Virus record (IMG/VR): IMGVR_UViG_3300003319_000118 | Coordinates: 1-55,635 of that record | From: a virus | Lineage: Duplodnaviria > Caudoviricetes | Strand: one strand, 5' to 3' | Length of the DNA: 55,635 nt | Notes under the pieces: model-generated | Told to the model about the DNA's origin: nothing | Seen by the model: the letters and a program-made list of their open reading frames with translations, nothing else | Databases searched by the model: none | Translations under genes and position numbers: made by a program | Shown here: positions 1 through 55,635 of the stretch, one piece after another | Numbering within the stretch: the stretch's first letter is position 1 | Layout: every line of letters starts with the position of its first letter

Positions 1-345
1 TGGGTCGTCACCTTCCCCGGCCTCACCTGTTCGTGTCCGGCCGCGCGTCTCCCCTACTGCTCACACAGGGCGACGGCCGTTGACCGCTACTTCACCGTCG
101 AGGGTACGGGCTTCGAGTTGTCGGAGTACACGAAGGCGCTCATGGATGCACGTCTCGCCCTGCGCCTCCGCATCCGGTCAGGAGAGACCACGAAGAATGA
201 CCGCACCTACTTAAGATTTTGCGAGCGGTTCTACAGAGACAAGTTGGCGAAGGCTGCGGCCGTAGTCCCGCCCATCACGGAGACGGTTGTGCGTGAAGGC
301 GGCAGGACTCGCACGATTACGCGCTGCGGCAGTTTCACTATCTGA
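1..345 (+). CDS. SWIM-type zinc-finger protein, 5' truncated by the window edge
   Basis: Frame 1 is open from base 1 (WVVTFPGLTCSCPAARLPYCSHR...) into track ORF 118..345; CxC-x7-CxH pattern. Confidence 0.6.
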   Translation, partial: WVVTFPGLTCSCPAARLPYCSHRATAVDRYFTVEGTGFELSEYTKALMDARLALRLRIRSGETTKNDRTYLRFCERFYRDKLAKAAAVVPPITETVVREGGRTRTITRCGSFTI

Positions 346-359
346 AAAGGAGTTTCCCC

Positions 360-533
360 ATGTTCATCGACGTACTCGAACAACCCGACACAGACTGCCC
401 GCTCTGCTTCCAGCCCTTGAACGGCGAGCAGTTCTTTCATCTCTCCTGTGCACAGGAGGAGAACGCCCGCGCGGACGCGGTGAACTTGGACGACGACACG
501 GACGATGGCGAGTGGAACCGCTGGGAAGTCTAA
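360..533 (+). CDS. small acidic hypothetical protein (CxxC)
   Basis: AAGGAG RBS; MFIDVLEQPDTDCPLC...RWEV*; read by hand, below track cutoff. Confidence 0.55.
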   Translation: MFIDVLEQPDTDCPLCFQPLNGEQFFHLSCAQEENARADAVNLDDDTDDGEWNRWEV

Positions 534-697
534 TGAGCCTCCAACGCTACAGCTACATGCACAGGACTTCCCCGCCCCGGCGGTCGAAGTTCCACGCGCG
601 CCGACACCCTCTCAGCACCCGCAAGGGCTTGATTGAGGAGCTTGACCGCGCCGATCTTATGAACCGCTTCAACTACGCAACAGACAAAACCGACTAA
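533..697 (+). CDS. small hypothetical protein
   Basis: TAATG coupling to previous gene; 3' part of track ORF 287..697. Confidence 0.5.
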   Translation: MSLQRYSYMHRTSPPRRSKFHARRHPLSTRKGLIEELDRADLMNRFNYATDKTD

Positions 698-709
698 CCA
701 CCCCGCCCC

Positions 710-805
710 CACCCGGGCACGAAGTCGGTTGATTCGAACGAACCTTCTCAGGCCAACGCTTCTACTGAAACGCTTGACGCCTGAAGCCGAACCGCTCGGC
801 TCAAG
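710..805 (-). ncRNA. putative TnpB omega RNA 3' part plus guide
   Basis: AGCCGAGCGGTTCGGCT hairpin and TCAGGC...GCCTGAGAAG pairing overlap the tnpB 3' end, as expected for omega RNAs; boundaries uncertain. Confidence 0.55.
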
Positions 806-1909
806 ATAACGAGAGCACTTACATGGTCACGAGGCAGAGACAACCCGCAAGACTGGCAATCATGCCAACGATCCGAAAGCGTTTTGCGAACCTCTGCCCC
901 GCAGGTGCATGTCTGACTTGTACCGTTGGGATTCACACGAACCAGTACGCGCCCGGCGCTCTCAGCCTTGTACGCGATGAAGTTCAGGAATTGCCCCCAT
1001 GCGGCATCCGTGACGGACTTCGCCAACATCGTGCGGGCGAGTCCCTTGATATTCAAATCCTCGACCGCAATCAGGCCGTGATTGTTGACGAGCCAGCGAG
1101 AAAGATTGTGGTGGAAGTCTGCACGTTGGTTACGAACGTGCGCGTGAGCGCGTTGCAGAAGTTGAACCGCCTTGCGTCTCCGATTCGAGCCCTTCTTGCG
1201 GCGTGCCACGCGCCGCTGCGCTCGCCTGAATCTCTTTTGCGCCGCGCGATAGTGGCGCGGATTTTCAATCTCAGTCCCATCATCAAGTGTGGCGAACGCA
1301 GAGAGTCCAACGTCAACGCCAACCCTCGCATCGCACGCGGGCAGCGTCTTTGGTTCACACTCACAGACGAACACGGCAAACCATCGGCCTGCCTCGCGCT
1401 TGATGTGCAACTCTTTGATTTCGCCTTCAACGGGGCGGTGCAGCTTGATTCTGACTTGACCGACCTTCGAGATGCGGAGATGTCTTTCGGTGAGCGCGTG
1501 GCCGATCTGTCGGAAGGTCAAAGAGTCGTAACGACGGAAGGATTTAAAACGTGGGTAGCCCGGCTGTTCGCCTCGCTTCACTCTACGAAAGAAAGCCTTG
1601 AATGCTTTATCCACCCGCTTCAGAACGTCCTCAACTGCGTTGGAGTTTACGCCCGCCAAGTCGGGGCGCAGTTTCTTGATTTCGGGCAGTTGCTTGGACT
1701 GGTCGTAGAAACTGACGGAGACGCGATTCAACTTCCAAGCATCGCGGCGCTCTTGGAGAGCTGCGTTGTAGAGTTCGGCGCACAAGGCAAGTTGGCATTC
1801 AAGTGTCTCGGCCTGAGACTTCGTCGGATAGAGTCTGAATTTGAATGCCTTGAGCATGGCTAATTATAACACCGTCAGTAGTTTGGCGGGAAAATCTCCG
1901 GGCACGAAG
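713..1909 (-). mobile_element. solo tnpB cassette (no tnpA) bounded by 12-bp direct repeat CCGGGCACGAAG
   Basis: Repeat at 713-724 and 1898-1909; cassette is antisense to surrounding early genes. Confidence 0.6.
748..1857 (-). CDS. tnpB: RNA-guided endonuclease TnpB (IS200/IS605 OrfB family)
   Basis: N-term KAFKFRLYPT, GYPRFKS, RuvC-I VGVDVG, RuvC-II IAVEDL, Zn ribbon TSQTCTCG..CQSCG, RuvC-III RD. Confidence 0.95.
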   Translation of the reverse strand: MLKAFKFRLYPTKSQAETLECQLALCAELYNAALQERRDAWKLNRVSVSFYDQSKQLPEIKKLRPDLAGVNSNAVEDVLKRVDKAFKAFFRRVKRGEQPGYPRFKSFRRYDSLTFRQIGHALTERHLRISKVGQVRIKLHRPVEGEIKELHIKREAGRWFAVFVCECEPKTLPACDARVGVDVGLSAFATLDDGTEIENPRHYRAAQKRFRRAQRRVARRKKGSNRRRKAVQLLQRAHAHVRNQRADFHHNLSRWLVNNHGLIAVEDLNIKGLARTMLAKSVTDAAWGQFLNFIAYKAESAGRVLVRVNPNGTSQTCTCGAEVRKTLSDRWHDCQSCGLSLPRDHVSALVILSRAVRLQASSVSVEALA

Positions 1910-1917
1910 GAGAGACG

Positions 1918-2151
1918 ATGAAACGACGAGCGGTGCAGCAGTACGGGAGCGACGGCCAACCCGTGTACATCGTCAGGACGCGAAGCGGCCGTCGCTACTA
2001 CCTCACCGGCAAGCCGTCGGAGTTGCGGCAGATGTGTAACGACGAAGCTCTGCCGCTTGACCCGTCCGACCCGCTGAGCGAGACGGATACGGTCGTGAGC
2101 GTGCGGCGCTATAAGCGGGTGCCGCACGGAGAGGCGAAACGTCATGCCTGA
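1918..2151 (+). CDS. hypothetical early protein
   Basis: AGGAGAGACG RBS, overlaps next gene. Confidence 0.6.
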   Translation: MKRRAVQQYGSDGQPVYIVRTRSGRRYYLTGKPSELRQMCNDEALPLDPSDPLSETDTVVSVRRYKRVPHGEAKRHA

Positions 2152-2377
2152 CAAAACCGGCTTCCTGTTGAATGTCGAGACGACCGGTCGTCTCGACATT
2201 GACGGCGCGGATCAACTCGCCACGGAGATTTTATTGATACTGGCCGAGCGCCTCGGTCACGTCGAAGTGAGCGGCCGGCACGTCGAGCGCGTGAGTATCG
2301 AACTGGCACGCACCGGACTACTAAAACACTCTGTCGGCTTCGGCGATGACGGAAGAGCGCTTGAGCGTCGCCTTTGA
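2144..2377 (+). CDS. hypothetical early protein
   Basis: Coupled ORF in + strand cluster. Confidence 0.6.
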   Translation: MPDKTGFLLNVETTGRLDIDGADQLATEILLILAERLGHVEVSGRHVERVSIELARTGLLKHSVGFGDDGRALERRL

Positions 2378-2425
2378 GAAGTGAGCAGGAACCCACCCCC
2401 AATGGGCAACAGGAGAGACGAGACG

Positions 2426-3106
2426 ATGAGCGAAACGAGTTTCACCCCCGGCCCTTGGATGGCCTTCGCGGACGGATACCGCGGGCACGAGATACGAGCG
2501 CAAGGCAAGGCGGTCGGCTACGTCTACGGCGCGCACGACGCGCAACTCGTAACCGCCACCCCTGACTTCGCAACACTGGCCGGGACGCTTATCGCAAGGT
2601 TCGGAGGGACGCCCGCAGACGAACTCGCGCTGCAAATCGCGGAAGACCCTTCAACGCTGACTGATTGCGTTGCCCTCGCCCGCGCAGCCGTCAACAAAGC
2701 ACTCGGCAACGAAATCTTTGAGCGCCTGAATCGCCTCTCGCGTGAAGAGTACGAGGCGGCCGTTGCCGTCGTGCGAAGGCTCGCTCGCGATGAAGAGGTC
2801 TCCGACGGTGAACTGGCCGACGCCATGTTCGAGATGTCTAACCGCCTCGACATCTTCAACGCTTTACTTCCCCTCTGCTCAGAGATGCTTGAACGCTTCA
2901 TGCGACACGCCGGGATTGAGGAGACGCCGCGCGGGATAAGCCTGAGCATGATCGAAGAGGCGAAACGTGATGCGCGACGCGACGAAGAATTGGACACAGC
3001 ACACGAACTGCGCGCCTGCGGAGGCGACTGCCCACGTTGCCAGCAAGAGCGTGCGGAACAACGCGACGAGCAGTTTGAAGAGTGTGAAGAGTTGGACGTG
3101 CCGTAA
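2426..3106 (+). CDS. hypothetical phage early protein (TPGPW N-terminal motif)
   Basis: AGGAG upstream of ATG 2426; FTPGPW motif is common in phage early proteins. Confidence 0.7.
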   Translation: MSETSFTPGPWMAFADGYRGHEIRAQGKAVGYVYGAHDAQLVTATPDFATLAGTLIARFGGTPADELALQIAEDPSTLTDCVALARAAVNKALGNEIFERLNRLSREEYEAAVAVVRRLARDEEVSDGELADAMFEMSNRLDIFNALLPLCSEMLERFMRHAGIEETPRGISLSMIEEAKRDARRDEELDTAHELRACGGDCPRCQQERAEQRDEQFEECEELDVP

Positions 3107-3138
3107 TCGCCCCTCCCCCTTACAAGGAGACTGAACCG

Positions 3139-3567
3139 ATGACGAGCCTGATGACCGACGAAGAATTAGAGCCCACGAAGCGTGAGCAAATCCTTTCTCT
3201 CTACGAAGGCGGCACCAAAGACATCGCGGAGATCGTCAAACAGGTCAAAGCGCGTCCTTCCTACGTGGCACAGGTCTTACAGCAGGCCGGACATCTGGAA
3301 GACTACTTCGACCTCTACACAACTACCCACGCCGAGCGCGGCGTTTACTCGCGCTTCTTTCGCAACGTGCTCTCGTTCCGCAACGTGGAGACCGCGCAAG
3401 AGTCTTGCCTGAAACTCTCTCGCCTCTACGACTACTTTGAGCGATTGGGCGACCACGCAGGCCAACACCACGCAACGATTCTCGCCCTGACAGGTAAGAA
3501 CCGTGCGCGATGGTCAGGGAAGATGGACGAATCACAAATCTTTTCCGACTGGCTTGCAACCCATTGA
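3139..3567 (+). CDS. conserved-looking protein with N-terminal HTH, possibly host-derived
   Basis: AAGGAG RBS; KREQILSLY..DIAEIVKQVKARPSYVAQVL HTH-like segment. Confidence 0.7.
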   Translation: MTSLMTDEELEPTKREQILSLYEGGTKDIAEIVKQVKARPSYVAQVLQQAGHLEDYFDLYTTTHAERGVYSRFFRNVLSFRNVETAQESCLKLSRLYDYFERLGDHAGQHHATILALTGKNRARWSGKMDESQIFSDWLATH

Positions 3568-3582
3568 ACAGGAGACATCCCC

Positions 3583-3828
3583 ATGCCCGGCTATCTCATG
3601 CAAGAGCTTTTCCCCGACAACCCCCACGCGCCTTACTCCGAAGAGTGGCGCGAAGAGAACCACAGGCAGCACGTCCGCCGACTCGACACAGACCCGGAGT
3701 ACGCGCGCGACTACGCAGAAGCGTGCGCCGTGGACAACTACCTGTCCGACATAGCCGAGCGCGAGTTTGAAGGCGAGGGCAATGAGCCCGACAACGACGA
3801 CCCCATTCAGTCAATAGAGTGGCTATGA
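3583..3828 (+). CDS. acidic hypothetical protein
   Basis: AGGAG RBS, operon position. Confidence 0.6.
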   Translation: MPGYLMQELFPDNPHAPYSEEWREENHRQHVRRLDTDPEYARDYAEACAVDNYLSDIAEREFEGEGNEPDNDDPIQSIEWL

Positions 3829-3837
3829 GGAGCACAG

Positions 3838-4059
3838 ATGCCGAACCGAGAAAGCTTCATCAACTCCCTGCGCCAGTTAGCGGAGACCACCAAAGAGGCG
3901 GGAGAACTGCCCGCCGCGGGAGTCCTCTTCGCCCTCTGCGCCGCGATGGTCGAGGGGCGCGAGATGGAACTGTTCGCCCTGACCGTCCCGTTCGCCGCGG
4001 CGCAGTACGAGCGACTGACGGGTGGGCCCGATTGGGGCGACGACACGCTAAAGGTATGA
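3838..4059 (+). CDS. hypothetical protein
   Basis: GAGGAG RBS; ATGA overlap with next gene. Confidence 0.6.
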   Translation: MPNRESFINSLRQLAETTKEAGELPAAGVLFALCAAMVEGREMELFALTVPFAAAQYERLTGGPDWGDDTLKV

Positions 4060-4583
4060 TCGTGACCCTTCCCCGCAAAGCCCACCACAAGACTTTCAAG
4101 CCGCGCAAAGCTCCGCTAGGGCGCTCACCCTTCCGCCGTGGTGTGGCAGGTAATTACTCGTCCACCTTCAAGCCTCGCCACAGGCTGAACCGTGGGCACC
4201 ACCCCATTGACACCTTCAAAGGTTTGGTCGAGGCGAACGATGAAGTAGTGAGCCTGATTACGCGCGGACGCGAGACTGAGTGTATCTGTTGCGGGTCTAC
4301 TGAGGAGTTGACCAACGGACATTTGTTCTCACGCCGACACCACGCGACGCGCTTTGACGTGACCGAAGATGGCAACTGCCACACGCAATGCTGGCCGTGC
4401 AACAAACGGCATCAGTCCAACAAAGACCCGTACACATTCGCCTTCGTCCGGCGCTTCGGGTCTGAAGCACTTGCGCGCGTCAGAGATCGTGCGCTCTCGG
4501 GCGAGAAGTTCACGAAGGACGAGTTGAGGCGGATGCTTGATAGCAACCGTGAGTTGTTGAGGATGATGAGGAAAGCAGCATGA
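4056..4583 (+). CDS. NinG/Rap-like HNH-type recombination endonuclease
   Basis: CICCG..GHLFSR..ATRFD..NCHTQCWPCN; ATGA coupling at both ends. Confidence 0.8.
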   Translation: MIVTLPRKAHHKTFKPRKAPLGRSPFRRGVAGNYSSTFKPRHRLNRGHHPIDTFKGLVEANDEVVSLITRGRETECICCGSTEELTNGHLFSRRHHATRFDVTEDGNCHTQCWPCNKRHQSNKDPYTFAFVRRFGSEALARVRDRALSGEKFTKDELRRMLDSNRELLRMMRKAA

Positions 4584-5359
4584 GCGCACAAGTAAACATA
4601 CCCGATGAAGTCCTAAGCATCCTGAAACGCTCGCGCGTCGAGGGCGACAAGTTGTATCTACCACGAGAGCAGTTAGAGCGCGGCCTTTACGAGCAAGTCA
4701 ATAAGGCGCTGTCGAAGCTCGGCGGCAAGTGGAAGGGCGGCAAGGTTCGCGCGCACGTCTTTGATCGGGATGTATCGGAAGTTATTCAGACGGCGGTCGG
4801 CGTGGGTTCATTCATTGACGAGAAGAAAGAATTTCAATTCTTCGAGACGCCGCGTGCCGTGGCCGAGCGCATGATTGAGTTGGCCGACCTTCGCCCGGGG
4901 CAGATGATTCTTGAGCCGAGCGCGGGCATGGGGAAACTGGCTCACATCATTCAACAACAGATGCCCGAAGGCTGCTCGCTGTGCGTCTGTGAAGTGAATC
5001 CCTTTATGCGCCTGCGCCTTGAGTCGGCGGGCTTCCGTGTCGCGGCCTTCCCCGGCTTCGACTTTCTCAGATATGAGCCTCACGGAGCGCAATACGTCTT
5101 CGACCGCATCATTCAGAACCCGCCTTTCTCAAAAGGGCAGGACGCCGAGCACCTGATACACGCCTTCTACTGCCTCGCGCCCGGTGGACGCCTCGTCTCC
5201 GTGATGAGCGCGGGCATTACCTTCAGGCAGGATACGGCGTACCGCGAGACCGCCTCTGTGGTGCGCGACTTCGGCGGCTCAATCGAAGAGTTGCCAGCGG
5301 GCAGCTTCAAGGAGAGCGGGACTAACACGCGAGCGGTGATCGTCACGCTGAACAAGTGA
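4580..5359 (+). CDS. SAM-dependent N6-adenine DNA methyltransferase
   Basis: QFFETP, ILEPSAGMG (motif I), IIQNPPF (motif IV), GSFKESGT. Confidence 0.88.
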   Translation: MSAQVNIPDEVLSILKRSRVEGDKLYLPREQLERGLYEQVNKALSKLGGKWKGGKVRAHVFDRDVSEVIQTAVGVGSFIDEKKEFQFFETPRAVAERMIELADLRPGQMILEPSAGMGKLAHIIQQQMPEGCSLCVCEVNPFMRLRLESAGFRVAAFPGFDFLRYEPHGAQYVFDRIIQNPPFSKGQDAEHLIHAFYCLAPGGRLVSVMSAGITFRQDTAYRETASVVRDFGGSIEELPAGSFKESGTNTRAVIVTLNK

Positions 5360-5479
5360 CGGCGCGCAAGCGCCCCTTAACTGCTCACGCTCGCGTGAAC
5401 CCGAGTAAGGCGAAGGCAACCAAACGCTCTTGAACTGCACACCACCCCCGCCCCCCGGGGCACAACGAAAGGCGCACCG

Positions 5480-5757
5480 ATGAACTACTTACGAGAAGCG
5501 AACGTCGCACGCGCGACGGAAGATTTCAAGACCTATCAGAATGCAGGCGTCCTGTACTTTACGACCGCACTAGCGGGTGAAGTTGGGGAGCTGTGCAACC
5601 TCATCAAGAAGATGGAACGGGCGAAGGTCGGCGGGCCGGACATCGGCTATTGGGACAGAGACCCGGCTACAAAGCGTGGCGAACGTTGGACGGCGAGCGA
5701 ATCGAACCACGACCGACACATTGGATGCCGCTTCCAAGTCCGCCAGAGGCCAGATAG
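5480..5757 (+). pseudogene. chimeric MazG-like N-terminus fused to frameshifted DUF551-like C-terminus
   Basis: ALAGEVGELCNLIKK (MazG-like half-site), then IGYWD and, in a shifted frame, GYKAWRTLDGERIEPRPTHWMPLPSPP*. Confidence 0.6.
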
Positions 5758-5855
5758 GGCGTCCCCTCGGCGTCTCAGAGGGGAAGATGAAGGCGTAAAG
5801 CCTTATGGCAGAGGGGCTAGGTTATTGCGCTCTCAAGCGCGCGTGAGGTTGAAGG

Positions 5856-6707
5856 ATGGCGAAGGCTGAGCTGGCACAAGAAGTGAGGGAGAGGCCGATT
5901 ATCTTTAGCGGGCGGCATGTCGTTGCCATCCTCTTGGGGCGCAAGACGCAAACGCGCCGCGTCGTTAAGTGGAAGCTCCGCGAAGAGGGGTTGAATCTGT
6001 CGGCCTCTTCTCTATCGCTCGGCTTCTACTGTACCGACATGCCGTCCAGTGGCTACGTCCTGAGAAGCCGCGATGGGCGGGGGCTCTGGAATGACAGGAC
6101 GTACCCGCTCCATTCCCCCCACGGTGCGCCCGATGAGCGCCTGTGGGTGCGGGAGGCTCTGTGGGTGAGCGATTGTGGCAACTACTACGCCCGCCAAGCC
6201 AACGAATCCTGCTCGGATATGGAAGTCCTCACTTTAGACGGTGAGACGGTATGGAGAAGTACGCCGCCGCCATATGAGTACGCCTTGCCCCACTCAACGA
6301 CCGGGTGGAGTAACCGTAGCCACGTCCGCGAGGGCGCGTGTGAAGTAAGTTTCGCGGACTGCGACCCGACAATAAAGATTGAGCCGTTCAAGGGCAATAC
6401 CATCCTGCGAAATTATAAAGCCGTCTTCTCTAAGCGCCTCTCCCCTTATCACATGCCGCGACGGCTATCGCGGCTCACGCTGGAAATAGAGTCGGTGAGA
6501 ATCGAAAGATTGAAGGACGTCACGCCGCACGATGCCTGCGGCGAATACGCCACATTCTATTGCGGACAGCATGTCCCGAGCGCGATGTGCGTTGAAGGAT
6601 TCACGCGGGGCTGGGACACGCTGAACGCCAAGCGCGGCTTCGGTTGGGATACAAACCCGTGGGTCTGGGTACTGTCCTTCCGCAGAATGCAACCCGCTCG
6701 CGCCTGA
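5856..6707 (+). CDS. conserved phage protein (ASCH-like, GRKTQTRR / NPWVWV family)
   Basis: ERPIIFS..AILLGRKTQTRR, LWVRE, HMPRRLSRLTLEI, WDTNPWVWV. Confidence 0.8.
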   Translation: MAKAELAQEVRERPIIFSGRHVVAILLGRKTQTRRVVKWKLREEGLNLSASSLSLGFYCTDMPSSGYVLRSRDGRGLWNDRTYPLHSPHGAPDERLWVREALWVSDCGNYYARQANESCSDMEVLTLDGETVWRSTPPPYEYALPHSTTGWSNRSHVREGACEVSFADCDPTIKIEPFKGNTILRNYKAVFSKRLSPYHMPRRLSRLTLEIESVRIERLKDVTPHDACGEYATFYCGQHVPSAMCVEGFTRGWDTLNAKRGFGWDTNPWVWVLSFRRMQPARA

Positions 6708-6737
6708 GAGCGCGCACCCCCTCATCACGAAGGGCGG

Positions 6738-7814
6738 CTACTCCCCTTTGGTCTTTGACAGCTCGGTCTTAACCTGCTCCCAGTCTTCCGCGTGGAAACC
6801 GCCCGCGAACTGCTCTTCGATCTGTTCAAGCGTGCGCTTCTCATGTTCCATGTAGTCGAGCAGGAAGGCGATGCGTTCCTTCAACTCTTCTTCTGAGAGT
6901 CGCCGATTCGGGTCAGGGGCTTGGCCGCGGAACTGCTCTTCAGAGAGGGTGCGCGAAGCTTGCGAGCGCTCAGGGCGCGTTTTAGGAGCGAAGAGGCGGG
7001 TCAGGTGTGCGGCGGCAAACTTGGCGGCGTCTCCAACGACATCGGTGTTTAAGCGGGCGCGCCGTATCTCGTCGGCCACAAGCCGCAACGCGGGCTGCCA
7101 GTCGCCGCGCCCAGTCTTTAGTTCCCTTTCGAGTTCGCGCAGGGGTCGAAGCTCATCATCATCTGTAGTAGTTGTCTTAATAGAAGTCTTGGGTTCGTCG
7201 GAAGGTCTTTGAAAATCAACGGCTTGACCCCCACCACCCAACACCAGATTTTGGTTGGTGGGTGGGGCCAGATTTTGGTTGGTAGCTGGTTGGTGGGTGG
7301 TCTGTGGCTGGTGGCTGGTGGGTGGTGCCTCCTCCGGCGTCAGGACTTCGTAGTCTGCGCCGGTGTTGTCGCCGCGGACGTAATGGCGGCGGACAAGGCC
7401 GACACGCTCTAAATGCTTCAAGTGTGCCTTCAGGGTGTTGTGGCTCACGCCCGCCCAAGCCATCACCTCATCGAGCGTCGCCCGCACCGTCCGGCGCGGC
7501 ACGACCGCCCCCCGCGTGCGCTGGTATAGGGCGTCATAGGTCTTCTTACTCTCGCCTTTGAACCGTCCCGCCGGCAGCGCATCCCTGACCACCGAGTTCG
7601 GCACGCGAACGAAATCCCGCGCGGGGGCTATAGGGTGGGTGGTAGGTGGTGGCTGGTCGGTGGCTGGTGGGTGGTGGGTGGTCTGCGCCGCGAGTGCAGG
7701 CCCGACCAAATTAAATATCGGGTGGTCGGGCGGCGGGGTAGGCGACTCAAGCGGCTTGGCCGGCTCGCGCACCGGCAGTTTCGAGGTGCGCGGTTTAGGC
7801 TTGGCGTCCTTCAT
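6738..7814 (-). CDS. putative plasmid-type replication initiator (wHTH)
   Basis: FVRVPNSV, wHTH (WAGVSHNTLKAHLKHLERVGLV); coupled to parA; internal DNA repeats. Confidence 0.65.
   Translation of the reverse strand: MKDAKPKPRTSKLPVREPAKPLESPTPPPDHPIFNLVGPALAAQTTHHPPATDQPPPTTHPIAPARDFVRVPNSVVRDALPAGRFKGESKKTYDALYQRTRGAVVPRRTVRATLDEVMAWAGVSHNTLKAHLKHLERVGLVRRHYVRGDNTGADYEVLTPEEAPPTSHQPQTTHQPATNQNLAPPTNQNLVLGGGGQAVDFQRPSDEPKTSIKTTTTDDDELRPLRELERELKTGRGDWQPALRLVADEIRRARLNTDVVGDAAKFAAAHLTRLFAPKTRPERSQASRTLSEEQFRGQAPDPNRRLSEEELKERIAFLLDYMEHEKRTLEQIEEQFAGGFHAEDWEQVKTELSKTKGE
7244..7327. repeat. iteron-like repeats within rep
   Basis: CCAGATTTTGGTTGGT at 7244 and 7268, followed by a TGGN tetramer run; second TGGN run at about 7633-7683. 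Confidence 0.65.
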
Positions 7815-8614
7815 AATTTGCTTACCACGCGCAGGCCGGGGGCGTTCGCCGCCACGCCGATGCGCTCAAGTATCTCATCGGTCAGTTCCGCGTACTGTAC
7901 CGCGCCGCGGCTGTTGGGTGCGTAATACTGAATCGGTTGATGGACGGAAGGGGATTCTTCGAGTTTGGCCTGTGCGTGTATTACGGTGCCGAAGGCTCTC
8001 TCGCCCGACTTCTCCTTGAACTCCATGAGCGACGCGCCCGAGACGTTCATCCGTTTGTCGAACATCGTGCAGACGGTTCCGAGCACGCGCAGGTTTTCGT
8101 TCAGGCCGCGCGCACCATTGATGGCGTCCATCAGGTCTTCAAAGCCGTTCAGCGCGAAGGGGGCGGCCTTGATGGGAATGATGACGAAATCCGCCGCCGC
8201 CAGCGCCGTGGTGAGCAGGAGCCCCAGATTGGGCGGCGTGTCGATGACGGCGAAGTCGTACCGACCCTGCACGGCCTTCAGCGCGCTCCGCAGTTTCGTG
8301 ATCGAAAGGGGGCTCTCGCGCTCGAACTTGGCGAGGTTGATGTTGGCCGCCACCATGTCGAGCTTCGGCACGGCCGTCGTCAGCCCCTTCTCAACAAGTG
8401 ACGCCGCCGGCTCCGACCCCCCGCCGAGCAGTACGTCGGAGAGCGTGGACGTAACCTGCTCGGGGCTGAAGAAGATTTGGGTGGCGTTGCCTTGCGGGTC
8501 GGCGTCTATCAGGAGGGTCTCGTAGTCGCGGATGGCAAGTTCGGTGCCGACGGTCGCGGCCGTCGTGCTCTTACCCACTCCGCCCTTCTGGTTAGCGACA
8601 GCTATTGTAATCAC
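7811..8614 (-). CDS. parA: ParA/Soj partition ATPase
   Basis: NQKGGVGKST, LLIDADPQGNAT, YDFAVIDTPP. Confidence 0.95.
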   Translation of the reverse strand: MITIAVANQKGGVGKSTTAATVGTELAIRDYETLLIDADPQGNATQIFFSPEQVTSTLSDVLLGGGSEPAASLVEKGLTTAVPKLDMVAANINLAKFERESPLSITKLRSALKAVQGRYDFAVIDTPPNLGLLLTTALAAADFVIIPIKAAPFALNGFEDLMDAINGARGLNENLRVLGTVCTMFDKRMNVSGASLMEFKEKSGERAFGTVIHAQAKLEESPSVHQPIQYYAPNSRGAVQYAELTDEILERIGVAANAPGLRVVSKL

Positions 8615-8632
8615 GATGCGGGCTCCTCGGGC

Positions 8633-8863
8633 TTAGGCGGCCACTTCGCGCTGGAAGTCTTTGATGCGGGCTTCACTCCAACGCCGCCGCCCTTGTTCAA
8701 GGTCGGACAGATACGCGGCGCTGACGCCCAAGCGACCGGCCACGGCGCGCAGGCTTTTACCGCTCCGCTCGCGCAGACGGCGCATCTCGGCCCCGACCGC
8801 TCGGTCATCGGGGATTTGCCCCGTGCCGCGACAGTAGGGGCAGGGTAGGGTCTTCAATCTCAT
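8633..8863 (-). CDS. XRE HTH regulator with N-terminal CxxCxGxG
   Basis: CPYCRGTG; [31 protein letters not shown]. Confidence 0.85.
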
Positions 8864-8870
8864 GGTCGGG

Positions 8871-8957
8871 ATTTTACACGCGAACCGTCAGCGCGTCAAG
8901 CCGTGTTCGCTAATGTTCGCTTATTTAGTTGACAGACGAAGGGAAGGGGAGTATATT
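8871..8957. promoter_or_regulatory. divergent sigma70-type promoters
   Basis: - strand TTGACG-17-TAAAAT (8899-8871); + strand TTGACA-17-TATATT (8929-8957); TGTTCGCT occurs twice between them. Confidence 0.75.
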
Positions 8958-8963
8958 GAGGTT

Positions 8964-9308
8964 ATGAGGAGACGACTTAAAACACAGGAGAGATTCTGGC
9001 CGAAGGTAGACAAAACACCCGGCCACGGCCCAAAGGGCGAATGTTGGGTCTGGACAGGTGCGACGGCTGGAAGGGGGTACGGTGTTCTGTTGATGGGGAA
9101 TAATCGACACCAGTACGCACACCGCCTTTCTTATGGGCTTGCCTATGGGGTGATACCGCCCAGCATGTACGTCTGCCACACCTGCGACAATCCGCCCCGC
9201 GTCAACCCGGCACACCTATTTCTCGGGACACCGCGCGACAATGCGATGGACGCTATTCGGAAAAACAGAATGTTCCCGGTAGAAACCGTGGGTAATGGAA
9301 GAAAGTGA
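8964..9308 (+). CDS. HNH homing-type endonuclease
   Basis: [42 protein letters not shown]. Confidence 0.88.
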
Positions 9309-9317
9309 ATTACTGAC

Positions 9318-9551
9318 ATGGCAAGGGCGCGAACGCTTAAGCAGGGTATGGCGCTGGGCTTCGGGAGATACCGCTACGCTATCCGCAAAGGCGGCACAGA
9401 TGTTGAAGCCCTGAAGCGTAAGGCCGAGGCCGAGGCGAAGAACGCCGCGGAGGGACGGGCGACCTGCTGGCGTTGTTTGGCCGGCGTCGAGATGGGCGCG
9501 GAGCGTTGCCCCGGCTGCGGGATGGCAGACCCGACGGGCGTGCCATTTTAG
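9318..9551 (+). CDS. hypothetical protein with C-terminal zinc ribbon
   Basis: CWRC..CPGCG. Confidence 0.55.
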   Translation: MARARTLKQGMALGFGRYRYAIRKGGTDVEALKRKAEAEAKNAAEGRATCWRCLAGVEMGAERCPGCGMADPTGVPF

Positions 9552-9558
9552 GGAAAGG

Positions 9559-9789
9559 ATGCGCAGCATGAAAACCTTCTGGCTGATAGTCACCACCACC
9601 ACGAGCCCCAAGATACTCACCGATAAGGTCAGGCGTGTAGATGGTACGAGGGCTGAGATAGTGAAGGCGCGCAACGACTACGCCGAAGAGTTAGGTGAGG
9701 GCTATATCGTCACGGCCGAGACTGACGCAGAGGCGCGCGCCTATAAGTCGTATCGTCAGTTCAAGGGTAGTGATAGAGAGGCATTTTGA
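9559..9789 (+). CDS. hypothetical protein
   Basis: ORF in operon, purine-rich RBS. Confidence 0.55.
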   Translation: MRSMKTFWLIVTTTTSPKILTDKVRRVDGTRAEIVKARNDYAEELGEGYIVTAETDAEARAYKSYRQFKGSDREAF

Positions 9790-9832
9790 CGCCCGTCCAC
9801 ACCTGATTAGAGTCTAGAAAGGAAGAGGGGAA

Positions 9833-10081
9833 GTGAGCGCAGCAACCGAATGGATAAAGTTTGAGCCGGACAGCCCGAGCCTTATTACGCCAATGTCGGG
9901 CGAATGGTGTCTATGGTCATTCGTTACGAAGCACGGCCGGGAATACTACAGCGGTTCTTGGTACAGAGGCGATGACGGTAAGGTAAGGATTAAGACGGAG
10001 TATGGGTGGACGGCAGAGGCCGTGGGCGTTTACTTCGCGCGCGTCAACAAACTCCGTGAGGAGCCACCTGCCCACACCTAA
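9833..10081 (+). CDS. hypothetical protein
   Basis: Purine-rich RBS; Trp-rich phage-like ORF. Confidence 0.55.
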   Translation: MSAATEWIKFEPDSPSLITPMSGEWCLWSFVTKHGREYYSGSWYRGDDGKVRIKTEYGWTAEAVGVYFARVNKLREEPPAHT

Positions 10082-10268
10082 GCAGGGGATAACTTACATA
10101 GGAAAGAGGAGAGACCAATGCCGAAGCAGATACCCGCAGTCACGCAGGCGCTCAGCGACCTGCTCAACGTTCAGACCGAACTGAAGCTCGCCGAAGCCTA
10201 CGGCGACAAGCTTTGCCTCAAAACCCCCACTTGCCCCAAAACTGCTTAAGATTGCCTCAAAAGTGGAA

Positions 10269-10299
10269 GGGGCCGCGCGCCTTCACTACGCGCGGCCCC
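10269..10299. terminator. GC hairpin
   Basis: GGGGCCGCGCG...CGCGCGGCCCC inverted repeat; no clear U-tract. Confidence 0.45.
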
Positions 10300-10585
10300 A
10301 CAGCACAGCCCCGATGAGTGGGGGCGTGCTCAGAGGTACGTTGCCCTTACGCACCTCTGTTACCTGTGGCTCACCAAAATGCCCATGTGGTATCTTCCTT
10401 TCCGATCTAGTCTTTGAAAACGTAAGGCAACGGGTCGGATGCGCAGTAGCCTGCTCACCCTCAGTGATGAGCATCGCCGTTGAGCAAGGAAGGTTCCTAC
10501 TCACGGCGACAAGGTTACGCAATCCCGACTATATCTCAACTTGGGATATATGTAAACCCCGAAGTCCGTCAGGGGGTAACTCCTG

Positions 10586-10864
10586 ATGGGCGCGAATCCG
10601 CGTGTCAGGCCGAAACGCTTGGCCGAGAAGCTTCGCTATATTCGGGCGTCGCTGGATTTAACGCAGGCGGAACTTTTGCGGAAGCTGGATATAGAAGGGC
10701 TTGCTACGCAGAGCAAAATATCGGAATTCGAGTCAGGGAAGCGCGAACCCTCCCTTATCATCCTCTTACAGTATGCCCGCGCCGTGAACGTCAGCACGGA
10801 CGTTTTGATTGATGATCGGTTAGACCTACCCGCCAAACTGCCAGCCAAGTCGAAGCACTCCTAA
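10586..10864 (+). CDS. XRE family transcriptional regulator
   Basis: LAEKLRYIRASLDLTQAEL..SKISEFESGKREPSL. Confidence 0.9.
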   Translation: MGANPRVRPKRLAEKLRYIRASLDLTQAELLRKLDIEGLATQSKISEFESGKREPSLIILLQYARAVNVSTDVLIDDRLDLPAKLPAKSKHS

Positions 10865-10940
10865 TGCCTCTAAAAGAAAAGTGCCAGACCCGTACAATGG
10901 GTCTAGCACTTCATTTACGGAAACCGTATAATTACGGGTG

Positions 10941-11014
10941 TGCCCCCGCCCAGACTCGAACTGGGAGCCCCAAGCTTAGTAGGCAGGTGCTCTATCCATT
11001 TGAGCTACGGGGGC
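10941..11014 (-). tRNA. atypical tRNA: Arg-like body, ACT anticodon, mismatched anticodon stem (possible pseudo-tRNA)
   Basis: Acceptor GCCCCCG/CGGGGGC; D arm GCTC-AAATGGATA-GAGC; loop CT-ACT-AA; T arm CCCAG-TTCGAGT-CTGGG; no encoded CCA. Confidence 0.8.
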
Positions 11015-11145
11015 ACAAGCTTTCTCAGCCCTCTTATACACCCTCTGTCAAGCGACTTTTTTAGGAAGTTCTTTCAGAAAAAGTTAGAAAGTTAATTCCT
11101 GAACTTCTCATACAAGAGGTTGATTCAGGAACAACTTTTACAACT

Positions 11146-12279
11146 TTATAAGATTACCTCATTCACTTCCGACGAAAGATTTAACTCGGCTTGCTCTGCC
11201 TCTGCCTGTTCAGGCGTAACAGGTTTTGCGGTGGGTAACGCTCTAGCCTGCTCCGGGACTCTTAAAAAGAGATCGTACTGAATGTGGCCTTTACCGAACA
11301 TCTCCCGCATTTTCTGTTTCAACTCTTCCATGTTGTAACAAGTGCGCGCGATGCCGATGACCATCCAAATGTGTTCGATTAGCTTCTGTAACCCATACTG
11401 GCTTGAAAGCCATTGATGATAGTTCTGTCCGTGGCGGGGCTTCGGCGCGTTCTCCTTTAACCACTGTGCTACGTCAGGATCAAGGTATTCATAGATTAGC
11501 TGCATAACGAGATGCCCCCAATACTTCGGGCGCTGTGTCACGCTGCCTTTCCAATTCGTCAATCGTCCGAACTCAATCCATAAGTCATCGGGGAAAGTTC
11601 TTTCCCACTTACGCATCTCTTCCTCAAGGTATGCCCTCAGCTTGACCTTGAGCGCGTCCTCATCGCGTTTGTATTGATAGCCGGTCGCCTCATCCACAAG
11701 CGCGTCCAAGCCTACTTTCGCGCACGCTACAAGGAACATGCTGGCCTTTATAGCCATCGAAATTTGGCGAGGCGTCAGTTTCACTTCTGGCGGGTTTCTC
11801 TGGCTGGCCTCTAAAGCGGTAACAAGCCCCCGGCAGACTTCGATCAACAAATCAGTAGGCAGCCCCTTTACCTCACGCTGTAACTGCTCCACTTCGGGCA
11901 GGCGAAAAGAGACCATTCTCGCGACTACCAAGTCCTTATCTATGTATGGCTTAAGGTTTTGCGACCGCAAGTATCCTTCCAAGTCACCTTGACCCGGAAA
12001 TCCGCTCAGCATCTCCGTCGTCGCGACCCGCCCGATAACCCTTTGCCCATTGTCGAGCACATAGCAGGGCAGATTTACATCCAGAATATCTAGAAACCCC
12101 TTGTACTTCGCGACGGGTAATCCCCCGTCTTTTGTCTTTGTCGCTTTGCCGGCCTTGGCCCAACGCGCTTGCACGGCTTTTCTGGCTATTTCTTTCCGCT
12201 GTTCGGCGGTCAAGCTCATCGCGCGCGCTTGACCGCCCTTCGACGGGTCAAGAGTGGCAGCCTTTTTCTGTTTGCCCAT
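11146..12279 (-). CDS. P63C domain protein
   Basis: GLDALVDEATGYQ, WERTFPDD, RPKYWG..IYEYL; AGGAGG RBS; TTGACA-17-TACCGT promoter. Confidence 0.88.
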   Translation of the reverse strand: MGKQKKAATLDPSKGGQARAMSLTAEQRKEIARKAVQARWAKAGKATKTKDGGLPVAKYKGFLDILDVNLPCYVLDNGQRVIGRVATTEMLSGFPGQGDLEGYLRSQNLKPYIDKDLVVARMVSFRLPEVEQLQREVKGLPTDLLIEVCRGLVTALEASQRNPPEVKLTPRQISMAIKASMFLVACAKVGLDALVDEATGYQYKRDEDALKVKLRAYLEEEMRKWERTFPDDLWIEFGRLTNWKGSVTQRPKYWGHLVMQLIYEYLDPDVAQWLKENAPKPRHGQNYHQWLSSQYGLQKLIEHIWMVIGIARTCYNMEELKQKMREMFGKGHIQYDLFLRVPEQARALPTAKPVTPEQAEAEQAELNLSSEVNEVIL

Positions 12280-12393
12280 GAGAGCCTCCTTCGCGAAGCA
12301 CGGTAGCACGGAAAAATAGTTGTGTCAATACTTGCTTATTATGTTGACTACTTGCTCAGCAAGTATTACAATGCAGATGTTCTTTGAGAAAGC

Positions 12394-12422
12394 AAAAGCC
12401 CCGCTCGGGAGCGGGGCTTTTC
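12394..12422. terminator. bidirectional intrinsic terminator
   Basis: AAAAGCCCCGCTC-GG-GAGCGGGGCTTTT. Confidence 0.8.
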
Positions 12423-12447
12423 TCTTACGATCACATGACTCTTGACG

Positions 12448-13044
12448 TTAAGCGTGTGCGCCAGCCATCGTATACATCGCCCGTTGAGTGCGCCGAATTT
12501 GAGAGAGGGTTTTCTCTTTCTCTTTGTTCTCCATCTTCTCTATCCGCTTGGCAGCACGCGACAGCATCCGATGTGGATTCGTCTCAGGGTCTTGCATCCT
12601 TTCCATCCAAAACATCAACCGCATTAGCCGCGAATAATCAAGGACGATGTTGTCCAAGGCGTGGGCAGTTGCTGTAACGACTTCCCGGAACGCAGGCGTC
12701 CAGTTCTTACTCTCCCTGCTTAACTGTTCGTCCGGCTCGTCACCTTTTCCGCTCAAAATAGCCCCTACTATGGCGCGGTTAATCTCGGAATATTGATCTG
12801 GCCTCCGCATTATGACCGTGTTGACGTAGTAGAAACGCTGGAAGCTCCTTGAATTAACGTCAAGTTCTCCCGCCACGGCGAGCCGCATCAATTCATTCCG
12901 TGCGGCTGCGAAGTGGCTTTGTGTGCGCTCGACGCGGTACTCATGTCTATACCTGCGGCGGCTTCTCTTCACAACAATGCCGACAACTAGCTCACGCACA
13001 GCCCACAGAACGCCGATGAGTACGATAAGTGTAATTGCGCTCAT
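12448..13044 (-). CDS. membrane-anchored hypothetical protein (moron)
   Basis: N-terminal TM segment; ATGA coupling. Confidence 0.7.
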   Translation of the reverse strand: MSAITLIVLIGVLWAVRELVVGIVVKRSRRRYRHEYRVERTQSHFAAARNELMRLAVAGELDVNSRSFQRFYYVNTVIMRRPDQYSEINRAIVGAILSGKGDEPDEQLSRESKNWTPAFREVVTATAHALDNIVLDYSRLMRLMFWMERMQDPETNPHRMLSRAAKRIEKMENKEKEKTLSQIRRTQRAMYTMAGAHA

Positions 13045-13496
13045 TTTCTTTTACTCCTACGGCTGCGTCTAGGCTCTTCGGCCTTAGCCTTCTCACCCTC
13101 TAATTCCTTGCGGGCGGACGGTACATCTTCAAACTCATTCTTCATTACGAATTGTTGTATCTGTTCGTCGCTCCAACCGCACTTTTCCATAAAGAATAAG
13201 ATGCGGTATGAACAGAGCGCGGCGCGTGCTTGAGTACGGTATAGAAGAGGAATGACGGCCACGGCAGAGGCAATGGCCTTGCGGGTCTTTGACGAGATCG
13301 GCATCTGCCCCGCAGAGCGTAAGGCCGACCCGCTTATCATCGGGCGCGTCCTGATGCCGCGAAAAGGGAGCACGCAGAAGGCCGTCAGTTTCCTTATCGC
13401 GTGGCATTTGAATCTTAACGAGTTGTGACCGCTACACACGTACCTGAGCCGCGAAATCCCTTGAGGCTGATAATAGTTATTATGTTCTGAAAACAT
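13041..13496 (-). CDS. hypothetical protein (start uncertain, possibly near 13304)
   Basis: Track ORF coupled to downstream gene. Confidence 0.45.
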   Translation of the reverse strand: MFSEHNNYYQPQGISRLRYVCSGHNSLRFKCHAIRKLTAFCVLPFRGIRTRPMISGSALRSAGQMPISSKTRKAIASAVAVIPLLYRTQARAALCSYRILFFMEKCGWSDEQIQQFVMKNEFEDVPSARKELEGEKAKAEEPRRSRRSKRK

Positions 13497-13570
13497 AAAG
13501 CGCGGGATGCCCCTCGGCTACGAAACTTCAGGGCACCCCGCTACTTCGGACGCCGCCCCCTACGGGTTGA

Positions 13571-13957
13571 CTAGGCGGGATACACGCGAATCTCTATTGG
13601 ACTAAGATTCAGAAGGTCGTCAGTACCAGAGCCCCCCGTTCCCGACAGTACCGTAACAGTGTCCGCGCTGCCTCGCCGCGCATACACATTAATCTGATCG
13701 TCCTGGTTAGGATACGCGCCCGCACCAATCGAGATAAAGGTCTTATTCGCAGTGAACGCCCCGGCCAACGTGCCTATGTAGGTTCCCGCGAAATCCCTTA
13801 TCCACACCACTGCCCCGCCCAGCGTGTTCTCAAGCACCGTCGCCACGGGCGCGTCCGTGCCCGACTGACTGAGCAGAGCGACATAACGCTTGATTCCGTC
13901 CGTCTCTATATGCGTGCCATCCGTGGCGCGCGTGTACTGTCCAGCAGCTAGGCTCAT
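13571..13957 (-). CDS. virion fibre-associated protein
   Basis: YVALLSQSGTDAPVATVLENTLG..IEIRVY; end of late operon. Confidence 0.65.
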   Translation of the reverse strand: MSLAAGQYTRATDGTHIETDGIKRYVALLSQSGTDAPVATVLENTLGGAVVWIRDFAGTYIGTLAGAFTANKTFISIGAGAYPNQDDQINVYARRGSADTVTVLSGTGGSGTDDLLNLSPIEIRVYPA

Positions 13958-14103
13958 TAGTCGGTTCCCTCCACAATCACGTATTGTCCGCTGTCGTTAA
14001 GAACGGGCTGCTCGTCGTCGTTGAAAACCGTGTCCCCTTCCGTGCCCATGACGGGCGGCTTCGGCCTGCTACCCGTTCCTATGCCTATCCCTATTCCAAT
14101 CAT
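13957..14103 (-). CDS. short head-fibre-like protein
   Basis: MIGIGIGIG N-terminus directly after spike base; GAGGAGG RBS. Confidence 0.55.
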   Translation of the reverse strand: MIGIGIGIGTGSRPKPPVMGTEGDTVFNDDEQPVLNDSGQYVIVEGTD

Positions 14104-14114
14104 TGAAGTCCTCC

Positions 14115-14384
14115 TCAGTAGTCCGCAATCAACTCGCTCGCGGTCGTGCCTGTTGCCCATATCCGCTTGACGCGCCACGGCCACTCACCTACCGGGACAT
14201 TCTTGCGCGTCACGATGTCGCCGTTGACCATCGTCATCTTGATATGCCCTGAGACGCCGACGTAGATAGCGCGGCTGCGGGTGGGGAGGTCGTTGCTGTC
14301 GTCAGGCGTGATGGCCGCGGCTCCGTCGGCAGGCGTCAACAGGTTCAAGAGTGCTATTTGCGATGCCAGTGTTTGGTCAGCCAT
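14115..14384 (-). CDS. head spike base protein (RcGTA Rcc01079-like)
   Basis: AITPDDSNDL..RAIYVGVSG..RVKRIWATGTTA. Confidence 0.82.
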   Translation of the reverse strand: MADQTLASQIALLNLLTPADGAAAITPDDSNDLPTRSRAIYVGVSGHIKMTMVNGDIVTRKNVPVGEWPWRVKRIWATGTTASELIADY

Positions 14385-14470
14385 TTCTTCTTACCTCCAA
14401 TAAGTGTTTTGCGTCTCATGGGGTGCGGTCGTCCTTCTCTCAACACCCAAAAGGGTATAAACTCTCGCCC

Positions 14471-14641
14471 ATGCTCACCATACTCAAAATCCGCCGCGAC
14501 GAAACGGGCTCAACCGAAGAGATAGAGGCCGATGTAACGGTTACAGACTCGGCCGTCAACATCCACCTGAAGGAACCTATCCAGCTTTTGGAGCGTGACG
14601 TGCTCATCCTCCCCATCGAAGCCGTCAATGCCAGCGATTGA
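14471..14641 (+). CDS. small antisense-oriented moron protein
   Basis: Fills gap between late genes; TATAAACT just upstream of ATG. Confidence 0.45.
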   Translation: MLTILKIRRDETGSTEEIEADVTVTDSAVNIHLKEPIQLLERDVLILPIEAVNASD

Positions 14642-14645
14642 CCCG

Positions 14646-15461
14646 CTAGTTCGTCCTATAAGCGAGCGAAAGAAACACGTCGAAAGTGTTGTTGATCTGC
14701 GCGTCGGTGAGCTGCGAGGCCGACCCTCCGTTTATCACGCGAAGAGAGAGAGTGGTCGTATTCTCTTCCGCGAGCGCCACCACTGTTCCCGTATACGATG
14801 CGTTGTTGGCATAGACCGCCCCAACAGCGCGAGCGCCTGATGGCCCGATGGTCACGGGAAGGCCCGTGACGAGGACGCCACCCGTCGAACTACCCTTAGA
14901 AGTGAGAGTGATGCGGCACTCGATAAATACCCGGTCGCCGATGCGCGTATAGGTGCCGGTCTGAGCCCCGTACGTGATGCCTGTATTTCCACCGCCGAGG
15001 GTGATGGCGGGCGTCCAGGTGCCTTCGGCGTAAGTTCCCGTGGTGACGTTTGTCGCCGGGGCGAAGGCGTTGCCGATGGCGTAGACGTTCACTCCGTTGT
15101 GGTACACCTCTTGGGCATACCCTTGGGGAATCTTGACGCCCGTCCCGCCGTTATAGCGGAAGTTGACGGTGAAGGCCCCCGAGGTGTTGTTGTGGACGAG
15201 TATCACGCGCGCCGAGCCGACGGTAGCGACAGAGGGAAGGTCAACGGAGATGTTGCCCGTCAGGGCCCCGGTCAGCTCGATGACGCGGGCGCGCGCCTCC
15301 GAGGCCGTGAGCGTGACGTTCGAGTTGCCCGCCACGGATTTTGTGATGTAGCCCGCAATCATCGCATCATGGATGCTATTGGTTTCGTTTAGCGTCTGCT
15401 CTTTTGAAGCCTGATTGACCTCGACGTTCGTCGCGTGCCCGTTCGTGGTGTAGCTCGCCAT
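14646..15461 (-). CDS. tail fibre / receptor-binding protein
   Basis: QASKEQTLNE N-term, YAEGTWTP, GTYTRIGDRVF; follows tail tip. Confidence 0.8.
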   Translation of the reverse strand: MASYTTNGHATNVEVNQASKEQTLNETNSIHDAMIAGYITKSVAGNSNVTLTASEARARVIELTGALTGNISVDLPSVATVGSARVILVHNNTSGAFTVNFRYNGGTGVKIPQGYAQEVYHNGVNVYAIGNAFAPATNVTTGTYAEGTWTPAITLGGGNTGITYGAQTGTYTRIGDRVFIECRITLTSKGSSTGGVLVTGLPVTIGPSGARAVGAVYANNASYTGTVVALAEENTTTLSLRVINGGSASQLTDAQINNTFDVFLSLAYRTN

Positions 15462-15470
15462 CTCTCTCTC

Positions 15471-18400
15471 CTACAAAGTGGCCTCTGTATATCGCCCGCG
15501 CCCCACTACCGCGCTCTCCTGATAGACCCTGACCTTGACGCTCGACTGCACAGAGCCGAAATCTTCCGTCTGCTGGTTGGCCGTGTAGTTATAGCCGCGC
15601 TTTTTGCCGTACTGGATTCGCGACGGGTCGAGCCCCTGATTGCCTGTGTTAGCGGTAGTCTCAAAGTAGAGGCGCAGTGCTTCGCTCGCGCTGAAACTCG
15701 TCTCAAGGATAGGAACCGGCGCGGCCTGCGATGCATAATTCTTATAGAAGCGCACCACCGACCCCGTACGGTGAATGGAAATACGGTCGCCATCCGCAAT
15801 GTCCACCGCGTAAGAGGCGTTGCCCATCGGCCACGCACGCTTGCCTCCGACCGCTCCCGAGAAAGAGCAGTAGAAGTAGGGATAGCCAGCGTTCTTGTAC
15901 TGGTCGAAAGGGTTGACAATGCCGACAGGACTTACGTGCGCGGCTGGGAGCACGCCCAGATACGAAATAGGCTCATCCGCATTTATCACGAACTCGGCAA
16001 CGAAGTCACCGGCAAACGAATCCATCCCCGTGCCGCGCGCCACGTTGATGCCGTCATCTGTGTGAGACAGCGTATAGTCCGTGCTGATAGTCAGAGTGCC
16101 ACCGGGGTCATCCAATTCCTGCCAGCGGATTGTCTGCTGAATAAGGACGTTCGGATTTCTGACGGAACGCTTGAGCGTTGCCCCGCTATAGACCTCGAAC
16201 ACGTAGACCTCCTGCTCCTCATTGAGTGGCGTTCCCACCCGGTCACGGAGAGAGGCCGCGAATCGTTCGCGCCTGACCCAAGTAACAAGAAGGTCTCCCA
16301 CGCTGTTGCGCTCGCCGCGCAGGTCGGTCGGAGGCAGGGGCTTCAGACTGGTGCCGTCAGCCGTGAACGTCACGGTCGGAGCATCGTCAACCGATTGTCC
16401 CGCAGTTGGACACTTATAATTACGAGCAACGCCGATGTCTTCCAACGGATAAAGCATCGGCTTCACAGCCGAGTTGAGCACGACCACATCCAGCCCTGCG
16501 AGAGACCCAGCCGCAGGGACGCCCGAGCCGAACCTATCCCACAGCAAGCCGCTGACGGTGTAGCGCGATTGGTAGGGGTCGGCCGGGGTTCCCGCGCTGA
16601 CGGTAGTGAACTGACAGACGTACCACCCATCGGCCATGTTTCCGATGGCAAGCAGGTTGAGTTCCGGGTTGGCGTTTACGTCCTCTTCGGTCGCGGATGA
16701 AAGCGACGTGACAGGAAGGAAGTCCACGACGAAGGACGTTGACCTATCCCATACCGTCCGGTCTATCGTCCCGGCGGTGCCTGAGACGACTGCGCCTATC
16801 CCAGCCTCAAGGTCAACGGGGCCCTCTAGTTGATAGGAGCCCGAGCCGATAGGCCGCTCTTTGAACTCGAAGGCCCCGCGCCACGTCCCCGCACCCTGAA
16901 GGCAGGCCGCCCGATAGCGAACCGGCATCGTCCCGCCCCCGAGGTCTTCCGGTCGAAGCGCGGGCAAGTCCATGATGAGCAGCTTCGTTGTGCCGGGATA
17001 CGGGATAACCGGCGGCTCATACCCACTACCGGCCGAGCCCGCGATAGACTGACTATAAACACTCGCCGCGTGCCTGACGCCGCTCATCTCCTGCACGCCC
17101 ATTAACTGCCACGCATGTTCACCCAGACGAGCGGTGTGAGACGCACCCGACGAAGTGTTGATGGTGAACACGTCGCCGGGGTGGAGTTTCTGATACTTGG
17201 GTGGAACTTTGATTTTGAATGTTCGGCTCTCTATGTGGCGCTGGTCGAGGATGGTCGCCGCTAATTGTCTCGCGTGTGAGTGCGTCAGAATCATGGAGAG
17301 GTTTACCGTCTGCTTATCTCCAAACACCCCAGAGCCCACGGTCGCGGATTGCGTGTTCGTGTGATAGTCGAGCAGTGCATCCATGAAGCCCACGCTCAAC
17401 TCGTAAGGCAAGGCGAGCGGGTCGGCGTCCGTAATCTCTACCTCAAAATCATCCCCCTTCTCATCACTCCCGGGCTCCTTCCAGTGCGCCCTTAGCTCGT
17501 CGGCCGAGATAGTCGCCACGCTTGAGCCGTTGCGCAAGACCGCTTTCGTCTCGCCGTCCACTTCAACCATGTCGAACTGGAAACAGGTCATCAGGTCGGC
17601 GAGCCACCGGCCTGCCTCTTCTCTGGACGTGATAAGGAATCCCTCATCCGTGCCGAGCGCGAGCCCCGAAAGTGCCGTGACGTTGACTACCCCAGAGTCC
17701 ACGCTCACGAGCCCATACAAGTCCTGCACAATATCGTCAACGTCGTAGCAACCTGTATCTACTTCGAAGTTGAAGTTGGGCAGGGCAGGCTCTTTCAGTA
17801 CGTAAGAGTCAAAAACGACGTGTGCTAAGCCTCGGTAGGCCGGGACGTTTCCAACACCATGCAGAGCGACGAAAGCCGAGTCCGGGTCTTGTGTCTCCGA
17901 CCCGTTGTAGATTCTGATGTTCGCGTTGCCGCCGGCGACAATCTGCGCCGTGGTTACACCGTCCCCGTCCGGTTCGGGTATCTCGCCGTAACGGGCGATG
18001 GTGTCGTTATCGTCGGCTGCAGACCTGACCGTGTAGGGGTTGATAATCCCGGTCGCTTGTCCTGAGATACGCACACAGGCGCGGTCAACGTACATCGTTG
18101 TTGCATGTGTATTCTTGATCTTGAGTGTGTTGACGAACCCCGTAGTCATCGAAAAAGGGGCCGTCCGGTAGACGTGCCATTCGCCGTCCGTGTTGTGCAA
18201 GGTCTCGGGAAACATCGCCAGAGGCGAGGGCGTCAACTCCACCGTATTCGCGGCAGTAGTTTTATAATAGAACTCGACTACGGCTGTTCCGTTTCCATAG
18301 AGGCCGTTGAATTGGATGCTTCCATTCGTCGGCAGCGTGACGACTTCACCGCCTGAAGCTGAGGCGTCTAGCGTAGTAGTCGCCCCGCCGGCCAGAGTAT

Positions 18401-18980
18401 TACCCGGTCGCTCTGCTTCATAGAAGGCATCTCCTTGAGCGGTGACTGTTGTATCGAAAATGGTCTCAAAATTCTCCCAGATGCGGGTTATCTTGAGGTC
18501 GGGTGAGAGCGCACCTAAAGACTCGCAGACTCCGATATCGAGAGTGGTGGTATAGACATGATTTACTTCGCCGGGCGTTGGCGGCTTCGGAGCACCTTTA
18601 CCACCGGGTCTGCCTTCGGTCTCGTTCGTGGTGTGAATGATGGATGTGGCGTCGAGCAGGAACCCGGCAGCGCGGAACTTGCCATACCCTCTGAGAATAT
18701 GTTCGCCGTACCCATTTGCCTGTAGTCGAATGTCGTCCATCCGACCGCGGTCAACCTTCGGAACTTTGCGACGCTTGGCAATGTAAATGCCGGCTCCGTA
18801 GCTCACCACGCTAAAGGCAGCGGAGATGGCGATGGTGGCTAGTACCGTGCCACTGAAGGGATCAGAGAGATAGACGCCGCGCGGTCGCACAGGGAAGAGG
18901 CCAGCAAAGGCGAGCACCGCAAGGAAACCCCACAGGATGATGCGGTCGCGGAGGGGGCGGTATCTGATGAGTTGAAGCAT
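15471..18980 (-). CDS. tail tip / host-specificity protein (GTA megatron-like) with CBM-like insert
   Basis: YGEHILRGYG, GSETQDPD..VPAYRGLAHVVF, LLIMDLPALR, VTWVRRER, YTANQQTEDFG..VRVYQES; start at 18980 preferred. Confidence 0.88.
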   Translation of the reverse strand: MLQLIRYRPLRDRIILWGFLAVLAFAGLFPVRPRGVYLSDPFSGTVLATIAISAAFSVVSYGAGIYIAKRRKVPKVDRGRMDDIRLQANGYGEHILRGYGKFRAAGFLLDATSIIHTTNETEGRPGGKGAPKPPTPGEVNHVYTTTLDIGVCESLGALSPDLKITRIWENFETIFDTTVTAQGDAFYEAERPGNTLAGGATTTLDASASGGEVVTLPTNGSIQFNGLYGNGTAVVEFYYKTTAANTVELTPSPLAMFPETLHNTDGEWHVYRTAPFSMTTGFVNTLKIKNTHATTMYVDRACVRISGQATGIINPYTVRSAADDNDTIARYGEIPEPDGDGVTTAQIVAGGNANIRIYNGSETQDPDSAFVALHGVGNVPAYRGLAHVVFDSYVLKEPALPNFNFEVDTGCYDVDDIVQDLYGLVSVDSGVVNVTALSGLALGTDEGFLITSREEAGRWLADLMTCFQFDMVEVDGETKAVLRNGSSVATISADELRAHWKEPGSDEKGDDFEVEITDADPLALPYELSVGFMDALLDYHTNTQSATVGSGVFGDKQTVNLSMILTHSHARQLAATILDQRHIESRTFKIKVPPKYQKLHPGDVFTINTSSGASHTARLGEHAWQLMGVQEMSGVRHAASVYSQSIAGSAGSGYEPPVIPYPGTTKLLIMDLPALRPEDLGGGTMPVRYRAACLQGAGTWRGAFEFKERPIGSGSYQLEGPVDLEAGIGAVVSGTAGTIDRTVWDRSTSFVVDFLPVTSLSSATEEDVNANPELNLLAIGNMADGWYVCQFTTVSAGTPADPYQSRYTVSGLLWDRFGSGVPAAGSLAGLDVVVLNSAVKPMLYPLEDIGVARNYKCPTAGQSVDDAPTVTFTADGTSLKPLPPTDLRGERNSVGDLLVTWVRRERFAASLRDRVGTPLNEEQEVYVFEVYSGATLKRSVRNPNVLIQQTIRWQELDDPGGTLTISTDYTLSHTDDGINVARGTGMDSFAGDFVAEFVINADEPISYLGVLPAAHVSPVGIVNPFDQYKNAGYPYFYCSFSGAVGGKRAWPMGNASYAVDIADGDRISIHRTGSVVRFYKNYASQAAPVPILETSFSASEALRLYFETTANTGNQGLDPSRIQYGKKRGYNYTANQQTEDFGSVQSSVKVRVYQESAVVGRGRYTEATL

Positions 18981-18989
18981 TTGCCGGAA

Positions 18990-19045
18990 ACAGAAAAGAG
19001 GCGCGACCGGAGCCACTAATGCGGCTCAACAATCGCGCCTCTGAT
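18990..19045 (-). promoter_or_regulatory. terminator-like leader hairpin before tail tip gene
   Basis: AGAGGCGCGA...TCGCGCCTCT followed by TTTCTGTTT. Confidence 0.6.
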
Positions 19046-19095
19046 TGAGACACTTTGATAAATTGTGCGGGGGCAAAGAGCGCCCCGGTTGCGGG

Positions 19096-19557
19096 TTAGT
19101 TTAGCATAAGCGAGGGTGCTTTCGCGTTGCTTTCTTCCTTGACTACCCGAGGGCTCTTAATATCTTTCGCTTCGACGTAGCGGAGCTTTTCTTTGTCCTG
19201 CTCAAACTCTTCCTTTGTCGCACGAAATAGCTCGAAGCGAGTGAATAGCTTGCCGGGATGTGCGCGGGCTCTGATGTAGTAAACCTCTCCCGCACGCGCA
19301 TCTATCTCAACTCGGTTCTCTCTCTTCTTTCCGCACTTCACTATCACGAGACCGAGAGGAACACGGGCTATGAAATACCGACCCTCATCAAGCGTTGCTA
19401 ACGCTTCGTCTTTTAGTTCTACTTTTGGAGCAGCCTTGCCAAATGTCGTGTGGTAGAAGTTGCGATAGACGTAGATCGTTGCAAACTCTTCGGTTTGAGC
19501 TTGGGCAGTGAAGGCGTAGGCGAAGATGAGCAGCGCGGACGCGAGCAGTTTTTTCAT
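19096..19557 (-). CDS. secreted DUF2846-like protein (moron)
   Basis: Signal peptide AQA; ATIYVYR..LDEGRYF..GEVYYIR. Confidence 0.7.
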   Translation of the reverse strand: MKKLLASALLIFAYAFTAQAQTEEFATIYVYRNFYHTTFGKAAPKVELKDEALATLDEGRYFIARVPLGLVIVKCGKKRENRVEIDARAGEVYYIRARAHPGKLFTRFELFRATKEEFEQDKEKLRYVEAKDIKSPRVVKEESNAKAPSLMLN

Positions 19558-19564
19558 GGCTTAG

Positions 19565-19861
19565 TCAGCGGGTCGGGATTGACAGGCCGACCCCGAGAAT
19601 CACAAGCACGACTATGAGACACACCGTAACGGCGCTAACGCATATCCAACCCAGCACGATTCCGCCCGCGATAGTGGTCGCCCAAGCCCTTCTATCAACC
19701 ACGACAGCGCCCGCGTCGTAGCGCCTGAAGAAACGACCACAGCGAGGGCAGTGTTCGGCATAGGTCGAGCATTGATGATTGCAGTCGGGGCAGGGGGTCA
19801 GGCGAGCGTTAAGGGACGGCAGTTCGCCCGTATCTCTGACTTGTGCAGGCTGAGGCTCCAT
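19565..19861 (-). CDS. zinc-ribbon membrane protein (moron)
   Basis: CPDC..CPRCG plus C-terminal TM. Confidence 0.7.
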   Translation of the reverse strand: MEPQPAQVRDTGELPSLNARLTPCPDCNHQCSTYAEHCPRCGRFFRRYDAGAVVVDRRAWATTIAGGIVLGWICVSAVTVCLIVVLVILGVGLSIPTR

Positions 19862-19890
19862 GCGGTTGGCTTATATCATGTCCCTGAGAC

Positions 19891-19921
19891 AAAAATAAAG
19901 GGCGGAACCGCAGCCCCACCC
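19891..19921 (-). terminator. intrinsic terminator closing the pentamer array
   Basis: GGGTGGGGC-TGCG-GTTCCGCCC then TTTATTTTT. Confidence 0.75.
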
Positions 19922-19925
19922 CTCA

Positions 19926-20293
19926 TCCTCGCCATGCCATGCCGAACCCCGCCCTACCTGACCCCGCCAATCCCAGCCCCGCCTAGCCTTACCAGACCTA
20001 GCCACGCCGCACCTCGCCGGCCACGCCGCGCCGAGCCTAGCCGTGACTGCCGCGCCAAACCTAACCCGACCTTGCCCGGCCCCGCCTCGCCAGACCATGC
20101 CTTGCCTGCCATGCCGAGCCTAACCGCACCAAGCCCCGCCTCCCATGGCTCGCCCCGCCAAGCCTCACCTCGCCTGCCACGCCATGCCTAACCGTGCCCA
20201 GCCAAACCCGGCCAAACCATGCCGCGCCTGCCCTACTGAGCCACATCTCGCCTCGCCCCACCATACCCGGCCTTGCCTCGGCTGCCCTGCCGC
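19926..20293 (-). ncRNA. GGY-NN pentamer array, VIPR-like guide RNA array
   Basis: About 68 units of GG(C/T)+variable dinucleotide, split by seven 4-nt units (mostly GGCA); starts right after a stop codon and ends at a terminator. Confidence 0.85.
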
Positions 20294-20295
20294 GC

Positions 20296-20550
20296 TTACG
20301 GCGCGATGGCCCGCTCTGCCTTCTCCACGTAGCCGGCCGCTCTTTTCACGCGCGGCTTGTCCGTCTTGCCAGCGAGCCTTTCGAGGGCTTCAAGGCTGCG
20401 CCGGGCCGAACCGATGCGCGCCCGCGCGTCCCGCATCGCGGCGGAGTTGCGGCAGCGGAAGGCGGAGCAGGCGGTGTAGTAAAATATGCAGCGCTCCTCA
20501 CGCGCTGCCCGTATACCATGAAACAACCTATCGTAAAAACCTGTCCTCAC
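20296..20550 (-). pseudogene. probable deletion chimera; C-terminal remnant of the array-associated gene
   Basis: Helical C-term AAMRDARARIGSARRSLEALERL abuts the array; 5' part reads through promoter-like DNA. Confidence 0.45.
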
Positions 20551-20789
20551 GAACTAACCCGCGATGCCCCCAAGTGACCCAACACATCTTTAACGTCCGA
20601 CTGATGCGCCGCCAACAACCCAAGCAGCGTTTGCAGGTCAATAGAGTTTGCATCCATTCCACCATCGTGCCGCGCCTTCCACTCAAACTTAATACTTCCG
20701 TCTCTATAGAACGCCACGCGCGCAGCGTGGTTGCGGCATCCTTCGCGCCGACACGGGACAGGTAAGACAAGCGTCGGTGCTTCGTTCAT
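20547..20789 (-). CDS. small Cys/His zinc-finger-like protein
   Basis: CRREGC...RHDGG; similar to 33175..33387. Confidence 0.65.
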   Translation of the reverse strand: MNEAPTLVLPVPCRREGCRNHAARVAFYRDGSIKFEWKARHDGGMDANSIDLQTLLGLLAAHQSDVKDVLGHLGASRVSS

Positions 20790-21250
20790 CCCTCACCCCA
20801 TAAAACCGGGATGCGGTAGCACGCTCTGAATATTTTGATCCAACGGTCGCTGAACGGTTGGACGGAAACCCGGCCGTGCGGGAAGCCGGGTTCGGGTTGG
20901 CTGGATGGATGCAGGATAAGGGGCGGGTCGTCGTCTGTTAGCCGGACGCCGATGTGACGCATACGGAGTGAAGGTCTGAAGAGATAGATGTCTCCCGCGC
21001 GCGCCTCTTCTTCGGTGAGCCTGACTAGATGCGTCTCAAGCGTTGACTCAATCAGCTTGTAATCGTGCGAATCGGGTCTATAGGTGTTCGGGATGTCAAT
21101 GGGAAGCGTGTAGCCTTGCAGCCCGAGCAGATAAGGTACGACGTGCAGGCAGTCTATCCCTCCGTTGAAGGGATCGCGGCCTTGATGCAGGAAGGGCGTG
21201 CCTTCAATGGCCCACGCATCGCGGATAAATTGTTCTCTGCTCAGGCTCAT
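20786..21250 (-). CDS. NlpC/P60 tail-associated peptidase
   Basis: GTPFLHQGR..GIDC..GDIYLF..HIGV. Confidence 0.88.
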   Translation of the reverse strand: MSLSREQFIRDAWAIEGTPFLHQGRDPFNGGIDCLHVVPYLLGLQGYTLPIDIPNTYRPDSHDYKLIESTLETHLVRLTEEEARAGDIYLFRPSLRMRHIGVRLTDDDPPLILHPSSQPEPGFPHGRVSVQPFSDRWIKIFRACYRIPVLWGEG

Positions 21251-22155
21251 CCTTCCACCACACGCATAGCGGCCTCCAAAGGCACATAGGGCATCCCGCG
21301 AAAGTTAAGTCCGTTGTTAAAGGTTCCTACGCAATCTTCCGCGAATCTTTTCCTACACCCTCTTGTCGCCTTCACCGTGTCCGATGTAGTCATCGGATAA
21401 GGAACAGGTAAGTGCAAAGTAAATTCACCGTTTGACGTGTCGTAAGATTTGACACGATAGGCAGGGAACCCGGCGTTACCGCCAGTCTCAATCTCAATCA
21501 ACCCATTGGTGAAGTAGTCGGCACCTTTGCCTGCCAGACTCGATACTCTGAACACGGTCTGACTCGTGACGGTCGTGATGGCTTTGCCGGTGAAGACGTA
21601 GCCGAGCGCTACAAGATTCAGCCCACAGCGCGCATCACCAAACTCTGCGTCGCACAGCGGTGAGGTCTGACGGCCGATCTGTTGCTGTAGCGCGTTATTG
21701 ATGCCCTTCGCCTCAGCCGTGAACGAGAGCGGGACTTGAATCTTGATGTCTGCAAGTCTGCCGCCTGAGACGGGTAGAACCAGCTCGCCCATTGTCGGCG
21801 CTTCGTAGTTGAGGAGAAACGCATCTACTACCGCACCCTGCCATTTCGGTGTGTTAAGTTCCGCCTCGGTGATTCCGGCCGAGGCGAGAAGGGCGGTCAG
21901 TTCAATATTTGAAGCGTGAGCGCCCGCGGCCGTCTCTAACTGTGAAGCAGCCACACCTGTTGAGTTTTTGAACGTCACGCCGGGGTGTCCCGAGAGCCCC
22001 GTGATGTCGAATGAGGCAGTAGTGAAGGCGATGACCGAGCCGACTTGTGGGGTGACTTTCACGCAGACGGCCATCGTCGACGATGCACCGGCGTAATGGT
22101 CATGCAGCGAATTAGCCGTATACGGCCCTGAGTAATTTCTGATAGCTCGGGTCAT
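21247..22155 (-). CDS. baseplate hub protein (DUF2163)
   Basis: CDAEFGDARCG, YFTNG, GCRKRFAEDC..FNNGLNFRGMPYVP. Confidence 0.88.
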   Translation of the reverse strand: MTRAIRNYSGPYTANSLHDHYAGASSTMAVCVKVTPQVGSVIAFTTASFDITGLSGHPGVTFKNSTGVAASQLETAAGAHASNIELTALLASAGITEAELNTPKWQGAVVDAFLLNYEAPTMGELVLPVSGGRLADIKIQVPLSFTAEAKGINNALQQQIGRQTSPLCDAEFGDARCGLNLVALGYVFTGKAITTVTSQTVFRVSSLAGKGADYFTNGLIEIETGGNAGFPAYRVKSYDTSNGEFTLHLPVPYPMTTSDTVKATRGCRKRFAEDCVGTFNNGLNFRGMPYVPLEAAMRVVEG

Positions 22156-22787
22156 GCGTAATCGCGAGTCTCCACTAATCTCACCGGCTCGGTCTGTACC
22201 AACTGACGGCCACCATCAACCCACATAAATAAATCCCCGAAGTCGGACGCCGAAATATCCCACCTCGCGGCGTGGTAGAACTGACCCGTCCACGTCAGCG
22301 CCGTACCCGTGCCGGGGAAGTGTCCCGCCAACCACGTCACCAGCCCCGTCCCGTTGGCGATGGTGTAGTCTGTCCCTCTGACCTTCGCCACGGCATTCAC
22401 GAATAGCGTCTCTGAGTTCGGGACAATCAAATAGGTCTCGCGCGCATAAGCATTACCTGAATCACCTCTGGCTACCTTCAACTGAAACGGCCCCGCCGTG
22501 TTGTCGCCCGTGCCGAAGGCGTCCACGGTGGCCGTGTAGTCTGAATAATCTAAAAAAGGAAAAGAGCGCGTGCGGCCCCTTCGGGCGTTGAGGTGGTTCC
22601 TGAGTGCCTGAAACTGCGCGAGCGTGATGGTTGGGGCGAAAGAAACTTCCCACTCCTTCAAAGCGTCTGCCCACCACGCTGTTCGCGTCTCTGCACCACC
22701 ACCCGCCGCGACAACCGTATCCGACCAGCGGTCAGCGGAGCGGACGCGGGCAGGTGTGACAGGGAGTAGGACATTGTCGAAGGCCAA
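22152..22787 (-). CDS. distal tail protein (DUF2460)
   Basis: GAETRTAWW, ARRGRTRSFPFLDYSDY, FGTGD..FQL. Confidence 0.88.
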   Translation of the reverse strand: MAFDNVLLPVTPARVRSADRWSDTVVAAGGGAETRTAWWADALKEWEVSFAPTITLAQFQALRNHLNARRGRTRSFPFLDYSDYTATVDAFGTGDNTAGPFQLKVARGDSGNAYARETYLIVPNSETLFVNAVAKVRGTDYTIANGTGLVTWLAGHFPGTGTALTWTGQFYHAARWDISASDFGDLFMWVDGGRQLVQTEPVRLVETRDYA

Positions 22788-22789
22788 AA

Positions 22790-25213
22790 TTAATATCCCG
22801 GGTCGAAGCCGAGGGCGCGCTTTGTCTTGCGAGCTATTTGATTCTGTGTCTCACGCGGGACGTTCCCGCCCGGCGCCGTGATATGAAAGTTGATTGTGAC
22901 GCCACCACCCCGCCTCTGCTGCCCCGGCGTCTCTACTGTGACTCTCTCCCCCCGCGTCGCCATAAAGCCCACGGGCGTCTTGTCCGTCCCTCCTGAACCT
23001 CCAACGATGAATGAGCCGCCCGCAGCGAAGCCCGTGAACTTTCCGCCCGCAGTGAAGCCTCCGCCCCCGTGTGCCGGCGCGAGAGTTCCGCCAAGCACAC
23101 CGCCGGCAATATTGAGGATGGCACCCCACACGGCGGACGCCGCGGCTTGGGCAGCCATCTGTTGCATGGCTTGAAGGAAGGCCAGCCCCATGTTGCCGAG
23201 CGCCGACTTCCAGCCATCTTGCAGAGACATGAAGAAGCGGGCGAAGATTTGGTCGCCGTTTTGAGCCATGTCTAAAAGCCCGTTCTGCCACTCTTCGCGC
23301 CAACTCCTCATCCCCTCCCGAATCGCTTGGAACTGCTCGCGGAAGTCGGCCCAGTAATCCACCTGAAAATCTGATAACCCGCGGCGCTTGCCCCCGGTCT
23401 GGCCCATACCGGGTTCTGCTACGCCGTAGCGGGTGACAGTGGAGGGCTTCAAAAGGTCTTCCGAGTTGAAGCCCTTCCCTGCCTCCTTATTGGCGGCTAT
23501 CAGTTTCATGTGGACTTCCAACTGCTCTTTGGCCGCATCGGTGGCGCGTATCTGCGCCTCTCGCATCGCCCACATGGCTTCGCCCAATTCTTGAGCCGAG
23601 CCCGTCAACTTCCCGATGCCGAGGCGCTGGTACTCTGTCGCAACCTGCTGGTCAACTGAGGACTGCGTGAAGCTTTTCAGTTCAAGGTCGCCATCGGCCA
23701 GCGCCCGCGCCAGCGACTCAAGTATCTGTTGCTGCTCGTCAAACGCCTTATTGGTGGCCTCCACGGCCGCCTGCGTGGCTTTGTTTTGCAGTTGGAGATG
23801 AAGGTGAGGCCCAGACCACACCTTCTGCCCCTCGGGTCGTGTGCGCTCATCTCGCACACCGTACCCGGCCTGACGTGCAGCTGCCATGAATCTTTCGATC
23901 TCTTCGACTGACTTGCCGCGCACGCTCACGTCCATCGCACGGCCGTCGTAGTGAGCACTTCCCTTATTATGCTTCCCGCCCAGGAGGGCAGTGACGGTGA
24001 AGTCCCATTCCTTAGCGAAGGCTTTGAGCTTGTCGAGTTCATCCTTCCGCGCCTTCTGGCCTTCCTTGCCGGGGGTGAAGAAGTCAGACACGTCCCTTTT
24101 AGGCGCGACGGCCGCCGCATTCTTGCTCCTCAGTCGTGCCATTTCGTTGGCAAGGTCTTGTGAGTTACCGATAATATCCCCGGCGCGTGACTGCGCACCC
24201 ATCCCGCGGATTTGACGGTAGAGTTGAATGAGGGGATTAGTCTCCGCGTTCAGTTCCCATAGCCAGCCTACACTCTGGCGGAAGCCCTTCCCGAACTCCG
24301 AATCGTAAGCCTCCCGCAAACCACGTAACACGTCAGCGACCTCTGCTCCCCATTCCCGCCAGCGCCCCGCATTGACTTGGAGGGCATCGGTCATCTCGGC
24401 CATGCCGCCGGTAATCTCGGGGACGAACTCAATGCCGAAGTTGCGACCCGCGATAGTTGCCGCGTTTGAGAGCGCGTCCAACTGGTCGCCAAACTCATCG
24501 GCCGCGTTGGCGGCCTCCGTGCTCATCACGCGCCCCGCGCGCTCAGACTCGGCTATCACTCCATTGAGGTCGCCCTTCGTATCCGCGAGAAAGACCGACA
24601 GTTCCTTGAAGCCCTTGCCCATCACCTTCGAGCCTGCGGCGTTACGTTGGCCCGCCGACTCCATTTGGCCGAGGGACTTGATGACCGTGCGTAGACTCCC
24701 GTCCGTATCGTTTAGCGCCGCCCTCACGTCCTTGATGCCCAGAGCGGCGAACGCCCTTTGCAGCTCTTTATTGCCGGATGCAGCTTCGCCTAGATTCTTC
24801 TGAAGGAAGACGGCGGCGCGTGCAAGCGCGTCCATGTCCGTGCCGGATTGTTTTAGTTGGAGTTGTAAGCCTGAGAAGGTTTCGACTGAGACACCGGTCT
24901 GTAAAGATAGGTCGTGGAACTTAGACCCCGCTTCGGCCGCCCCCTTCGCCATGTCAAAGAAGAAGCCGCCGATGTCTTTCGCGATGTCTAGCCCCGCCTT
25001 GATGTTAGCGAGATTTGAGCCGATGGATTGGAAGGTGCCTTGGAGTGAGGAGAAGCCGCTTTTTATCTTGTCGCCAAAGGAAAGTTTCTCGCCGGTCTTC
25101 TCGGCCTCACGAGCTACGTCTTTTAGTTTATCCTCGACACGCTTCGCCCCGCGCTCGAACCCTGCGGTATCGGCGCCGAACGAGACCATGAGTTCTTCGA
25201 GACTGACCGCCAC
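22790..25213 (-). CDS. tape measure protein with embedded peptidase-like domain
   Basis: 807 aa, Ala/Gly-rich helical; GKHNKGSAHYDGRAMD..PHLH; C-term FAAGGSF. Confidence 0.9.
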   Translation of the reverse strand: MAVSLEELMVSFGADTAGFERGAKRVEDKLKDVAREAEKTGEKLSFGDKIKSGFSSLQGTFQSIGSNLANIKAGLDIAKDIGGFFFDMAKGAAEAGSKFHDLSLQTGVSVETFSGLQLQLKQSGTDMDALARAAVFLQKNLGEAASGNKELQRAFAALGIKDVRAALNDTDGSLRTVIKSLGQMESAGQRNAAGSKVMGKGFKELSVFLADTKGDLNGVIAESERAGRVMSTEAANAADEFGDQLDALSNAATIAGRNFGIEFVPEITGGMAEMTDALQVNAGRWREWGAEVADVLRGLREAYDSEFGKGFRQSVGWLWELNAETNPLIQLYRQIRGMGAQSRAGDIIGNSQDLANEMARLRSKNAAAVAPKRDVSDFFTPGKEGQKARKDELDKLKAFAKEWDFTVTALLGGKHNKGSAHYDGRAMDVSVRGKSVEEIERFMAAARQAGYGVRDERTRPEGQKVWSGPHLHLQLQNKATQAAVEATNKAFDEQQQILESLARALADGDLELKSFTQSSVDQQVATEYQRLGIGKLTGSAQELGEAMWAMREAQIRATDAAKEQLEVHMKLIAANKEAGKGFNSEDLLKPSTVTRYGVAEPGMGQTGGKRRGLSDFQVDYWADFREQFQAIREGMRSWREEWQNGLLDMAQNGDQIFARFFMSLQDGWKSALGNMGLAFLQAMQQMAAQAAASAVWGAILNIAGGVLGGTLAPAHGGGGFTAGGKFTGFAAGGSFIVGGSGGTDKTPVGFMATRGERVTVETPGQQRRGGGVTINFHITAPGGNVPRETQNQIARKTKRALGFDPGY

Positions 25214-25214
25214 A

Positions 25215-25470
25215 CTACCCTCTTACCTTTGCTTTCTGCTTGTCCTGCTCATGCTTGAACTCTAAATAGTCCCGCTCGGCGTAGGCCGCCACACAAGCCG
25301 CATCAATCAGGGTTTGGTCTCTTCTGTCCATCAACTCGGTTGCCGAAGCGTTCAGCCAGTCGGCCGCCGTCTTGTAAGAACGGAGCAACAGATACAGCGG
25401 CTCGGGGCAGTCTCCGCCGCCGCCCTCTATCAGCCATTTGGCGAGGGCGACGGCTCGGAAGGGACTTGCT
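25215..25470 (-). CDS. tail assembly chaperone frameshift extension (gpT-like)
   Basis: Start-less -1 frame ORF LAKWLIEG...KAKVRG* ending 1 nt before the TMP start. Confidence 0.6.
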
Positions 25471-25819
25471 CATCGGGCTTGCCGAAGACGGCTTGACGCA
25501 AAGGCTCGAAGTATCTGCCGCGCAGTCGCACAAGCGTCGTTACGTTCAGGGGTAGCGGCTCCGTCCCACCGTCCGCCAGGTAGCGCCAGTCCCAACACTT
25601 GAGTCGCATAGCGAGCATGACGGCATTGCGGAAGAAGGGGGTCGCGTTCTCATCCGCCGCCCCTTCGATGTCCTCTTTCGTCACGCGCCCCGACTCAAGG
25701 GCTTCCGACTGCATCCCTACGGAGTCGTAGAGGTAGAAGGTCAGGTGAACCTCTTCATCCCCAACCTCGATTACGTCGTCTTTCGTCTCGTTGACGAGTT
25801 CTTCCAGTTTGAGCGGCAT
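25430..25819 (-). CDS. tail assembly chaperone (gpG-like)
   Basis: Lies between tail tube and TMP; LKCWDW. Confidence 0.7.
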   Translation of the reverse strand: MPLKLEELVNETKDDVIEVGDEEVHLTFYLYDSVGMQSEALESGRVTKEDIEGAADENATPFFRNAVMLAMRLKCWDWRYLADGGTEPLPLNVTTLVRLRGRYFEPLRQAVFGKPDEQVPSEPSPSPNG

Positions 25820-25822
25820 AAC

Positions 25823-26260
25823 TTAGTTGGTCGTAAACGTCACGTCCCCCGTGCACTCAAAGTTGGCGCTGATCTTCAACTTGTCACCGACCGCGATGGG
25901 CAGCGTCCAGCTAACCATGTGCGCCTCGCCCGTGAACTTCGGATAGCCCGAGGTCGTGCCTTCGGGGCTGATGTCGAAAGAGACAGAGCCGCCGCCCGAG
26001 AGTCCGCCGTAGATACCTTTGATATGGTTGTAGATGGTCGGCGTGCCGCCTGTTCGGTCGTAGACGAAATCAATGGAAAAACTGCCGTCCTTGAGCGTCA
26101 GAACGCGCGACTGCGACGAGGAGCCGAGAGTAGTAGTCAACTCCCGCCCGATCTCGAAACTCGGGTTGAAGCTCTCCACGTAGGGCGAGATGTCCGTCAG
26201 CGACCCCGCCGAGTTGTCGAGTTTCACCACGGCCGATTTGCCGGCTACACCTGCTGCCAT
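25823..26260 (-). CDS. tail tube protein
   Basis: LTDISPYV, LKDGSFSI, SPEGTTSGYPKFTGE, ISANFECTG. Confidence 0.8.
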   Translation of the reverse strand: MAAGVAGKSAVVKLDNSAGSLTDISPYVESFNPSFEIGRELTTTLGSSSQSRVLTLKDGSFSIDFVYDRTGGTPTIYNHIKGIYGGLSGGGSVSFDISPEGTTSGYPKFTGEAHMVSWTLPIAVGDKLKISANFECTGDVTFTTN

Positions 26261-26268
26261 AAGTCCTC

Positions 26269-27003
26269 CTACCGCCGGGCGAACGCCAGCGTGCTTGTAA
26301 TTGAAGTCGTCGTCCCGCCGAACGTCCTCACCGCACGGAGATGCCGGTTGACGGTTGTACCTGCCGCTACCTCAAGACGCTGGGCTCCCGCGGCCGTCTG
26401 CGCCGTAAACGTCGCCCCCGAAAGGTCGGCCCACGTCGAGCCGTCCGTGGAGTGCTGCACCTTCCACGTAACCGAAGGTGACGCTCCGGCAATCGCCGTC
26501 GTATGCAGGACGGCCACGCCCCCGTTCGTGGTGGCCGCGCCGTTGTCCACGTCCGTTCCGTTGCCCGTGCCGGTGACGGCCGCGAGGTCTTGCAGGGAGA
26601 CACCAAAGTCAACGGCATCCTCCGCGCTCTCAAGGTAGGCCGAGACAGAAGTGAGGTCGTCGTACTTTACAGAATCATCGAACTTCGATTCGTTCGCATA
26701 GCAGAGTTCAGCCGGGTATCCGGCGGTGAACCCTTCGGGGTAGACAGTGGCAATCTTCGGAGTGGCCGAACCGAGCGCCGAAGAGAACACGTCGTAGGCT
26801 TCACCCGTCGCTCTGGTGAAGAGTCCTGAGACCTGCACCCCGCCCGTGGAGATGCCCAACTGTTTCGTGCGTGAGGACTGACCGAGCGTGGTGTTGTCGT
26901 ACGTGCCGAAACTCGCCTCCCGCGAAATCTCACGCAGCAGCGATGAGATGTCGTACTGGTTGACGACGAGTTTCGAGTTGACGGTATTGACGCCCGCAGC
27001 CAT
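26269..27003 (-). CDS. tail-tube-like structural protein with extra C-terminal domain
   Basis: YDISS..YDNTTLGQSSR parallels the tube protein; VQHSTDGSTWADL. Confidence 0.65.
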   Translation of the reverse strand: MAAGVNTVNSKLVVNQYDISSLLREISREASFGTYDNTTLGQSSRTKQLGISTGGVQVSGLFTRATGEAYDVFSSALGSATPKIATVYPEGFTAGYPAELCYANESKFDDSVKYDDLTSVSAYLESAEDAVDFGVSLQDLAAVTGTGNGTDVDNGAATTNGGVAVLHTTAIAGASPSVTWKVQHSTDGSTWADLSGATFTAQTAAGAQRLEVAAGTTVNRHLRAVRTFGGTTTSITSTLAFARR

Positions 27004-27221
27004 TACTTATCCTCTACGGGCCTGACGGCCCCGATGTGGATTAAACTTTTCAGGTCGATGTGCGGCGGCAACTCTTCGGCTCCTACTTCTGTACCCTCTT
27101 CGTAGCGCGCGCCCGGGTGCCCGTCTTTCGGGTCAACCGTGACGCCCGCGTTGAAGTGGTAGGTAATGCGGTCGGCCGCTTTCTTCACCGCCTTGGTTGA
27201 TGCCTTTCGTATCATCGTCAA
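27003..27221 (-). CDS. small virion-associated protein
   Basis: Coupled ORF in the late operon. Confidence 0.55.
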   Translation of the reverse strand: MTMIRKASTKAVKKAADRITYHFNAGVTVDPKDGHPGARYEEGTEVGAEELPPHIDLKSLIHIGAVRPVEDK

Positions 27222-27487
27222 CGCCCCGCAACCGCCCGAAGTTGATTTGCTCGCTCCGCTTCAAACTTCGCATAGTCTCCCTCGGCGCGGGCAGCAATTA
27301 AGGCAAACTCAAACACATCCGGCGGTAGCGCTCTGGCCTCTACTACCGAGCAGCACATCACTTCGGCCACTGTGCGACAGTCGCGCAAGTGCGCGTAGTC
27401 GGGTTCCGGAGATTCGCCTTGCTCGTCACGGATGAGCCATTCAGTTAAAGCCTCTACTCTTTCTTTGGTTGTATTCTTCTTAGGCAT
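27218..27487 (-). CDS. hypothetical protein
   Basis: Coupled ORF. Confidence 0.55.
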   Translation of the reverse strand: MPKKNTTKERVEALTEWLIRDEQGESPEPDYAHLRDCRTVAEVMCCSVVEARALPPDVFEFALIAARAEGDYAKFEAERANQLRAVAGR

Positions 27488-27622
27488 CGTCCATCCCCGC
27501 CAGCCAATTCAAGACCCGCGCCAGCATCTCGTCCGGGTCGTCCGACAGGTCAACGCCTGCGGCCTCAAACGCACGCTTAAGCAACTCGTTCTCCTGCCGC
27601 GCCTCCCGGGACTCTTCGTCCA

Positions 27623-28045
27623 TCAACTCACCACCAGTCTCCACTGCTGCCCCTTACCGTAACGGCGCGCACCGCCATCAAGTGTATCTATCAGGTCGGG
27701 CAGGTCGCGTTCCTTGCGACAGTACAGAAGCGTCCTACTTGAGACTGAAAGCGCGGCATCAAAAAGAACCGTCTCTAGCCTGTCCATGATGGTGCGTGCC
27801 GTCGCAACCCCTTCGGCCGAGTCTGTATCCTCGGCCCAAGCGTAGAACTGAACCGAGAGGTCATCCGCGACCTTCTGAGTGAAGGTGTAGCCCGCTGGGC
27901 CGCCCAACATCTGCCAGATAAGAAAGGGGGCTTCTGTTCCTTCGGGTGGTGCGCCCTGCCACTGACCGCCGGTGCAGAGCGCCACTAAACTCCCGGCGCC
28001 CGTGTCAGCTAGTAGCTTTGTTTGAAGGGCGGTTTCAACGCTCAA
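27623..28045 (-). CDS. tail terminator / completion protein
   Basis: ALQTKLLAD..APPEGTEAPFLIW..VQFYAW; synteny. Confidence 0.7.
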   Translation of the reverse strand: MSVETALQTKLLADTGAGSLVALCTGGQWQGAPPEGTEAPFLIWQMLGGPAGYTFTQKVADDLSVQFYAWAEDTDSAEGVATARTIMDRLETVLFDAALSVSSRTLLYCRKERDLPDLIDTLDGGARRYGKGQQWRLVVS

Positions 28046-28386
28046 AGAACTTTTATCCTTCTCAGCCGCCGAATCATGTTTGGTCTGACCGCCCCCATTG
28101 AAGTCCGCATCGGCGCGAGAGCGGCCATAGTTGACGTGCCCAGTTCAAGCCACTTCATCGCACCACCTGCTCTTAGTTCATAGTTGCCGCGGGTGTTGCG
28201 GTAGACGTGAATGGTGTCCTGCGTATGGACGTGGCCGGGTTCATCGTTGTCAGAGCGGGGCGTCAACTGAAAGCAAATGCTCGCCGCGTTCTGCGTCTCC
28301 TCTCCAATGATTTCATCGACTCTCTGCCGGAGGTTCTTTGTCGCTTCGGGGATGCGGGAGATGAGTTTTACTTTTGCGCTGAACAT
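28042..28386 (-). CDS. HK97 gp10-like neck protein
   Basis: WLELGTSTMAA..PMR; synteny. Confidence 0.7.
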   Translation of the reverse strand: MFSAKVKLISRIPEATKNLRQRVDEIIGEETQNAASICFQLTPRSDNDEPGHVHTQDTIHVYRNTRGNYELRAGGAMKWLELGTSTMAALAPMRTSMGAVRPNMIRRLRRIKVL

Positions 28387-28595
28387 CGGCGCTTAGTCCT
28401 GCAATTTATCTGGCCATTCCATCGGCATCGTACGGATATGTCCGCCACCTCTGTCATCGCGCAGATACGGGCAGAAGTGGGGCGTTCGCACCTTCACACC
28501 GCACCTCGGACAATGAACCTCTCGCGGCGGTAAGACTGTCGGCGCAAGCCTATTTGGATAAGCCGAAAAACCGCTTTGTGCGTTGCCAACTTGCA

Positions 28596-29000
28596 TCACC
28601 CGTTTCTCAGCACCGCCGTACAGGTTCTCGTGACAACACCCCCGCCCGGGTTGACGACTTCAAGTGTCTTCGCAGGCCAGATGCTCCGGGCCGCTACGAC
28701 TATCCGGTGCTTTGCGCGAAGTATGATCGGCGTCGCCCCGTCGGCACTCACCATCGGCATCGTCACCTCGTGGTCGGTGTACGCGGTGACGGCCCCGCCC
28801 GCGTCTCTTTCCACCCCGGCCTTCTCTTCTACTCGACAAGGGATGTCTGAATACAAGGAGGTGAAGTTCGGCTTATTGCCCCCGGAACTGCCCTGTGTGT
28901 TTGACGGGGATTGAATCGTGCAGGTGTCAGGCATGAAATCGACCGCGGCCTCGGCGTACGCTGCCCGGGCCTCGTCGATGAGATCGCCAACATCACTCAC
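28596..29000 (-). CDS. head closure / head-tail adaptor
   Basis: FMPDTCTI..YSDIPCRV; synteny. Confidence 0.7.
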   Translation of the reverse strand: MSDVGDLIDEARAAYAEAAVDFMPDTCTIQSPSNTQGSSGGNKPNFTSLYSDIPCRVEEKAGVERDAGGAVTAYTDHEVTMPMVSADGATPIILRAKHRIVVAARSIWPAKTLEVVNPGGGVVTRTCTAVLRNG

Positions 29001-29329
29001 CACCTCACCCCCTTCAAAACACTCCCACACGAAGAGATTGCAGATGCCCCCACGCTCAACCCCAGCCTTTGCTGATTCCGCTCTCTCAAGGCTTCCAGAG
29101 ACACGCCGTAGTCAAGCCTGACACCATCCCTCCCGCCTTCGAGCCGCAGGTGCGTCTTATCCTTCCGCGCCGCATAGACCGTCACGTCCGCTGCGACAGC
29201 GTTCTCGATAGCGGTCAATTCTCCGGCGTCGTAGATACGCGCCAGAGAATCTAGCGCCGACTGCGTGGCGTCGGGTGTCTCGCCGATGATTTCCGCTAAC
29301 TCGACAACCTGTGCGGAACTAAGGGGCAT
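28997..29329 (-). CDS. head-tail connector
   Basis: Helical 110 aa; synteny. Confidence 0.55.
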   Translation of the reverse strand: MPLSSAQVVELAEIIGETPDATQSALDSLARIYDAGELTAIENAVAADVTVYAARKDKTHLRLEGGRDGVRLDYGVSLEALRERNQQRLGLSVGASAISSCGSVLKGVRW

Positions 29330-29371
29330 GGCGTCACCTCTTCATCTTCTTTTTCTTCTTGGTCTTCTTCT

Positions 29372-29578
29372 TCACTTCTCCCCCTTCTTCTCTGCCTTCT
29401 TCGCCTTCCACGTGCCCGCGAGGTCGCCGTCCGCGACCCACTTGTCCAGTTGCTCCTGCGTGGCGGCTGCGGCCAACTCGTCTTCCATCCCGGCCTTGAA
29501 GACTTGGCTCCTCGCTCTCCCTTCCTTCTGGATGGGGAAGCGGATGCCGTGCAGAATTTCTCTGTCGTCTTTTGCCAT
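29372..29578 (-). CDS. small protein downstream of capsid genes
   Basis: GGAG RBS. Confidence 0.55.
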   Translation of the reverse strand: MAKDDREILHGIRFPIQKEGRARSQVFKAGMEDELAAAATQEQLDKWVADGDLAGTWKAKKAEKKGEK

Positions 29579-29589
29579 CTTGTTCTCCG

Positions 29590-30450
29590 TTAGGGCTTGA
29601 AGACCGTGGCGCGCACGGTTGCCGCCGCCGGGTTCGAGAGCGCCGTGGTTGAGTTCGTCAGGTTACAGCGCTTCACCGTGACGGTGTTCGCACTCGACAC
29701 ATAACCTTGAAAACTCTGGTAGGTGTCTGAGGCTGCCAATGCCGCCGGGATGCCTAAAGAGACCGGGTTCCCGTCGGCCGCCCCCGTCACGGTGATGGTC
29801 AGGGAATCGCACGTCCCCGCGGCCGTCGCCCCGAAGTCCAGCGAAGCCGTCCCCGAGAGCAGGCTGAGCGTGGCCTGACTCTGAAACCTGATGTCCGCCG
29901 TGGTGTACGAGACGGCGTTGTAACCATCATGCGCCGCGTCGTACAGGTCGAGGCCGTAAGTAAACTTCGACCCCGCGGTCGAATTGTTCGACATGACCTT
30001 GAAGGCCGCGCCCGCAGTCGTCAGCGCCGAGTCGCCGTCGATGTAGGCCACCACAGCCCCGTCGGCCGTGGTCGTGCCGTCACCGATGCCGGCCAGCACG
30101 GCCCCCACAGGGTAGGTCGAGGCGTTCGTGCCCGCGATGTTGTAGTGGAAAATCCCGCCGCCGATGTAGTTCCCGGCCTTTGTCAGATTCGTGCCGAAGA
30201 CGTTCCCCATGACGGGCGAGAGGAACTTTCCCGTGGTGCCGCCGGCCGCCGCTCCCAAATTCAGGTCGATGGCGACGGGCTGGAAAGAACCTGTGCCTGT
30301 ATAGGCAGCGGGGCTATAGGTGATGTAGGCGCGCTCGGCCAGACGCTGCTCTCGGGCGGGGGAGCCGAGGCGCTGCTGCGCGAAGGCCCCCGCCACTAAA
30401 CAGCACAGGACGAGGCAGGCAAGGAGAGTGAGTTTGTTTCGTCTGTTCAT
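29590..30450 (-). CDS. head fibre/decoration-like protein with signal-peptide-like N-terminus
   Basis: Gly/Ala/Thr-rich; ASLDFG..TITVTGAADG..VSSANTVTV; GGAGG RBS. Confidence 0.65.
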   Translation of the reverse strand: MNRRNKLTLLACLVLCCLVAGAFAQQRLGSPAREQRLAERAYITYSPAAYTGTGSFQPVAIDLNLGAAAGGTTGKFLSPVMGNVFGTNLTKAGNYIGGGIFHYNIAGTNASTYPVGAVLAGIGDGTTTADGAVVAYIDGDSALTTAGAAFKVMSNNSTAGSKFTYGLDLYDAAHDGYNAVSYTTADIRFQSQATLSLLSGTASLDFGATAAGTCDSLTITVTGAADGNPVSLGIPAALAASDTYQSFQGYVSSANTVTVKRCNLTNSTTALSNPAAATVRATVFKP

Positions 30451-30460
30451 CTACCCCTCC

Positions 30461-31510
30461 TTACCTGACGCCCGAGTCAACGACAAACACCTTCTGCTCA
30501 TTCGGCACCGTGATAGGGTTGACCTGCACGGAGACCTTCAGCTCCTTGCCTTCGTTCGACTCGGAGTAGTAGACCGTCTGCCCGTTCTCGTCAATCCCGC
30601 TGTTCGGAAGTGACTCCACCAAGTCCTGCGCGCGGGTGACAGGCGCGAACGCTGTGCGACCCACGCGCCCCCCCGAGGGGATCGCCGCGACGCGACCCGC
30701 GGGCCAGACGACTGCCGAGGCCGTCACAATCCCGCCGTCGGTGAAGTCGTCCACGGTGTCATCGAAGGTGATGAAGTCGAAGGGACGGCCCAACTCCTGC
30801 GAGATGCGGTCGGCGGCCTGCGAGACCGTGATGGGGCTGTTGTTAATCTCGGGGCCGTCGGCGACAATCTCCCGCATGGTGAGCGTGTCCATCAAAGCGC
30901 CTTCGGTCGCGCCGATGTAGTTGGGCGCGTCCTGCATGAAAGCGATGAACTCGTCCCACGCGTTGACCCCGGGGTCGTCCCACGCCGTGCCGGCCGTCGT
31001 AATACGTGCGGAGTCGAACCCGAAACTGGCGACGTAGGACTCACCCGTCTGTGGGTTCATCACCGTCACCGTCCCCAGAGCCCAGGCGGTAAAGGCGTCC
31101 ACTTCGATGCGCCGGTAGTTGGCCTCGGTGATATGCCGAACCTTGCGCGGGATGGAGCGGCCGATGATTTCGTTGACTCGCTGAGCATTTGAGCCCGCAC
31201 GCTCGCGCAACTTCTGCATCTCGTACTCACCCCACTTGAAGTAGCCTTCAACGGGCAGGATGACGATGTTGCGGAAGTCTGGCGTCTTGTCGGGAATGAG
31301 CCGACCGGGGGCATTCCACGCGCGGCGTCCCGAGACGGGACGGAAGTCAAGCGTGGTCACTTCGTCCAGGTCAACGGAGTCCACGTCTTCGCGCGGGAAG
31401 AACAGGTCCCACTTGAGCATCCCTTGATTGGTCGGGCTGATGGTCTGCGCGAGAACCGTGAGAGCGGCCTCAGACAGCTCCTCAACCACGGGTATGAGTG
31501 ATCGCGGCAT
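30461..31510 (-). CDS. major capsid protein (lambda gpE-like)
   Basis: 349 aa; LFFPREDV, ANYRRIE; follows scaffold and decoration genes. Confidence 0.85.
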   Translation of the reverse strand: MPRSLIPVVEELSEAALTVLAQTISPTNQGMLKWDLFFPREDVDSVDLDEVTTLDFRPVSGRRAWNAPGRLIPDKTPDFRNIVILPVEGYFKWGEYEMQKLRERAGSNAQRVNEIIGRSIPRKVRHITEANYRRIEVDAFTAWALGTVTVMNPQTGESYVASFGFDSARITTAGTAWDDPGVNAWDEFIAFMQDAPNYIGATEGALMDTLTMREIVADGPEINNSPITVSQAADRISQELGRPFDFITFDDTVDDFTDGGIVTASAVVWPAGRVAAIPSGGRVGRTAFAPVTRAQDLVESLPNSGIDENGQTVYYSESNEGKELKVSVQVNPITVPNEQKVFVVDSGVR

Positions 31511-31527
31511 CTGGTCTCTCCTCTCTC

Positions 31528-31941
31528 TTAGGTTCTGGTCAGGCGAATTTGCGACCCGGCGGCGAGGAACGCGGCCAGTTCATTCGCTGTGTAGGCGCGG
31601 CCCATGTTGTCCTCGGCCACGTCACGGTTAACCGACCCGGCAGTGCCCATGCCGAGCGGGCGCGTCCCCGTGTCCGCGGCGAGGCTCGCGTTGGTCGGCG
31701 GGACGGTAGCGAGTTGAAGGTCTTGGGCTTCGGGATTGACGGCATAGACGTACTCACCTGATGTGCCATCAGCGAGCGTGCCATCAATCTTGAAGGCGAC
31801 GCCGGGCTTCAGGAATCCATCAGCGTCAACCTCGTCTGTAGTTAGTTCCGACAGGTCAACCACCACCTGCTGCTGGTCAAGCATGGTGATGAACGGCGGG
31901 CCGTAAACGGTAGTGCCCGCGGTCTTAGTCACTTTCAACAT
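31528..31941 (-). CDS. head decoration protein
   Basis: DGFLKPG motif; lies between scaffold and MCP. Confidence 0.7.
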   Translation of the reverse strand: MLKVTKTAGTTVYGPPFITMLDQQQVVVDLSELTTDEVDADGFLKPGVAFKIDGTLADGTSGEYVYAVNPEAQDLQLATVPPTNASLAADTGTRPLGMGTAGSVNRDVAEDNMGRAYTANELAAFLAAGSQIRLTRT

Positions 31942-31958
31942 GGCTTAGTATTCTCCCG

Positions 31959-32657
31959 TCAGGACGCGCGCCGACTGAACCACCTCTCCCTGACCGAACC
32001 CGTAGCGGGGGGAGCCGCCTTCTCCTGACGCTCCTTTTCCTGTTGGCGGATTCGCTCTAAGGTCGAGAGGTTCCCGGCCGGCGGGGGGTCGCCCCCGTTG
32101 CCGCCGCGCCTCTGCTGCTGTTGGCCCGCGTCTGCCTTGAGCGCCGGCTCATAGTCCGCCCAATTCTCTTTGGCGAACTGCTCAAGCGGGAGTTCCTTGC
32201 CCCCGTGCTTCACCGTGACAGCCTTGCCGTCCTTCTCTTCCTTGACGACGTACTCGGGACGCTCGGCATCGGGGAACTTACCGTCGAGGTCTTCAAGCAC
32301 CGAGAGCTTCAGCTTTGAACCGCCGTAACCCACGTCGCTCACATCGCGCAGGTTGTCTTTCCGGCGCAGCTTTGCGGCCTCCACCGTGTCCTTCTCGGCC
32401 TGCGTAAGCGCCGCGGCGATGTCCTCGGGCTTCTTGCCGAGCGCCTTGAACTTCTCCCAGCGCTCGCCGTCGGCTTTCGAGAGCACAACGGAACCATCGG
32501 CCGGGACTTTCTCCCGCAAATCGCGGTTCTTTGAGCGGAGGTCGAAGTTTTCCGAAAGTAGCGTCATGGCGAGCGCCATCGCGTCGCCTTTGTGCTTGTC
32601 GAGGAGCTTCTGTAGCGCCTCTGCCGGATTCCCGCCCTGCGGGTCGCCTTCTGGCAT
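31959..32657 (-). CDS. capsid scaffolding protein
   Basis: Charged coiled coil, GGNGGDPPP linker; AAGGAG RBS. Confidence 0.78.
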   Translation of the reverse strand: MPEGDPQGGNPAEALQKLLDKHKGDAMALAMTLLSENFDLRSKNRDLREKVPADGSVVLSKADGERWEKFKALGKKPEDIAAALTQAEKDTVEAAKLRRKDNLRDVSDVGYGGSKLKLSVLEDLDGKFPDAERPEYVVKEEKDGKAVTVKHGGKELPLEQFAKENWADYEPALKADAGQQQQRRGGNGGDPPPAGNLSTLERIRQQEKERQEKAAPPATGSVRERWFSRRAS

Positions 32658-32660
32658 GTG

Positions 32661-32760
32661 AGTCTCCTTGAGACTGAAAATAGAAAAAGGCCGCTTGCGG
32701 TCGTCTAAACTGACGACTACAAGCGGCCTCTAAAAAATTGATGCCTGATTATTTAGTTGT
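32661..32760 (-). promoter_or_regulatory. structured leader of head genes
   Basis: AGGCCGCTTG..CAAGCGGCCT plus U-tract; AGTCTC-AAG-GAGACT hairpin covers the RBS. Confidence 0.65.
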
Positions 32761-32762
32761 TA

Positions 32763-32879
32763 CTGAACGAGGGTAACAGGATTCGAACCTGTGGGCGAAA
32801 GGCTATGGAGTATTCAGTCTCAGCCTTAACGCCCTAGCTGGTATCACCGATAAACCGCTCCGGCATACCGCCCGCTCAG
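32763..32879 (-). ncRNA. tRNA-like RNA without canonical anticodon arm
   Basis: Ser/Leu-like D region GCCGGAGCGGTTTATCGG; T arm ACAGG-TTCGAAT-CCTGT; extended acceptor; long arm GGGCG..CGCCC; TATAAT upstream. Confidence 0.65.
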
Positions 32880-32955
32880 CTTTCAAACACGGCACGCATT
32901 ATACAGGAAAAGTGCGCGGCGCAACATAAAACTTCAAAACTTTTTCACGCCACCT

Positions 32956-33153
32956 TTAACAACTGCGCCGCCTCTCTATGTCTGCGCGCATTCGCGCATT
33001 CAGCGCTTCTAACCTCTTGAAAGGATAGCCGAGTGCCTTGTGGCACTCTTCCAGTTCGGCGGCATCGCGGCGAGACGTTCTCTGCAACCACCAAAGAAGC
33101 ATGACTAGTGCCACGCCGCCGATAGCCAAAACGCACCATAACGCTAAGTCCAT
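32956..33153 (-). CDS. small membrane protein (moron)
   Basis: N-terminal TM; TATACT 6 nt before ATG. Confidence 0.55.
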   Translation of the reverse strand: MDLALWCVLAIGGVALVMLLWWLQRTSRRDAAELEECHKALGYPFKRLEALNARMRADIERRRSC

Positions 33154-33174
33154 GATTAAAGTATACTCCCAATT

Positions 33175-33387
33175 TCACGCCACTTTCAAAACCTTCGCTG
33201 CCTCTACTACTACAAATCCGCGCGCTGCCAGATAGATAATCATCTCCTCAACGGTGAACACCTCGCGGTGCGTGTCCCCGCCGTGGCGAAAGTCAACGCT
33301 TAATCCCTCCTCCGTTTCAACGAACGTGGCGCGGGAGCAAGTGGGGCGGTGACACCGCTTGATGTTGTTGTCTCTCTGTGCGCTCAT
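33175..33387 (-). CDS. small Cys/His zinc-finger-like protein
   Basis: CHRPTC...RHGGDTH. Confidence 0.65.
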   Translation of the reverse strand: MSAQRDNNIKRCHRPTCSRATFVETEEGLSVDFRHGGDTHREVFTVEEMIIYLAARGFVVVEAAKVLKVA

Positions 33388-33389
33388 CC

Positions 33390-33923
33390 CTACAAACTCT
33401 CAAACGTGAACGGCCCGCGCACACTGTCACACCATCGCTCTGCGGCCTCTAGTGCGACTTTTAACCGACCTTCCGGCTCTAACGTCCTCGCGGCGTACAT
33501 GGCCCCTAGCGCAACCTCACAGCCGCTCCCAACCGCGTTGTAGCCGTCAACCTCGTTGGTTAGCGCAAAGCTCCCGTCCACAAGGAAGAGGGCACCGCGA
33601 ACGCCCACAAGCACACTACCCGCATAGGCCGCGCCCTCGTCTTCTTTCGGGGGTTGCAGCCCGGCCCGCTCAAAGCACTTCGCCAGTGCGGGCACGAACC
33701 TGCGCGCCATGTGAGCAGTCACGTCGCCTTTAACCGGTGGAGGATTGAAGAGAAACCGCACTACATCAGAGATGCGTGCCAGTCCGCAACAGCCAATCAG
33801 GAACTCACCTTTGCGGAAGACCTTTGGCGTACCATCTACGTTGACAATGCCGTTGCAAATAGAGCCGGAGTCACCGCCCATCCAGACCTTTCCCGTTTCC
33901 GCTATGCCGACGATGCAGGTCAC
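33390..33923 (-). CDS. HslV/proteasome-beta-like Ntn peptidase
   Basis: MTCIVG..GGDS..KVF..AVGSG..ALGAM..VRGPF. Confidence 0.85.
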   Translation of the reverse strand: MTCIVGIAETGKVWMGGDSGSICNGIVNVDGTPKVFRKGEFLIGCCGLARISDVVRFLFNPPPVKGDVTAHMARRFVPALAKCFERAGLQPPKEDEGAAYAGSVLVGVRGALFLVDGSFALTNEVDGYNAVGSGCEVALGAMYAARTLEPEGRLKVALEAAERWCDSVRGPFTFESL

Positions 33924-34177
33924 GCCGCTGGCCTTTCACTGTTCGCGGTCTTGCCATCAAACTCAGTAAGTAAGCGCTGCCACTCTTCAAGGGACAGATT
34001 TCGCCGCCGCGCTTCTTTTTCAAGTAGTAATTGCGGCCGGTCGCTTAACGTTCCTGCGCGCATACGGGAATAGTAATGGTGGACTAACTCTGCGGGCGTG
34101 GCTTCCCTCAACACGGTAGGGTCAACTGCCGGGCTTCTCGTATTCAACAGGAAGATTGTAGTGTCGCTTATGCTCAT
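33920..34177 (-). CDS. hypothetical protein
   Basis: Coupled at both ends. Confidence 0.55.
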   Translation of the reverse strand: MSISDTTIFLLNTRSPAVDPTVLREATPAELVHHYYSRMRAGTLSDRPQLLLEKEARRRNLSLEEWQRLLTEFDGKTANSERPAA

Positions 34178-35730
34178 TCTTCACCCTCCGGCTTCGCGCT
34201 TCGCGCCTTCAATATCTCGTCAGCCCGCTCCGGCGTGTAGCCCAACTCAATCAACCGCGTCCGGTCGTCAATTAGCCCCTCCTGCGCCTTCGCGTTCGTC
34301 AACTTCTTCTCCTTCAATTCCTCCTCTTCCATCGGCGTGCTCTGCACAAGGAGCGGCCGGCGAAGCGAGAAATTAAGTTTGCCCTTTGAGTAAGAGTCCA
34401 AATCAAACTCTCGGAAGGCTTCATGCTGAGCATCCCGCATCGTCCACCCGTTCCTAGTTCTCCACCCAGCGATAGCCACGCCCATCTGTTTGAGTTTGAC
34501 GACCTGCTGACCATATTGAGCAAACGCACGGTCAAGCTTCGACTGTGAAGGGGCGAGCAGGCGTTCGAGGGTTCCGAGTGCGAGCTGGCTCTTGTTCTGA
34601 ATAATCTCCTGCGCCTGTAGTTCGGGATACCGCTTCTCAAAAGCCGTGAGCAGCCTTTCGATCTGCGGGTCTAGCTGTGACAACTCAAAGGATGAGCCCA
34701 AATCCGAGACTGAACCTGTACCCGAAGCCTTCAGCACCGTCCAGTCGTAGCGCGTGTCGTAAGGATGGATGCCGCCTTCCGCGTTGCGCTTCGACTCACC
34801 TGACGCGCCCGTGACAGGGAGAATGTCGCCGTCGGTGAAGATGATTTTGCCAGCCTCGATAGCCTTGTGCCCGTGGTCATGCCCGTGTGAGGCGAGAGAA
34901 TTAACCTCGTCAACTAATGTGTGGTCTGAGACGGCCGCCAAACCCCGCAATTCCCCGTCGTCGGCGTGCTTGCACCAGACCATCGGTACGAAGCTGTAAG
35001 GGTTATCGTAGACGCCGCGCGAGACATAATGCGCGTCGTTCGTGCCGCGCTCGGGCGGGTCGAAGGGGCGCTTGTCTCTGAAGTAGCGGAAGGACTCTCC
35101 GTCCACCTCCTTGCGGAAGGTGTAGGTTTCAGACTCTTCTCTGACCTTGTACTGCAACGCATAGGCTTTGACGTTTCCGGCTTCGTCAAGCTTTAGTGCG
35201 TCAAGGTCTATCCATGACGGCCAGAGTATCCGGTGCGTGACCTTCTGCGCGCGGTCGAGGTCTAGGACTTCAGCGCCCACACTACCGAGCGCTGCCCCGT
35301 ACCTGACAAAGCGCTGACTCTCAGAGAGCCAGTTAGACCACTGGTCGAGTTGCGCGATAGCGAGTTGCAGCGCCGGGTCGGTGCCGTCAACCAGCGGCGT
35401 CGCCAGATGTGCGAGCGTGACGCCCCTGTCGTCTTTGACCTCCTGCGCGACGCCGGGGAAGAGATGGTCTTCATAGAAGGCGACTATGGTCGGAACCGGG
35501 TTAAAAAGAAGACGAGTGTAGTTGTAGAGCGCCTGTCCAAGCTGCCTGCAAAGATTAAGATACCCTTGTGAATAGACGTAAGCAGAGTTATTACGATAGT
35601 ACGCCCAGAGGCGGTCGTATTCGGTCGCTAGTGCATCCTGACTCTGAGCCCTGACACTCGCGCCGGGGCTGCGGAACTCCGCCAAGCCCGCTCTCCATCC
35701 TGTCGTTATGGCGTCCATCAGTCTCCCCAC
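34174..35730 (-). CDS. portal protein
   Basis: 518 aa right after terL; LWAYY, YDNPYSFVPMV. Confidence 0.82.
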   Translation of the reverse strand: MGRLMDAITTGWRAGLAEFRSPGASVRAQSQDALATEYDRLWAYYRNNSAYVYSQGYLNLCRQLGQALYNYTRLLFNPVPTIVAFYEDHLFPGVAQEVKDDRGVTLAHLATPLVDGTDPALQLAIAQLDQWSNWLSESQRFVRYGAALGSVGAEVLDLDRAQKVTHRILWPSWIDLDALKLDEAGNVKAYALQYKVREESETYTFRKEVDGESFRYFRDKRPFDPPERGTNDAHYVSRGVYDNPYSFVPMVWCKHADDGELRGLAAVSDHTLVDEVNSLASHGHDHGHKAIEAGKIIFTDGDILPVTGASGESKRNAEGGIHPYDTRYDWTVLKASGTGSVSDLGSSFELSQLDPQIERLLTAFEKRYPELQAQEIIQNKSQLALGTLERLLAPSQSKLDRAFAQYGQQVVKLKQMGVAIAGWRTRNGWTMRDAQHEAFREFDLDSYSKGKLNFSLRRPLLVQSTPMEEEELKEKKLTNAKAQEGLIDDRTRLIELGYTPERADEILKARSAKPEGEE

Positions 35731-35733
35731 TGG

Positions 35734-37203
35734 CTACACCCTGCGCCCGCCGAGGCGCGAGAAGAGATTGCGCTCCAAATCGGAAACACTCGTAACCGGC
35801 AATTCAAGGACGCGAGCGGCAGCCATCGAAAGCGCCACGGCCAAATCTATCTTTAGCGAGGCGGAGCGCTTCACTATGCGCAACTTCCTCTCTTCCCCTA
35901 CCTTTTTGTCGGCGTTGTCGAGATGCTTTCTCAGAAGCGGGTCGCTGCCGTGACTGATACGCTTCTGAGTTATCAGGTCGAGCAGGTTCTTGTCCGCGGT
36001 CAGTCTCTCTGCCCCCTGATGGAATGGGGCGGTTGGGACTATGCCCCGCTTATCCAACCCGGTCATCATTTGGTGAAGCTGATACGGGTCATAGGCGATT
36101 TGCAGGACGTTGAAGTCTTTACAGAACTTCACCAACTCCTCTTCAATCTCGTCAAAGTCAAGCGGCTGCCCTTTGGGCTCCCATGCGCGCACATAGCGAA
36201 CCGCCACCCTGCTCGAATCTGCCGGATGTAGGGAGACCCCGACAACGCCGAACGTGTCTCCCGTGACGGCCGCATCTGCCGCAAGCGCGAGTGGTGTGCG
36301 AGTATCGAGCGCGGGTAGGTCTTCAGAGCAGGCGTCCCACCACAGGATTGATTCGAGGAAGCGGGTCGCGTCTTCAATATCCTCCCACTCGGCGTCCATC
36401 AGGACGCGCGCTTCGGATTCAGTGAGAACGGCGCGGCGATCCTGCTCATACCCTTGCGAGAGATTCGCGGCGTTGTCGGCGAGTCTCAACGTGACCGTGA
36501 GAGACTTGCTTTTAAATTCGGCGTTCGCATCCGGCCCGTCCGCCTCCAGCGGCCCGAAAAACTCAAATAGCCAGTGCTTGCGCGGCGTGGTAGTCAGGTA
36601 GAGTTGTGGAGGCTCGCCCTCGGGGCCTTCGAGCCGGACACGGCCGGCCAGCACCTTCAAGGCATCGGGCGTCTTGTGGCGCCGAGCTTCGTCAAAGTAA
36701 GCGAAATGGACGTTTGGCCCTTCCCACGCACCCGGCTCTTCAATGCCCCCGCAGATAAGTTCCGCGCCGTTGACGAACGTCAGAGTAAAAGGTTTGGTAG
36801 GCTCCCAGCCGAAGCGCGCACGATACTGCTGCTCTTTGATGACCTGTTCCCACGGGCACCACCGGCGAAATTCTTTCCACAGAGACTTTTTAAAGTGCTC
36901 GAAGTCGGGGCTGACCATGATGCCCGACATACCCCGTCGGAGTCTGTTCAGCGTCTTAACGATACCGGCAACCGACTTGCCCGCGCCCTCACCGCCTTTA
37001 GCCAGCATGTACTTGGGCGTGTCGGAAAAGACGAACAGCCGCTCATCTTCGTGGTGCGGCGTGTAGGGTTTGTGCGTCGCTGCGTTGACGTAGACCCCTA
37101 GCCACTCGCCCGCAGGCTCATCACCTGGAACAATGTCCACGTCCTCGGCCGTCTTAAGCCTTTGGACTGCTATCCGATCCGCCACCGGCCACAGATGGCT
37201 CAT
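35734..37203 (-). CDS. terL: terminase large subunit
   Basis: GGEGAGKS Walker A, AYFDEA Walker B, LTTTP, AADAAVTGD, IAYDPYQ, KIDLAVALSMA. Confidence 0.92.
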   Translation of the reverse strand: MSHLWPVADRIAVQRLKTAEDVDIVPGDEPAGEWLGVYVNAATHKPYTPHHEDERLFVFSDTPKYMLAKGGEGAGKSVAGIVKTLNRLRRGMSGIMVSPDFEHFKKSLWKEFRRWCPWEQVIKEQQYRARFGWEPTKPFTLTFVNGAELICGGIEEPGAWEGPNVHFAYFDEARRHKTPDALKVLAGRVRLEGPEGEPPQLYLTTTPRKHWLFEFFGPLEADGPDANAEFKSKSLTVTLRLADNAANLSQGYEQDRRAVLTESEARVLMDAEWEDIEDATRFLESILWWDACSEDLPALDTRTPLALAADAAVTGDTFGVVGVSLHPADSSRVAVRYVRAWEPKGQPLDFDEIEEELVKFCKDFNVLQIAYDPYQLHQMMTGLDKRGIVPTAPFHQGAERLTADKNLLDLITQKRISHGSDPLLRKHLDNADKKVGEERKLRIVKRSASLKIDLAVALSMAAARVLELPVTSVSDLERNLFSRLGGRRV

Positions 37204-37627
37204 CCGAGCCGAAGGCGGCAAGAAGTTTGGCGATGTCAAGTTTCACCCCATCCGTTTCGCTCTGCGCGAACTTCAGCCAATCCAGCAAGTCTTTTTCCGT
37301 TTCGATGCCGGTCTCGTCAATCTTTTGTCGCGCCACCCGCATGACGATGCGGAGACGTGCTGCGCGCGATGCAATATCAACCATCAAAGAGAGCCGGTCT
37401 ACTTCCTCCGCGAATTCCGTGTCGCTCACCCAGCGCTGCACCGTGCGCTTCGCTATGCTGTGTTCGTCGGCAACCGCCTGTTGCGAGTAACCTTGCGCGA
37501 GCGAAATCGCCACGGCGGATTTTTTCGGCGTCCACTCGTACGGCGTCTTTTTGGCGACAGCGGCCCCCAAATCGCTGTTCACCGTCCGCCCTTCTACTCC
37601 CTTCTCTTTTTTAACTCTTACCGCCAA
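37154..37627 (-). CDS. terS: terminase small subunit (HTH)
   Basis: LAQGYSQQAVADEHSIAKRTVQRW..EF; overlaps terL start. Confidence 0.78.
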   Translation of the reverse strand: MAVRVKKEKGVEGRTVNSDLGAAVAKKTPYEWTPKKSAVAISLAQGYSQQAVADEHSIAKRTVQRWVSDTEFAEEVDRLSLMVDIASRAARLRIVMRVARQKIDETGIETEKDLLDWLKFAQSETDGVKLDIAKLLAAFGSDEPSVAGGGSDSSPKA

Positions 37628-37667
37628 AAGCTATTCTCCCCCTTCAGGTACGAGAGACGCGCGCCGC

Positions 37668-38264
37668 TCACCGCTCCTTTGGGCTATAGGCGGGCGCGGG
37701 CTCGCTCAGCTTCGCCACGTCGTAGCCGAGGAGTCCGGCCCTGTCGAGAATCAACGCCGTGCGCGCCTCGGCCTCCATCGCCCGTTGATTGAACTGAAGC
37801 ACCTTCTCGTTGGCGCGGTTGAGCGCCGCGTGCTTCCCGTCCCGTATCTGCTGCTTCTCGGCCTCCGCGCTCTTGCGGTTCTCTTCGATGACCTGAAGGT
37901 AGTGCGTCCGCTGCTCCGCGAAAGCCTGCGTGTGCGTCTCCTCTAGTTGCTTGACCTGCGCGACGTAGCCGTCAATCAGCGCCTTCCACTGGCTCGCCTG
38001 CAAGTCCGTCGTGTGAATCGAGTGGTCGGTGCGCGTCTTGTACCACGCCGTAAATCCCCGGACGGCGTAGATAATCAGAATCACGACCACCCCGGCCGCC
38101 GTCGGCTTCCACGCTGCCGCAACGTCCTGAATCTGCGCGAGAGCGGAAAGCGTAGCCGACGCGACCAAAGCCCCCAGCGCGAGCAGCGTTTCGGCTGCGG
38201 CAGGCTTGGCGAGTAGTAGCGCGAGGCGGTGGGGCATCTGCTTGACTGTTAAGCTCTGCGTCAT
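37668..38264 (-). CDS. membrane protein with coiled coil (lysis-related?)
   Basis: Two hydrophobic segments then coiled coil. Confidence 0.6.
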   Translation of the reverse strand: MTQSLTVKQMPHRLALLLAKPAAAETLLALGALVASATLSALAQIQDVAAAWKPTAAGVVVILIIYAVRGFTAWYKTRTDHSIHTTDLQASQWKALIDGYVAQVKQLEETHTQAFAEQRTHYLQVIEENRKSAEAEKQQIRDGKHAALNRANEKVLQFNQRAMEAEARTALILDRAGLLGYDVAKLSEPAPAYSPKER

Positions 38265-38587
38265 ACTTCGGGGGAACCGCTCAACTCCTCTACCTTCTGC
38301 TTGGCTCTTATCAACTCGATCTGCCCTTCGGCCGCCAACGCTCTGGCTCGCCACTCATCCCGGTCTTGCTTCAACTGCTGGGCAAGCTCTTTCAAGCCCG
38401 CTACGGCCGCGCTCTCATCATCACGACGAATACGCGCCCGTATCTCTCGCCTCTGCCAAACGGTTAAAGCCCGGTCGGCAGGAGCCTTCCGCAGTTCAAG
38501 CCGAAACCGGAGATACCCCAACAACCCGCCCGCCGCGATGAAGGCGATGAGGTAGCCAAGCAACTGAGCGTTAGAAGTCTCAGGCAT
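38261..38587 (-). CDS. single-TM coiled-coil protein
   Basis: LLGYLIAFIAAGGLLGYL plus coiled coil. Confidence 0.6.
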   Translation of the reverse strand: MPETSNAQLLGYLIAFIAAGGLLGYLRFRLELRKAPADRALTVWQRREIRARIRRDDESAAVAGLKELAQQLKQDRDEWRARALAAEGQIELIRAKQKVEELSGSPEV

Positions 38588-38588
38588 C

Positions 38589-39095
38589 TCATAGATAGGG
38601 CTCTACCGACTCAAATGCGCCCGCGAGGATGGCTCTAGTTCGTTTGACCTCCTCCCATTCATCTACGGGAACGAGGATGTGTCTGGCCTGCTCTTTGACC
38701 GCTTCGGTCGCAGAGAAGTCATAAACGCTAAAGGGGTCGAAGCGGCGGTCTCCCTTGGCAAAGACGGGACGGACGGGAAAGGCGCGACCGACCACCACAG
38801 GCGAGACGGTGACGGCCTTCCTTCCCCCCGTCTCGCGATGGACGATGCGGCAGAAGTCTTCGGCCTGTTCAATGCTCGGATAGATACCGCCGTCTTCCAA
38901 GCCGTTAGGATTAGAGATGGGTTCCGCGCTCAGCAGGTTTGAGAGCTTGGCGGCGAGCCTCATCAACCAGTAACCGGGGCCGCGGTCTCTCATCCACACT
39001 TGCCAGAGCGTCCCGGCTTCACCGTCGTACAGGGGAAGTGTGGCCCACGAGACGGGGCGAGCATTGGCTTTCAGTTGGAGTGCGTCGGCTACCAT
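38589..39095 (-). CDS. hypothetical protein
   Basis: TAATG coupling. Confidence 0.55.
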   Translation of the reverse strand: MVADALQLKANARPVSWATLPLYDGEAGTLWQVWMRDRGPGYWLMRLAAKLSNLLSAEPISNPNGLEDGGIYPSIEQAEDFCRIVHRETGGRKAVTVSPVVVGRAFPVRPVFAKGDRRFDPFSVYDFSATEAVKEQARHILVPVDEWEEVKRTRAILAGAFESVEPYL

Positions 39096-39274
39096 TAGGC
39101 TTCCGGGTCGTGAATCACGCCGCGCCGGCTGATGACTTCACCGCCCAGTTCTCCTACCTTGTTGGCAGCACCCTGCGCGGCTTCGTCAGCCACCTCCTGC
39201 TGCTGGCTCTCACTCAACTCTTCCTCGGCCGTGTACTGGATGGTTGAGCTAACGGTGATGGTGTATTCAGGCAT
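39095..39274 (-). CDS. small acidic protein
   Basis: MPEYTITVS...; GGAG upstream. Confidence 0.5.
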   Translation of the reverse strand: MPEYTITVSSTIQYTAEEELSESQQQEVADEAAQGAANKVGELGGEVISRRGVIHDPEA

Positions 39275-39623
39275 CGGAGAACTCCAAGCGCACGCCCATA
39301 GCACTGCCGTAAGCAATAGGGGTGTGACGCGCGCCGTCAAGTTGGGTTAGTATGCGTTTCATCGCCGCGAAGTCTCGCCCTGAGAAAGTTGGGGCTTCGT
39401 GGTGGTGGCCGGGGGAGATGGCTTTAATGCCGTCGAACCCGGTCAGCTTGTTTTAGCGATTGCGCCTCCGCGAAGCCTTAGCCAGCTTCCGCTTGCAGCT
39501 CTCACAAGTCACCAGCCGCCGGTCTTTGCTAAACCGAGAAGACGAAGTAGCCAGACTGCACACAGCCTCTACTTCGAGCCGCGAAGGTGATGCGTCGTAA
39601 TGGATTGGTTCTTTCGCCATTGG

Positions 39624-39794
39624 CTACTCGGGGCCGTCAATGAAGTCGGGGTCGGTGCCGTAGACACCAATTATCAGCCGATGCAGCTTCAAGAAGACGG
39701 CCTTGAACTTCTTCTTTTTCTCCGGGTCTTTTCTAATCTCGCGCAAAGTAGCGATGACGACCTTGACGCCTTGATCGAACGGAACTTTGTTCAT
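39624..39794 (-). CDS. small basic protein
   Basis: GAGGTG RBS; MNKVPFDQGVKVVIATLREIRK...; read by hand. Confidence 0.5.
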   Translation of the reverse strand: MNKVPFDQGVKVVIATLREIRKDPEKKKKFKAVFLKLHRLIIGVYGTDPDFIDGPE

Positions 39795-39803
39795 TGCTAC
39801 ACC

Positions 39804-40040
39804 TCACCCGCTCTGTTGGCTCAGGTGTGCATCACACACGTCTCGGATGGCACGCAGCGCCGCATTGAATTTCCCGTCATTGTTCTGTTGATAGCCCGTG
39901 GCGGCCGAGCCAGCCGAGACGAGGATGTTGCCCATCACGTCGTCTTTGCCCGTCTTGTTCGTGTCCAAGCCCTGAAGCATGAGCCCAAGCCCAACGGCCT
40001 GCGACGTGGCGATCTGTAGAATGAGTTTGCTGTCTGCCAT
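39804..40040 (-). CDS. hypothetical protein
   Basis: Directly follows holin-like gene. Confidence 0.55.
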   Translation of the reverse strand: MADSKLILQIATSQAVGLGLMLQGLDTNKTGKDDVMGNILVSAGSAATGYQQNNDGKFNAALRAIRDVCDAHLSQQSG

Positions 40041-40322
40041 TCAGTTACCTTCCTTCTTCTCTTCTGCCTTCTTCTGTAACTCAGTAACGCCGACGGCCGA
40101 GCCGGCAGCAAGTACCCCAACGAGCGCGCAGTTAGCTGCCATCTGTGCCGTGAGCGCTGTCCCGTTAGCCACCGCGAGCAGGAAGGCGCTCGCCTCCCCG
40201 AAGAGGAGCGCCAGCGCAACGGGCACCCAACCTACCGTGTAGAGCGGCGTCAGCTTCACCATGTCCACCAGCACTTTGGCGAACATGGCAGCGGCGACGG
40301 CCTGAATCAGTATGTTGTCCAT
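40041..40322 (-). CDS. holin-like protein
   Basis: 2-3 TM segments, charged C-tail KKAEEKKEGN. Confidence 0.65.
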   Translation of the reverse strand: MDNILIQAVAAAMFAKVLVDMVKLTPLYTVGWVPVALALLFGEASAFLLAVANGTALTAQMAANCALVGVLAAGSAVGVTELQKKAEEKKEGN

Positions 40323-40425
40323 CGTCTTCGTTGTGGAAAGGGAGCGGCGACTCATCAGGAAGAAAGGTAACTCCCCTCGCCGCCCCCTTCCGTGTCCGCC
40401 CGACATAGCGAGCGGCGACTTGAGT

Positions 40426-40511
40426 TCAAAAAGCGAAAGGGCTCCGACTCACCATTGAAGGCGTAGCCAGAGCCCAAGGCTCACACTAATTTTCCGCGCG
40501 TCAGTTTACCA
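40426..40511 (-). promoter_or_regulatory. putative late promoter followed by terminator
   Basis: TGG-TAAACT (40511-40503), then GGGCTCTGGCT..AGTCGGAGCCC hairpin and TTTCGCTTTTT. Confidence 0.55.
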
Positions 40512-40516
40512 CGACT

Positions 40517-40873
40517 TCACGTTTCGAGAATAGAAATTCCGAAGAGCGCTTCGACCAGTTTTTTCTTCAGCCTGTAAACATCCGTGCGGAAGCCCTTCAC
40601 GTCTTCCCATACGCGGCACCTCTTGTCCATGTCCCAATAAACGAAGTCGCAGATGTAGTCCGCGATATGAATACAGTTTACTTCAATCGGCATCCGTACC
40701 TGACAGCGAACATCGCGCACCTTATCGGCACGCTCAAGTAGTTTAAGCTCGGCGTACCTATCGGCCTCTTTACGCGACTGAAATTTGATGCCATCGACCA
40801 CACAAGGGCGCGCTCCGTACTTGTGCGGCTTCGTCCGGTTGCGAAATTCCTCGGCTGTCATGTCAGCTTTCAT
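40517..40873 (-). CDS. DUF1064 family nuclease
   Basis: KYGA..VDGIKFQSRKEADRY..YICDFVY..EDVKGFRTDVYRLKKKL. Confidence 0.88.
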   Translation of the reverse strand: MKADMTAEEFRNRTKPHKYGARPCVVDGIKFQSRKEADRYAELKLLERADKVRDVRCQVRMPIEVNCIHIADYICDFVYWDMDKRCRVWEDVKGFRTDVYRLKKKLVEALFGISILET

Positions 40874-40940
40874 GCTAAAATAGAAGCGGCTCGAACGAGT
40901 GCTGCAAACGCCCCGCGCTGCTTCTTCTGTAGGAGTAGGG

Positions 40941-41258
40941 TTAGACATGGGAGTCCTCCGTGAGTCGCCGTCTCACCCGATTAGCAGCCGCATGGTCAGG
41001 CTCGGCGTTCTCATATACCGCGTCAGCCTCCTCATTCTCTTCGTCCATCAAAGTGAAATAGCGCAACCGAATATCATCGGCATCCGCTACACTTGGCTCA
41101 TCAAGAGCATCGAAGCAGAGTGCTCGCAACTCCGTGAACTTCTCAGCGAACCGCGCAGGCAAGTGCTCTGTGCCGAAAAGCATCTCATCACGAAAGAACT
41201 CTCCGCACTTAAGCAGGGCGTACTCTTGCACGGTTCGTCTGCGTCGAGTGTTAGCCAT
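40941..41258 (-). CDS. hypothetical protein
   Basis: Track ORF on operon strand. Confidence 0.5.
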   Translation of the reverse strand: MANTRRRRTVQEYALLKCGEFFRDEMLFGTEHLPARFAEKFTELRALCFDALDEPSVADADDIRLRYFTLMDEENEEADAVYENAEPDHAAANRVRRRLTEDSHV

Positions 41259-41455
41259 ACGCTTTAATCTCTTCTTTTAAAAGATAGACGCGGATTTTGT
41301 TGTCGCCTATGCCGACACCTGTCACGTCGGGACGGTCGGCTAGATAAGCCTTCACTTTACGCTTAGCGTGATAGATGTTAACAGGTGCGCCAGTTTCAGA
41401 AACAACGTCTGCCATCCTTCAATCCTCCGTGCGCTTCGGGAGCGCAACAACCCGG

Positions 41456-42226
41456 CTAAGTTTTCACTTCCGTCTGCTCGATGGACTCGATGACGCGGCG
41501 CGCGGCGTTCTTGATGCTGTCAAGTGAACGGCGGTGATACTCGACACCGCCCTGCTTTACGAGTGCATAGGCTTCCGCGAGGCCGTCCACATCCCACGTC
41601 TTGAACTCAACGCCGGTCAGTCGCTCGAACTTATCGACGGCCTCCTTGAGTTGGTTGTAGGCGTAACCCGCCGACTCACGCCCCCGCGTAAGGCCGTTCT
41701 TGTAGCCCTCGTCAAGAATTCGCTTCCGTTCGGCGTCGGGCATGATGTTGTCCTGCGCGGCGCGGAAGAGTCCGGCGAGGAAGGCGCGGGTGATCGGCTG
41801 CGCTTCGAGTTTCGGGGCTTCAACTTTCACCTTGAGCTTGCCGCCGCTCGGATACATGAGCCCCCACGTCGGGGGGAGTTCGCCGGGCTGCACAATCGAC
41901 TCATCCCCGACAACCAAAAACCAGAAGTCGCAGAAGCGGCAGATGGCGTCCGCCTTCGCTGGCCGCTTCAACTCATTAAGCCAGTCAGCGCGGGAAGCCT
42001 TCACTTCAAAGCCGTAGAGGTAGAGTCCGCGCGACGGCCAGAGCGACATAACCAGCGCATCGGCAGAGCGCGATTTATTGCCGCCCGTCCCGTTGGGCAC
42101 TTCCTCCATGTAGGCGTATGCGTCCTTCGGGTAGCGCTCACGCAGTAGAGCTTTAATCTCGCCCGTGCTGAGCACCTTGCGCTTCGGCTTACTCTCTTGA
42201 AATAGTGTTGGCTCAGCAACGCTCAT
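41456..42226 (-). CDS. PD-(D/E)XK nuclease-like protein (MmcB-like)
   Basis: EEV..RSADAL..GFEVKASRADWLNEL..K..FCDFWFLV. Confidence 0.78.
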   Translation of the reverse strand: MSVAEPTLFQESKPKRKVLSTGEIKALLRERYPKDAYAYMEEVPNGTGGNKSRSADALVMSLWPSRGLYLYGFEVKASRADWLNELKRPAKADAICRFCDFWFLVVGDESIVQPGELPPTWGLMYPSGGKLKVKVEAPKLEAQPITRAFLAGLFRAAQDNIMPDAERKRILDEGYKNGLTRGRESAGYAYNQLKEAVDKFERLTGVEFKTWDVDGLAEAYALVKQGGVEYHRRSLDSIKNAARRVIESIEQTEVKT

Positions 42227-42385
42227 AATCTCTCTCTCCCATGCGTAAGACTTAGGATTCAGTCCTACCTGCTTCTGTGTGTTCAGTTCTACATTTTCCC
42301 TAACTCATCCCTAACTCATCCCTAACCCGCCCGGGTCGGCTCTCAACCGGGAGTGGGTCGGATAACAAGTATTTTCGCGCACCTT

Positions 42386-42628
42386 TCAGCCGGACATCTG
42401 AGTCGTCGCGCTGTTGGCGTTTACAATCTCCCGTTCCCACTCTCGGAAGGCACGTAGCACATCGGCTACTCGGTTCTGTCCTGCGGCCCATCTCATATAT
42501 TCACTGTCGAGTCGTGCCCAAGCTGCGTTGACCGCTGGCATACTGATACTGAAGTCAATGCCGGGATGCTCTTTGACGATGCGGAGCCAGCCATCGCGTA
42601 GCTTGATCTTGAGATAGTCGGCTACCAT
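42386..42628 (-). CDS. hypothetical protein
   Basis: Overlaps primase 3' end; GAGG RBS. Confidence 0.55.
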   Translation of the reverse strand: MVADYLKIKLRDGWLRIVKEHPGIDFSISMPAVNAAWARLDSEYMRWAAGQNRVADVLRAFREWEREIVNANSATTQMSG

Positions 42629-44361
42629 TTGGATTCTTCCTCTTCAACCGTCTCGGTAAAATAAACAGGCCGTGTGTCGGTAAAGCGACCATTCGTCGCA
42701 TCAAAGTACAGCTCAACCTTGCCGGGTCTGCCGCACTCGCGGAAACGTACCTTTTGAACGTGTACCTCGGTGGCGCTACCTTCCTGCAACACATCACGCC
42801 AGACCGAAAGCCCCACATCGCATTTGTTTCGGAAGTGAGCTGAACCGCTAATGTCGTACAGAGTTGGCACCGGATAACTACCCGTCCGCACGTCCTTTTG
42901 TAGCTTCGTTGGATGGGCCACAAGCCACATATGCTTTTCTTTTTGACGACCATAGCCGCGGAGTCTCGTCAGCGACTGGCTCACGAACTCAGTCTCGGTC
43001 ATGTTCGCTGGCCGTCGATGCTCAAGCTCATTCCACGGGTCGATAACAACACCTTGAACTTTGAAATCGGTAGAGTCTACCCAATCAATACAATCAAGGA
43101 TGCCCGAGACGGTGCGCCTTCCATCTTCGGGAAGTACAAAAACAAAATGCTCGGCGAGCCATTCAAGCCCTTCATCCATCTCGGCCTCGGTCATGCGCAC
43201 TACGTCGCCTTTGCCGAAGGGCTTGCCCATATAGATAGAAAGAAGTTGCGCGGCGTGACGCTCAAGCGGTTGGTTCTCTATTGAGGTAACAGCCACCTTC
43301 CACTCATGCAGGCTGGCAAGGTTATGCAGGATACAATCGAGCACGGCCGTCTTGCCGTGAGTCGGAATACCGGTTACTACGGTGAACTGTCCGAGCTTCA
43401 CCGTGTAGTGCCAGTCGAGCGAAGGGATGCCGGTTGAGACGCCGCCCGGAAGCCCTGCGCGATAAAGTTTCCTTACACGGTCGGCGAACTCCGAGACGAA
43501 GTAGACGCCCTCGGGGCGCTCACCGTCCATCACCGTCTTTTCGGGGAAGACGCAAAGAGGATCATCCGGCGAGTAGCGTGCGACCGAGTAGGCTATCTTG
43601 CGAATGTCACCGTCAGGCAGCGGCGGTTCACAGCGCCGCTCATTCACCACCGAGAGCAGCGCGTAGATTTCTGCGGCATCGAGGCCGCGTCGTCGGTTGG
43701 TGCCTGCTATACTTGTGAGAACGTTGTTACGCCCGCCCTCGGGTATCTTATCCGTGCCTTCGTTAAGCGTTACGGCGGCGCCGCCCGTGTTCTCTTGCAG
43801 TTTCCGCTTTAACCACTCGGGCGCGTCCGGTATCTCGTCAGGAAGCGACTCGCCCCAGGCGTAGACACCGCCCGAAACGTGACCGCTCGGCGGGGCGACG
43901 ATGTAGCCGCCGTCACCTTTAATGTCTATGCCGGGGCCGAAAGCCGGTTCTGCCTTCTGTTTGCTGTTCGTGGTCTTGACATAAAAACCGGGATGCTTGA
44001 ATAGCAGGTGCCATCCGCCCCCGCCCGTGCGTACGAAATACTTCTGATCCAGCGGCCCGTATTCCGCGAGAAGTCGTTTCAGACTGTCCGTGCCGCCCGC
44101 GTGAGCGTCAACGTCAACGACAATAAACCCCGACGCCGCGCCCGTAACTATTCCCCAATTAGTGCCGCGGTATTTAGCTGCCCAAAACGTGACCATTGCA
44201 GCTTTATCCGACGCGTCGTTGTGGCCGTGCTCAGTCCGCGGATGTTTTGCGGGTGAGTCACACGCAGCCCCCTTCGGGCAGGAACAGACGCCGCCTACAG
44301 GCTCGTACACGGGAAAGACTTTCCAACCCCGCGCGGCGTAAGAAAGAATCTGTTCGCTCAT
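42622..44361 (-). CDS. bifunctional primase-polymerase + PriCT + SF4 helicase
   Basis: GWKVFP, NWGIVTG, VVDVD, RTGGGGWH, DIKGDGGYIVAPPS; EGGRNN; TGIPTHGKT, IDPWN, LVAHPTK, ISGSAHF. Confidence 0.92.
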   Translation of the reverse strand: MSEQILSYAARGWKVFPVYEPVGGVCSCPKGAACDSPAKHPRTEHGHNDASDKAAMVTFWAAKYRGTNWGIVTGAASGFIVVDVDAHAGGTDSLKRLLAEYGPLDQKYFVRTGGGGWHLLFKHPGFYVKTTNSKQKAEPAFGPGIDIKGDGGYIVAPPSGHVSGGVYAWGESLPDEIPDAPEWLKRKLQENTGGAAVTLNEGTDKIPEGGRNNVLTSIAGTNRRRGLDAAEIYALLSVVNERRCEPPLPDGDIRKIAYSVARYSPDDPLCVFPEKTVMDGERPEGVYFVSEFADRVRKLYRAGLPGGVSTGIPSLDWHYTVKLGQFTVVTGIPTHGKTAVLDCILHNLASLHEWKVAVTSIENQPLERHAAQLLSIYMGKPFGKGDVVRMTEAEMDEGLEWLAEHFVFVLPEDGRRTVSGILDCIDWVDSTDFKVQGVVIDPWNELEHRRPANMTETEFVSQSLTRLRGYGRQKEKHMWLVAHPTKLQKDVRTGSYPVPTLYDISGSAHFRNKCDVGLSVWRDVLQEGSATEVHVQKVRFRECGRPGKVELYFDATNGRFTDTRPVYFTETVEEEESKW

Positions 44362-44786
44362 GCGGCCTTACTCCTCTCCGCTCGGTAAACCTCATTCACG
44401 AGCGCGTCGGCCTCCACGTTCTGCGTGCGAGGCACCCATTGAAGCTGAACATTCGCCATGCCCCGCATCAGTTCGCGGATGCGGTCGCGGTAGGGTCTCA
44501 AGTGATCGGCGTTGCAGTCCCACCGCCCGGCGACCTGATTGACCACGAGGGCCGAGTCGCTGAAGACTTCGCCCTCGTGGCCGTTGTCGGACATCCAGCG
44601 CAGGGCGCGACCGACGGCGACGTATTCAGCGACGTTGTTGCTGTACTTCGCTCGACCGCGACCGACACAGCCGCCGTCGCTGGCAACTACGGTGTCGCCA
44701 TCCTTCGCCAGCCACGCCCAGCAGCTCCAACCCGTCGCGGAGAACCGCGGCTCATAGAGACCGTCGCAATAGAGTTTGAGTCTCAT
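44358..44786 (-). CDS. ribonuclease HI family protein
   Basis: LYCDG, SNNVAEY, SDSALVVNQ, WVPRTQNVEADAL. Confidence 0.9.
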   Translation of the reverse strand: MRLKLYCDGLYEPRFSATGWSCWAWLAKDGDTVVASDGGCVGRGRAKYSNNVAEYVAVGRALRWMSDNGHEGEVFSDSALVVNQVAGRWDCNADHLRPYRDRIRELMRGMANVQLQWVPRTQNVEADALVNEVYRAERSKAA

Positions 44787-45472
44787 TGCACCAATCCTCC
44801 CCCTGCGCGGTTCAGTTCGGCTTGTGACTTGGCGGGCGGGGCGTTGCGCTTGAGCACCCCCACGAGATATTCATGCGGATTGGCGCGCGGCTGCATGGAA
44901 GTCGTCGCAATCGCCTCCGCGACCCTTGTGTTGCCGTAATCCTGTGCAAGTTTGGCGAGCAGCGAGCGGGCGTTCTTAGCAGTCATCACTCGCCCGTGTG
45001 TGAGGAGTGGTACGCCCACGTCGAAGATGTTGGGCGCGTTCGCGCCCGTTCCGTTAGGAACGGAATCTGATACTGAAACTGAAGAGGTTTGTTTTTGCTT
45101 GGCGGGTTGCTTGCGGTTTGCTTGAGTTTTGCTTCCACCTGCGCGGCCTGATTTCGCGCGTTCCCTTCTGATTTGCTCGTCCCTCACCATATCCGGCGAG
45201 AAGATAGCCCCAGCTTGATTCCGGTGAGCTACCCCCTTCCGTAATAGTTCGGAGATGCACGCAAGACCTTCGGATATGTCCCCGCCGATGGCCGCAGCGA
45301 TGTCTTCATCACTCCACGGCTCGCCGCCAGAGGCAAGTACCCCACGATCTTCGCACTCAAACATCAGACAGAGCATATCTACCCACGTACCCTTAGCCGC
45401 CTTTGAGCAGCGGCGGAGGCCGGGGTGTTTCATCCAGTCGCCGGGATAGAATGGGAAGTAGGGAAATTTCAC
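44783..45472 (-). CDS. phage replication protein (YdaU/DUF1376-like N-terminus)
   Basis: PYFPFYPGDWM..AAKGTWVDMLCLM. Confidence 0.75.
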   Translation of the reverse strand: MKFPYFPFYPGDWMKHPGLRRCSKAAKGTWVDMLCLMFECEDRGVLASGGEPWSDEDIAAAIGGDISEGLACISELLRKGVAHRNQAGAIFSPDMVRDEQIRRERAKSGRAGGSKTQANRKQPAKQKQTSSVSVSDSVPNGTGANAPNIFDVGVPLLTHGRVMTAKNARSLLAKLAQDYGNTRVAEAIATTSMQPRANPHEYLVGVLKRNAPPAKSQAELNRAGGGLVQ

Positions 45473-45702
45473 AGCCCGCGCCCCCTTTCCACCCGCTTGA
45501 CGTGTGAAGCGTAGACGCCGACCGATACCGTGACCCACAGGACGGCCTTAGTTTCTTCCGTTTCAATGGACTCCACGGGCGCGGTGAACTCGACGCCGTT
45601 TAGGTTGAAAGTGATTTGATCTCCCGGCCGGTAAAGCGAGAGCGCACCAGGAATGACTTGTAGATTGGGCTTGGAAGTAGAGTTGAGACGGCGGCGCGGC
45701 AT
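45469..45702 (-). CDS. hypothetical protein
   Basis: 3' part of track ORF; GTGA coupling. Confidence 0.5.
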   Translation of the reverse strand: MPRRRLNSTSKPNLQVIPGALSLYRPGDQITFNLNGVEFTAPVESIETEETKAVLWVTVSVGVYASHVKRVERGRGL

Positions 45703-45940
45703 GGCATTCACCTTTCCGCGCGGGCCTAAAACACAAAGACCCGCACCGACATGACGCGGCCCACACGCTCTTGCGAAGGAGACGTATGACGCTGCGCCCG
45801 CCGATGCGGGCGTTTCTGTTAACCGGAGGCCGGTTAGATTGAACTGTGTGGACGCGCCGTTTTTGCCGTAAACAAAAACAGCGTCACACGTCTCCTTCGC
45901 AGTTCCAATCATAACAACCGGCCTCCGGTTTGGCAATAGG

Positions 45941-46606
45941 TTAGAAGGGTATCTCTTCGTCGTCTTCGGCTGAGGCGAGTTGTGCCGGTCGCGCTCCCAC
46001 GGCTGCCGCAGCGACCGCCTCACCCGAAGGCATCTGATTGCCGGCCGCCTCTACCGCCGGGATGACCTCGGTCATCATCACGTCGTAGAGGTATTCGTTG
46101 ACGGCGCTGAAGTCCCAGCCGCCGAGTCGCTTTTTCGTAGGCTCGGGGCAGTCGCCGGGATTCTCTTTCGTGTACTTCTGTAAGACCGTCGCGCCGTCCT
46201 GCTTGACGTTGAAGGCCGTCGTGTCGTTCTTCTGGTCGTACCAGGCCGAGAACTCGACCGGCTGGGAAAAGTTGATGTTCTCGGCCAGCCGCATGAAGCG
46301 GGAAGTGACGCGCGACGAGAACGGCAGCGTCAGGATGCACGGTGTTCCGGCCGCGTCGAGATGCAGCTTCCATCCACGGAAGGTGGTGTCCTCGAACTCG
46401 CGCTCATACCACTCGATCTTGCAAATGAGCGCTTCGACGCCCTTGTACTTCTTGACGTACTTCTTTATTTTCTCTTTGGTGCGCGGGTTCTCGACTTCGA
46501 CTTCATCGAAGCCGACAATAGGTGTCTTGCTCTCTTCGATGATGGAGTGGTGTTTGATTTGCAGGTACTTGGTTCCTGTTGCGGTGGCTTCCTGTAAGCC
46601 TTTCAT
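45941..46606 (-). CDS. putative single-stranded DNA-binding protein
   Basis: Acidic EDDEEIPF tail; replication module. Confidence 0.6.
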   Translation of the reverse strand: MKGLQEATATGTKYLQIKHHSIIEESKTPIVGFDEVEVENPRTKEKIKKYVKKYKGVEALICKIEWYEREFEDTTFRGWKLHLDAAGTPCILTLPFSSRVTSRFMRLAENINFSQPVEFSAWYDQKNDTTAFNVKQDGATVLQKYTKENPGDCPEPTKKRLGGWDFSAVNEYLYDVMMTEVIPAVEAAGNQMPSGEAVAAAAVGARPAQLASAEDDEEIPF

Positions 46607-46628
46607 GCGGTGAACCTCTCTTTCGTGG

Positions 46629-46985
46629 TTAGGTTTTGTAGCCCAAAAGCGCCCCCTCCATCTGTAGCGTCTTTGCTGCTGATTGAATGGCGGAGAGCTG
46701 ACTTTCGAGAGCCGAGAACCGGAGCTTTAAAACTTTCTCTAGTACCTCGGCATCATCCTTTGCCTTCCGAAGCTCGACGCAGGACAACTCGGCCTTAGCC
46801 TTTTTCTCCTGCACCGTGCCTTCGGTTGACTTCAAGGCCGAGAGCGCGGTGGCCTCGGCGATCTCATAATTACGCTTGGCGTCCGAGGCGGTTTGGTAGA
46901 CCGACTGGCACACCGCCTTGACTTCCTCGAACTCGTCAAAGAGAACGTCGAATTTTTGTCTGTAATCGTTTGTGTCTCCGTCCAT
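46629..46985 (-). CDS. coiled-coil protein, UvsY-like
   Basis: GTVQEKKAKA..LESQLSAIQS; next to SSB-like gene. Confidence 0.5.
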   Translation of the reverse strand: MDGDTNDYRQKFDVLFDEFEEVKAVCQSVYQTASDAKRNYEIAEATALSALKSTEGTVQEKKAKAELSCVELRKAKDDAEVLEKVLKLRFSALESQLSAIQSAAKTLQMEGALLGYKT

Positions 46986-47042
46986 CCCCTCATCCCCCCC
47001 CTTCTCTAACAGGAGCGCGACGCACGACCGATGAACGGATAG

Positions 47043-47324
47043 CTATGCGCGGCATCCTTCCGTCTCGCGGTACGCCGCTCCTCTCCTGTACATGAGCAGA
47101 AACTTTGACCATGCAGCTCTCCCCTGCACCCGAAGGTGCTCAGCCTCGCTTGCCTGTCCATGCAGCACCGCACGTCCTGCACTTGCCTCGAAGTCAAGCG
47201 CCTTCGCTAAAAGCCCGGCTGCCTCATCCTTAAGATCAGGGAAGCGGACGAAGGGACGTACCTGCGTTGCCGCTTGGTTCGTCTGCTCGCTGCCGTAGAA
47301 GTTGACTTCGGGTTGTGTGCTCAT
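47043..47324 (-). CDS. hypothetical protein
   Basis: ATGA coupling. Confidence 0.5.
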   Translation of the reverse strand: MSTQPEVNFYGSEQTNQAATQVRPFVRFPDLKDEAAGLLAKALDFEASAGRAVLHGQASEAEHLRVQGRAAWSKFLLMYRRGAAYRETEGCRA

Positions 47325-48193
47325 GCTGCTTCATTCTCCGTGTTGAAGAGGGGGAAGGCTCTGCGCTTCGCCTCCCATGCTGCTTCGTTAATCCAGAGGA
47401 CTTCCGTGCGCTCAGCCGAACCGTCAGCGCGCGCCGTCCTCTCGACTTGATGCCAGTCGGAAAATAGCTCGCCGTCGTACAGGTCGCAGCCGTAACCTGA
47501 CACGATGACCATACCCGCGCAGTGCTTCAGCTCAAGCGCCAGCGCGCGGTGTTCGTCATCACTCATTTCGGCGCGGTAGGCTTGCTGCCCCTCCATGTAG
47601 CGGACGCTGTGCGGGTAGGGTGGGTCAATATAGAACAGCGTATCGCGGCTGTCTCTGGCCTTGATGATATAGGCAGCCTCCCGATTCTCTATCTCGACGC
47701 CGCTGAAGCGCGCGGCGACTTCCGCGATGCGTTCAGGGATAGTCTGCCAATCATCGGTAACGCCGTGCGAGCCCGCTGAGGCGATGCGATTCGTGCGGAA
47801 GCCTTTCGCGTGCCCGGTGGTCGTGTGCCGGATGCCGCGACCCATGAAGGACTGTATGAGTGAGCGGCGGGCGGCCTCAACGTCATCAGCGGTCGGCTCA
47901 AAGGCGCTTAGAAATTCTTCGCGGGAGTAGGGCGTCAGAATGGAAAGTTCTGTTAGAGCTGAAGCCTTCAGCGGGTCGCGGAGCACACGGAAGAGATTGA
48001 CTACCTGCCCGTCCAGGTCGTTATAGATTTCAACGCTGGCACGGGGCTTTTGGAGCAGGACGGAGGCCGCGCCGCCAAAAGGCTCAACGTAAATCTTGTG
48101 TGGCGGGAAGTGCGAGATAATCCACGGCGCAAGTAACCACTTGCCTCCGTGGTATCTCAACACCGGCCTTGTCGGCTTCAGCTCTGCAACCAT
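47321..48193 (-). CDS. Dam-family (D12) DNA adenine methyltransferase
   Basis: RYHGGKW, YVEPFGGAASV, YNDLD, FYIDPPY. Confidence 0.92.
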   Translation of the reverse strand: MVAELKPTRPVLRYHGGKWLLAPWIISHFPPHKIYVEPFGGAASVLLQKPRASVEIYNDLDGQVVNLFRVLRDPLKASALTELSILTPYSREEFLSAFEPTADDVEAARRSLIQSFMGRGIRHTTTGHAKGFRTNRIASAGSHGVTDDWQTIPERIAEVAARFSGVEIENREAAYIIKARDSRDTLFYIDPPYPHSVRYMEGQQAYRAEMSDDEHRALALELKHCAGMVIVSGYGCDLYDGELFSDWHQVERTARADGSAERTEVLWINEAAWEAKRRAFPLFNTENEAA

Positions 48194-48224
48194 CTAAGCT
48201 GCCCTCACTTCCCTCTCCACCTCA

Positions 48225-48458
48225 TCAATCGAAAGAAGTCACACCGCCCGCCTCGGTGTTGAGCAGCAGCGGCTGTCTGGAAATCGGCGGCGCGCTCTTT
48301 GCCGCACAGTTGCCGCAGCGGTGGAGCGTCAGAGTAAGACTTCGGCCGTCTATCACGACACTGACTACTCGTGCCGTCTCCCAGCGGGCTTCCCACGTGG
48401 TGCCGCAGTCGATACAGCCGTCGGCGCGGAGTGTGATTTTTGCCTTGCCGATATTCAT
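48225..48458 (-). CDS. small zinc-finger protein
   Basis: CIDCG..CGNC. Confidence 0.5.
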   Translation of the reverse strand: MNIGKAKITLRADGCIDCGTTWEARWETARVVSVVIDGRSLTLTLHRCGNCAAKSAPPISRQPLLLNTEAGGVTSFD

Positions 48459-48464
48459 AATCGT

Positions 48465-48707
48465 TTAGCGTCGCGCGGGCTTCTCTTCGTCGGGCAGCCC
48501 CGGCAACTTCCCCGCCCAACCCTTCGGCGCTGGTTCCGTCTCCTCAAGGAGTCTGCGCGCCTGCCAGATTTCCTTGCGCGTGTAGAAGCCGTCGTCGTTG
48601 GCGAGGACGTAACATGCGCTCTCACGCATCAACTCAGTCACCCTCTGTTTCTGCTCTGGCGTCAGCATAAAGGTTTGGTGTCGGGCAACCGGGGCGCTTT
48701 CCCCCAC
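48465..48707 (-). CDS. hypothetical protein
   Basis: Track ORF on operon strand. Confidence 0.45.
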   Translation of the reverse strand: MGESAPVARHQTFMLTPEQKQRVTELMRESACYVLANDDGFYTRKEIWQARRLLEETEPAPKGWAGKLPGLPDEEKPARR

Positions 48708-49060
48708 AACGCGGCGCCCCGGCTACCCTCCTCACACGCCCCCGAGCCACGGCCCCTCCGCGTGGGGAGCCAATCGAAAGCGTGATGCTGAGTCAGTTTT
48801 CAAGATTCAACTTGCGCGCGAGGTTCGCCGCGTCGCGGTTGGCCGCCTCGGCGTTGAACCTGCCGCCCCGCTGGGCGCGGTAGACGTTCACTTCGTACGC
48901 CCGGCGCTGCCCGTCCTCGCGGGTCTGGTGGTGCTTGCGTCTCTCTGCGATTGTTTGCTTCATATCGTTTAATACCTGTGCTCATCATTCCGGCAGTACA
49001 GGTAGATAACTACTCCTGCGGCGATGATGGCGAAGTAGAGTAAGAAGCCTGAGAAGTTGT

Positions 49061-49618
49061 TCATGGGAGTAAGTGCCCCGCCTCCGCATACGACATAGCA
49101 ATACCGTGGCAGCGATGGGCGATCCTCGGCACGTGCTGACCAAGATCAGGTTCGGGCGTGGCCTCTTTGCGCCAGTCCCAAACGTCGTAACCCGTGCGGC
49201 CGAAGCCGAAGGCCGACAACATGCAGTCCTTCGGGTAAGGGTCGCGGCAACCCTCGAAGGTTAAACGGCCGTTTAGGAAATAGATGAAGGCTTTCAGGTG
49301 GACGTGATCTCGAAACCAGTTCGCACCGACTGAGGCCGGGGTCAGGAGAAGTATTTGCCCCCCCCTTGCACACTTCTCAGCCCACGGCGCGATATTGCCG
49401 AAAGGCGGGTTGAGCCACTTGAGGCCGGGGAGCGAGCGCCAGTCAGCGGTAAGAGAATCCTGCGCAGCCGTCAGGAAGTTCTCGGCCTTCGCGTTCTCGA
49501 CACTCGCCGCCAAGTCCCACGCGGGCGTCCCGAACTTGAGCGCCACGGCGCGCATTAAATTTGCTGGCGTACCGTAGTCCTGTTTACTTTGGCCCGGCCT
49601 TTGAACAGGCATCATCAT
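49061..49618 (-). CDS. phage N6-adenine methyltransferase
   Basis: QDYGTP, WDLAAS, WLNPPF, LLTPASVGANWF, GRLTF. Confidence 0.85.
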   Translation of the reverse strand: MMMPVQRPGQSKQDYGTPANLMRAVALKFGTPAWDLAASVENAKAENFLTAAQDSLTADWRSLPGLKWLNPPFGNIAPWAEKCARGGQILLLTPASVGANWFRDHVHLKAFIYFLNGRLTFEGCRDPYPKDCMLSAFGFGRTGYDVWDWRKEATPEPDLGQHVPRIAHRCHGIAMSYAEAGHLLP

Positions 49619-50301
49619 TTCATCACCCTCGCGCAGACCGCCTCTATCCGCTCAAACGTACCTTTGCTCTCTTCCCACGCCAGCCTGAAAGGTGTCGGGT
49701 CAAGCAAGACGAGCGAACGGAGAGCACGGGTGCGTGCACGCCTCAAATCACCCTGAGCTTCAAAGGCACACGCCATTGATTCAAGTATCTCGGCCTGTAA
49801 GAGAATGTCGTTTGATTGAAGGGCTACCCGGTATGCGCGGTTGAAATACTTATGTGCGGACTCGGGTCTATCTGCCGACGCGTAGCAGCGGCCTGTGCTC
49901 GTGTCGATCTGCGCGCGTAAGGTTGAGTCTGCCGCGGCGTGCTCGAAAGCCGACGTGTAGTAGTCGAAAGCTTTGTCCGTCTGGCCGAGGTATTGAAAGA
50001 CGAGCCCAATGCTGTGCTCGTAGCGGCCGAGGAAGGCACCGCCAATCACGCGGGCGGTCGCGTAGCGCGTTGAGAGGAGTTCAAGCGTCCCCCGGTAGTC
50101 GCCCGCAAAGAAGCGGACGAGCGCCGCGTCCTTCGTCCACGTCGCGGCGGGCTGGCCGTCGGGAGCAGAGAGCAGTCTTTCGCAGCATAGGTTGCGCGCC
50201 GCGTCTAAGTCTGTATCGAGAAGCGTTCGGTAGAGGGCTAAGTCCTCGGGGCTCGTGGTGCTATCATGTGGGACTCTGGCGGCGAATCCGCTTCGACTCA
50301 C
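49615..50301 (-). CDS. tetratricopeptide-repeat protein (start uncertain)
   Basis: Repeats HSIGLVFQYLGQTDKAFDYYTSA, STGRCYA..AHKYFNRA, SMACAFEAQGDLRRA. Confidence 0.78.
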   Translation of the reverse strand: MSRSGFAARVPHDSTTSPEDLALYRTLLDTDLDAARNLCCERLLSAPDGQPAATWTKDAALVRFFAGDYRGTLELLSTRYATARVIGGAFLGRYEHSIGLVFQYLGQTDKAFDYYTSAFEHAAADSTLRAQIDTSTGRCYASADRPESAHKYFNRAYRVALQSNDILLQAEILESMACAFEAQGDLRRARTRALRSLVLLDPTPFRLAWEESKGTFERIEAVCARVMK

Positions 50302-50323
50302 AACCACTACAGGAGAACATTCT

Positions 50324-50536
50324 ATGAGACGCTTACTTATCACCGGCGCGCTCGTGTGCGCGCTGTTCACGGTCGCCTTCGCGGGCCCGCCCGTCTCGCC
50401 GGGTGACGACCCCTGCATCCCGACACCGGAAGTCCCTTGCCCCACAGACGACGAATCGGCTAACAGCTCGTCTACGTCGGGCTCGTTCATTACAGTGCTG
50501 ATTAACGGTGTGCTGACCATCGTCTATCTGCCTTAA
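50324..50536 (+). CDS. small secreted pro-peptide (70 aa)
   Basis: AGGAG RBS; signal peptide ending AFA; Pro/acidic linker; hydrophobic C-terminus. Confidence 0.72.
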   Translation: MRRLLITGALVCALFTVAFAGPPVSPGDDPCIPTPEVPCPTDDESANSSSTSGSFITVLINGVLTIVYLP

Positions 50537-50623
50537 CCCTTCAGTCCCGGCCGACGGCCGCGCCCCTTTTCGCCTCCCCAGACGAGCCGAAGCACTGACG
50601 CCGCCGGCCGAGAGTTCAATCCT

Positions 50624-51124
50624 TCATCCGTCCATCCCCGTCGTGACTCTCTGCGCCTCGCCTTGAGACATCACGCGCGCGCCTGTCTGCACTCTGCCGA
50701 GCGTCTCAACCAGCAAGTCGCGTGCGGCGTCATACTCTTCTGGCGTCGCCTTCCTCGCCGCGTGGTTAGATTGGACGGACTTGAAGTAATACCATGCGGC
50801 GTCGAGCTCATCGCCGCATGGTGGCGTACTCTGACGGCGGGGACGAAACCTTGACAGCACGGCCCAGATGGCGTCCCCCAGCCCGGCGCGGGTCTTCTCG
50901 GCGCCGTAGCAGAACATCAGGATTTGGTAGGCGAGTGATTCCGTGGCGTCGTTGGGGTTGAGCTGCTTCGTGAGCGTGCCGTACGGGATGCGCGAGTTGA
51001 CGGCCGTCTTCTTCTCCTCGCCCCACTCGAAGAGGTTGTAGACGGCTTTTTCAAGCTCCTCTTGATCCACGGGCTCTAAGTTATCCGCCATAGATAAAAC
51101 CTCTGAGAAAGTGACTGGATTCAA
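50624..51124 (-). CDS. CII-like regulatory protein
   Basis: IPYGTLTKQLNPND HTH-like motif; downstream of cro-like gene. Confidence 0.55.
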   Translation of the reverse strand: MNPVTFSEVLSMADNLEPVDQEELEKAVYNLFEWGEEKKTAVNSRIPYGTLTKQLNPNDATESLAYQILMFCYGAEKTRAGLGDAIWAVLSRFRPRRQSTPPCGDELDAAWYYFKSVQSNHAARKATPEEYDAARDLLVETLGRVQTGARVMSQGEAQRVTTGMDG

Positions 51125-51503
51125 ATGCCCGTTTCGGCGTAAGGTGTCTATCAGCCGACGGGAAAACGGTCTTTGAAAACTAAGTCAGCCCGCAGCCTTC
51201 GGGAATCACCGAAGCCGCCCGGATTAAAGCCTCCGAACCGCGGGCCGCCCTTTGCACGGGGAAGATGGCCGATTGTTCCTAGTCACAACTTCGGACATGT
51301 TGGAACTGCTCGGCTCTACACAGGTTTAGTCATCGACTTTCCTTCGTCGGCGTGCCGCAGTTTTGCGCGAAGTGCCGTTGCCGGTCGCTCGGAATTGTTA
51401 TCGCCGCTTTTACGGAGCCTTCCGTACCCCGTGGCAAATGTCGATTCAAAGAACCTGTTCCGCACCTTTCGCGCGCTTCGGGAGCGCAATCTGGTGCGTC
51501 GTG

Positions 51504-51794
51504 TCAGGCGGCAACGGGCTCGAAGTCCCGCTCGAACTCATCAACTTTATGGACTGAGTAGTTGCCCGCGGAGTCCTTGACGATGTAGTCCCCGACTTGG
51601 GCGGGCACGACGCCTTCGAGCGTTCTGACGTTCAGCGTGCCGTCGGCGTAGCCGTTGCCGTAGATGGGCGGCGCCGAAAGGAACGGGAAGCCGAAGGGCG
51701 GGTCTAGCTCCTTCATCCAGTCGCGCACCGTCGGCCAGTTGCCGTCGTGGCGGACGGCGTTGACGACCTCAGAGCCTTTTTTGAATTTCGCCAT
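51504..51794 (-). CDS. conserved phage protein (TLEG..GDYIVK family)
   Basis: VRTLEGV..GDYIVKDSAGNYS..FERDFE; AAAGGA RBS. Confidence 0.7.
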   Translation of the reverse strand: MAKFKKGSEVVNAVRHDGNWPTVRDWMKELDPPFGFPFLSAPPIYGNGYADGTLNVRTLEGVVPAQVGDYIVKDSAGNYSVHKVDEFERDFEPVAA

Positions 51795-51835
51795 CGGAAT
51801 CCTTTCGGTTTCTCGCTGCCCCCGGTTGTGCGCCC

Positions 51836-52207
51836 TCAAGCAACGGAAGGCCAAGTATCCCCGCCTCCTCTGGTAGTCACTTGTGCCACGCCGTTCGTTG
51901 GTACGTCTGCCGGTCGCCACACCGCACCGCAACCGTGGCAGAGGTGCGACTTGTGCGGCGGGTTCGTCCAATCGTTCTGAGGTTCGGGCGCGTCAACGTG
52001 GAGCACCCCACACGCAGGGCACGGAAGCACGACGTTAAGAGGCTGCAGCGCGGCACCGGCGTCAGCGACCATGCGGATACGGCCTATTGCTGTCGCCAGC
52101 GCGGGCGCGTCTTGCTCCACTACTTGACGAGAGTCGCTGGGAAGCCTGTCCCACGCATCAAGCAGCGCACCGATGTACCAGCCGGGAACTTGAATGTCGT
52201 TCGCCAT
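51836..52207 (-). CDS. conserved phage protein
   Basis: CPACGVLHVDAPEP..WTNPPHKSHLCHGCG..PTNGV. Confidence 0.7.
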   Translation of the reverse strand: MANDIQVPGWYIGALLDAWDRLPSDSRQVVEQDAPALATAIGRIRMVADAGAALQPLNVVLPCPACGVLHVDAPEPQNDWTNPPHKSHLCHGCGAVWRPADVPTNGVAQVTTRGGGDTWPSVA

Positions 52208-52276
52208 AAGAACCTTTCATGCACCGCCGTCGGGCGGGTGTTGTGCTCTCGCGGAAGGCGTGTGCGGCGCGACTGC

Positions 52277-53020
52277 TCAAAGCGTACAGACTCGGCACCG
52301 TCCATCACGTCCAAAAAGTTTCATCTGCCCGGCGTGTCTCGGTCGGCTCCCGCCCTCGAATTTTTGCCGCAGTCGCATGAGCGGCGCGGGCCATGAGTCA
52401 CGCCCCGGCGAGCGGAACGAACAAGGCTGGCCGTGTAGCTCGGAAACGACCGTCTCTAATTCTTCCCCTTGCTGGAATCGCGCGGGATGGTCTTTCCAGA
52501 GGTTCCACCACTCCCCGATTTGTTGGTCGTAGCAGAGCGCACAGTCAGTCCGCTCGGGAACGCGGACGCCGCGCTCATCAAGAAAGGTAAGAACGTCTTT
52601 GAGCCCCCAGCCCCATTCGCGGAAAGGAAACCTTTGCGTAACGCCTTCGATGTGGCCGTAGATACCGCCTTCTCTCTCTTCCTCGTCGGCACGAAGCCCG
52701 ACGTAGGAGACGCAAGGCGAAGCCGTGAAAAGAAACTGCTCGTAAGGCTCGATCTTGAGTATGCGCGTACACCAGCGCTGGCGATTGTTCGGCAGAGCCC
52801 GCTGAATCTGAATCAGGCTGGACAGTGACTTGCCACACGAGACAACGGTCAGGGGCGTACCTAAAAGCGCGGCGAGTGAGCGCCAATGCTCGACCATCTC
52901 GGGGAGTTCGTTGCCGGTTGGAGTGATGACGTACTCATAGGCGCACGGCTCACGTTCCGCCAACGCCAGCGCCAGCGCCGTCGAATCTTTACCGCCGGAG
53001 AGTGCGAGTATGTGTCTCAT
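52277..53020 (-). CDS. PAPS reductase family protein
   Basis: LSGGKDS, TGNELPE, RWCTRILKIEP, VGLRADE, RTDCALC. Confidence 0.88.
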   Translation of the reverse strand: MRHILALSGGKDSTALALALAEREPCAYEYVITPTGNELPEMVEHWRSLAALLGTPLTVVSCGKSLSSLIQIQRALPNNRQRWCTRILKIEPYEQFLFTASPCVSYVGLRADEEEREGGIYGHIEGVTQRFPFREWGWGLKDVLTFLDERGVRVPERTDCALCYDQQIGEWWNLWKDHPARFQQGEELETVVSELHGQPCSFRSPGRDSWPAPLMRLRQKFEGGSRPRHAGQMKLFGRDGRCRVCTL

Positions 53021-53134
53021 CTCTTCAACCCGTGCCCGTGCTCGCCTTTGGGGCGGGCGGAGATTGCTTTGTGTTTGCGTCCGGTGATATATGGTGCGCG
53101 CTTTACCTCATCCTGTTTGGAGGTCTAGCGCCAG

Positions 53135-53326
53135 ATGCCGACTCGTAACACCGAACTCTGTCCGTACTGTCAAAAGGTCGTGGCCGTCACCGCCAAGAAC
53201 TGCCCCGGGTGTGGCGGCGACCTTCGCAGCCATCGCAACGCGCCGGCGGTCAAGGTCTTTCTCATCATCGTGGCCGTGGTCGTCGTGCTCGTCTTCATCC
53301 TTACCAGGCTCGGCGTGCTCAAGTAG
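53135..53326 (+). CDS. zinc-ribbon membrane protein
   Basis: CPYC..CPGCG plus TM. Confidence 0.65.
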   Translation: MPTRNTELCPYCQKVVAVTAKNCPGCGGDLRSHRNAPAVKVFLIIVAVVVVLVFILTRLGVLK

Positions 53327-53364
53327 GTGGCCCGGTCGCGGGAGGATGGCGGTTAAGGGGGTGC

Positions 53365-53559
53365 TCATGCGGCGGCCTCTGCTGGCTCCTCTTCGGGGCG
53401 CAGTTCGGGGTGTCGCTTCGCCAGCTTCGATAGCTTCTCGTCTATCGCTTCACGGACGATTTGAGACGCGGGCGTGTCCAGAATTTCGGAAGCCTTGTTA
53501 AGCCGCTCCTTATGGTCGCCGCTCGCGCGAATGTAAAGTCTCGTATCTTTTTTGCTCAT
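53365..53559 (-). CDS. ribbon-helix-helix regulator in Cro position
   Basis: TRLYIRA strand; ASQIVREAIDEKL; GAGG RBS. Confidence 0.78.
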   Translation of the reverse strand: MSKKDTRLYIRASGDHKERLNKASEILDTPASQIVREAIDEKLSKLAKRHPELRPEEEPAEAAA

Positions 53560-53590
53560 TTGTCGCCTCGTGCGCCTGATGTCCGCGCGT

Positions 53591-53681
53591 TGTACGGACA
53601 AATACCACGAATGTACGCACATTGTCAACCACTTTCTTCTAAGGCTCAATTGAAAGGAAAGGTACGCCTGTTGTATGCACA
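53591..53681. promoter_or_regulatory. switch region with repeated operators
   Basis: TGTACGGACA 53591, TGTACGCACA 53612, GGTACGCCTG 53661, TGTATGCACA 53672; - strand TTGACA at 53628-53623. Confidence 0.75.
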
Positions 53682-53686
53682 CACTT

Positions 53687-53992
53687 ATGGGCAAAGAGAC
53701 GAGAGGCATGAGAATGTATTTCAGGGTAGCGGAGAGCTTTAAGAATGAGTTCACCGCTGCGGCTATGGTTAGAGAGCAAGACCCTTCAGACGCCTTTCGG
53801 GTCATAGGCAGGGCTTTTATCGAGCGGGTTAAGCAGGAGAGTCCCGAAAGATATTCGGAGACTCTTGAAGTCGTTCGCGGGGGCAACAGCGCGCAGACGT
53901 TAATGTCGGAAGACGAGAGCGCGGCAGTAAAGGAGGCGTACAAAAAGTCTCGAAAGGCTAAACCGCAAGGTAAGCACAATTCCAAAAGGTAG
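53687..53992 (+). CDS. RHH-like regulator in repressor position
   Basis: MRMYFRV strand followed by two helices (DPSDAFR). Confidence 0.6.
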   Translation: MGKETRGMRMYFRVAESFKNEFTAAAMVREQDPSDAFRVIGRAFIERVKQESPERYSETLEVVRGGNSAQTLMSEDESAAVKEAYKKSRKAKPQGKHNSKR

Positions 53993-54077
53993 TAAGTTTC
54001 TCCCTGTTCTTTGAATCTGTAGAAAGGAAGTTATTTCTTCGCCCTGACCTCACTCCGGCTGAAGGGATCGGCGTGTT

Positions 54078-54431
54078 ATGGAAGTCCATCCTCGTTTGCC
54101 GATTGACCCGGAGACTCAGACGCACGGCGAGCCGAAACGCGATGTAGGCGGACAGACTTACACGCTCAAGGTTTTCGCCTTCTGCCCCAACGAAGAAGAT
54201 GCCAGCCCGCGCCTCTTAGGGCGCGTTAAAGTCAGACCCGGCCCGGTCGCACCCGGCAAGGTCGCCGCCGTTCGCATGTCGGACGGCTTTTTGGTTCTTA
54301 GAAGGATTCGTTATTGCCGCGAACGCGGACGTGAGTTCGTGTGCCTTGAAAGCCTTTTGCCGAGTATCCCAGCCCTGCGCCTGCCCTTGAGCGCCTTGTG
54401 CATACTCGGCACCGTGATTGGTTATTCTTGA
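54078..54431 (+). CDS. stand-alone S24/LexA C-terminal-like domain, degenerate
   Basis: GKVAAVR..GFLVLRRI..CLESL..ILGTVIG. Confidence 0.55.
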   Translation: MEVHPRLPIDPETQTHGEPKRDVGGQTYTLKVFAFCPNEEDASPRLLGRVKVRPGPVAPGKVAAVRMSDGFLVLRRIRYCRERGREFVCLESLLPSIPALRLPLSALCILGTVIGYS

Positions 54432-54571
54432 AAATTTTGACAGCGGCAGTTCGTCGCTTTGTATCGCCAACACGGGAAAAGTGTAATCACTTTTTCCCGC
54501 CTTAAATCTTGCAACGTGCGGCAACGTGCATAGATTCAACAAAGGCGTTCTGCCTATCTGAAAGGAGAGCC

Positions 54572-55132
54572 ATGCGCCTCATTATTTTGGTATGTGCCTT
54601 TCTGCTAATGAGTCCTGCGCCTTTGCGACAGGGCTCACCCGAAGCCGTTTTTAAGCAGCGAGTATCTAAGTTTAGAAACAGCAAGCGGTTTGAGTATTAC
54701 TATGACAAGTTCAAAGACCAGGCCCGCTTCTCTGTCGGCCCGTTCAATATCGGGGGCGACTCGGCCTACGTGTTCGGCGGGAGCATGTTGGGATTGACAG
54801 CCTACACTTTCGCTGACGGCAAAGACATCAAGAATCCTGACCGCTTCATCTTGCTTTTTGACTCAAGCTCAAAGGATTGGTTATACCTGCGCGACTGCGG
54901 CCTCAACCTTATCGTGGATGGCGAGCGCGTCGATCTTGGACAATGTACGCGCCAGTCGGACATTCGGCGCGGCGGCGTGACCGAACGTCTGTTCTTCAAG
55001 CTCACACCGGAGCAGTTCACCAAAATCGCCAACGCAAAGGTGGTTGAGCTGCGCATCGGTCGCACAGAATTAAAATTGAAGGACGAACACTTGCAAGCCT
55101 TCAAAGACCTGATAAGCCTCACTACGCCTTAA
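54572..55132 (+). CDS. secreted protein (lysogeny-expressed accessory)
   Basis: AAAGGAG RBS; signal peptide; KIANAKVVELRIG. Confidence 0.7.
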   Translation: MRLIILVCAFLLMSPAPLRQGSPEAVFKQRVSKFRNSKRFEYYYDKFKDQARFSVGPFNIGGDSAYVFGGSMLGLTAYTFADGKDIKNPDRFILLFDSSSKDWLYLRDCGLNLIVDGERVDLGQCTRQSDIRRGGVTERLFFKLTPEQFTKIANAKVVELRIGRTELKLKDEHLQAFKDLISLTTP

Positions 55133-55154
55133 CGAAATCACAACTACGTCGCGC

Positions 55155-55183
55155 GGCTCGGCCATTTCTGGCCGAGCTTTTTG
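55155..55183 (+). terminator. intrinsic terminator
   Basis: GCTCGGCCA-TTTC-TGGCCGAGC-TTTTT. Confidence 0.8.
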
Positions 55184-55199
55184 CTGTCTAAAATAGTTG

Positions 55200-55228
55200 T
55201 TGACTTGTACGCACAACAGGCGTACAAT
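55200..55228 (+). promoter_or_regulatory. early promoter with operator in spacer
   Basis: TTGACT-17-TACAAT; spacer TGTACGCACAACAGGCG. Confidence 0.82.
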
Positions 55229-55269
55229 CCCTCCTGTCACATACGACACCACGAAGGGAGCCGAGAGAG

Positions 55270-55536
55270 ATGAGTTGGAGTGATTACGTACCGCAAGAGT
55301 TGATAACCGGCGAGCCGGAATATCCGACCATCGTCTCGCTCCCGTCGTCAGAGTACACCTCTCGAAAGCGCCGTGCGTGCGACTACTGCGGGGCGTGGAT
55401 AGAGGTGGGCGAGCGGTACAGGGTTCACAAGTGGACTGAGGACGGGGAGTTCCAGACCGCCGCGCAACACGCCGACACGTCGCGGTGTGTGTTCGACGAG
55501 CCGAAGACGTTCGACGATTCCGAGTTCCCGTTCTGA
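55270..55536 (+). CDS. hypothetical early protein
   Basis: CDYCG..IEVGERY; first gene after promoter. Confidence 0.65.
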   Translation: MSWSDYVPQELITGEPEYPTIVSLPSSEYTSRKRRACDYCGAWIEVGERYRVHKWTEDGEFQTAAQHADTSRCVFDEPKTFDDSEFPF

Positions 55537-55550
55537 GAAAGGAAGAGACG

Positions 55551-55635
55551 ATGAGCGCACCGACCGCCAACGAACTCCACGTCAATCACTTTCCGATGTT
55601 GTGGCTGGCGAAGGTCAGGGGCTTAACCGCCAAGC
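55551..55635 (+). CDS. 5' part of an early gene, truncated by the window edge
   Basis: AAAGGAAGAGACG-ATG; open to end. Confidence 0.55.
   Translation, partial: MSAPTANELHVNHFPMLWLAKVRGLTAK

Follow-up and report, generated by a model that had tools for sequence, protein, structure and literature searches.

VIPR was first described in preprints of 2026 (10.64898/2026.04.26.720920; PMC13142463), and the other VIPR preprints comprise a structural companion (10.64898/2026.04.26.720927), a study of solo vrRNAs (10.64898/2026.10.15.759431) and a language-model survey (10.64898/2026.10.21.760802); among the literature matches listed, there were no papers on VIPR beyond these 2026 preprints. According to the accessible text of PMC13142463, Vipr is a ~20-kDa RAMP protein that polymerises on vrRNAs of 9-16 YNNGG units, with the GGY bases held by the protein, the NN bases pairing with DNA, and one base skipped per unit. 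Most natural targets lie in coding sequence, where the skipped base is the wobble base, and seven VIPR types are distinguished (PMC13142463). That text bears out the features that the preliminary description of the locus studied here had attributed to VIPR, namely a RAMP protein called Vipr, vrRNAs built of GGY and NN, and the skipping of one target base per unit.

The published architectures include 'staggered arrays with overlapping vrRNAs', and the legend to fig. S18 of the first preprint refers to 'staggered vrRNA arrays' in which '1 nt overlapping positions' give rise to the vrRNAs (10.64898/2026.04.26.720920). In the accessible text, staggered arrays are the sole architecture without confirmation by small-RNA sequencing (PMC13142463), and the accessible part of 10.64898/2026.04.26.720920 reports no self-targets for natural guides. 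The array analysed here has the same continuous GGY-NN tract and the same one-base guide overlap (GGCA followed by GGC) as the staggered arrays of that legend, but it differs from VIPR staggered arrays in having no vipr or vap gene alongside, in lying within a tail-gene module, and in containing some degenerate junctions and units. Other GGCA-punctuated arrays have segments of about 8-12 units, like segments S1, S2, and S5 here, and 64 of 80 are accompanied by a Vipr homologue.

The type II VIPR system of Escherichia phage SUSP1 (Vipr, vap1, and four vrRNAs; 36pp) uses the same pentamer code and skip rule and is likewise carried by a phage. However, its vrRNAs are separate RNAs of ~100 nt, each with an invariant 3' tail, whereas here a hairpin follows the last segment only, and SUSP1 has a Vipr partner, while the present array has no protein partner on its contig. 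Solo vrRNAs, which occur on satellites and vipr-null SUSP1-like phages, are described in the available part of 10.64898/2026.10.15.759431 as functional in an E. coli satellite system. Those of F5 satellites and of VIPR-null SUSP1-family phages resemble the present array in being guides on a vipr-less mobile element, for which the use of another element's Vipr is proposed, and in having genes of competing elements as targets (10.64898/2026.10.15.759431). The solo cases presented there are from phages or satellites of Enterobacteriaceae and comprise one or two type II vrRNAs, each with a tail that forms a pseudoknot, left at the site of a vipr-vap1 deletion (10.64898/2026.10.15.759431). In contrast, the present locus is a seven-segment, tail-less staggered array; the phage that carries it is unrelated to these, comes from a root metagenome, and has a record rated 64% complete, and no deletion scar was recognised at the array.

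VIPR is a known system, and what is added here is a staggered array without an adjacent vipr gene, its site in a tail operon, and a target motif common to unrelated phages. We consider it probable that the tract is a VIPR-type staggered vrRNA array in an island between tail genes, that its segment S5 is aimed at a motif of ParB-like proteins, and that Vipr acts on it in trans.

Organisation of the array and its surroundings

The window, that is, the whole stretch of DNA analysed, is a linear contig of 55,635 bases without end repeats, rated 64% complete by CheckV. The array occupies 19929..20291 on the minus strand and consists of 67 five-base and 7 four-base units; the limits given earlier, 19926-20293, enclose the same tract plus 2 and 3 flanking bases. 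In a hand parse checked letter for letter against the window, 62 of the 67 five-base units were canonical GGY-NN and five were non-canonical. When the entire window was searched for runs of at least four consecutive GG(C/T)NN units, all eight runs found lay at 19929-20277 on the minus strand, with no further run on either strand in the rest of the 55,635 bases; shuffled windows (n = 50) held a mean of 0.26 such runs and a maximum of 2. Among the 54 canonical units counted by an automatic parser, the NN dinucleotides were of 15 types, and the Y base was C 36 times and T 18 times, in agreement with the earlier view of a fixed scaffold carrying variable dinucleotides.

Read 5' to 3' on the minus strand, the segments measure 2, 9, 10, 6, 6, 11, 5, and 18 units. 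The two leading units (20291-20282) are followed by a degenerate 4-mer and then by S1 (20233..20277), whose 9 units, 7 of them canonical, have the dinucleotides AA CG AT GG GA GA GT TC AG. After a GGCA at 20232-20229 come the 10 canonical units of S2 (20179..20228), a GGCA at 20178-20175, the 6 units of S3 (20174-20145), a GGGA at 20144-20141, the 6 units of S4 (20140-20111), and a GGCA at 20110-20107. S5 (20052..20106) has 11 canonical units with the dinucleotides AA AT CT GA GG CG AA CG TA TT GC and is followed by a GGCA at 20051-20048. The 5 units of S6 (20023..20047), the first of which is the non-canonical GTCAC, are separated by a GGCC at 20022-20019 from S7 (19929..20018), which has 18 units, with the non-canonical GGATT as unit 10. 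Every unit of S2, S4, and S5 is canonical. Relative to the preliminary description, which had counted about 68 pentamers, the difference of one is confined to the degenerate 5' end; its seven four-base units were recovered, including the single GGGA and GGCC, but four rather than five are clear GGCA units, the remaining one being degenerate at the 5' end, and its list of segment lengths holds except that the second segment has 9 units instead of 10.

Since a GGCAG and a GGCNN that share one G would read as a four-base GGCA unit, the register-shifting units of the array (4 GGCA, 1 GGGA, and 1 GGCC) agree with the one-nucleotide guide overlap of published staggered arrays. Segments of 9, 10, and 11 units with GGY and hypervariable NN fit the 9-16 units per guide of vrRNAs, whereas those of 5, 6, 6, and 18 units fall outside this range. 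S3 and S4, short for guides, are possibly one decayed guide, and S7 perhaps represents two guides of 9 and 8 units with a decayed boundary. Partial decay of the array is suggested by its degenerate units, by the two junctions that read GGGA and GGCC, and by the segment lengths of 5, 6, 6, and 18 units.

No reading frame crosses the array. Only three minus-strand frames overlap it, each in a different frame and 52-75 codons long, consistent with the earlier argument that the five-base period is incompatible with coding. As had been noted, the array begins just past a stop codon (TAA, 20298-20296) and ends in a hairpin and U-tract. This intrinsic-terminator-like element (19891..19922, minus strand) has its stem core at ~19922-19899 and its U-run at ~19899-19891; a 71-nt fold at the array 3' end has an energy of -31.9 kcal/mol (z = -3.3 versus shuffles), and in the minimum-energy fold the terminator stem reaches into the last array units, to 19933. 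There are no tails between segments, only this terminal hairpin. A structured 3' tail after each tract is a hallmark of type II and not part of the staggered architecture, and the tails after 45 other staggered arrays were diverse.

The TAA just 5' of the array ends an 84-codon GTG frame, which is doubtful as a gene because a second terminator-like hairpin with a T-rich tail (20488..20508, minus strand) lies inside it. Since this hairpin would end the transcript of the tail genes, the array may have a promoter of its own within 20294-20487, although no sigma-70-like promoter site was found on the minus strand upstream of the array.

The array lies in an accessory island of ~1.8 kb, inserted in the genome of an uncultured, siphovirus-like phage between an NlpC/P60-like tail gene (20786..21250, minus strand) and a gene for an 1181-codon host-specificity tail protein (Phage-tail_3, Rcc01698_C; 15471..19016, minus strand). 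In order, the island consists of an 80-codon ORF (20547..20789), ~250 bases with the upstream hairpin, the array, a 98-codon ORF with a zinc-ribbon-like N-terminus and a hydrophobic C-terminus (19565..19861), and a 153-codon ORF with a signal-peptide-like N-terminus and a DUF2846 match (19096..19557), all on the minus strand. Neither the 98-codon nor the 153-codon ORF encodes a Vipr. None of the flanking ORFs (80, 84, 98, and 153 codons) had a homologue beside other arrays, with blastp matches limited to translations of arrays.

Almost all genes of the phage are on the minus strand and run from replication and early functions through packaging and head to tail. Upstream of the NlpC/P60-like gene lie genes for a baseplate hub (21247-22155), a DUF2460 protein (22152-22787), and the tape measure (22790-25213), followed at greater distance by the major capsid protein (30461-31510), the terminase (35734-37239), and a primase-helicase (42622-44361), all on the minus strand; a tail tube gene and three DNA methyltransferases are also present. 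Cultured phages offer no more than distant relatives (<30% identity) of the terminase large subunit and the tail protein, those nearest to the tail protein being in Caulobacter, Rhodobacter, and Roseobacter phages, and the baseplate hub protein has relatives only at ~30% identity, which are gene-transfer-agent-like. Distant relatives with the same tail-gene order carry no arrays and no insert between the tail genes. Six metagenomic proteins are homologous to the NlpC/P60-like protein (57-82% identity), and searches with this protein and the hub protein found no close relative of the phage; an apparent NlpC/P60 match in the viral contig collection was spurious, comprising 10 residues on an unrelated contig (L001). 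A search for sequencing runs that contain the array stretch gave one DNA run, from a root metagenome, and no RNA run.

Arrays with the same punctuation and the search for a Vipr gene

A blastn comparison of window positions 19000-22200 with GenBank phages gave matches through the array only, in 27 records, all of Mycobacterium phages and all at 67-69% identity. This level is what the common GGY scaffold would produce, since 60% fixed positions plus chance agreement come to about 70%. These phages have actinobacterial hosts and are unrelated to the array phage; the likeness is one of scaffold only. Mycobacterium phage Donkeykong and the 26 other records have the same array junctions (in Donkeykong, ...ATGGCAGGC...), with a Vipr gene directly downstream there and none here.

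In Donkeykong (record positions 36870-37969), the annotated 'hypothetical protein' gp48 overlaps the staggered GGC-NN array and is followed by gp49, a Vipr homologue whose annotated TTG start falls within the array. The gp48 coding sequence over the array looks like a mis-annotation. gp49 carries a GVGDWRPS G-loop; its family numbers at least 1,900 proteins and is represented by a profile (A2) of 25 sequences. Searched against the PDB, this profile gave a single match, to the 'SUSP1 Vipr protein' (36pp_D, E = 0.002), in an alignment that spans the thumb and the GVGDWRP G-loop and keeps the equivalents of SUSP1 Vipr residues H17, R138, and D177-W178-R179. An AlphaFold model of a family member (mean pLDDT 83.7) matched Csm3/Cas7-type RAMPs of type III and VII CRISPR complexes, with a best E of 1.4e-6 and 96 structure chains at E <= 0.001. 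By sequence and modelled fold, the protein family linked to GGCA-punctuated arrays is thus identified as Vipr.

We then collected arrays with the same punctuation using a pattern of four GGYNN units, GGCA, and four GGYNN units, so that no locus without a GGCA could enter the set. Viral contigs held the pattern in at least 128 stretches, and 80 loci were analysed. An ORF on the same strand within 2 kb of the array matched the A2 profile at 60 of these loci, and at 64 after two rounds of profile iteration. The 16 loci without a match include six that lack the upstream flank and three that lack the downstream flank because the contig ends, and one (L086) with a Vipr match just beyond the 2-kb flank. 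Across 148 distinct arrays, the register-shifting unit was GGCA 373 times and any other type at most 3 times, a preponderance to be read with the GGCA-based selection of the loci in mind. The 273 internal segments of these arrays peaked at 8-10 units and typically had 7-12. Unrelated arrays had the scaffold alone in common (64-72% identity except for a few short matches), and no guide was common to them.

Two of the loci stand apart. L056, on a record of 55,862 bases with direct terminal repeats (G007), has a Vipr-like ORF at 2615-3298 (minus strand) whose G-loop is GIGDNR, with no tryptophan, and a 148-codon ORF between it and the array is perhaps an accessory (vap) gene. L028, on a record of 95,777 bases rated 100% complete (G004), has a very long staggered array of ~135 units, with no Vipr match within 2 kb by the iterated profile or across the record by the A2 profile; this complete genome may thus carry a further solo array.

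In the 55.6-kb contig analysed here, no vipr gene was found, either beside the array, as in a complete VIPR system, or elsewhere. A tblastn search of the window with gp49 gave no match, the A2 profile reached a best E of 1 against the 490 stop-to-stop ORFs of the window, the iterated Vipr profile did no better than E = 0.6, for a frame of 62 residues, and hhalign against the 203 window ORFs of 90-400 aa reached a best probability of 2.9%. A six-frame Vipr search of the record returned no matches, while recovering all three Vipr-positive records used as a positive control. Read-through frames of 18900-21300 contained no vipr remnant, and no real ORF of the window contained the Vipr G-loop or N-terminal motif. 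The A2 profile is not exhaustive in that both it and the motif search missed the L056 Vipr, and a Vipr of other VIPR types could escape these profiles. A vipr gene adjacent to the array can be excluded, however, and since neither the gene nor a remnant was found in a contig rated 64% complete, the array is a solo array as far as this record goes.

The chief alternative is that the phage has a complete VIPR system with vipr in the missing part of its genome, in which case the array would not be solo. The linear, 64%-complete record without end repeats leaves room for such a gene, and the Vipr match outside the 2-kb flank at L086 indicates that some distance from the array is possible. Yet vipr lay within 2 kb on the same strand at 64 of 80 loci, and both flanks here extend over >19 kb of tail genes and small unrelated ORFs with no remnant, so we regard a complete system as unlikely, though by no means far-fetched.

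Targets of the array segments

[quoted passage not shown] The S5 pattern (22 specified bases) had three exact matches in the viral contig collection, which represent two distinct sequences (L012, identical to L014, and L013) between which blastn found no similarity. Each match lies in frame in a ParB-like gene; the two genes are homologous (43% identity over 171 aa; PHROG 4715/21315), and one of them is fused to a DNA methyltransferase. The target site is located about 40-60 codons into the gene, where S5 covers the codons of K-I-L-D-G-R-N-R-Y-L-A, the only stretch that is identical in both proteins. Every base skipped by S5 is a codon third position, and at 6 of these 10 bases the two phage targets differ. 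The match spans the first to the last unit of S5 and does not extend into neighbouring units.

When the two whole target contigs were compared with S5, the match was 22/22, whereas shuffled guides reached at most 17-18 and skip rules of 0, 2, and 3 bases gave 15-16. S5 read backwards had no matches in the viral contig collection. The two target contigs have the ParB-like gene and one other gene in common and none in common with the array phage; the target contigs G002 and G003 contained neither an array nor a Vipr match, and the window contained no homologue of the S5 target domain.

With up to 2 mismatches allowed, S5 had two matches in 401 Alphaproteobacteria genomes versus one for the backwards control, and hence there is no enrichment in these genomes. 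Both of the matches nevertheless lie in homologous ParB-like genes, in frame, at K-I-L-D-G-R-N-R-Y-R-A, with 20/22 bases agreeing. Across the four S5 target sequences, all 10 skipped bases vary, and the NN bases are invariant at 20 of 22 positions. Because S5 has the sense of the coding strand, it would not pair with the mRNA, which fits DNA targeting. Judged by this match, at least one guide of the array, S5, appears to be in working order.

S5 is the one segment of seven for which we found a target with a 1-nt skip that falls on third codon positions. The S2 pattern (20 specified bases) had no exact matches in the viral and metagenome contig collections, and S7a, the first 9 units of S7 (18 specified bases), had none in the viral contig collection. 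S1, S3, S4, and S6 were compared with the window, the target contigs, and the array loci only; in the two target contigs and in 81 array loci, S1-S4, S6, and S7 did not rise above the null, and no segment had a self-target within the window above the level of shuffled guides.

The proposal that each segment is one guide and that GGCA marks the boundary gained support on three counts, namely the one-nucleotide overlap stated in the fig. S18 legend (10.64898/2026.04.26.720920), the 373 GGCA units in 148 arrays, and the limits of the S5 match. This reading is supported with the caveats that no vipr gene is on the contig, that only one of seven segments has a target, and that four segments, with 5, 6, 6, and 18 units, have atypical lengths. 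At this locus, the boundaries of a guide are thus set by where the match to its target starts and stops, and the natural target is a conserved protein motif that appears to be read through a wobble-skipping code by an array detached from any Vipr gene.

These data also bear on whether the tract is a decaying relic, that is, a former VIPR array left after the loss of vipr, transcribed or not, and now functionless. Such a relic would account for the absence of vipr from the contig, for the five units that depart from the canonical form, the two junctions other than GGCA, and the atypical lengths of segments, and for the six of seven segments without a target. However, GGY is kept in 62 of 67 units, S2, S4, and S5 are fully canonical, and the array terminator is intact; moreover, S5 matches a conserved foreign gene at 22/22, in contrast with the absence of matches for three control patterns (S5 backwards, S2, and S7a), and in the E. 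coli satellite system, according to the available part of the solo-vrRNA preprint, such vrRNAs do function (10.64898/2026.10.15.759431). We therefore judge a functionless relic to be rather improbable. That the tract is no guide array at all, and instead a G-rich structural element such as a G-quadruplex or a low-complexity coding region, is scarcely credible, for although a GG that recurs at 5-base intervals might in principle give rise to two-tetrad quadruplexes and similar arrays are annotated as hypothetical proteins (for example, Donkeykong gp48), the four-base units break all reading frames (the longest on the minus strand being 75 codons), the third base is C or T only and the junctions are GGCA as in Vipr-linked arrays, and a structural role would not explain the codon-phased S5 match.

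Possible function of the array and other features of the phage

If the tract is a staggered vrRNA array served by Vipr in trans, it would be transcribed on the minus strand, with transcription stopping at the hairpin and U-run at 19922-19891. The transcript would be cut at the one-base-overlap junctions, GGCA(G), to yield guides mostly of 9-11 units, and each guide would be coated by a filament of Vipr, a Cas7-like RAMP, that holds GGY and presents the NN pairs. The complex would then bind double-stranded DNA, reading it as NN-x-NN-x, and block transcription there. Guide S5 would be aimed at K-I-L-D-G-R-N-R-Y-L-A of ParB-like or ParB-methyltransferase genes in other phages, with the skip on the wobble base. 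Since Vipr is encoded neither beside the array nor anywhere in the 55.6 kb, it would have to be supplied in trans. Its source would be the portion of the phage genome outside this contig or else another element, co-resident or rival, as has been published for solo vrRNAs. For this array, every step from transcription and processing to loading and silencing is inferred.

More tentatively, we propose that a phage lacking any Vipr maintains a multi-guide staggered array as a moron in its tail operon and thereby reprograms the Vipr of resident or rival elements, with at least one guide directed at the first two positions of each codon of an invariant protein motif; we see this as an open possibility rather than the expected outcome. 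If it is true, a single guide, S5, would silence a ParB-like gene across unrelated phages that have no detectable DNA similarity, making it a broad-spectrum, motif-directed guide, and the 'guns for hire' role of solo vrRNAs would extend beyond the type II of Enterobacteriaceae to the staggered class. The locus suggests that solo guide arrays are not limited to SUSP1-like coliphages and that guides can be aimed at conservation at the protein level, and so reach unrelated competitors. It also bears on annotation, in that such arrays are still called hypothetical proteins in deposited phage genomes.

Several other features of the record were observed. With no integrase recognised in it, maintenance of the phage as a plasmid is possible. 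A gene for a ParA-type ATPase (7811-8614, minus strand) adjoins one for a 358-codon HTH protein (6738-7814, minus strand) that has weak similarity to replication initiators and in which two TGG-rich tandem repeats (7276-7327 and 7633-7681) encode Pro/Thr-rich stretches. A TnpB-like gene of 369 codons (748-1857, minus strand) matches OrfB_IS605, Cas12f1-like TNB, and HTH_OrfB_IS605 and is a second gene of an RNA-guided-nuclease family on the same phage record.

An Rfam search found a tRNA alone. This sole tRNA gene (10940-11014, minus strand) encodes tRNA-Ser, with the anticodon ACT as printed by ARAGORN, and sits between the left arm and a P63C-domain gene (11146-12309). Finally, a 221-codon ORF (45941-46606, minus strand) that matches no family has an acidic C-terminal tail, ...DDEEIPF, which may be of the kind seen on single-stranded-DNA-binding proteins.

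What the first reader, a model, noticed from the sequence alone, without database searches (positions are those of the whole stretch)
20049..20106. One array segment decodes to a ParB-domain motif with the wobble base skipped
Seen: the 11 NN of this segment (- strand order) are AA AT CT GA GG CG AA CG TA TT GC. Read as NNx codons they give K/N-I/M-L-D/E-G-R-K/N-R-Y-F/L-A, compatible with KILDGRNRYLA. This resembles the ILDGRNRY.A core of ParB/Srx N-terminal domains common in phages (family knowledge). I saw no such motif in this genome's ORFs. Inference: the guide targets a conserved gene of a competing phage or plasmid, and skipping codon position 3 makes it insensitive to synonymous escape.
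Basis: partly seen in the sequence, partly recalled or inferred. Interest (0 to 1): 0.9.

Follow-up and report, generated by a model that had tools for sequence, protein, structure and literature searches.

The report
Wobble-skipping phage guide RNA targeting ParB
This stretch is one guide in a phage-borne VIPR RNA array, a CRISPR-like system first described in 2026, and its two-letter code exactly matches a conserved ParB-type gene motif in other mobile elements while ignoring every third (wobble) base.

Summary
Window 19931-20291 (minus strand) holds 70 GGY triplets, 57 of 69 spacings exactly 5 nt, cut into seven in-phase segments by -1 phase breaks (mostly GGC-A-GGC).

All 19 of 19 lie in frame on the coding strand and read KILDGR[N/K]RY[L/F]A, in 16 distinct genes. 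Their N-terminal domain folds as ParB-N. All 11 skipped bases vary among these targets. Two shuffled-NN controls, a 0-skip and a 2-skip pattern each gave 0 hits in IMG/VR. The window has no self-match.

This is the VIPR system (bioRxiv 10.64898/2026.04.26.720920): GGY/NN vrRNAs read by a small RAMP protein (Vipr) under a "1-nt skip rule" aligned to codon wobble. Among 122 other array loci, 85 carry an adjacent protein of about 200 aa, and I modelled one, which is Cas7/Csm3-like. The window has none, but the record is only 64% complete, so this may be an orphan ("solo") array. Orphan arrays are also already described.

Verdict: new member of a known kind.

The parts
19931..20291 (-). Whole vrRNA-type array: 70 GGY triplets at 5-nt spacing with variable NN between them. 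It sits between small ORFs and a Zn-ribbon/TM ORF inside an RcGTA-like tail module.
   Evidence: Rfam gave no match.
20230..20277 (-). Segment S1, 9 NN (AA CG AT GG GA GA GT TC AG). Two triplets are off consensus. It is followed by a single A at 20229.
   Evidence: No target beyond the shuffle null in held loci.
20176..20228 (-). Segment S2, 10 NN, followed by a single A at 20175.
   Evidence: Its NNx pattern gave 0 exact hits in IMG/VR.
20142..20174 (-). Segment S3, 6 NN with two degenerate triplets (GCC, GGG), followed by a single A at 20141.
   Evidence: My reading.
20108..20140 (-). Segment S4, 6 NN, followed by a single A at 20107.
20049..20106 (-). Segment S5, the finding: 12 GGY and 11 NN. 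Under the 1-nt skip rule it is a guide that matches the KILDGRNRYLA codons of ParB-N genes.
   Evidence: Controls. No self-match.
20020..20047 (-). Segment S6, 5 NN. The first triplet is degenerate (GTC). It is followed by a single C at 20019.
   Evidence: My reading.
19931..20018 (-). Segment S7, 18 triplets (one GGA) and 17 NN. It may be two guides.
   Evidence: Its first 11 NN gave 0 hits in genome contigs, and nothing beyond the null in held loci.
19888..19933 (-). Long hairpin formed by the last array units and a U-rich tract. It is the likely 3' end or terminator of the array transcript.
   Evidence: -31.9 kcal/mol, z -3.53, and 1 of 200 shuffles folds as well. The simple terminator scan did not call it.
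20488..20508 (-). Terminator-like hairpin plus T run, 190 nt upstream of the array, inside the doubtful ORF 20296-20550. It suggests that the array has its own transcription unit or leader.
   Evidence: sequence.
20547..20789 (-). 80-aa ORF upstream of the array. It has no family match and is not Vipr-like.
19565..19861 (-). 98-aa Zn-ribbon plus transmembrane ORF downstream of the array (moron-like). It is followed by a DUF2846 lipoprotein ORF at 19096-19557.

Best explanation
The segment at 20049-20106 (minus strand) is one guide of a staggered VIPR RNA (vrRNA) array carried by a phage. In VIPR systems, protomers of a small RAMP protein (Vipr) polymerise along the RNA. Each protomer holds one GGY triplet and presents the adjacent NN for pairing, and the complex binds double-stranded DNA in which every third base is skipped, which represses transcription. 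That mechanism is shown in the 2026 preprints, not here. What is shown here: the 11 NN of this segment equal codon positions 1-2 of the ParB-N motif K-I-L-D-G-R-N-R-Y-L-A in 16 distinct genes of other viral and metagenomic contigs, the skipped base falls on the wobble, and the match starts and ends exactly at the two phase breaks that bound the segment. What is inferred: the array is transcribed from the minus strand, is cut at the GGY-N-GGY junctions, and this guide silences ParB-N genes (some fused to DNA methyltransferases) of competing mobile elements whatever their synonymous codon choice. The held contig has no Vipr gene. My odds are about 50% that this is an orphan (solo) array using a Vipr supplied in trans, about 35% that vipr lies in the missing ~36% of the genome or is of a type my profile misses, and about 15% that the array is no longer used.
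For: The array anatomy fits the published definition: GGY/NN pentamers in runs of 9-16 units (paper read). The -1 junctions fit the legend of fig. S18, 'staggered arrays... 1 nt overlapping positions'. Across 94 arrays of at least 20 units in 122 other loci plus the window, spacing 5 occurs 3239 times and spacing 4 occurs 277 times, with A as the single base in 202 of those 277. In-phase run length peaks at 9-12 GGY, and this segment has 12. For targets, 3 IMG/VR and 16 metagenome contigs hold an exact match, and 19 of 19 are in frame in ParB-N-like ORFs. Shuffled, 0-skip and 2-skip controls gave 0, 0, 0 and 0 hits in IMG/VR. In 1.2 Mb of held loci, S5 reaches 22 of 22 while 20 shuffles reach at most 18. 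The target proteins are only 32-50% identical outside the motif, and all 11 wobble positions vary. The target domain has the ParB-N fold, matches PHROG ParB-like families at E 1e-13 to 5e-17, and has plasmid homologs annotated as ParB N-terminal domain or ParB/RepB/Spo0J. There is no self-target. Arrays of this type sit within 3 kb of a ~200-aa protein in 85 of 122 other loci. A model of one such protein (pLDDT 91.5) matches Csm3/Cas7/Cmr6 RAMPs at E 6e-6, prob 1.00.
Against: No Vipr homolog was found in the 55.6-kb record, by HMM, hhalign, motif scan or the genome search. That profile represents only one Vipr clade, and the record is 64% complete. There is no expression or processing data, because no RNA run is listed. 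No target was found for the other six segments: S2 gave 0 hits in IMG/VR, the first 11 NN of S7 gave 0 in genome contigs, and none beats the shuffle null in held loci. The real pattern gave 0 hits in 596 Gb of bacterial genomes. Target contigs span GC 0.34-0.59 against 0.586 for the window, so none is shown to share a host with this phage. The metagenome scan had no shuffled control because of its cap, and a 3-skip control was not run. Pfam ParB_N did not reach its own threshold: 1 sub-threshold hit among the 12 target proteins scanned. Invariance of the motif among the hits is partly by construction, since they were selected by exact match.
Confidence: 0.85

Rival explanations
1. The array is a decoy or relic. 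It no longer guides silencing, and either only soaks up a competitor's Vipr or is decaying, so the ParB match is a leftover of a once-functional guide.
For: No vipr gene is in the record. Several segments are short (5-6 NN) and have degenerate triplets. Six of seven segments have no detected target. Satellite solo vrRNAs that redirect a phage's Vipr to decoy sites are described in 10.64898/2026.10.15.759431 (abstract and section 9).
Against: S5 is intact, with 12 of 12 GGY and a 22 of 22 match to 16 distinct natural genes. A decaying guide would be expected to have lost that. The array keeps a strong 3' hairpin.
Confidence: 0.1
2. The resemblance is chance. The region is a G-rich pentanucleotide repeat with no guide function, and the ParB reading was picked post hoc among many possible decodings.
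For: Other segments decode to nothing recognisable.
Against: With 22 specified bases, about 0.07 hits are expected in 596 Gb at uniform base composition. That is my arithmetic, and 0 were observed there. Against this, 19 exact hits were all in one frame of one protein family, and 4 control patterns gave 0 hits.
Confidence: 0.02
3. The array acts as a binding platform for a ring- or filament-forming protein that is unrelated to guiding (TRAP-like triplet plus 2-nt spacer RNA, or stacked two-tier G-quadruplexes), or it is a glycine/alanine-rich coding repeat.
For: Triplets spaced by 2 nt in runs of about 11 recall TRAP binding sites (recalled, not from any call). ORFs of 75 and 67 aa are open across the array.
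Against: These readings do not explain the exact codon-register match to ParB-N genes, or the association of such arrays with a RAMP-fold protein in 85 of 122 loci. Open frames are expected in GGYNN repeats, because only a TA dinucleotide in one of three registers gives a stop. The flanking small ORFs have no TRAP-family match.
Confidence: 0.02

Closest known systems
VIPR systems (Vipr RAMP protein plus vrRNA), bioRxiv 10.64898/2026.04.26.720920. Structural mechanism in 10.64898/2026.04.26.720927 (abstract only seen).
   Same: It shares GGY/NN pentanucleotide repeats with conserved GGY and variable NN, and runs within the published 9-16 unit range. It is phage-borne. Natural targets match under the 1-nt skip rule with the skip on the codon wobble. 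It does not self-target, and its targets lie on other mobile elements.
   Different: No vipr or vap gene lies next to the array or anywhere in the 55.6-kb record. No conserved structured 3' tail follows each guide, unlike type II (SUSP1). The array sits inside a tail-gene module. The target is a ParB-N motif, and 'ParB' has 0 occurrences in that paper's main text. Its data S3 could not be seen.
Staggered vrRNA arrays (legend of fig. S18 of the same preprint)
   Same: Guides abut with a one-nucleotide offset. Here every internal boundary is a -1 phase break (GGY-N-GGY, with N = A at 5 of 6 junctions).
   Different: Only the legend was readable. I could not compare the figure, the VIPR type that uses such arrays, or where processing occurs.
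Solo/orphan vrRNAs on satellites and VIPR-null phages, bioRxiv 10.64898/2026.10.15.759431
   Same: It is a vrRNA-type array on a phage record without vipr, and it is wobble-aligned to a conserved coding motif of another element.
   Different: The published cases are 1-2 solo vrRNAs in SUSP1-like Enterobacteriaceae phages, at the site of a vipr-vap1 deletion, and they target vipr, other vrRNAs or satellites. Here there are seven abutting segments in an unrelated environmental phage, placed between tail genes, and the one target found is a ParB-N gene. The VIPR-null status is unproven because the record is 64% complete.
Class 1 CRISPR crRNA bound by Cas7-family RAMPs
   Same: The partner protein family of such arrays has a Cas7/Csm3-like fold. 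Guide-target pairing is periodically interrupted.
   Different: There is no repeat-spacer architecture and there are no cas genes. The period is 5 nt in the RNA against 3 nt in the target, rather than a flipped base every 6 nt. The specificity is carried inside the repeats themselves.

Membership tests
VIPR vrRNA (bioRxiv 10.64898/2026.04.26.720920) | Tandem YNNGG / GGY-NN pentanucleotide units, 9-16 per vrRNA | tested here: met
   S5 has 12 GGY and 11 NN. The array has 70 GGY, and 57 of 69 spacings are 5 nt. The pattern gave 0 matches in 100 shuffles. S3, S4 and S6 are shorter (5-6 NN).
VIPR vrRNA | GGY conserved while NN hypervariable | tested here: met
   By my count, 15 of the 16 possible dinucleotides occur among the 64 NN, and only CC is absent. 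Five triplets are off consensus.
VIPR vrRNA | A vipr gene (~20 kDa RAMP homolog) in the locus | tested here: not met
   The HMM of the array-adjacent protein cluster gave no hit in the window (best E 0.9). hhalign, a motif scan and the genome search were also negative. The profile covers one clade only, and the record is 64% complete.
VIPR vrRNA | Natural targets under the 1-nt skip rule, with the skip on the codon wobble | tested here: met
   19 of 19 exact hits are in frame. The 0-skip and 2-skip patterns gave 0 hits. A 3-skip pattern was not run.
VIPR vrRNA | No self-targeting | tested here: met
   0 matches at up to 3 mismatches in the window.
VIPR vrRNA | Expressed as small RNAs (~100 nt in SUSP1) that co-purify with Vipr | not testable with these tools
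   No RNA run is listed for this stretch.
Solo/orphan vrRNA on a VIPR-null phage (bioRxiv 10.64898/2026.10.15.759431) | The whole phage genome lacks vipr yet carries vrRNAs | tested here: inconclusive
   vipr is absent from the held 55,635 bp, but the record is linear with a CheckV estimate of 64%.
ParB/Srx N-terminal domain (the target gene) | ParB-N fold | tested here: met
   The AF2 model of the L124 N-terminal domain has pLDDT 82.7. Foldseek PDB rank 1-2 is 5k5d, pNOB8-like ParB-N (E 9e-5, TMq 0.64-0.72), followed by Spo0J, ParB, KorB, Noc and PadC.
ParB/Srx N-terminal domain (the target gene) | Pfam PF02195 ParB_N at its gathering score | tested here: not met
   Of the 12 target proteins scanned, 1 had a sub-threshold hit (19.0 bits against a cutoff of 26.3) and 1 reached the HTH_ParB cutoff. 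PHROG ParB-like families did match, at E 1e-13 to 5e-17. TIGR00180 was sub-threshold.
CRISPR array | Direct repeats of about 25-40 nt alternating with unique spacers, with cas genes nearby | tested here: not met
   TRF and the repeat reading show only the 5-nt period. The annotated ORFs include no cas-like families. Rfam gave no match.

The most novel reading that the evidence does not exclude
Environmental phages outside the Enterobacteriaceae carry multi-guide orphan vrRNA arrays tucked between tail genes. They have no vipr of their own, and their guides have settled on protein-level invariant active-site motifs (here the ParB-N arginine-helix box). One 11-dinucleotide guide can then silence a whole gene family across many unrelated mobile elements and hosts, using whatever Vipr is present in the cell. 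That would make such guides 'public' broad-spectrum weapons rather than element-specific ones.
Probability: 0.3. Interest if true: 0.6.

Novelty: new member of a known kind. Interest (0 to 1): 0.4.

Why it matters
This is an independent confirmation, from sequence alone, of the VIPR noncontiguous code in a phage unrelated to the published model systems. One natural guide matches 16 different ParB-N genes exactly at codon positions 1-2, while all 11 wobble bases vary. That illustrates clearly why skipping the third base defeats synonymous escape. The case also extends two published observations. Staggered arrays with GGY-A-GGY junctions are common among IMG/VR arrays. Arrays can also sit far from any vipr gene, here inside a tail module, which bears on how widely Vipr proteins are shared or borrowed between elements. 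Finally, it names a new target class: ParB-N proteins, several of them fused to DNA methyltransferases.

Tried and rejected
Before I found the literature, I considered a TRAP-like triplet/2-nt-spacer RNA sponge, two-tier G-quadruplexes, a rut site on the C-rich strand, iterons or a centromere, and a coding Gly/Ala repeat. I dropped all of them once the codon-register hits and the RAMP partner appeared.

- **Rfam:** 0 matches at E<=1 over 18500-21500.
- **Vipr in the window:** the cluster HMM was negative. hhalign of 209 ORFs against the cluster alignment gave all probabilities <=0.3, but I forced global mode, so it is a weak test. A regex for the G-loop-like C-terminal motif hit only a likely capsid ORF. 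The genome search with A1 on G000 and four other vipr-less array records gave 0 of 5, and all five are fragments, 25-64% complete.
- **Other segments:** the S2 pattern gave 0 hits in IMG/VR. The first 11 NN of S7 gave 0 in genome contigs. S1-S4, S6 and S7 against 1.2 Mb of held loci did not beat shuffles.
- **The S5 guide itself** (Y-coded) was found in no other IMG/VR contig.
- **Other arrays:** 381 segments from other arrays scored against the ParB target contigs showed no excess over shuffles. 11 real segments against 38 shuffled ones reached >=0.85.
- **Target contigs:** no Vipr-like ORF and no array in the 115.7 kb held. blastn found no nucleotide similarity to the window, and the tblastx step of that script printed nothing, so protein-level similarity was not assessed.
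- **Expression:** no RNA holder is listed, and read laying was not used.
- **Other tools:** Supplements and figures of the three VIPR preprints were not seen. Data S3/S4 and fig. S18 may already list ParB targets, staggered-array types or mycobacteriophage loci.
- **Not run:** a 3-skip control, shuffled controls in the metagenome collection, and any search at >=80% NN identity (the collections accept exact patterns only).

Full report
**What is there.** On the minus strand between 20291 and 19909 the window carries 70 GGY triplets in one chain, and 57 of the 69 spacings are exactly 5 nt. A 10-unit GGYNN pattern matches 5 times in the window and never in 100 dinucleotide-preserving shuffles. 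No other part of the 55.6-kb window shows this periodicity.

Every departure from the 5-nt phase inside the array is a loss of one base (spacings of 4, 9 or 14). These breaks cut the array into seven in-phase segments of 9, 10, 6, 6, 11, 5 and 17 dinucleotides, separated by a single base. That base is A at five of the six junctions and C at one (plus my reading). The array ends in a strong hairpin that pairs the last units with a U-rich tract (-31.9 kcal/mol, z -3.5). A terminator-like hairpin lies about 190 nt upstream. Rfam has no match.

**Context.** The window is the whole of an IMG/VR virus record, which is linear and estimated 64% complete by CheckV. The array lies in an RcGTA-like tail module. 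On one side are the DUF2460, phiJL001-gp84-like and NlpC/P60 genes, and on the other is the Phage-tail_3 host-specificity gene. Small moron-like ORFs sit alongside it: an 80-aa ORF, a Zn-ribbon/TM ORF and a DUF2846 lipoprotein. Elsewhere the phage encodes ParA with an HTH partner, a replication initiator-like protein, a primase-helicase, several DNA methyltransferases and a transposase.

**The same kind of array elsewhere.** A distant BLAST of the region hit 27 Mycobacterium phage records. The two I opened (Quico and Mattes) are classified as Cheoctovirus. In both, an intergenic (GGCNN)n array with the same GGC-A-GGC junctions precedes a gene of about 200 aa.

Over 94 arrays of at least 20 units, spacing 5 occurs 3239 times and spacing 4 occurs 277 times, with A as the lone base in 202 of 277. 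In-phase runs peak at 9-12 triplets. Clustering the ORFs near the arrays gave one dominant family with a median length of 207 aa. Its HMM hits 85 of the 122 other array loci within 3 kb of an array, including Quico gp57 at E 9e-54. Pfam has no family for it. An AlphaFold2 model of one member (pLDDT 91.5) matches Csm3, Cas7 and Cmr6 subunits of type III and VII CRISPR complexes (Foldseek E from 6e-6, prob 1.00).

**Literature.** A full-text search led to bioRxiv 10.64898/2026.04.26.720920. I read its abstract, Results, Discussion, Methods sections 18, 20, 26 and 27, and the legends of figs. S17-S19. [quoted passage not shown] A ~20 kDa RAMP protein (Vipr) works with vrRNAs of 9-16 YNNGG repeats, whose NN pair with double-stranded DNA under a "1 nt skip rule". 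The skipped base falls mostly on the codon wobble, and the targets are competing phages and satellites. The paper mentions "staggered arrays" whose vrRNAs overlap by 1 nt.

A companion preprint, 10.64898/2026.04.26.720927 (abstract only), gives the structural basis: a Vipr filament that sequesters each GGY, and a gapped hybrid in a triplex. A third preprint, 10.64898/2026.10.15.759431 (abstract and sections 8, 9 and 17), describes solo or orphan vrRNAs on satellites and on 346 VIPR-null Enterobacteriaceae phages.

The pattern AANATNCTNGANGGNCGNAANCGNTANTTNGC gave 3 exact hits in IMG/VR, 16 in metagenome contigs and 0 in 596 Gb of bacterial genomes. At uniform base composition I expect about 0.07 chance hits in that last collection (my arithmetic).

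All 19 of 19 hits lie on the coding strand, with NN at codon positions 1-2. They sit in open frames reading KILDGRNRYLA: 17 read it exactly, one has K for N, and one has F for L. They represent 16 distinct 33-mers, and every one of the 11 skipped positions shows two to four different bases among them. Outside the motif the proteins are only 32-50% identical to the first. The invariance of the motif itself is partly by construction, because the set was selected by exact match.

The flanking codons do not continue the neighbouring dinucleotides of the array. They read G, K or D before the motif and C or A after it. The match therefore ends where the phase breaks are.

In the same IMG/VR collection, two patterns with the dinucleotides permuted, one with no skip and one with a 2-nt skip each gave 0 hits. 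Against 1.2 Mb of held loci, S5 scores 22 of 22 while 20 shuffles reach at most 18.

**Is the target ParB-N?** Pfam's ParB_N model does not reach its threshold: there was 1 sub-threshold hit among the 12 proteins scanned, and HTH_ParB reached its cutoff in one. Other evidence does support the assignment:
- PHROG families annotated as ParB-like partition protein or nuclease match at E 1e-13 to 5e-17.
- tblastn finds 40-50%-identical plasmid genes annotated as ParB N-terminal domain-containing or ParB/RepB/Spo0J.
- An AlphaFold2 model of the N-terminal 122 residues (pLDDT 82.7) has pNOB8-like ParB-N, Spo0J, ParB, KorB, Noc and PadC as its top PDB matches (E from 9e-5, prob 1.00, TMq up to 0.72).

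Several targets carry C-terminal DNA methyltransferase domains (N6_N4_Mtase, MT-A70). In the model the motif spans a beta strand and the start of the following helix. From memory, not from a call, that is where the arginine-rich box II of ParB lies.

**Self versus non-self.** The window has no match to the pattern at up to 3 mismatches. It also has no homolog of the target family. Its ParA partner is an HTH protein without a ParB-N match.

**What is missing.** No Vipr-like gene was found in the window. The profile stands for one clade of a family said to be very diverse, and a third of the genome is not held, so absence is not established. Another contig (L081) also has an array squeezed between homologous tail genes with no Vipr in its 21 kb. 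It too is a fragment, 25% complete.

No RNA data exist for the stretch. The other six segments have no identified target. The target contigs held (115.7 kb) carry neither arrays nor Vipr-like genes. They show no nucleotide similarity to the window, and their GC runs from 0.34 to 0.59 against 0.586 for the window. I therefore cannot say which of them, if any, meets this phage in a cell.

**Verdict.** The segment is a vrRNA-type guide whose noncontiguous code matches the most conserved block of a ParB-N gene family, with the skip on the wobble. I put 0.85 on that reading. Whether it works with a Vipr encoded in the missing part of the genome, borrows one in trans as published solo vrRNAs do, or is idle remains open. 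The finding is a correct reading of a real and elegant feature, but since April-October 2026 it belongs to a described kind. It is a new member: an environmental phage, a staggered multi-guide array in a tail module, possibly orphan, with a ParB-N target.

Noticed in passing
L001 2955-3250 (Mycobacterium phage Quico) and L002 2997-3251 (Mattes); 27 Mycobacterium phage records: These mycobacteriophages (Quico and Mattes are classified as Cheoctovirus) carry a (GGCNN)n array with GGC-A-GGC junctions. It sits between a DUF7304 gene and a ~200-aa gene that matches the Vipr-like cluster (Quico gp57, E 9e-54). Some records annotate a 'hypothetical protein' across the array. The first VIPR preprint's main text has 0 occurrences of 'Mycobacter', and its supplements were not seen.
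   Followed up: partly
L081 10559-10865: A second IMG/VR contig has a 57-unit array in nearly the same place, between homologs of the window's DUF2460-like and gp84-like tail genes. It has no Vipr-like gene in its 21-kb record, which is 25% complete.
   Followed up: partly
L017 1985-2351: In this array the guides are separated by a 6-nt GTTCAG/GTTCAA/GTTCAC delimiter instead of a single base. The array is preceded by a near-consensus sigma-70-like promoter (TTGACG, 17 nt, TATACT). This suggests a different array architecture and an own transcription start in the GGY sense.
   Followed up: no
window 6738-8614: A ParA-like ATPase gene (7811-8614) is followed by a 358-aa HTH protein gene (6738-7814). 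That gene contains two G/T-rich short tandem repeat tracts on the plus strand (7276-7327 and 7633-7682). Together with replication genes this looks like a plasmid-prophage lifestyle.
   Followed up: partly
window 45094-45134 and 42297-42326: An 11-nt unit repeated 3.6 times lies inside the replisome-organizer-like gene (44783-45538). A perfect 11-nt unit repeated 2.7 times lies just upstream of the gene at 41456-42226. Both are possible origin iterons.
   Followed up: no
window 748-1857: A 369-aa transposase gene (phrog_506, E 1e-106) lies near the left end of the phage record, so an insertion sequence may sit inside the phage.
   Followed up: no
window 20296-20550: The 84-aa GTG-started ORF just upstream of the array contains a terminator-like hairpin (20508-20488) and has no family match. 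It may be an RNA leader of the array rather than a gene.
   Followed up: partly

Follow-up and report, generated by a model that had tools for sequence, protein, structure and literature searches.

In an uncultured soil-root tailed phage, a TPR gene on the minus strand stands head-to-head with a 70-aa plus-strand ORF, and the substitution pattern in related sequences indicates that this small gene is probably real and conserved together with the TPR gene. The interpretation of the whole that is tentatively favoured here, with somewhat less than even confidence, is a conserved two-gene cassette of 0.9 kb, in which a stand-alone TPR protein would be paired with a facing gene for a small pre-protein. 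The window analyzed is the whole stretch of 55,635 nucleotides (IMG/VR record IMGVR_UViG_3300003319_000118), and its sequence was present in only one DNA run, a root metagenome, with no RNA run listed for it. The features of the locus are listed below.

49061..49618, minus strand: Dam-like N6-adenine methyltransferase (Pfam PF05869, E 3.3e-18; phrog_111, E 1.5e-28), its start overlapping the TPR stop (ATGA)
49615..50307, minus strand: TPR gene in its likely true extent, 230 aa (TPR_12 and source gene call P0001)
50308..50520, minus strand: N-terminal extension of the 301-aa ORF, likely an untranslated mirror (shadow) frame according to the mirror test
50311..50316, plus strand: Shine-Dalgarno (SD) sequence AGGAGA, 7 nt ahead of ATG 50324
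50324..50536, plus strand: 70-aa ORF, candidate exported small pre-protein (ORF list; source call P0003)
50324..50383, plus strand: predicted signal peptide, residues 1-20 (MRR, hydrophobic core, and A-F-A, with G21 after the predicted cleavage site)
50384..50485, plus strand: acidic Pro/Ser/Thr-rich linker with two Cys, as read from the sequence
50486..50533, plus strand: hydrophobic C-terminal segment F55-P70 (Kyte-Doolittle), a possible membrane anchor or half of a 2-helix hairpin
50545..50613, no strand assigned: long GC-rich hairpin, flanked by the stop of the small ORF (50536) and that of the convergent upstream gene on the minus strand (50624)
50624..51091, minus strand: 155-aa gene upstream of the TPR gene, with no family match

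The locus belongs to a leftward gene run, probably an early one, and the 70-aa ORF is the only plus-strand gene within this minus-strand run from about 53.0 to 42.6 kb. Both ORFs reported in the earlier note were recovered by reading the sequence and the ORF list, and the TPR gene and the signal-peptide ORF are indeed neighbours, with start codons (50307 and 50324) 17 bp apart. The source's gene caller called both, the 70-aa ORF as P0003 and the 230-aa TPR protein from GTG 50307 as P0001. The previous description of the genes as diverging holds for the opposite strands and facing starts but understates the arrangement: a minus-strand ORF at 49615-50520 encodes 301 aa from an ATG start at 50520, and the 70-aa ORF lies antisense within this frame over its whole length. 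The third codon positions are common to the two ORFs; therefore, either could mirror the other.

In the 301-aa ORF, the Pfam domain TPR_12 was detected at residues 169-234 (E 1.5e-13; 51.1 bits vs. a cut-off of 30.1). The AF2 model of the TPR protein contained 12 helices, starting from residue 20, with a pLDDT of 92.8. In the 230-aa form, residues 1-14 were disordered, and in the output-domain test residues 1-19 were disordered and the remainder was TPR. The Pfam score above the gathering score and the all-alpha repeat fold agree with a TPR_12 superhelical scaffold. The best structural matches obtained with Foldseek were LGN/Pins, KLC, BtubC, and 3gw4 (TM up to 0.79 to LGN), a weak PHROG match (0.0005) led to a 'transcriptional regulator' family, and PADLOC gave nothing meaningful for either the TPR protein or the 70-aa peptide. 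No HTH was detected by Pfam and the AF2 fold was all TPR, which bears out the earlier remark that the TPR protein has no HTH. Judged from the model, it appears to be a generic superhelix of the peptide-binding type without a DNA-binding domain. The protein is probably about 230 aa long with a start near 50307, and the short-form relatives begin at the same Val cluster as GTG 50307. Since no SD precedes this GTG, we infer the start at that codon; a weak AAGG lies 10 nt upstream of ATG 50520. The TPR stop codon TGA (49617-49615) and the ATG start of the following gene overlap within an ATGA.

The 70-aa ORF has the strongest SD of the region. Its predicted product begins with the n-region MRR and a 17-residue hydrophobic stretch within a Sec-type leader of 20 residues, and cleavage is predicted after A20 (A-F-A then G). 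The linker includes 6 D/E, 9 Pro, 2 Cys, and no K/R, and the predicted mature part carries 6 acidic and no basic residues. The 16-residue tail F55-P70 reached a Kyte-Doolittle maximum of 2.25 over 15 residues and 1.58 over 19 residues, the latter being borderline for a membrane helix; membrane anchoring is uncertain because the tail is this short and is not followed by basic residues. The strong RBS, Sec-type signal peptide, Pro/acidic linker, and hydrophobic tail noticed previously are all present in the sequence. The window has 1779 start codons that are followed by at least 40 aa; an SD precedes 181 of them, and 11 have a signal-peptide-like start according to a crude home-made rule for n-, h-, and c-regions; about 1.1 starts combining the two were expected, and 2 were observed under this rule. 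The combination is too common by itself to beat chance, and it is the conservation in relatives that raises the 70-aa ORF above chance.

No homologue of the 70-aa protein was found among called proteins of 38-123 aa, and no match was obtained in Pfam, PHROG, NCBIfam, or PADLOC. Its look-alikes in the Atlas were small 2-helix membrane proteins, sub-threshold (0.88) and serving as a lead only. A PEP-CTERM or GlyGly-CTERM sorting signal was considered for the tail and rejected: there was no NCBIfam match at E ≤ 10, the protein ends in Y-L-P with no basic residue, and the only P-E-x-P sits 20 residues ahead of the helix, not directly before it. A lipobox was also rejected, as the Cys is located in the middle of the hydrophobic core and is preceded by A-L-V rather than by the usual small residue.

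A HMMER search with the TPR protein against 1.84 billion representatives yielded 1044 matches at E ≤ 1e-3, 150 of which were listed. Among these 150, 29 metagenomic proteins of 154-320 aa aligned along the whole TPR protein and, together with the window sequence and P0002, formed an alignment of 31 rows; the other 121 listed matches, generic TPR proteins of at least 588 aa, were excluded. The region upstream of the TPR domain was readable in 24 of the 31 rows. The plus-strand ORFs of the relatives were deduced from minus-frame proteins; third bases are therefore absent, and C/W/stop and Y/stop positions are ambiguous. Read in this manner, all 24 rows displayed an SD followed by an NTG start and a hydrophobic leader, with small residues at -3 and -1 and then Gly. 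At the SD position, minus-frame Ser was found in 21 and Pro in 23 of the 24 (Ser-Pro corresponds to plus-strand GGnGA), and GGnGA or GGnGT, from minus-frame Ser/Thr-Pro, was present in 23/24. The start column contained I, M, T, N, or K (ATG, GTG, or TTG on the plus strand) in 19 rows, Ile one alignment column later in four, and Leu followed by Thr in one. The start is followed by two basic-capable residues and a hydrophobic stretch with conserved A-L-V-(C/W)-A. Around the cleavage site, position -1 is Ala in 16/24, position -3 is Ala, Val, or Thr in 22/24, and the +1 Gly is fixed (minus-frame Pro in 24/24). The linker differs in length between relatives, abounds in P, T, and G, and carries a P-(C/W)-P motif in about half of them; the tail is retained as a hydrophobic stretch with a Gly. 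The leader is the most conserved part of the small protein, and the adjacency of the pair is retained down to 30-35% TPR identity. The check for co-occurrence of the two genes, proposed previously, is thus partly answered in the affirmative, since the upstream region fits a plus-strand small gene in every readable row. The DNA of relatives was also sought with a protein-pattern search, which gave none in viral contigs or genome contigs, no match among cultured phages and plasmids, and only 7 weak generic TPR loci (L003-L009, 24-34% identity) in metagenome contigs, which were not used.

Under the favoured two-gene reading, the first gene would encode a cytoplasmic TPR_12 superhelix of about 230 aa with five to six repeats; having neither a DNA-binding nor an enzymatic domain, the protein would act only by holding other proteins or peptides. 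Its gene would be translationally coupled to that of the Dam-like methyltransferase, an enzyme that this coupling makes the first candidate for a protein partner. The second gene would encode a 70-aa Sec pre-protein, putatively exported and cleaved behind A-F-A into a 50-residue product, which would form an acidic and Pro-rich stalk outside the cytoplasmic membrane, held at its outer face by the C-terminal hydrophobic helix; if the leader remained uncut, a two-helix hairpin would result instead. The product would accordingly be a small envelope protein and not a diffusible pheromone, and a physical link between the two proteins is likewise putative. The small gene would be antisense to every transcript reaching the TPR gene from upstream, and its own promoter would have to be inside the TPR gene. 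In such an antisense layout, the mRNAs would be complementary across each other's ribosome sites, and the expression of one should therefore damp the other, a putative antagonism. The hairpin that lies between the two convergent stops would agree with an independent unit on the plus strand. Its minus-strand RNA folds at -46.8 kcal/mol (z -2.9; equalled by 1 of 200 shuffles) and the plus-strand RNA at -27.5 (z -1.2); as a terminator, the hairpin has no U-tract after it and was not called by the consensus scan. The one terminator-like site from the scan was inside the TPR gene, and the promoter scan found no promoter-like site.

An RRNPP-like communication pair, as put forward in the earlier note, is regarded as unlikely. 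The exported pre-protein would be processed and a short fragment, either its hydrophobic C-terminal end or, as with enterococcal pheromones, a piece of the leader, released and re-imported, which would call for an Opp-type permease in the host; this fragment would then bind the TPR groove and alter a partner protein, as Rap proteins do, so biasing the early programme. As given in PMC10075063, the RRNPP signature consists of a receptor of 250-500 aa that contains TPRs, a propeptide of 10-100 aa, a Sec/SPase I signal, and direct adjacency. Four of the five signature features are seen at the locus, one of them as a prediction: a propeptide of 70 aa, a putative Sec-type leader whose n-, h-, and c-regions with A-F-A then G pass the crude rule and keep their pattern in relatives, a candidate receptor with TPRs (TPR_12; 12 AF2 helices), and direct adjacency in a divergent arrangement (starts 50307 and 50324). 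The pairing kept in 24/24 readable relatives, the fold of the peptide-binding TPR type (LGN, KLC), and the combination of divergent genes, overlapping transcripts, and hydrophobic peptides familiar from PrgX/PrgQ and Rgg/SHP also speak for signalling. However, the receptor of about 230 aa is shorter than the 250-500 aa range, into which only the 301-aa ORF, read as a shadow, would fall. Specific homology to Rap, NprR, PlcR, PrgX, Rgg, or AimR was not found with the PDB profile search, Foldseek, or BFVD. In the profile search, RapF, RapJ, and RapI matched over one or two repeats only, level with OGT and LGN, and the Rap likeness by sequence (E 3.7e-9) covered one repeat pair; Rap appeared in Foldseek at ranks 43-49 (TMq 0.50-0.60), and both AimR and Rap were absent from the best BFVD viral folds. 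An output domain, either an HTH or the Rap N-terminal bundle, was not found in the TPR protein by Pfam or AF2. Moreover, it is the leader that is most conserved, the tail is like a membrane helix and not like a soluble signal of 5-10 residues, and mutually antisense mRNAs argue against joint expression in one cell. Judged from its sequence, the conserved membrane-helix-like tail would be expected in an anchored envelope protein rather than in a soluble pro-peptide. The proposal of a communication pair is thus supported in part, by the conserved neighbours and the lack of an HTH, but the generic Rap likeness, the length of about 230 aa, and the tail weigh against it.

The cassette reading also depends on which frame is coding over 50308-50520. 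It is rather improbable that the 301-aa ORF is real, with a disordered Ser/Thr/Gly/Pro-rich N-terminal arm from ATG 50520, and that the plus ORF is its accidental mirror. For most relatives, gene callers picked long forms, whose HMMER alignments begin at query residue 2-3; the AAGG before ATG 50520 and the lack of an SD before GTG 50307 point the same way, as does the chance expectation of about one SD with a signal-peptide-like start per window. Across the small ORF, at least 22 of the 31 relatives have an open minus frame, compared with only 16% for the mirror frame in 66-codon windows taken from ordinary genes of this DNA; we ascribe this to the absence of His and Gln and the single Tyr of the small protein, although selection could also be keeping the extension open. 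The codon log-odds, in a test that tells sense from shadow in 99% of control segments, were about 0 in both frames over the stretch (+0.6 and -0.4), and neither frame resembles a normal gene by this measure.

In a mirror test, box-level BLOSUM scores of substitutions were compared between the plus and minus frames. Over residues 2-70, the minus frame scored -1.12 and the plus frame -0.81; 44 columns favoured the plus and 23 the minus frame (p 0.011). The TPR core showed the opposite, with scores of -0.87 for the minus and -1.12 for the plus frame and 122 columns against 81 in favour of the minus frame (p 0.002). The sign thus flips exactly over the extension (N-extension vs. core, p 2e-4), and none of the 68-column core windows (0.17 to 0.43) comes close to the N-extension value of -0.31. 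The result persisted without the window sequence (p 0.04); within the stretch, neither frame was preferred in the linker (residues 21-40), and the plus frame was favoured in the hydrophobic tail (p 0.05). Four-fold third-base usage leaned weakly to the plus frame (+2.5 vs. -1.5). Residues 1-90 of the AF2 model of the extended form had a pLDDT of 34-53 and no secondary structure. The conserved minus-frame residues (S-P; the I/M/T/N/K column; S-A-H/Q-T; P-A-x-A) make no protein sense but map to the plus-strand SD, NTG start, leader core, and cleavage site, and the minus-frame changes there are radical (K/D, T/K, V/R, and I/K). In addition, the source caller chose the short form and the small ORF, and the short-form relatives may be cases in which the plus ORF is intact and the minus frame is broken. 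GC3 was non-discriminating as a frame test since third positions are common to both frames. A test of position identity suffered from the ambiguity of Leu, Arg, and Ser codons, with pos1 above pos2 in the core as well, and counting 'plus second base T' gave no separation between N-extension and core. On the substitution evidence, the 301-aa form from ATG 50520 is probably a shadow that is not translated, and a true TPR start at 50520, which had been named as a refutation of the pair, is disfavoured. In about 20 database 'TPR proteins' of about 300 aa, the N-terminal third is probably false and conceals a real small gene of the opposite strand, a general annotation trap of GC-rich phage DNA.

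The two genes might instead be unrelated neighbours, which is also judged improbable. The small gene would then be a moron-type insert that brings its own SD and hairpin and encodes, for example, a superinfection-exclusion membrane protein expressed from the prophage, and the TPR protein would belong with DNA-modification or anti-restriction genes, the interlocked starts keeping the genes together. This is in line with the position of the small gene as the sole plus-strand gene of the run, with its strong SD and the hairpin after its stop, and with the overlap of the TPR stop with the start of the Dam-like gene; DNA-modification or anti-restriction genes (Dam-like, D12 methylase, and SspD-like) are present on both sides of the pair. 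Against it, a moron in mosaic phage genomes would not usually keep its neighbour down to 30-35% TPR identity, as this gene does, and the GC3 of the 70-aa ORF (0.75) equals that of its neighbours, which argues that the ORF is not a recent import. For the 155-aa upstream gene, the start at ATG 51091 with a CAGAGG SD is better than that at TTG 51124; this gene had been labelled CII-like, but no match in Pfam, PHROG, NCBIfam, or PDB lends support to the label, and only 3 relatives were found.

The description of the virus as probably a non-Firmicute phage amounts to a guess: its TerL shares 23-30% identity with phages of many phyla and at most 30% with any cultured phage, the ParA comparison was uninformative on the host, and the Atlas taxa of the TPR protein were mixed. 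In the literature passages available, phage peptide communication is shown only in Bacillus-type hosts, and a non-exhaustive search found no report of such communication from Acidobacteria or Gram-negative phages. We would give only a small chance to the bolder idea that a soil-phage family, possibly of Gram-negative-type hosts such as Acidobacteriota, has a minimal pair in which an HTH-less 230-aa TPR protein senses a hydrophobic fragment cut from the small exported protein and steers the early programme via protein contacts, as part of a mutually antisense toggle. If true, a strongly reduced analogue of Rap-Phr and PrgX-PrgQ would exist independently outside Firmicutes. On the sober reading, the locus would encode a small envelope protein, conserved and so far undescribed, in a gene locked antisense to an early one. 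In either case, the uncultured root-soil phages offer a concrete, small, and cheap test case, a TPR protein conserved together with a small, putatively exported protein.

Among the systems compared, LGN/Pins and kinesin light chain come closest in structure (3sf4, E 2.8e-6; 3ro2, TMq 0.79) and share superhelical TPR_12 peptide grooves; however, they are eukaryotic scaffolds with about 13-22% identity, and the likeness is one of fold class only. Small phage inner-membrane proteins of the superinfection exclusion or moron type are similar in size, leader or hairpin topology, and orientation opposite to lytic genes, but have no sequence or family link to the 70-aa protein, and no gene of this class is known to be locked head-to-head to a TPR gene. 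The arbitrium system AimR-AimP-AimX of SPbeta-like Bacillus phages places a phage-borne TPR receptor beside a small exported peptide among early genes, as the locus would with its candidate exported protein. AimR is an HTH-TPR DNA-binding dimer and AimP yields a hexapeptide. In contrast, the phage TPR protein has no HTH, AimR was not among its best viral structural matches, and no aimX-like target was identified at the locus.

The Rap-Phr systems also combine an HTH-less TPR protein with TPR_12-type repeats, acting via protein contacts, with an adjoining small gene for a product with a Sec leader, a leader that is predicted in the phage. Rap has an N-terminal helix bundle, and the solved Rap entries listed are about 375-390 aa long, whereas the phage protein is about 230 aa and all TPR. 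The phr gene follows rap on the same strand, unlike the head-to-head and antisense arrangement here, and Phr ends in a soluble penta- or hexapeptide instead of a 16-residue hydrophobic segment. The hosts of Rap-Phr are Bacillus, its phages, and plasmids, and the sequence and fold likeness of the phage TPR protein to Rap is generic only. PrgX/PrgQ of pCF10 and Rgg/SHP have genes facing away from each other, overlapping mutually antisense transcripts, and hydrophobic peptides, with propeptides of about 20-25 aa. According to PMC10075063, PrgQ and SHP are PptAB-exported, and their propeptides have no Sec leaders. These systems differ from the phage pair in this respect, in the HTH carried by their receptors, and in their Firmicute hosts, but share with it the divergent genes, the antisense transcripts predicted for the phage pair, and the hydrophobic character of the product.

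Both open reading frames (ORFs) described in the earlier note, a tetratricopeptide repeat (TPR) gene and a facing 70-aa ORF, were confirmed. The minus-strand ORF matches TPR_12 (E 1.5e-13), and the third codon positions are common to both ORFs. The features of the locus are as follows.

49615-50520, minus strand: TPR gene; long form of 301 aa from ATG 50520, short form of 230 aa from GTG 50307
50308-50520, minus strand: N-terminal extension of the long form, antisense to the small ORF
50324-50536, plus strand: small ORF of 70 aa
50545-50613: long GC-rich hairpin (RNA folding), separating the stop of the small ORF from that of the convergent upstream gene

The strong ribosome-binding site ascribed to the 70-aa ORF was also found, as AGGAGA located 7 nt ahead of the ATG, the strongest Shine-Dalgarno (SD) sequence of the neighbourhood. 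The leader consists of MRR, 17 hydrophobic or small residues, and A-F-A, followed by G. The 50-residue remainder contains 6 acidic and 0 basic residues, 9 Pro, and 2 Cys, and the C-terminal end is a 16-residue hydrophobic stretch. The source's gene caller predicted this ORF together with the 230-aa TPR protein. ATG 50520 is preceded by a weak AAGG 10 nt upstream, and no SD was found before GTG 50307.

Since third codon positions are shared, the G+C content at that position cannot separate the ORFs. A codon log-odds model, with 27 genes of the phage as training set, distinguished sense (+16.0, sd 5.5) from mirror (-21.4, sd 8.1) frames in 99% of 66-codon control segments, the mirror being the opposite-strand reading with the same third positions; at 50308-50520, it gave +0.6 for the plus and -0.4 for the minus frame, values that favour neither. 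The usage of four-fold sites leaned weakly to the plus frame (+2.5 versus -1.5 for minus; controls 1.43, sd 1.58, and -0.01, sd 1.78). By a crude rule, an SD with a signal-peptide-like start arises by chance about once per window (1.1 expected and 2 seen among 1779 starts); the only other start passing it belongs to a 286-aa ORF in the structural module (29590-30450, minus strand), which has no Pfam match. From these three results, the window alone does not settle which strand is read.

The shared third positions also make the plus-frame proteins inferable for relatives of the TPR protein. By word matching, one close relative was detected (P0002; 299 aa, 66% identical, extension covered). HMMER, run in full against 1.84 billion representatives, yielded 1044 matches at E<=1e-3; among the 150 listed, 29 (154-320 aa, 25-55% identity) covered the TPR protein over its full length, and the other 121, proteins of at least 588 aa matching only a repeat pair, were left out. 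All 20 family members looked up were metagenomic (JGI, Logan, or ENA); 19 were singleton clusters, and the cluster of one (P0018) had three members. Ahead of the TPR domain, at least 20 residues were present in 24 rows of the 31-row alignment and at least 40 in 22; seven rows began at or after a Val cluster that marks where the short form called in the window starts.

The plus-frame protein of each relative was deduced from its minus-frame protein, in which the first two codon bases fix the first two plus-codon bases; the deduction, checked on the window itself, holds up to third-base ambiguity. The same small gene was thereby inferred in all 24 readable rows. The SD (plus-strand GGnGA) corresponds to minus-frame Ser-Pro, with Ser in 21 and Pro in 23 of the 24 rows. 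Two to three residues upstream of it in the minus protein, a distance of 4-7 nt downstream of the plus-strand SD, 19 rows carried only I, M, T, N, or K, the mirrors of ATG, GTG, or TTG; in the remaining rows, Ile stood one alignment column later (four) or Leu was followed by Thr (one). Two basic-capable positions follow, then a hydrophobic stretch in which A-L-V-(C/W)-A is fixed (minus-frame S-A-H/Q-T), Ala, Val, or Thr at -3 (22/24), Ala at -1 (16/24), and Gly at +1 (24/24). A P/T/G-rich linker of variable length leads to a hydrophobic end containing a Gly. At these sites, radical minus-frame changes separate the window from P0002 (e.g., K/D, T/K, V/R, and I/K).

All pairwise substitutions per alignment column were then scored by codon boxes, with each column read both as minus frame and as its plus-frame mirror. 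The 204 columns of the TPR core scored -0.87 (minus) and -1.12 (plus), with 122 columns favouring the minus and 81 the plus frame (p 0.002), whereas the 68 columns of residues 2-70 scored -1.12 and -0.81, with 23 and 44 columns, respectively (p 0.011). The two regions differed at p 2e-4, and no 68-column stretch of the core came near the extension's value. The plus-frame preference peaked over the leader (p 0.03) and tail (p 0.05), was not seen over the linker, and persisted without the window sequence (p 0.04), with an alignment built on minus-frame residues and so biased against this outcome. Neither frame was favoured at residues 71-92. AF2 with the family alignment left residues 1-90 of the long form without structure (pLDDT 34-53); the 230-aa form folded at pLDDT 92.8 with residues 1-14 disordered.

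The alternative is that the extension is translated, alone or in addition to the small gene. In at least 22 of the 31 relatives, no stop interrupts the minus frame opposite the small ORF; the corresponding baseline, taken from ordinary genes of this phage in 66-codon windows, is an open mirror frame in only 16%. This cuts against a plus-strand gene as the only reading and is compatible with translation of the extension. However, mirror stops in this register are possible only opposite Tyr, His, or Gln codons, and the small protein has no His or Gln and one Tyr, giving a stop just upstream of ATG 50520, which accounts for the openness without selection. Because the mirror test prefers the plus frame, a TPR ORF starting at 50520, named in the earlier note as grounds for refutation, is disfavoured, and translation of the extension is unlikely. 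The plus-strand small gene is, with good confidence, real. The 301-aa annotation is thus probably wrong, here and in about twenty metagenomic relatives (P0005-P0008, P0011-P0020, P0022, P0024, P0033, P0036, P0058, and P0109). These database entries, 'TPR proteins' of 250-320 aa, probably begin with 50-90 false residues. The opposite strand would there encode a small signal-peptide gene that went uncalled, and the false residues would be its mirror frame.

The small gene and the TPR gene lie start-to-start, and the small gene converges with an upstream 155-aa gene across the strong hairpin. Folded as RNA, the hairpin is much more stable on the minus strand (-46.8 kcal/mol, z -2.9) than on the plus strand (-27.5, z -1.2), and it has no U-tract after it. 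The whole small gene is antisense to any transcript entering the TPR gene from upstream, and its promoter would have to lie inside the TPR gene, over its first codons, a conserved yet disordered stretch (residues 71-92, favouring neither frame); mutual damping of the two mRNAs would be expected from this arrangement. The composition and conserved hydrophobic end of the small protein fit a tiny exported protein staying in the membrane. A cytoplasmic TPR protein would touch almost none of it unless a fragment were released and re-imported.

The window is a linear virus record of 55,635 bases with an estimated completeness of 64% and a G+C content of 58.6%. Pfam and PHROG matches indicate a tailed phage (large terminase, GTA-like tail set, primase-helicase, and replisome organiser) and include two adenine methylases and an SspD-like PAPS reductase. 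Identity of the large terminase to those of cultured phages does not exceed 30%; among public runs, one alone contains the sequence, a DNA run with the label root metagenome. The minus strand carries nearly all genes between about 53.0 kb and 11.1 kb. Other features of the record are listed below.

748-1857, minus strand: IS605 OrfB/TnpB-type gene (OrfB_IS605, E 1.4e-28; Cas12f1-like TNB, E 1.2e-18; HTH_OrfB)
6738-8614, minus strand: ParA-type ATPase (AAA_31, E 5.7e-40), then a 358-aa protein matching HTH_20 weakly
47321-48193, minus strand: D12-class adenine methylase, same gene run as the SspD-like protein
48969-49064, minus strand: 31-aa hydrophobic ORF that follows the Dam-like gene directly and begins within its end
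49061-49618, minus strand: Dam-like adenine methylase, same gene run
52277-53020, minus strand: SspD-like PAPS-reductase protein (PADLOC SspD, E 2.6e-46; phrog_424)
53135-53326, plus strand: 63-aa ORF with two CxxC pairs (zinc-ribbon-like), then a hydrophobic helix
53365-53985, minus strand: ORF whose last ~65 codons form a small ORF with a ribbon-helix-helix-like start
53675-53992, plus strand: small ORF with a ribbon-helix-helix-like start

The TPR stop overlaps the start of the Dam-like gene (ATGA), and the SspD-like, Dam-like, and D12-class genes around the TPR gene look like a DNA-modification or anti-restriction cluster. The 31-aa ORF possibly encodes a small membrane protein. The ParA-type ATPase and the HTH_20-like protein suggest a partition system, with which the phage may persist as a plasmid-like prophage. 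The two divergent small ORFs at 53365-53992, located where the minus-strand run begins and the GC content is lower, gave no family match at the thresholds used and represent a candidate genetic switch; the 63-aa ORF nearby appears to be another small membrane-type plus-strand ORF.

The TPR protein itself is modelled as a generic TPR_12 superhelix. Its best solved structural matches were LGN/Pins, kinesin light chain, BtubC, and an uncharacterised Deinococcus protein. Rap appeared only at structural ranks 43-49, and its sequence matched over just a single repeat pair, about as well as OGT and LGN did; the viral structure matches were not AimR or Rap but giant-virus repeat proteins and TPR arms of glycosyltransferases. 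In agreement with the earlier note, no HTH was found in Pfam; PADLOC gave no defence-system match. The most conserved residues (C112, E114, R115, W128, K130, and D131, long-form numbering) cluster in the second and third helices, which suggests a conserved partner site.

The earlier note had proposed that the pair is a TPR receptor with an exported peptide, analogous to RRNPP/arbitrium systems. Against the five-point RRNPP signature, as given in PMC10075063, the gene pair agrees in three points and departs in receptor length, and its Sec signal is recognised only by a heuristic. The TPR protein shows no homology to RRNPP subfamilies and no output domain. The pair therefore cannot be filed as RRNPP; peptide signalling is possible, though rather improbable, and is not the best-supported reading. 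The TPR and small-protein genes form a real, conserved, and undescribed pair with an RRNPP-like look.
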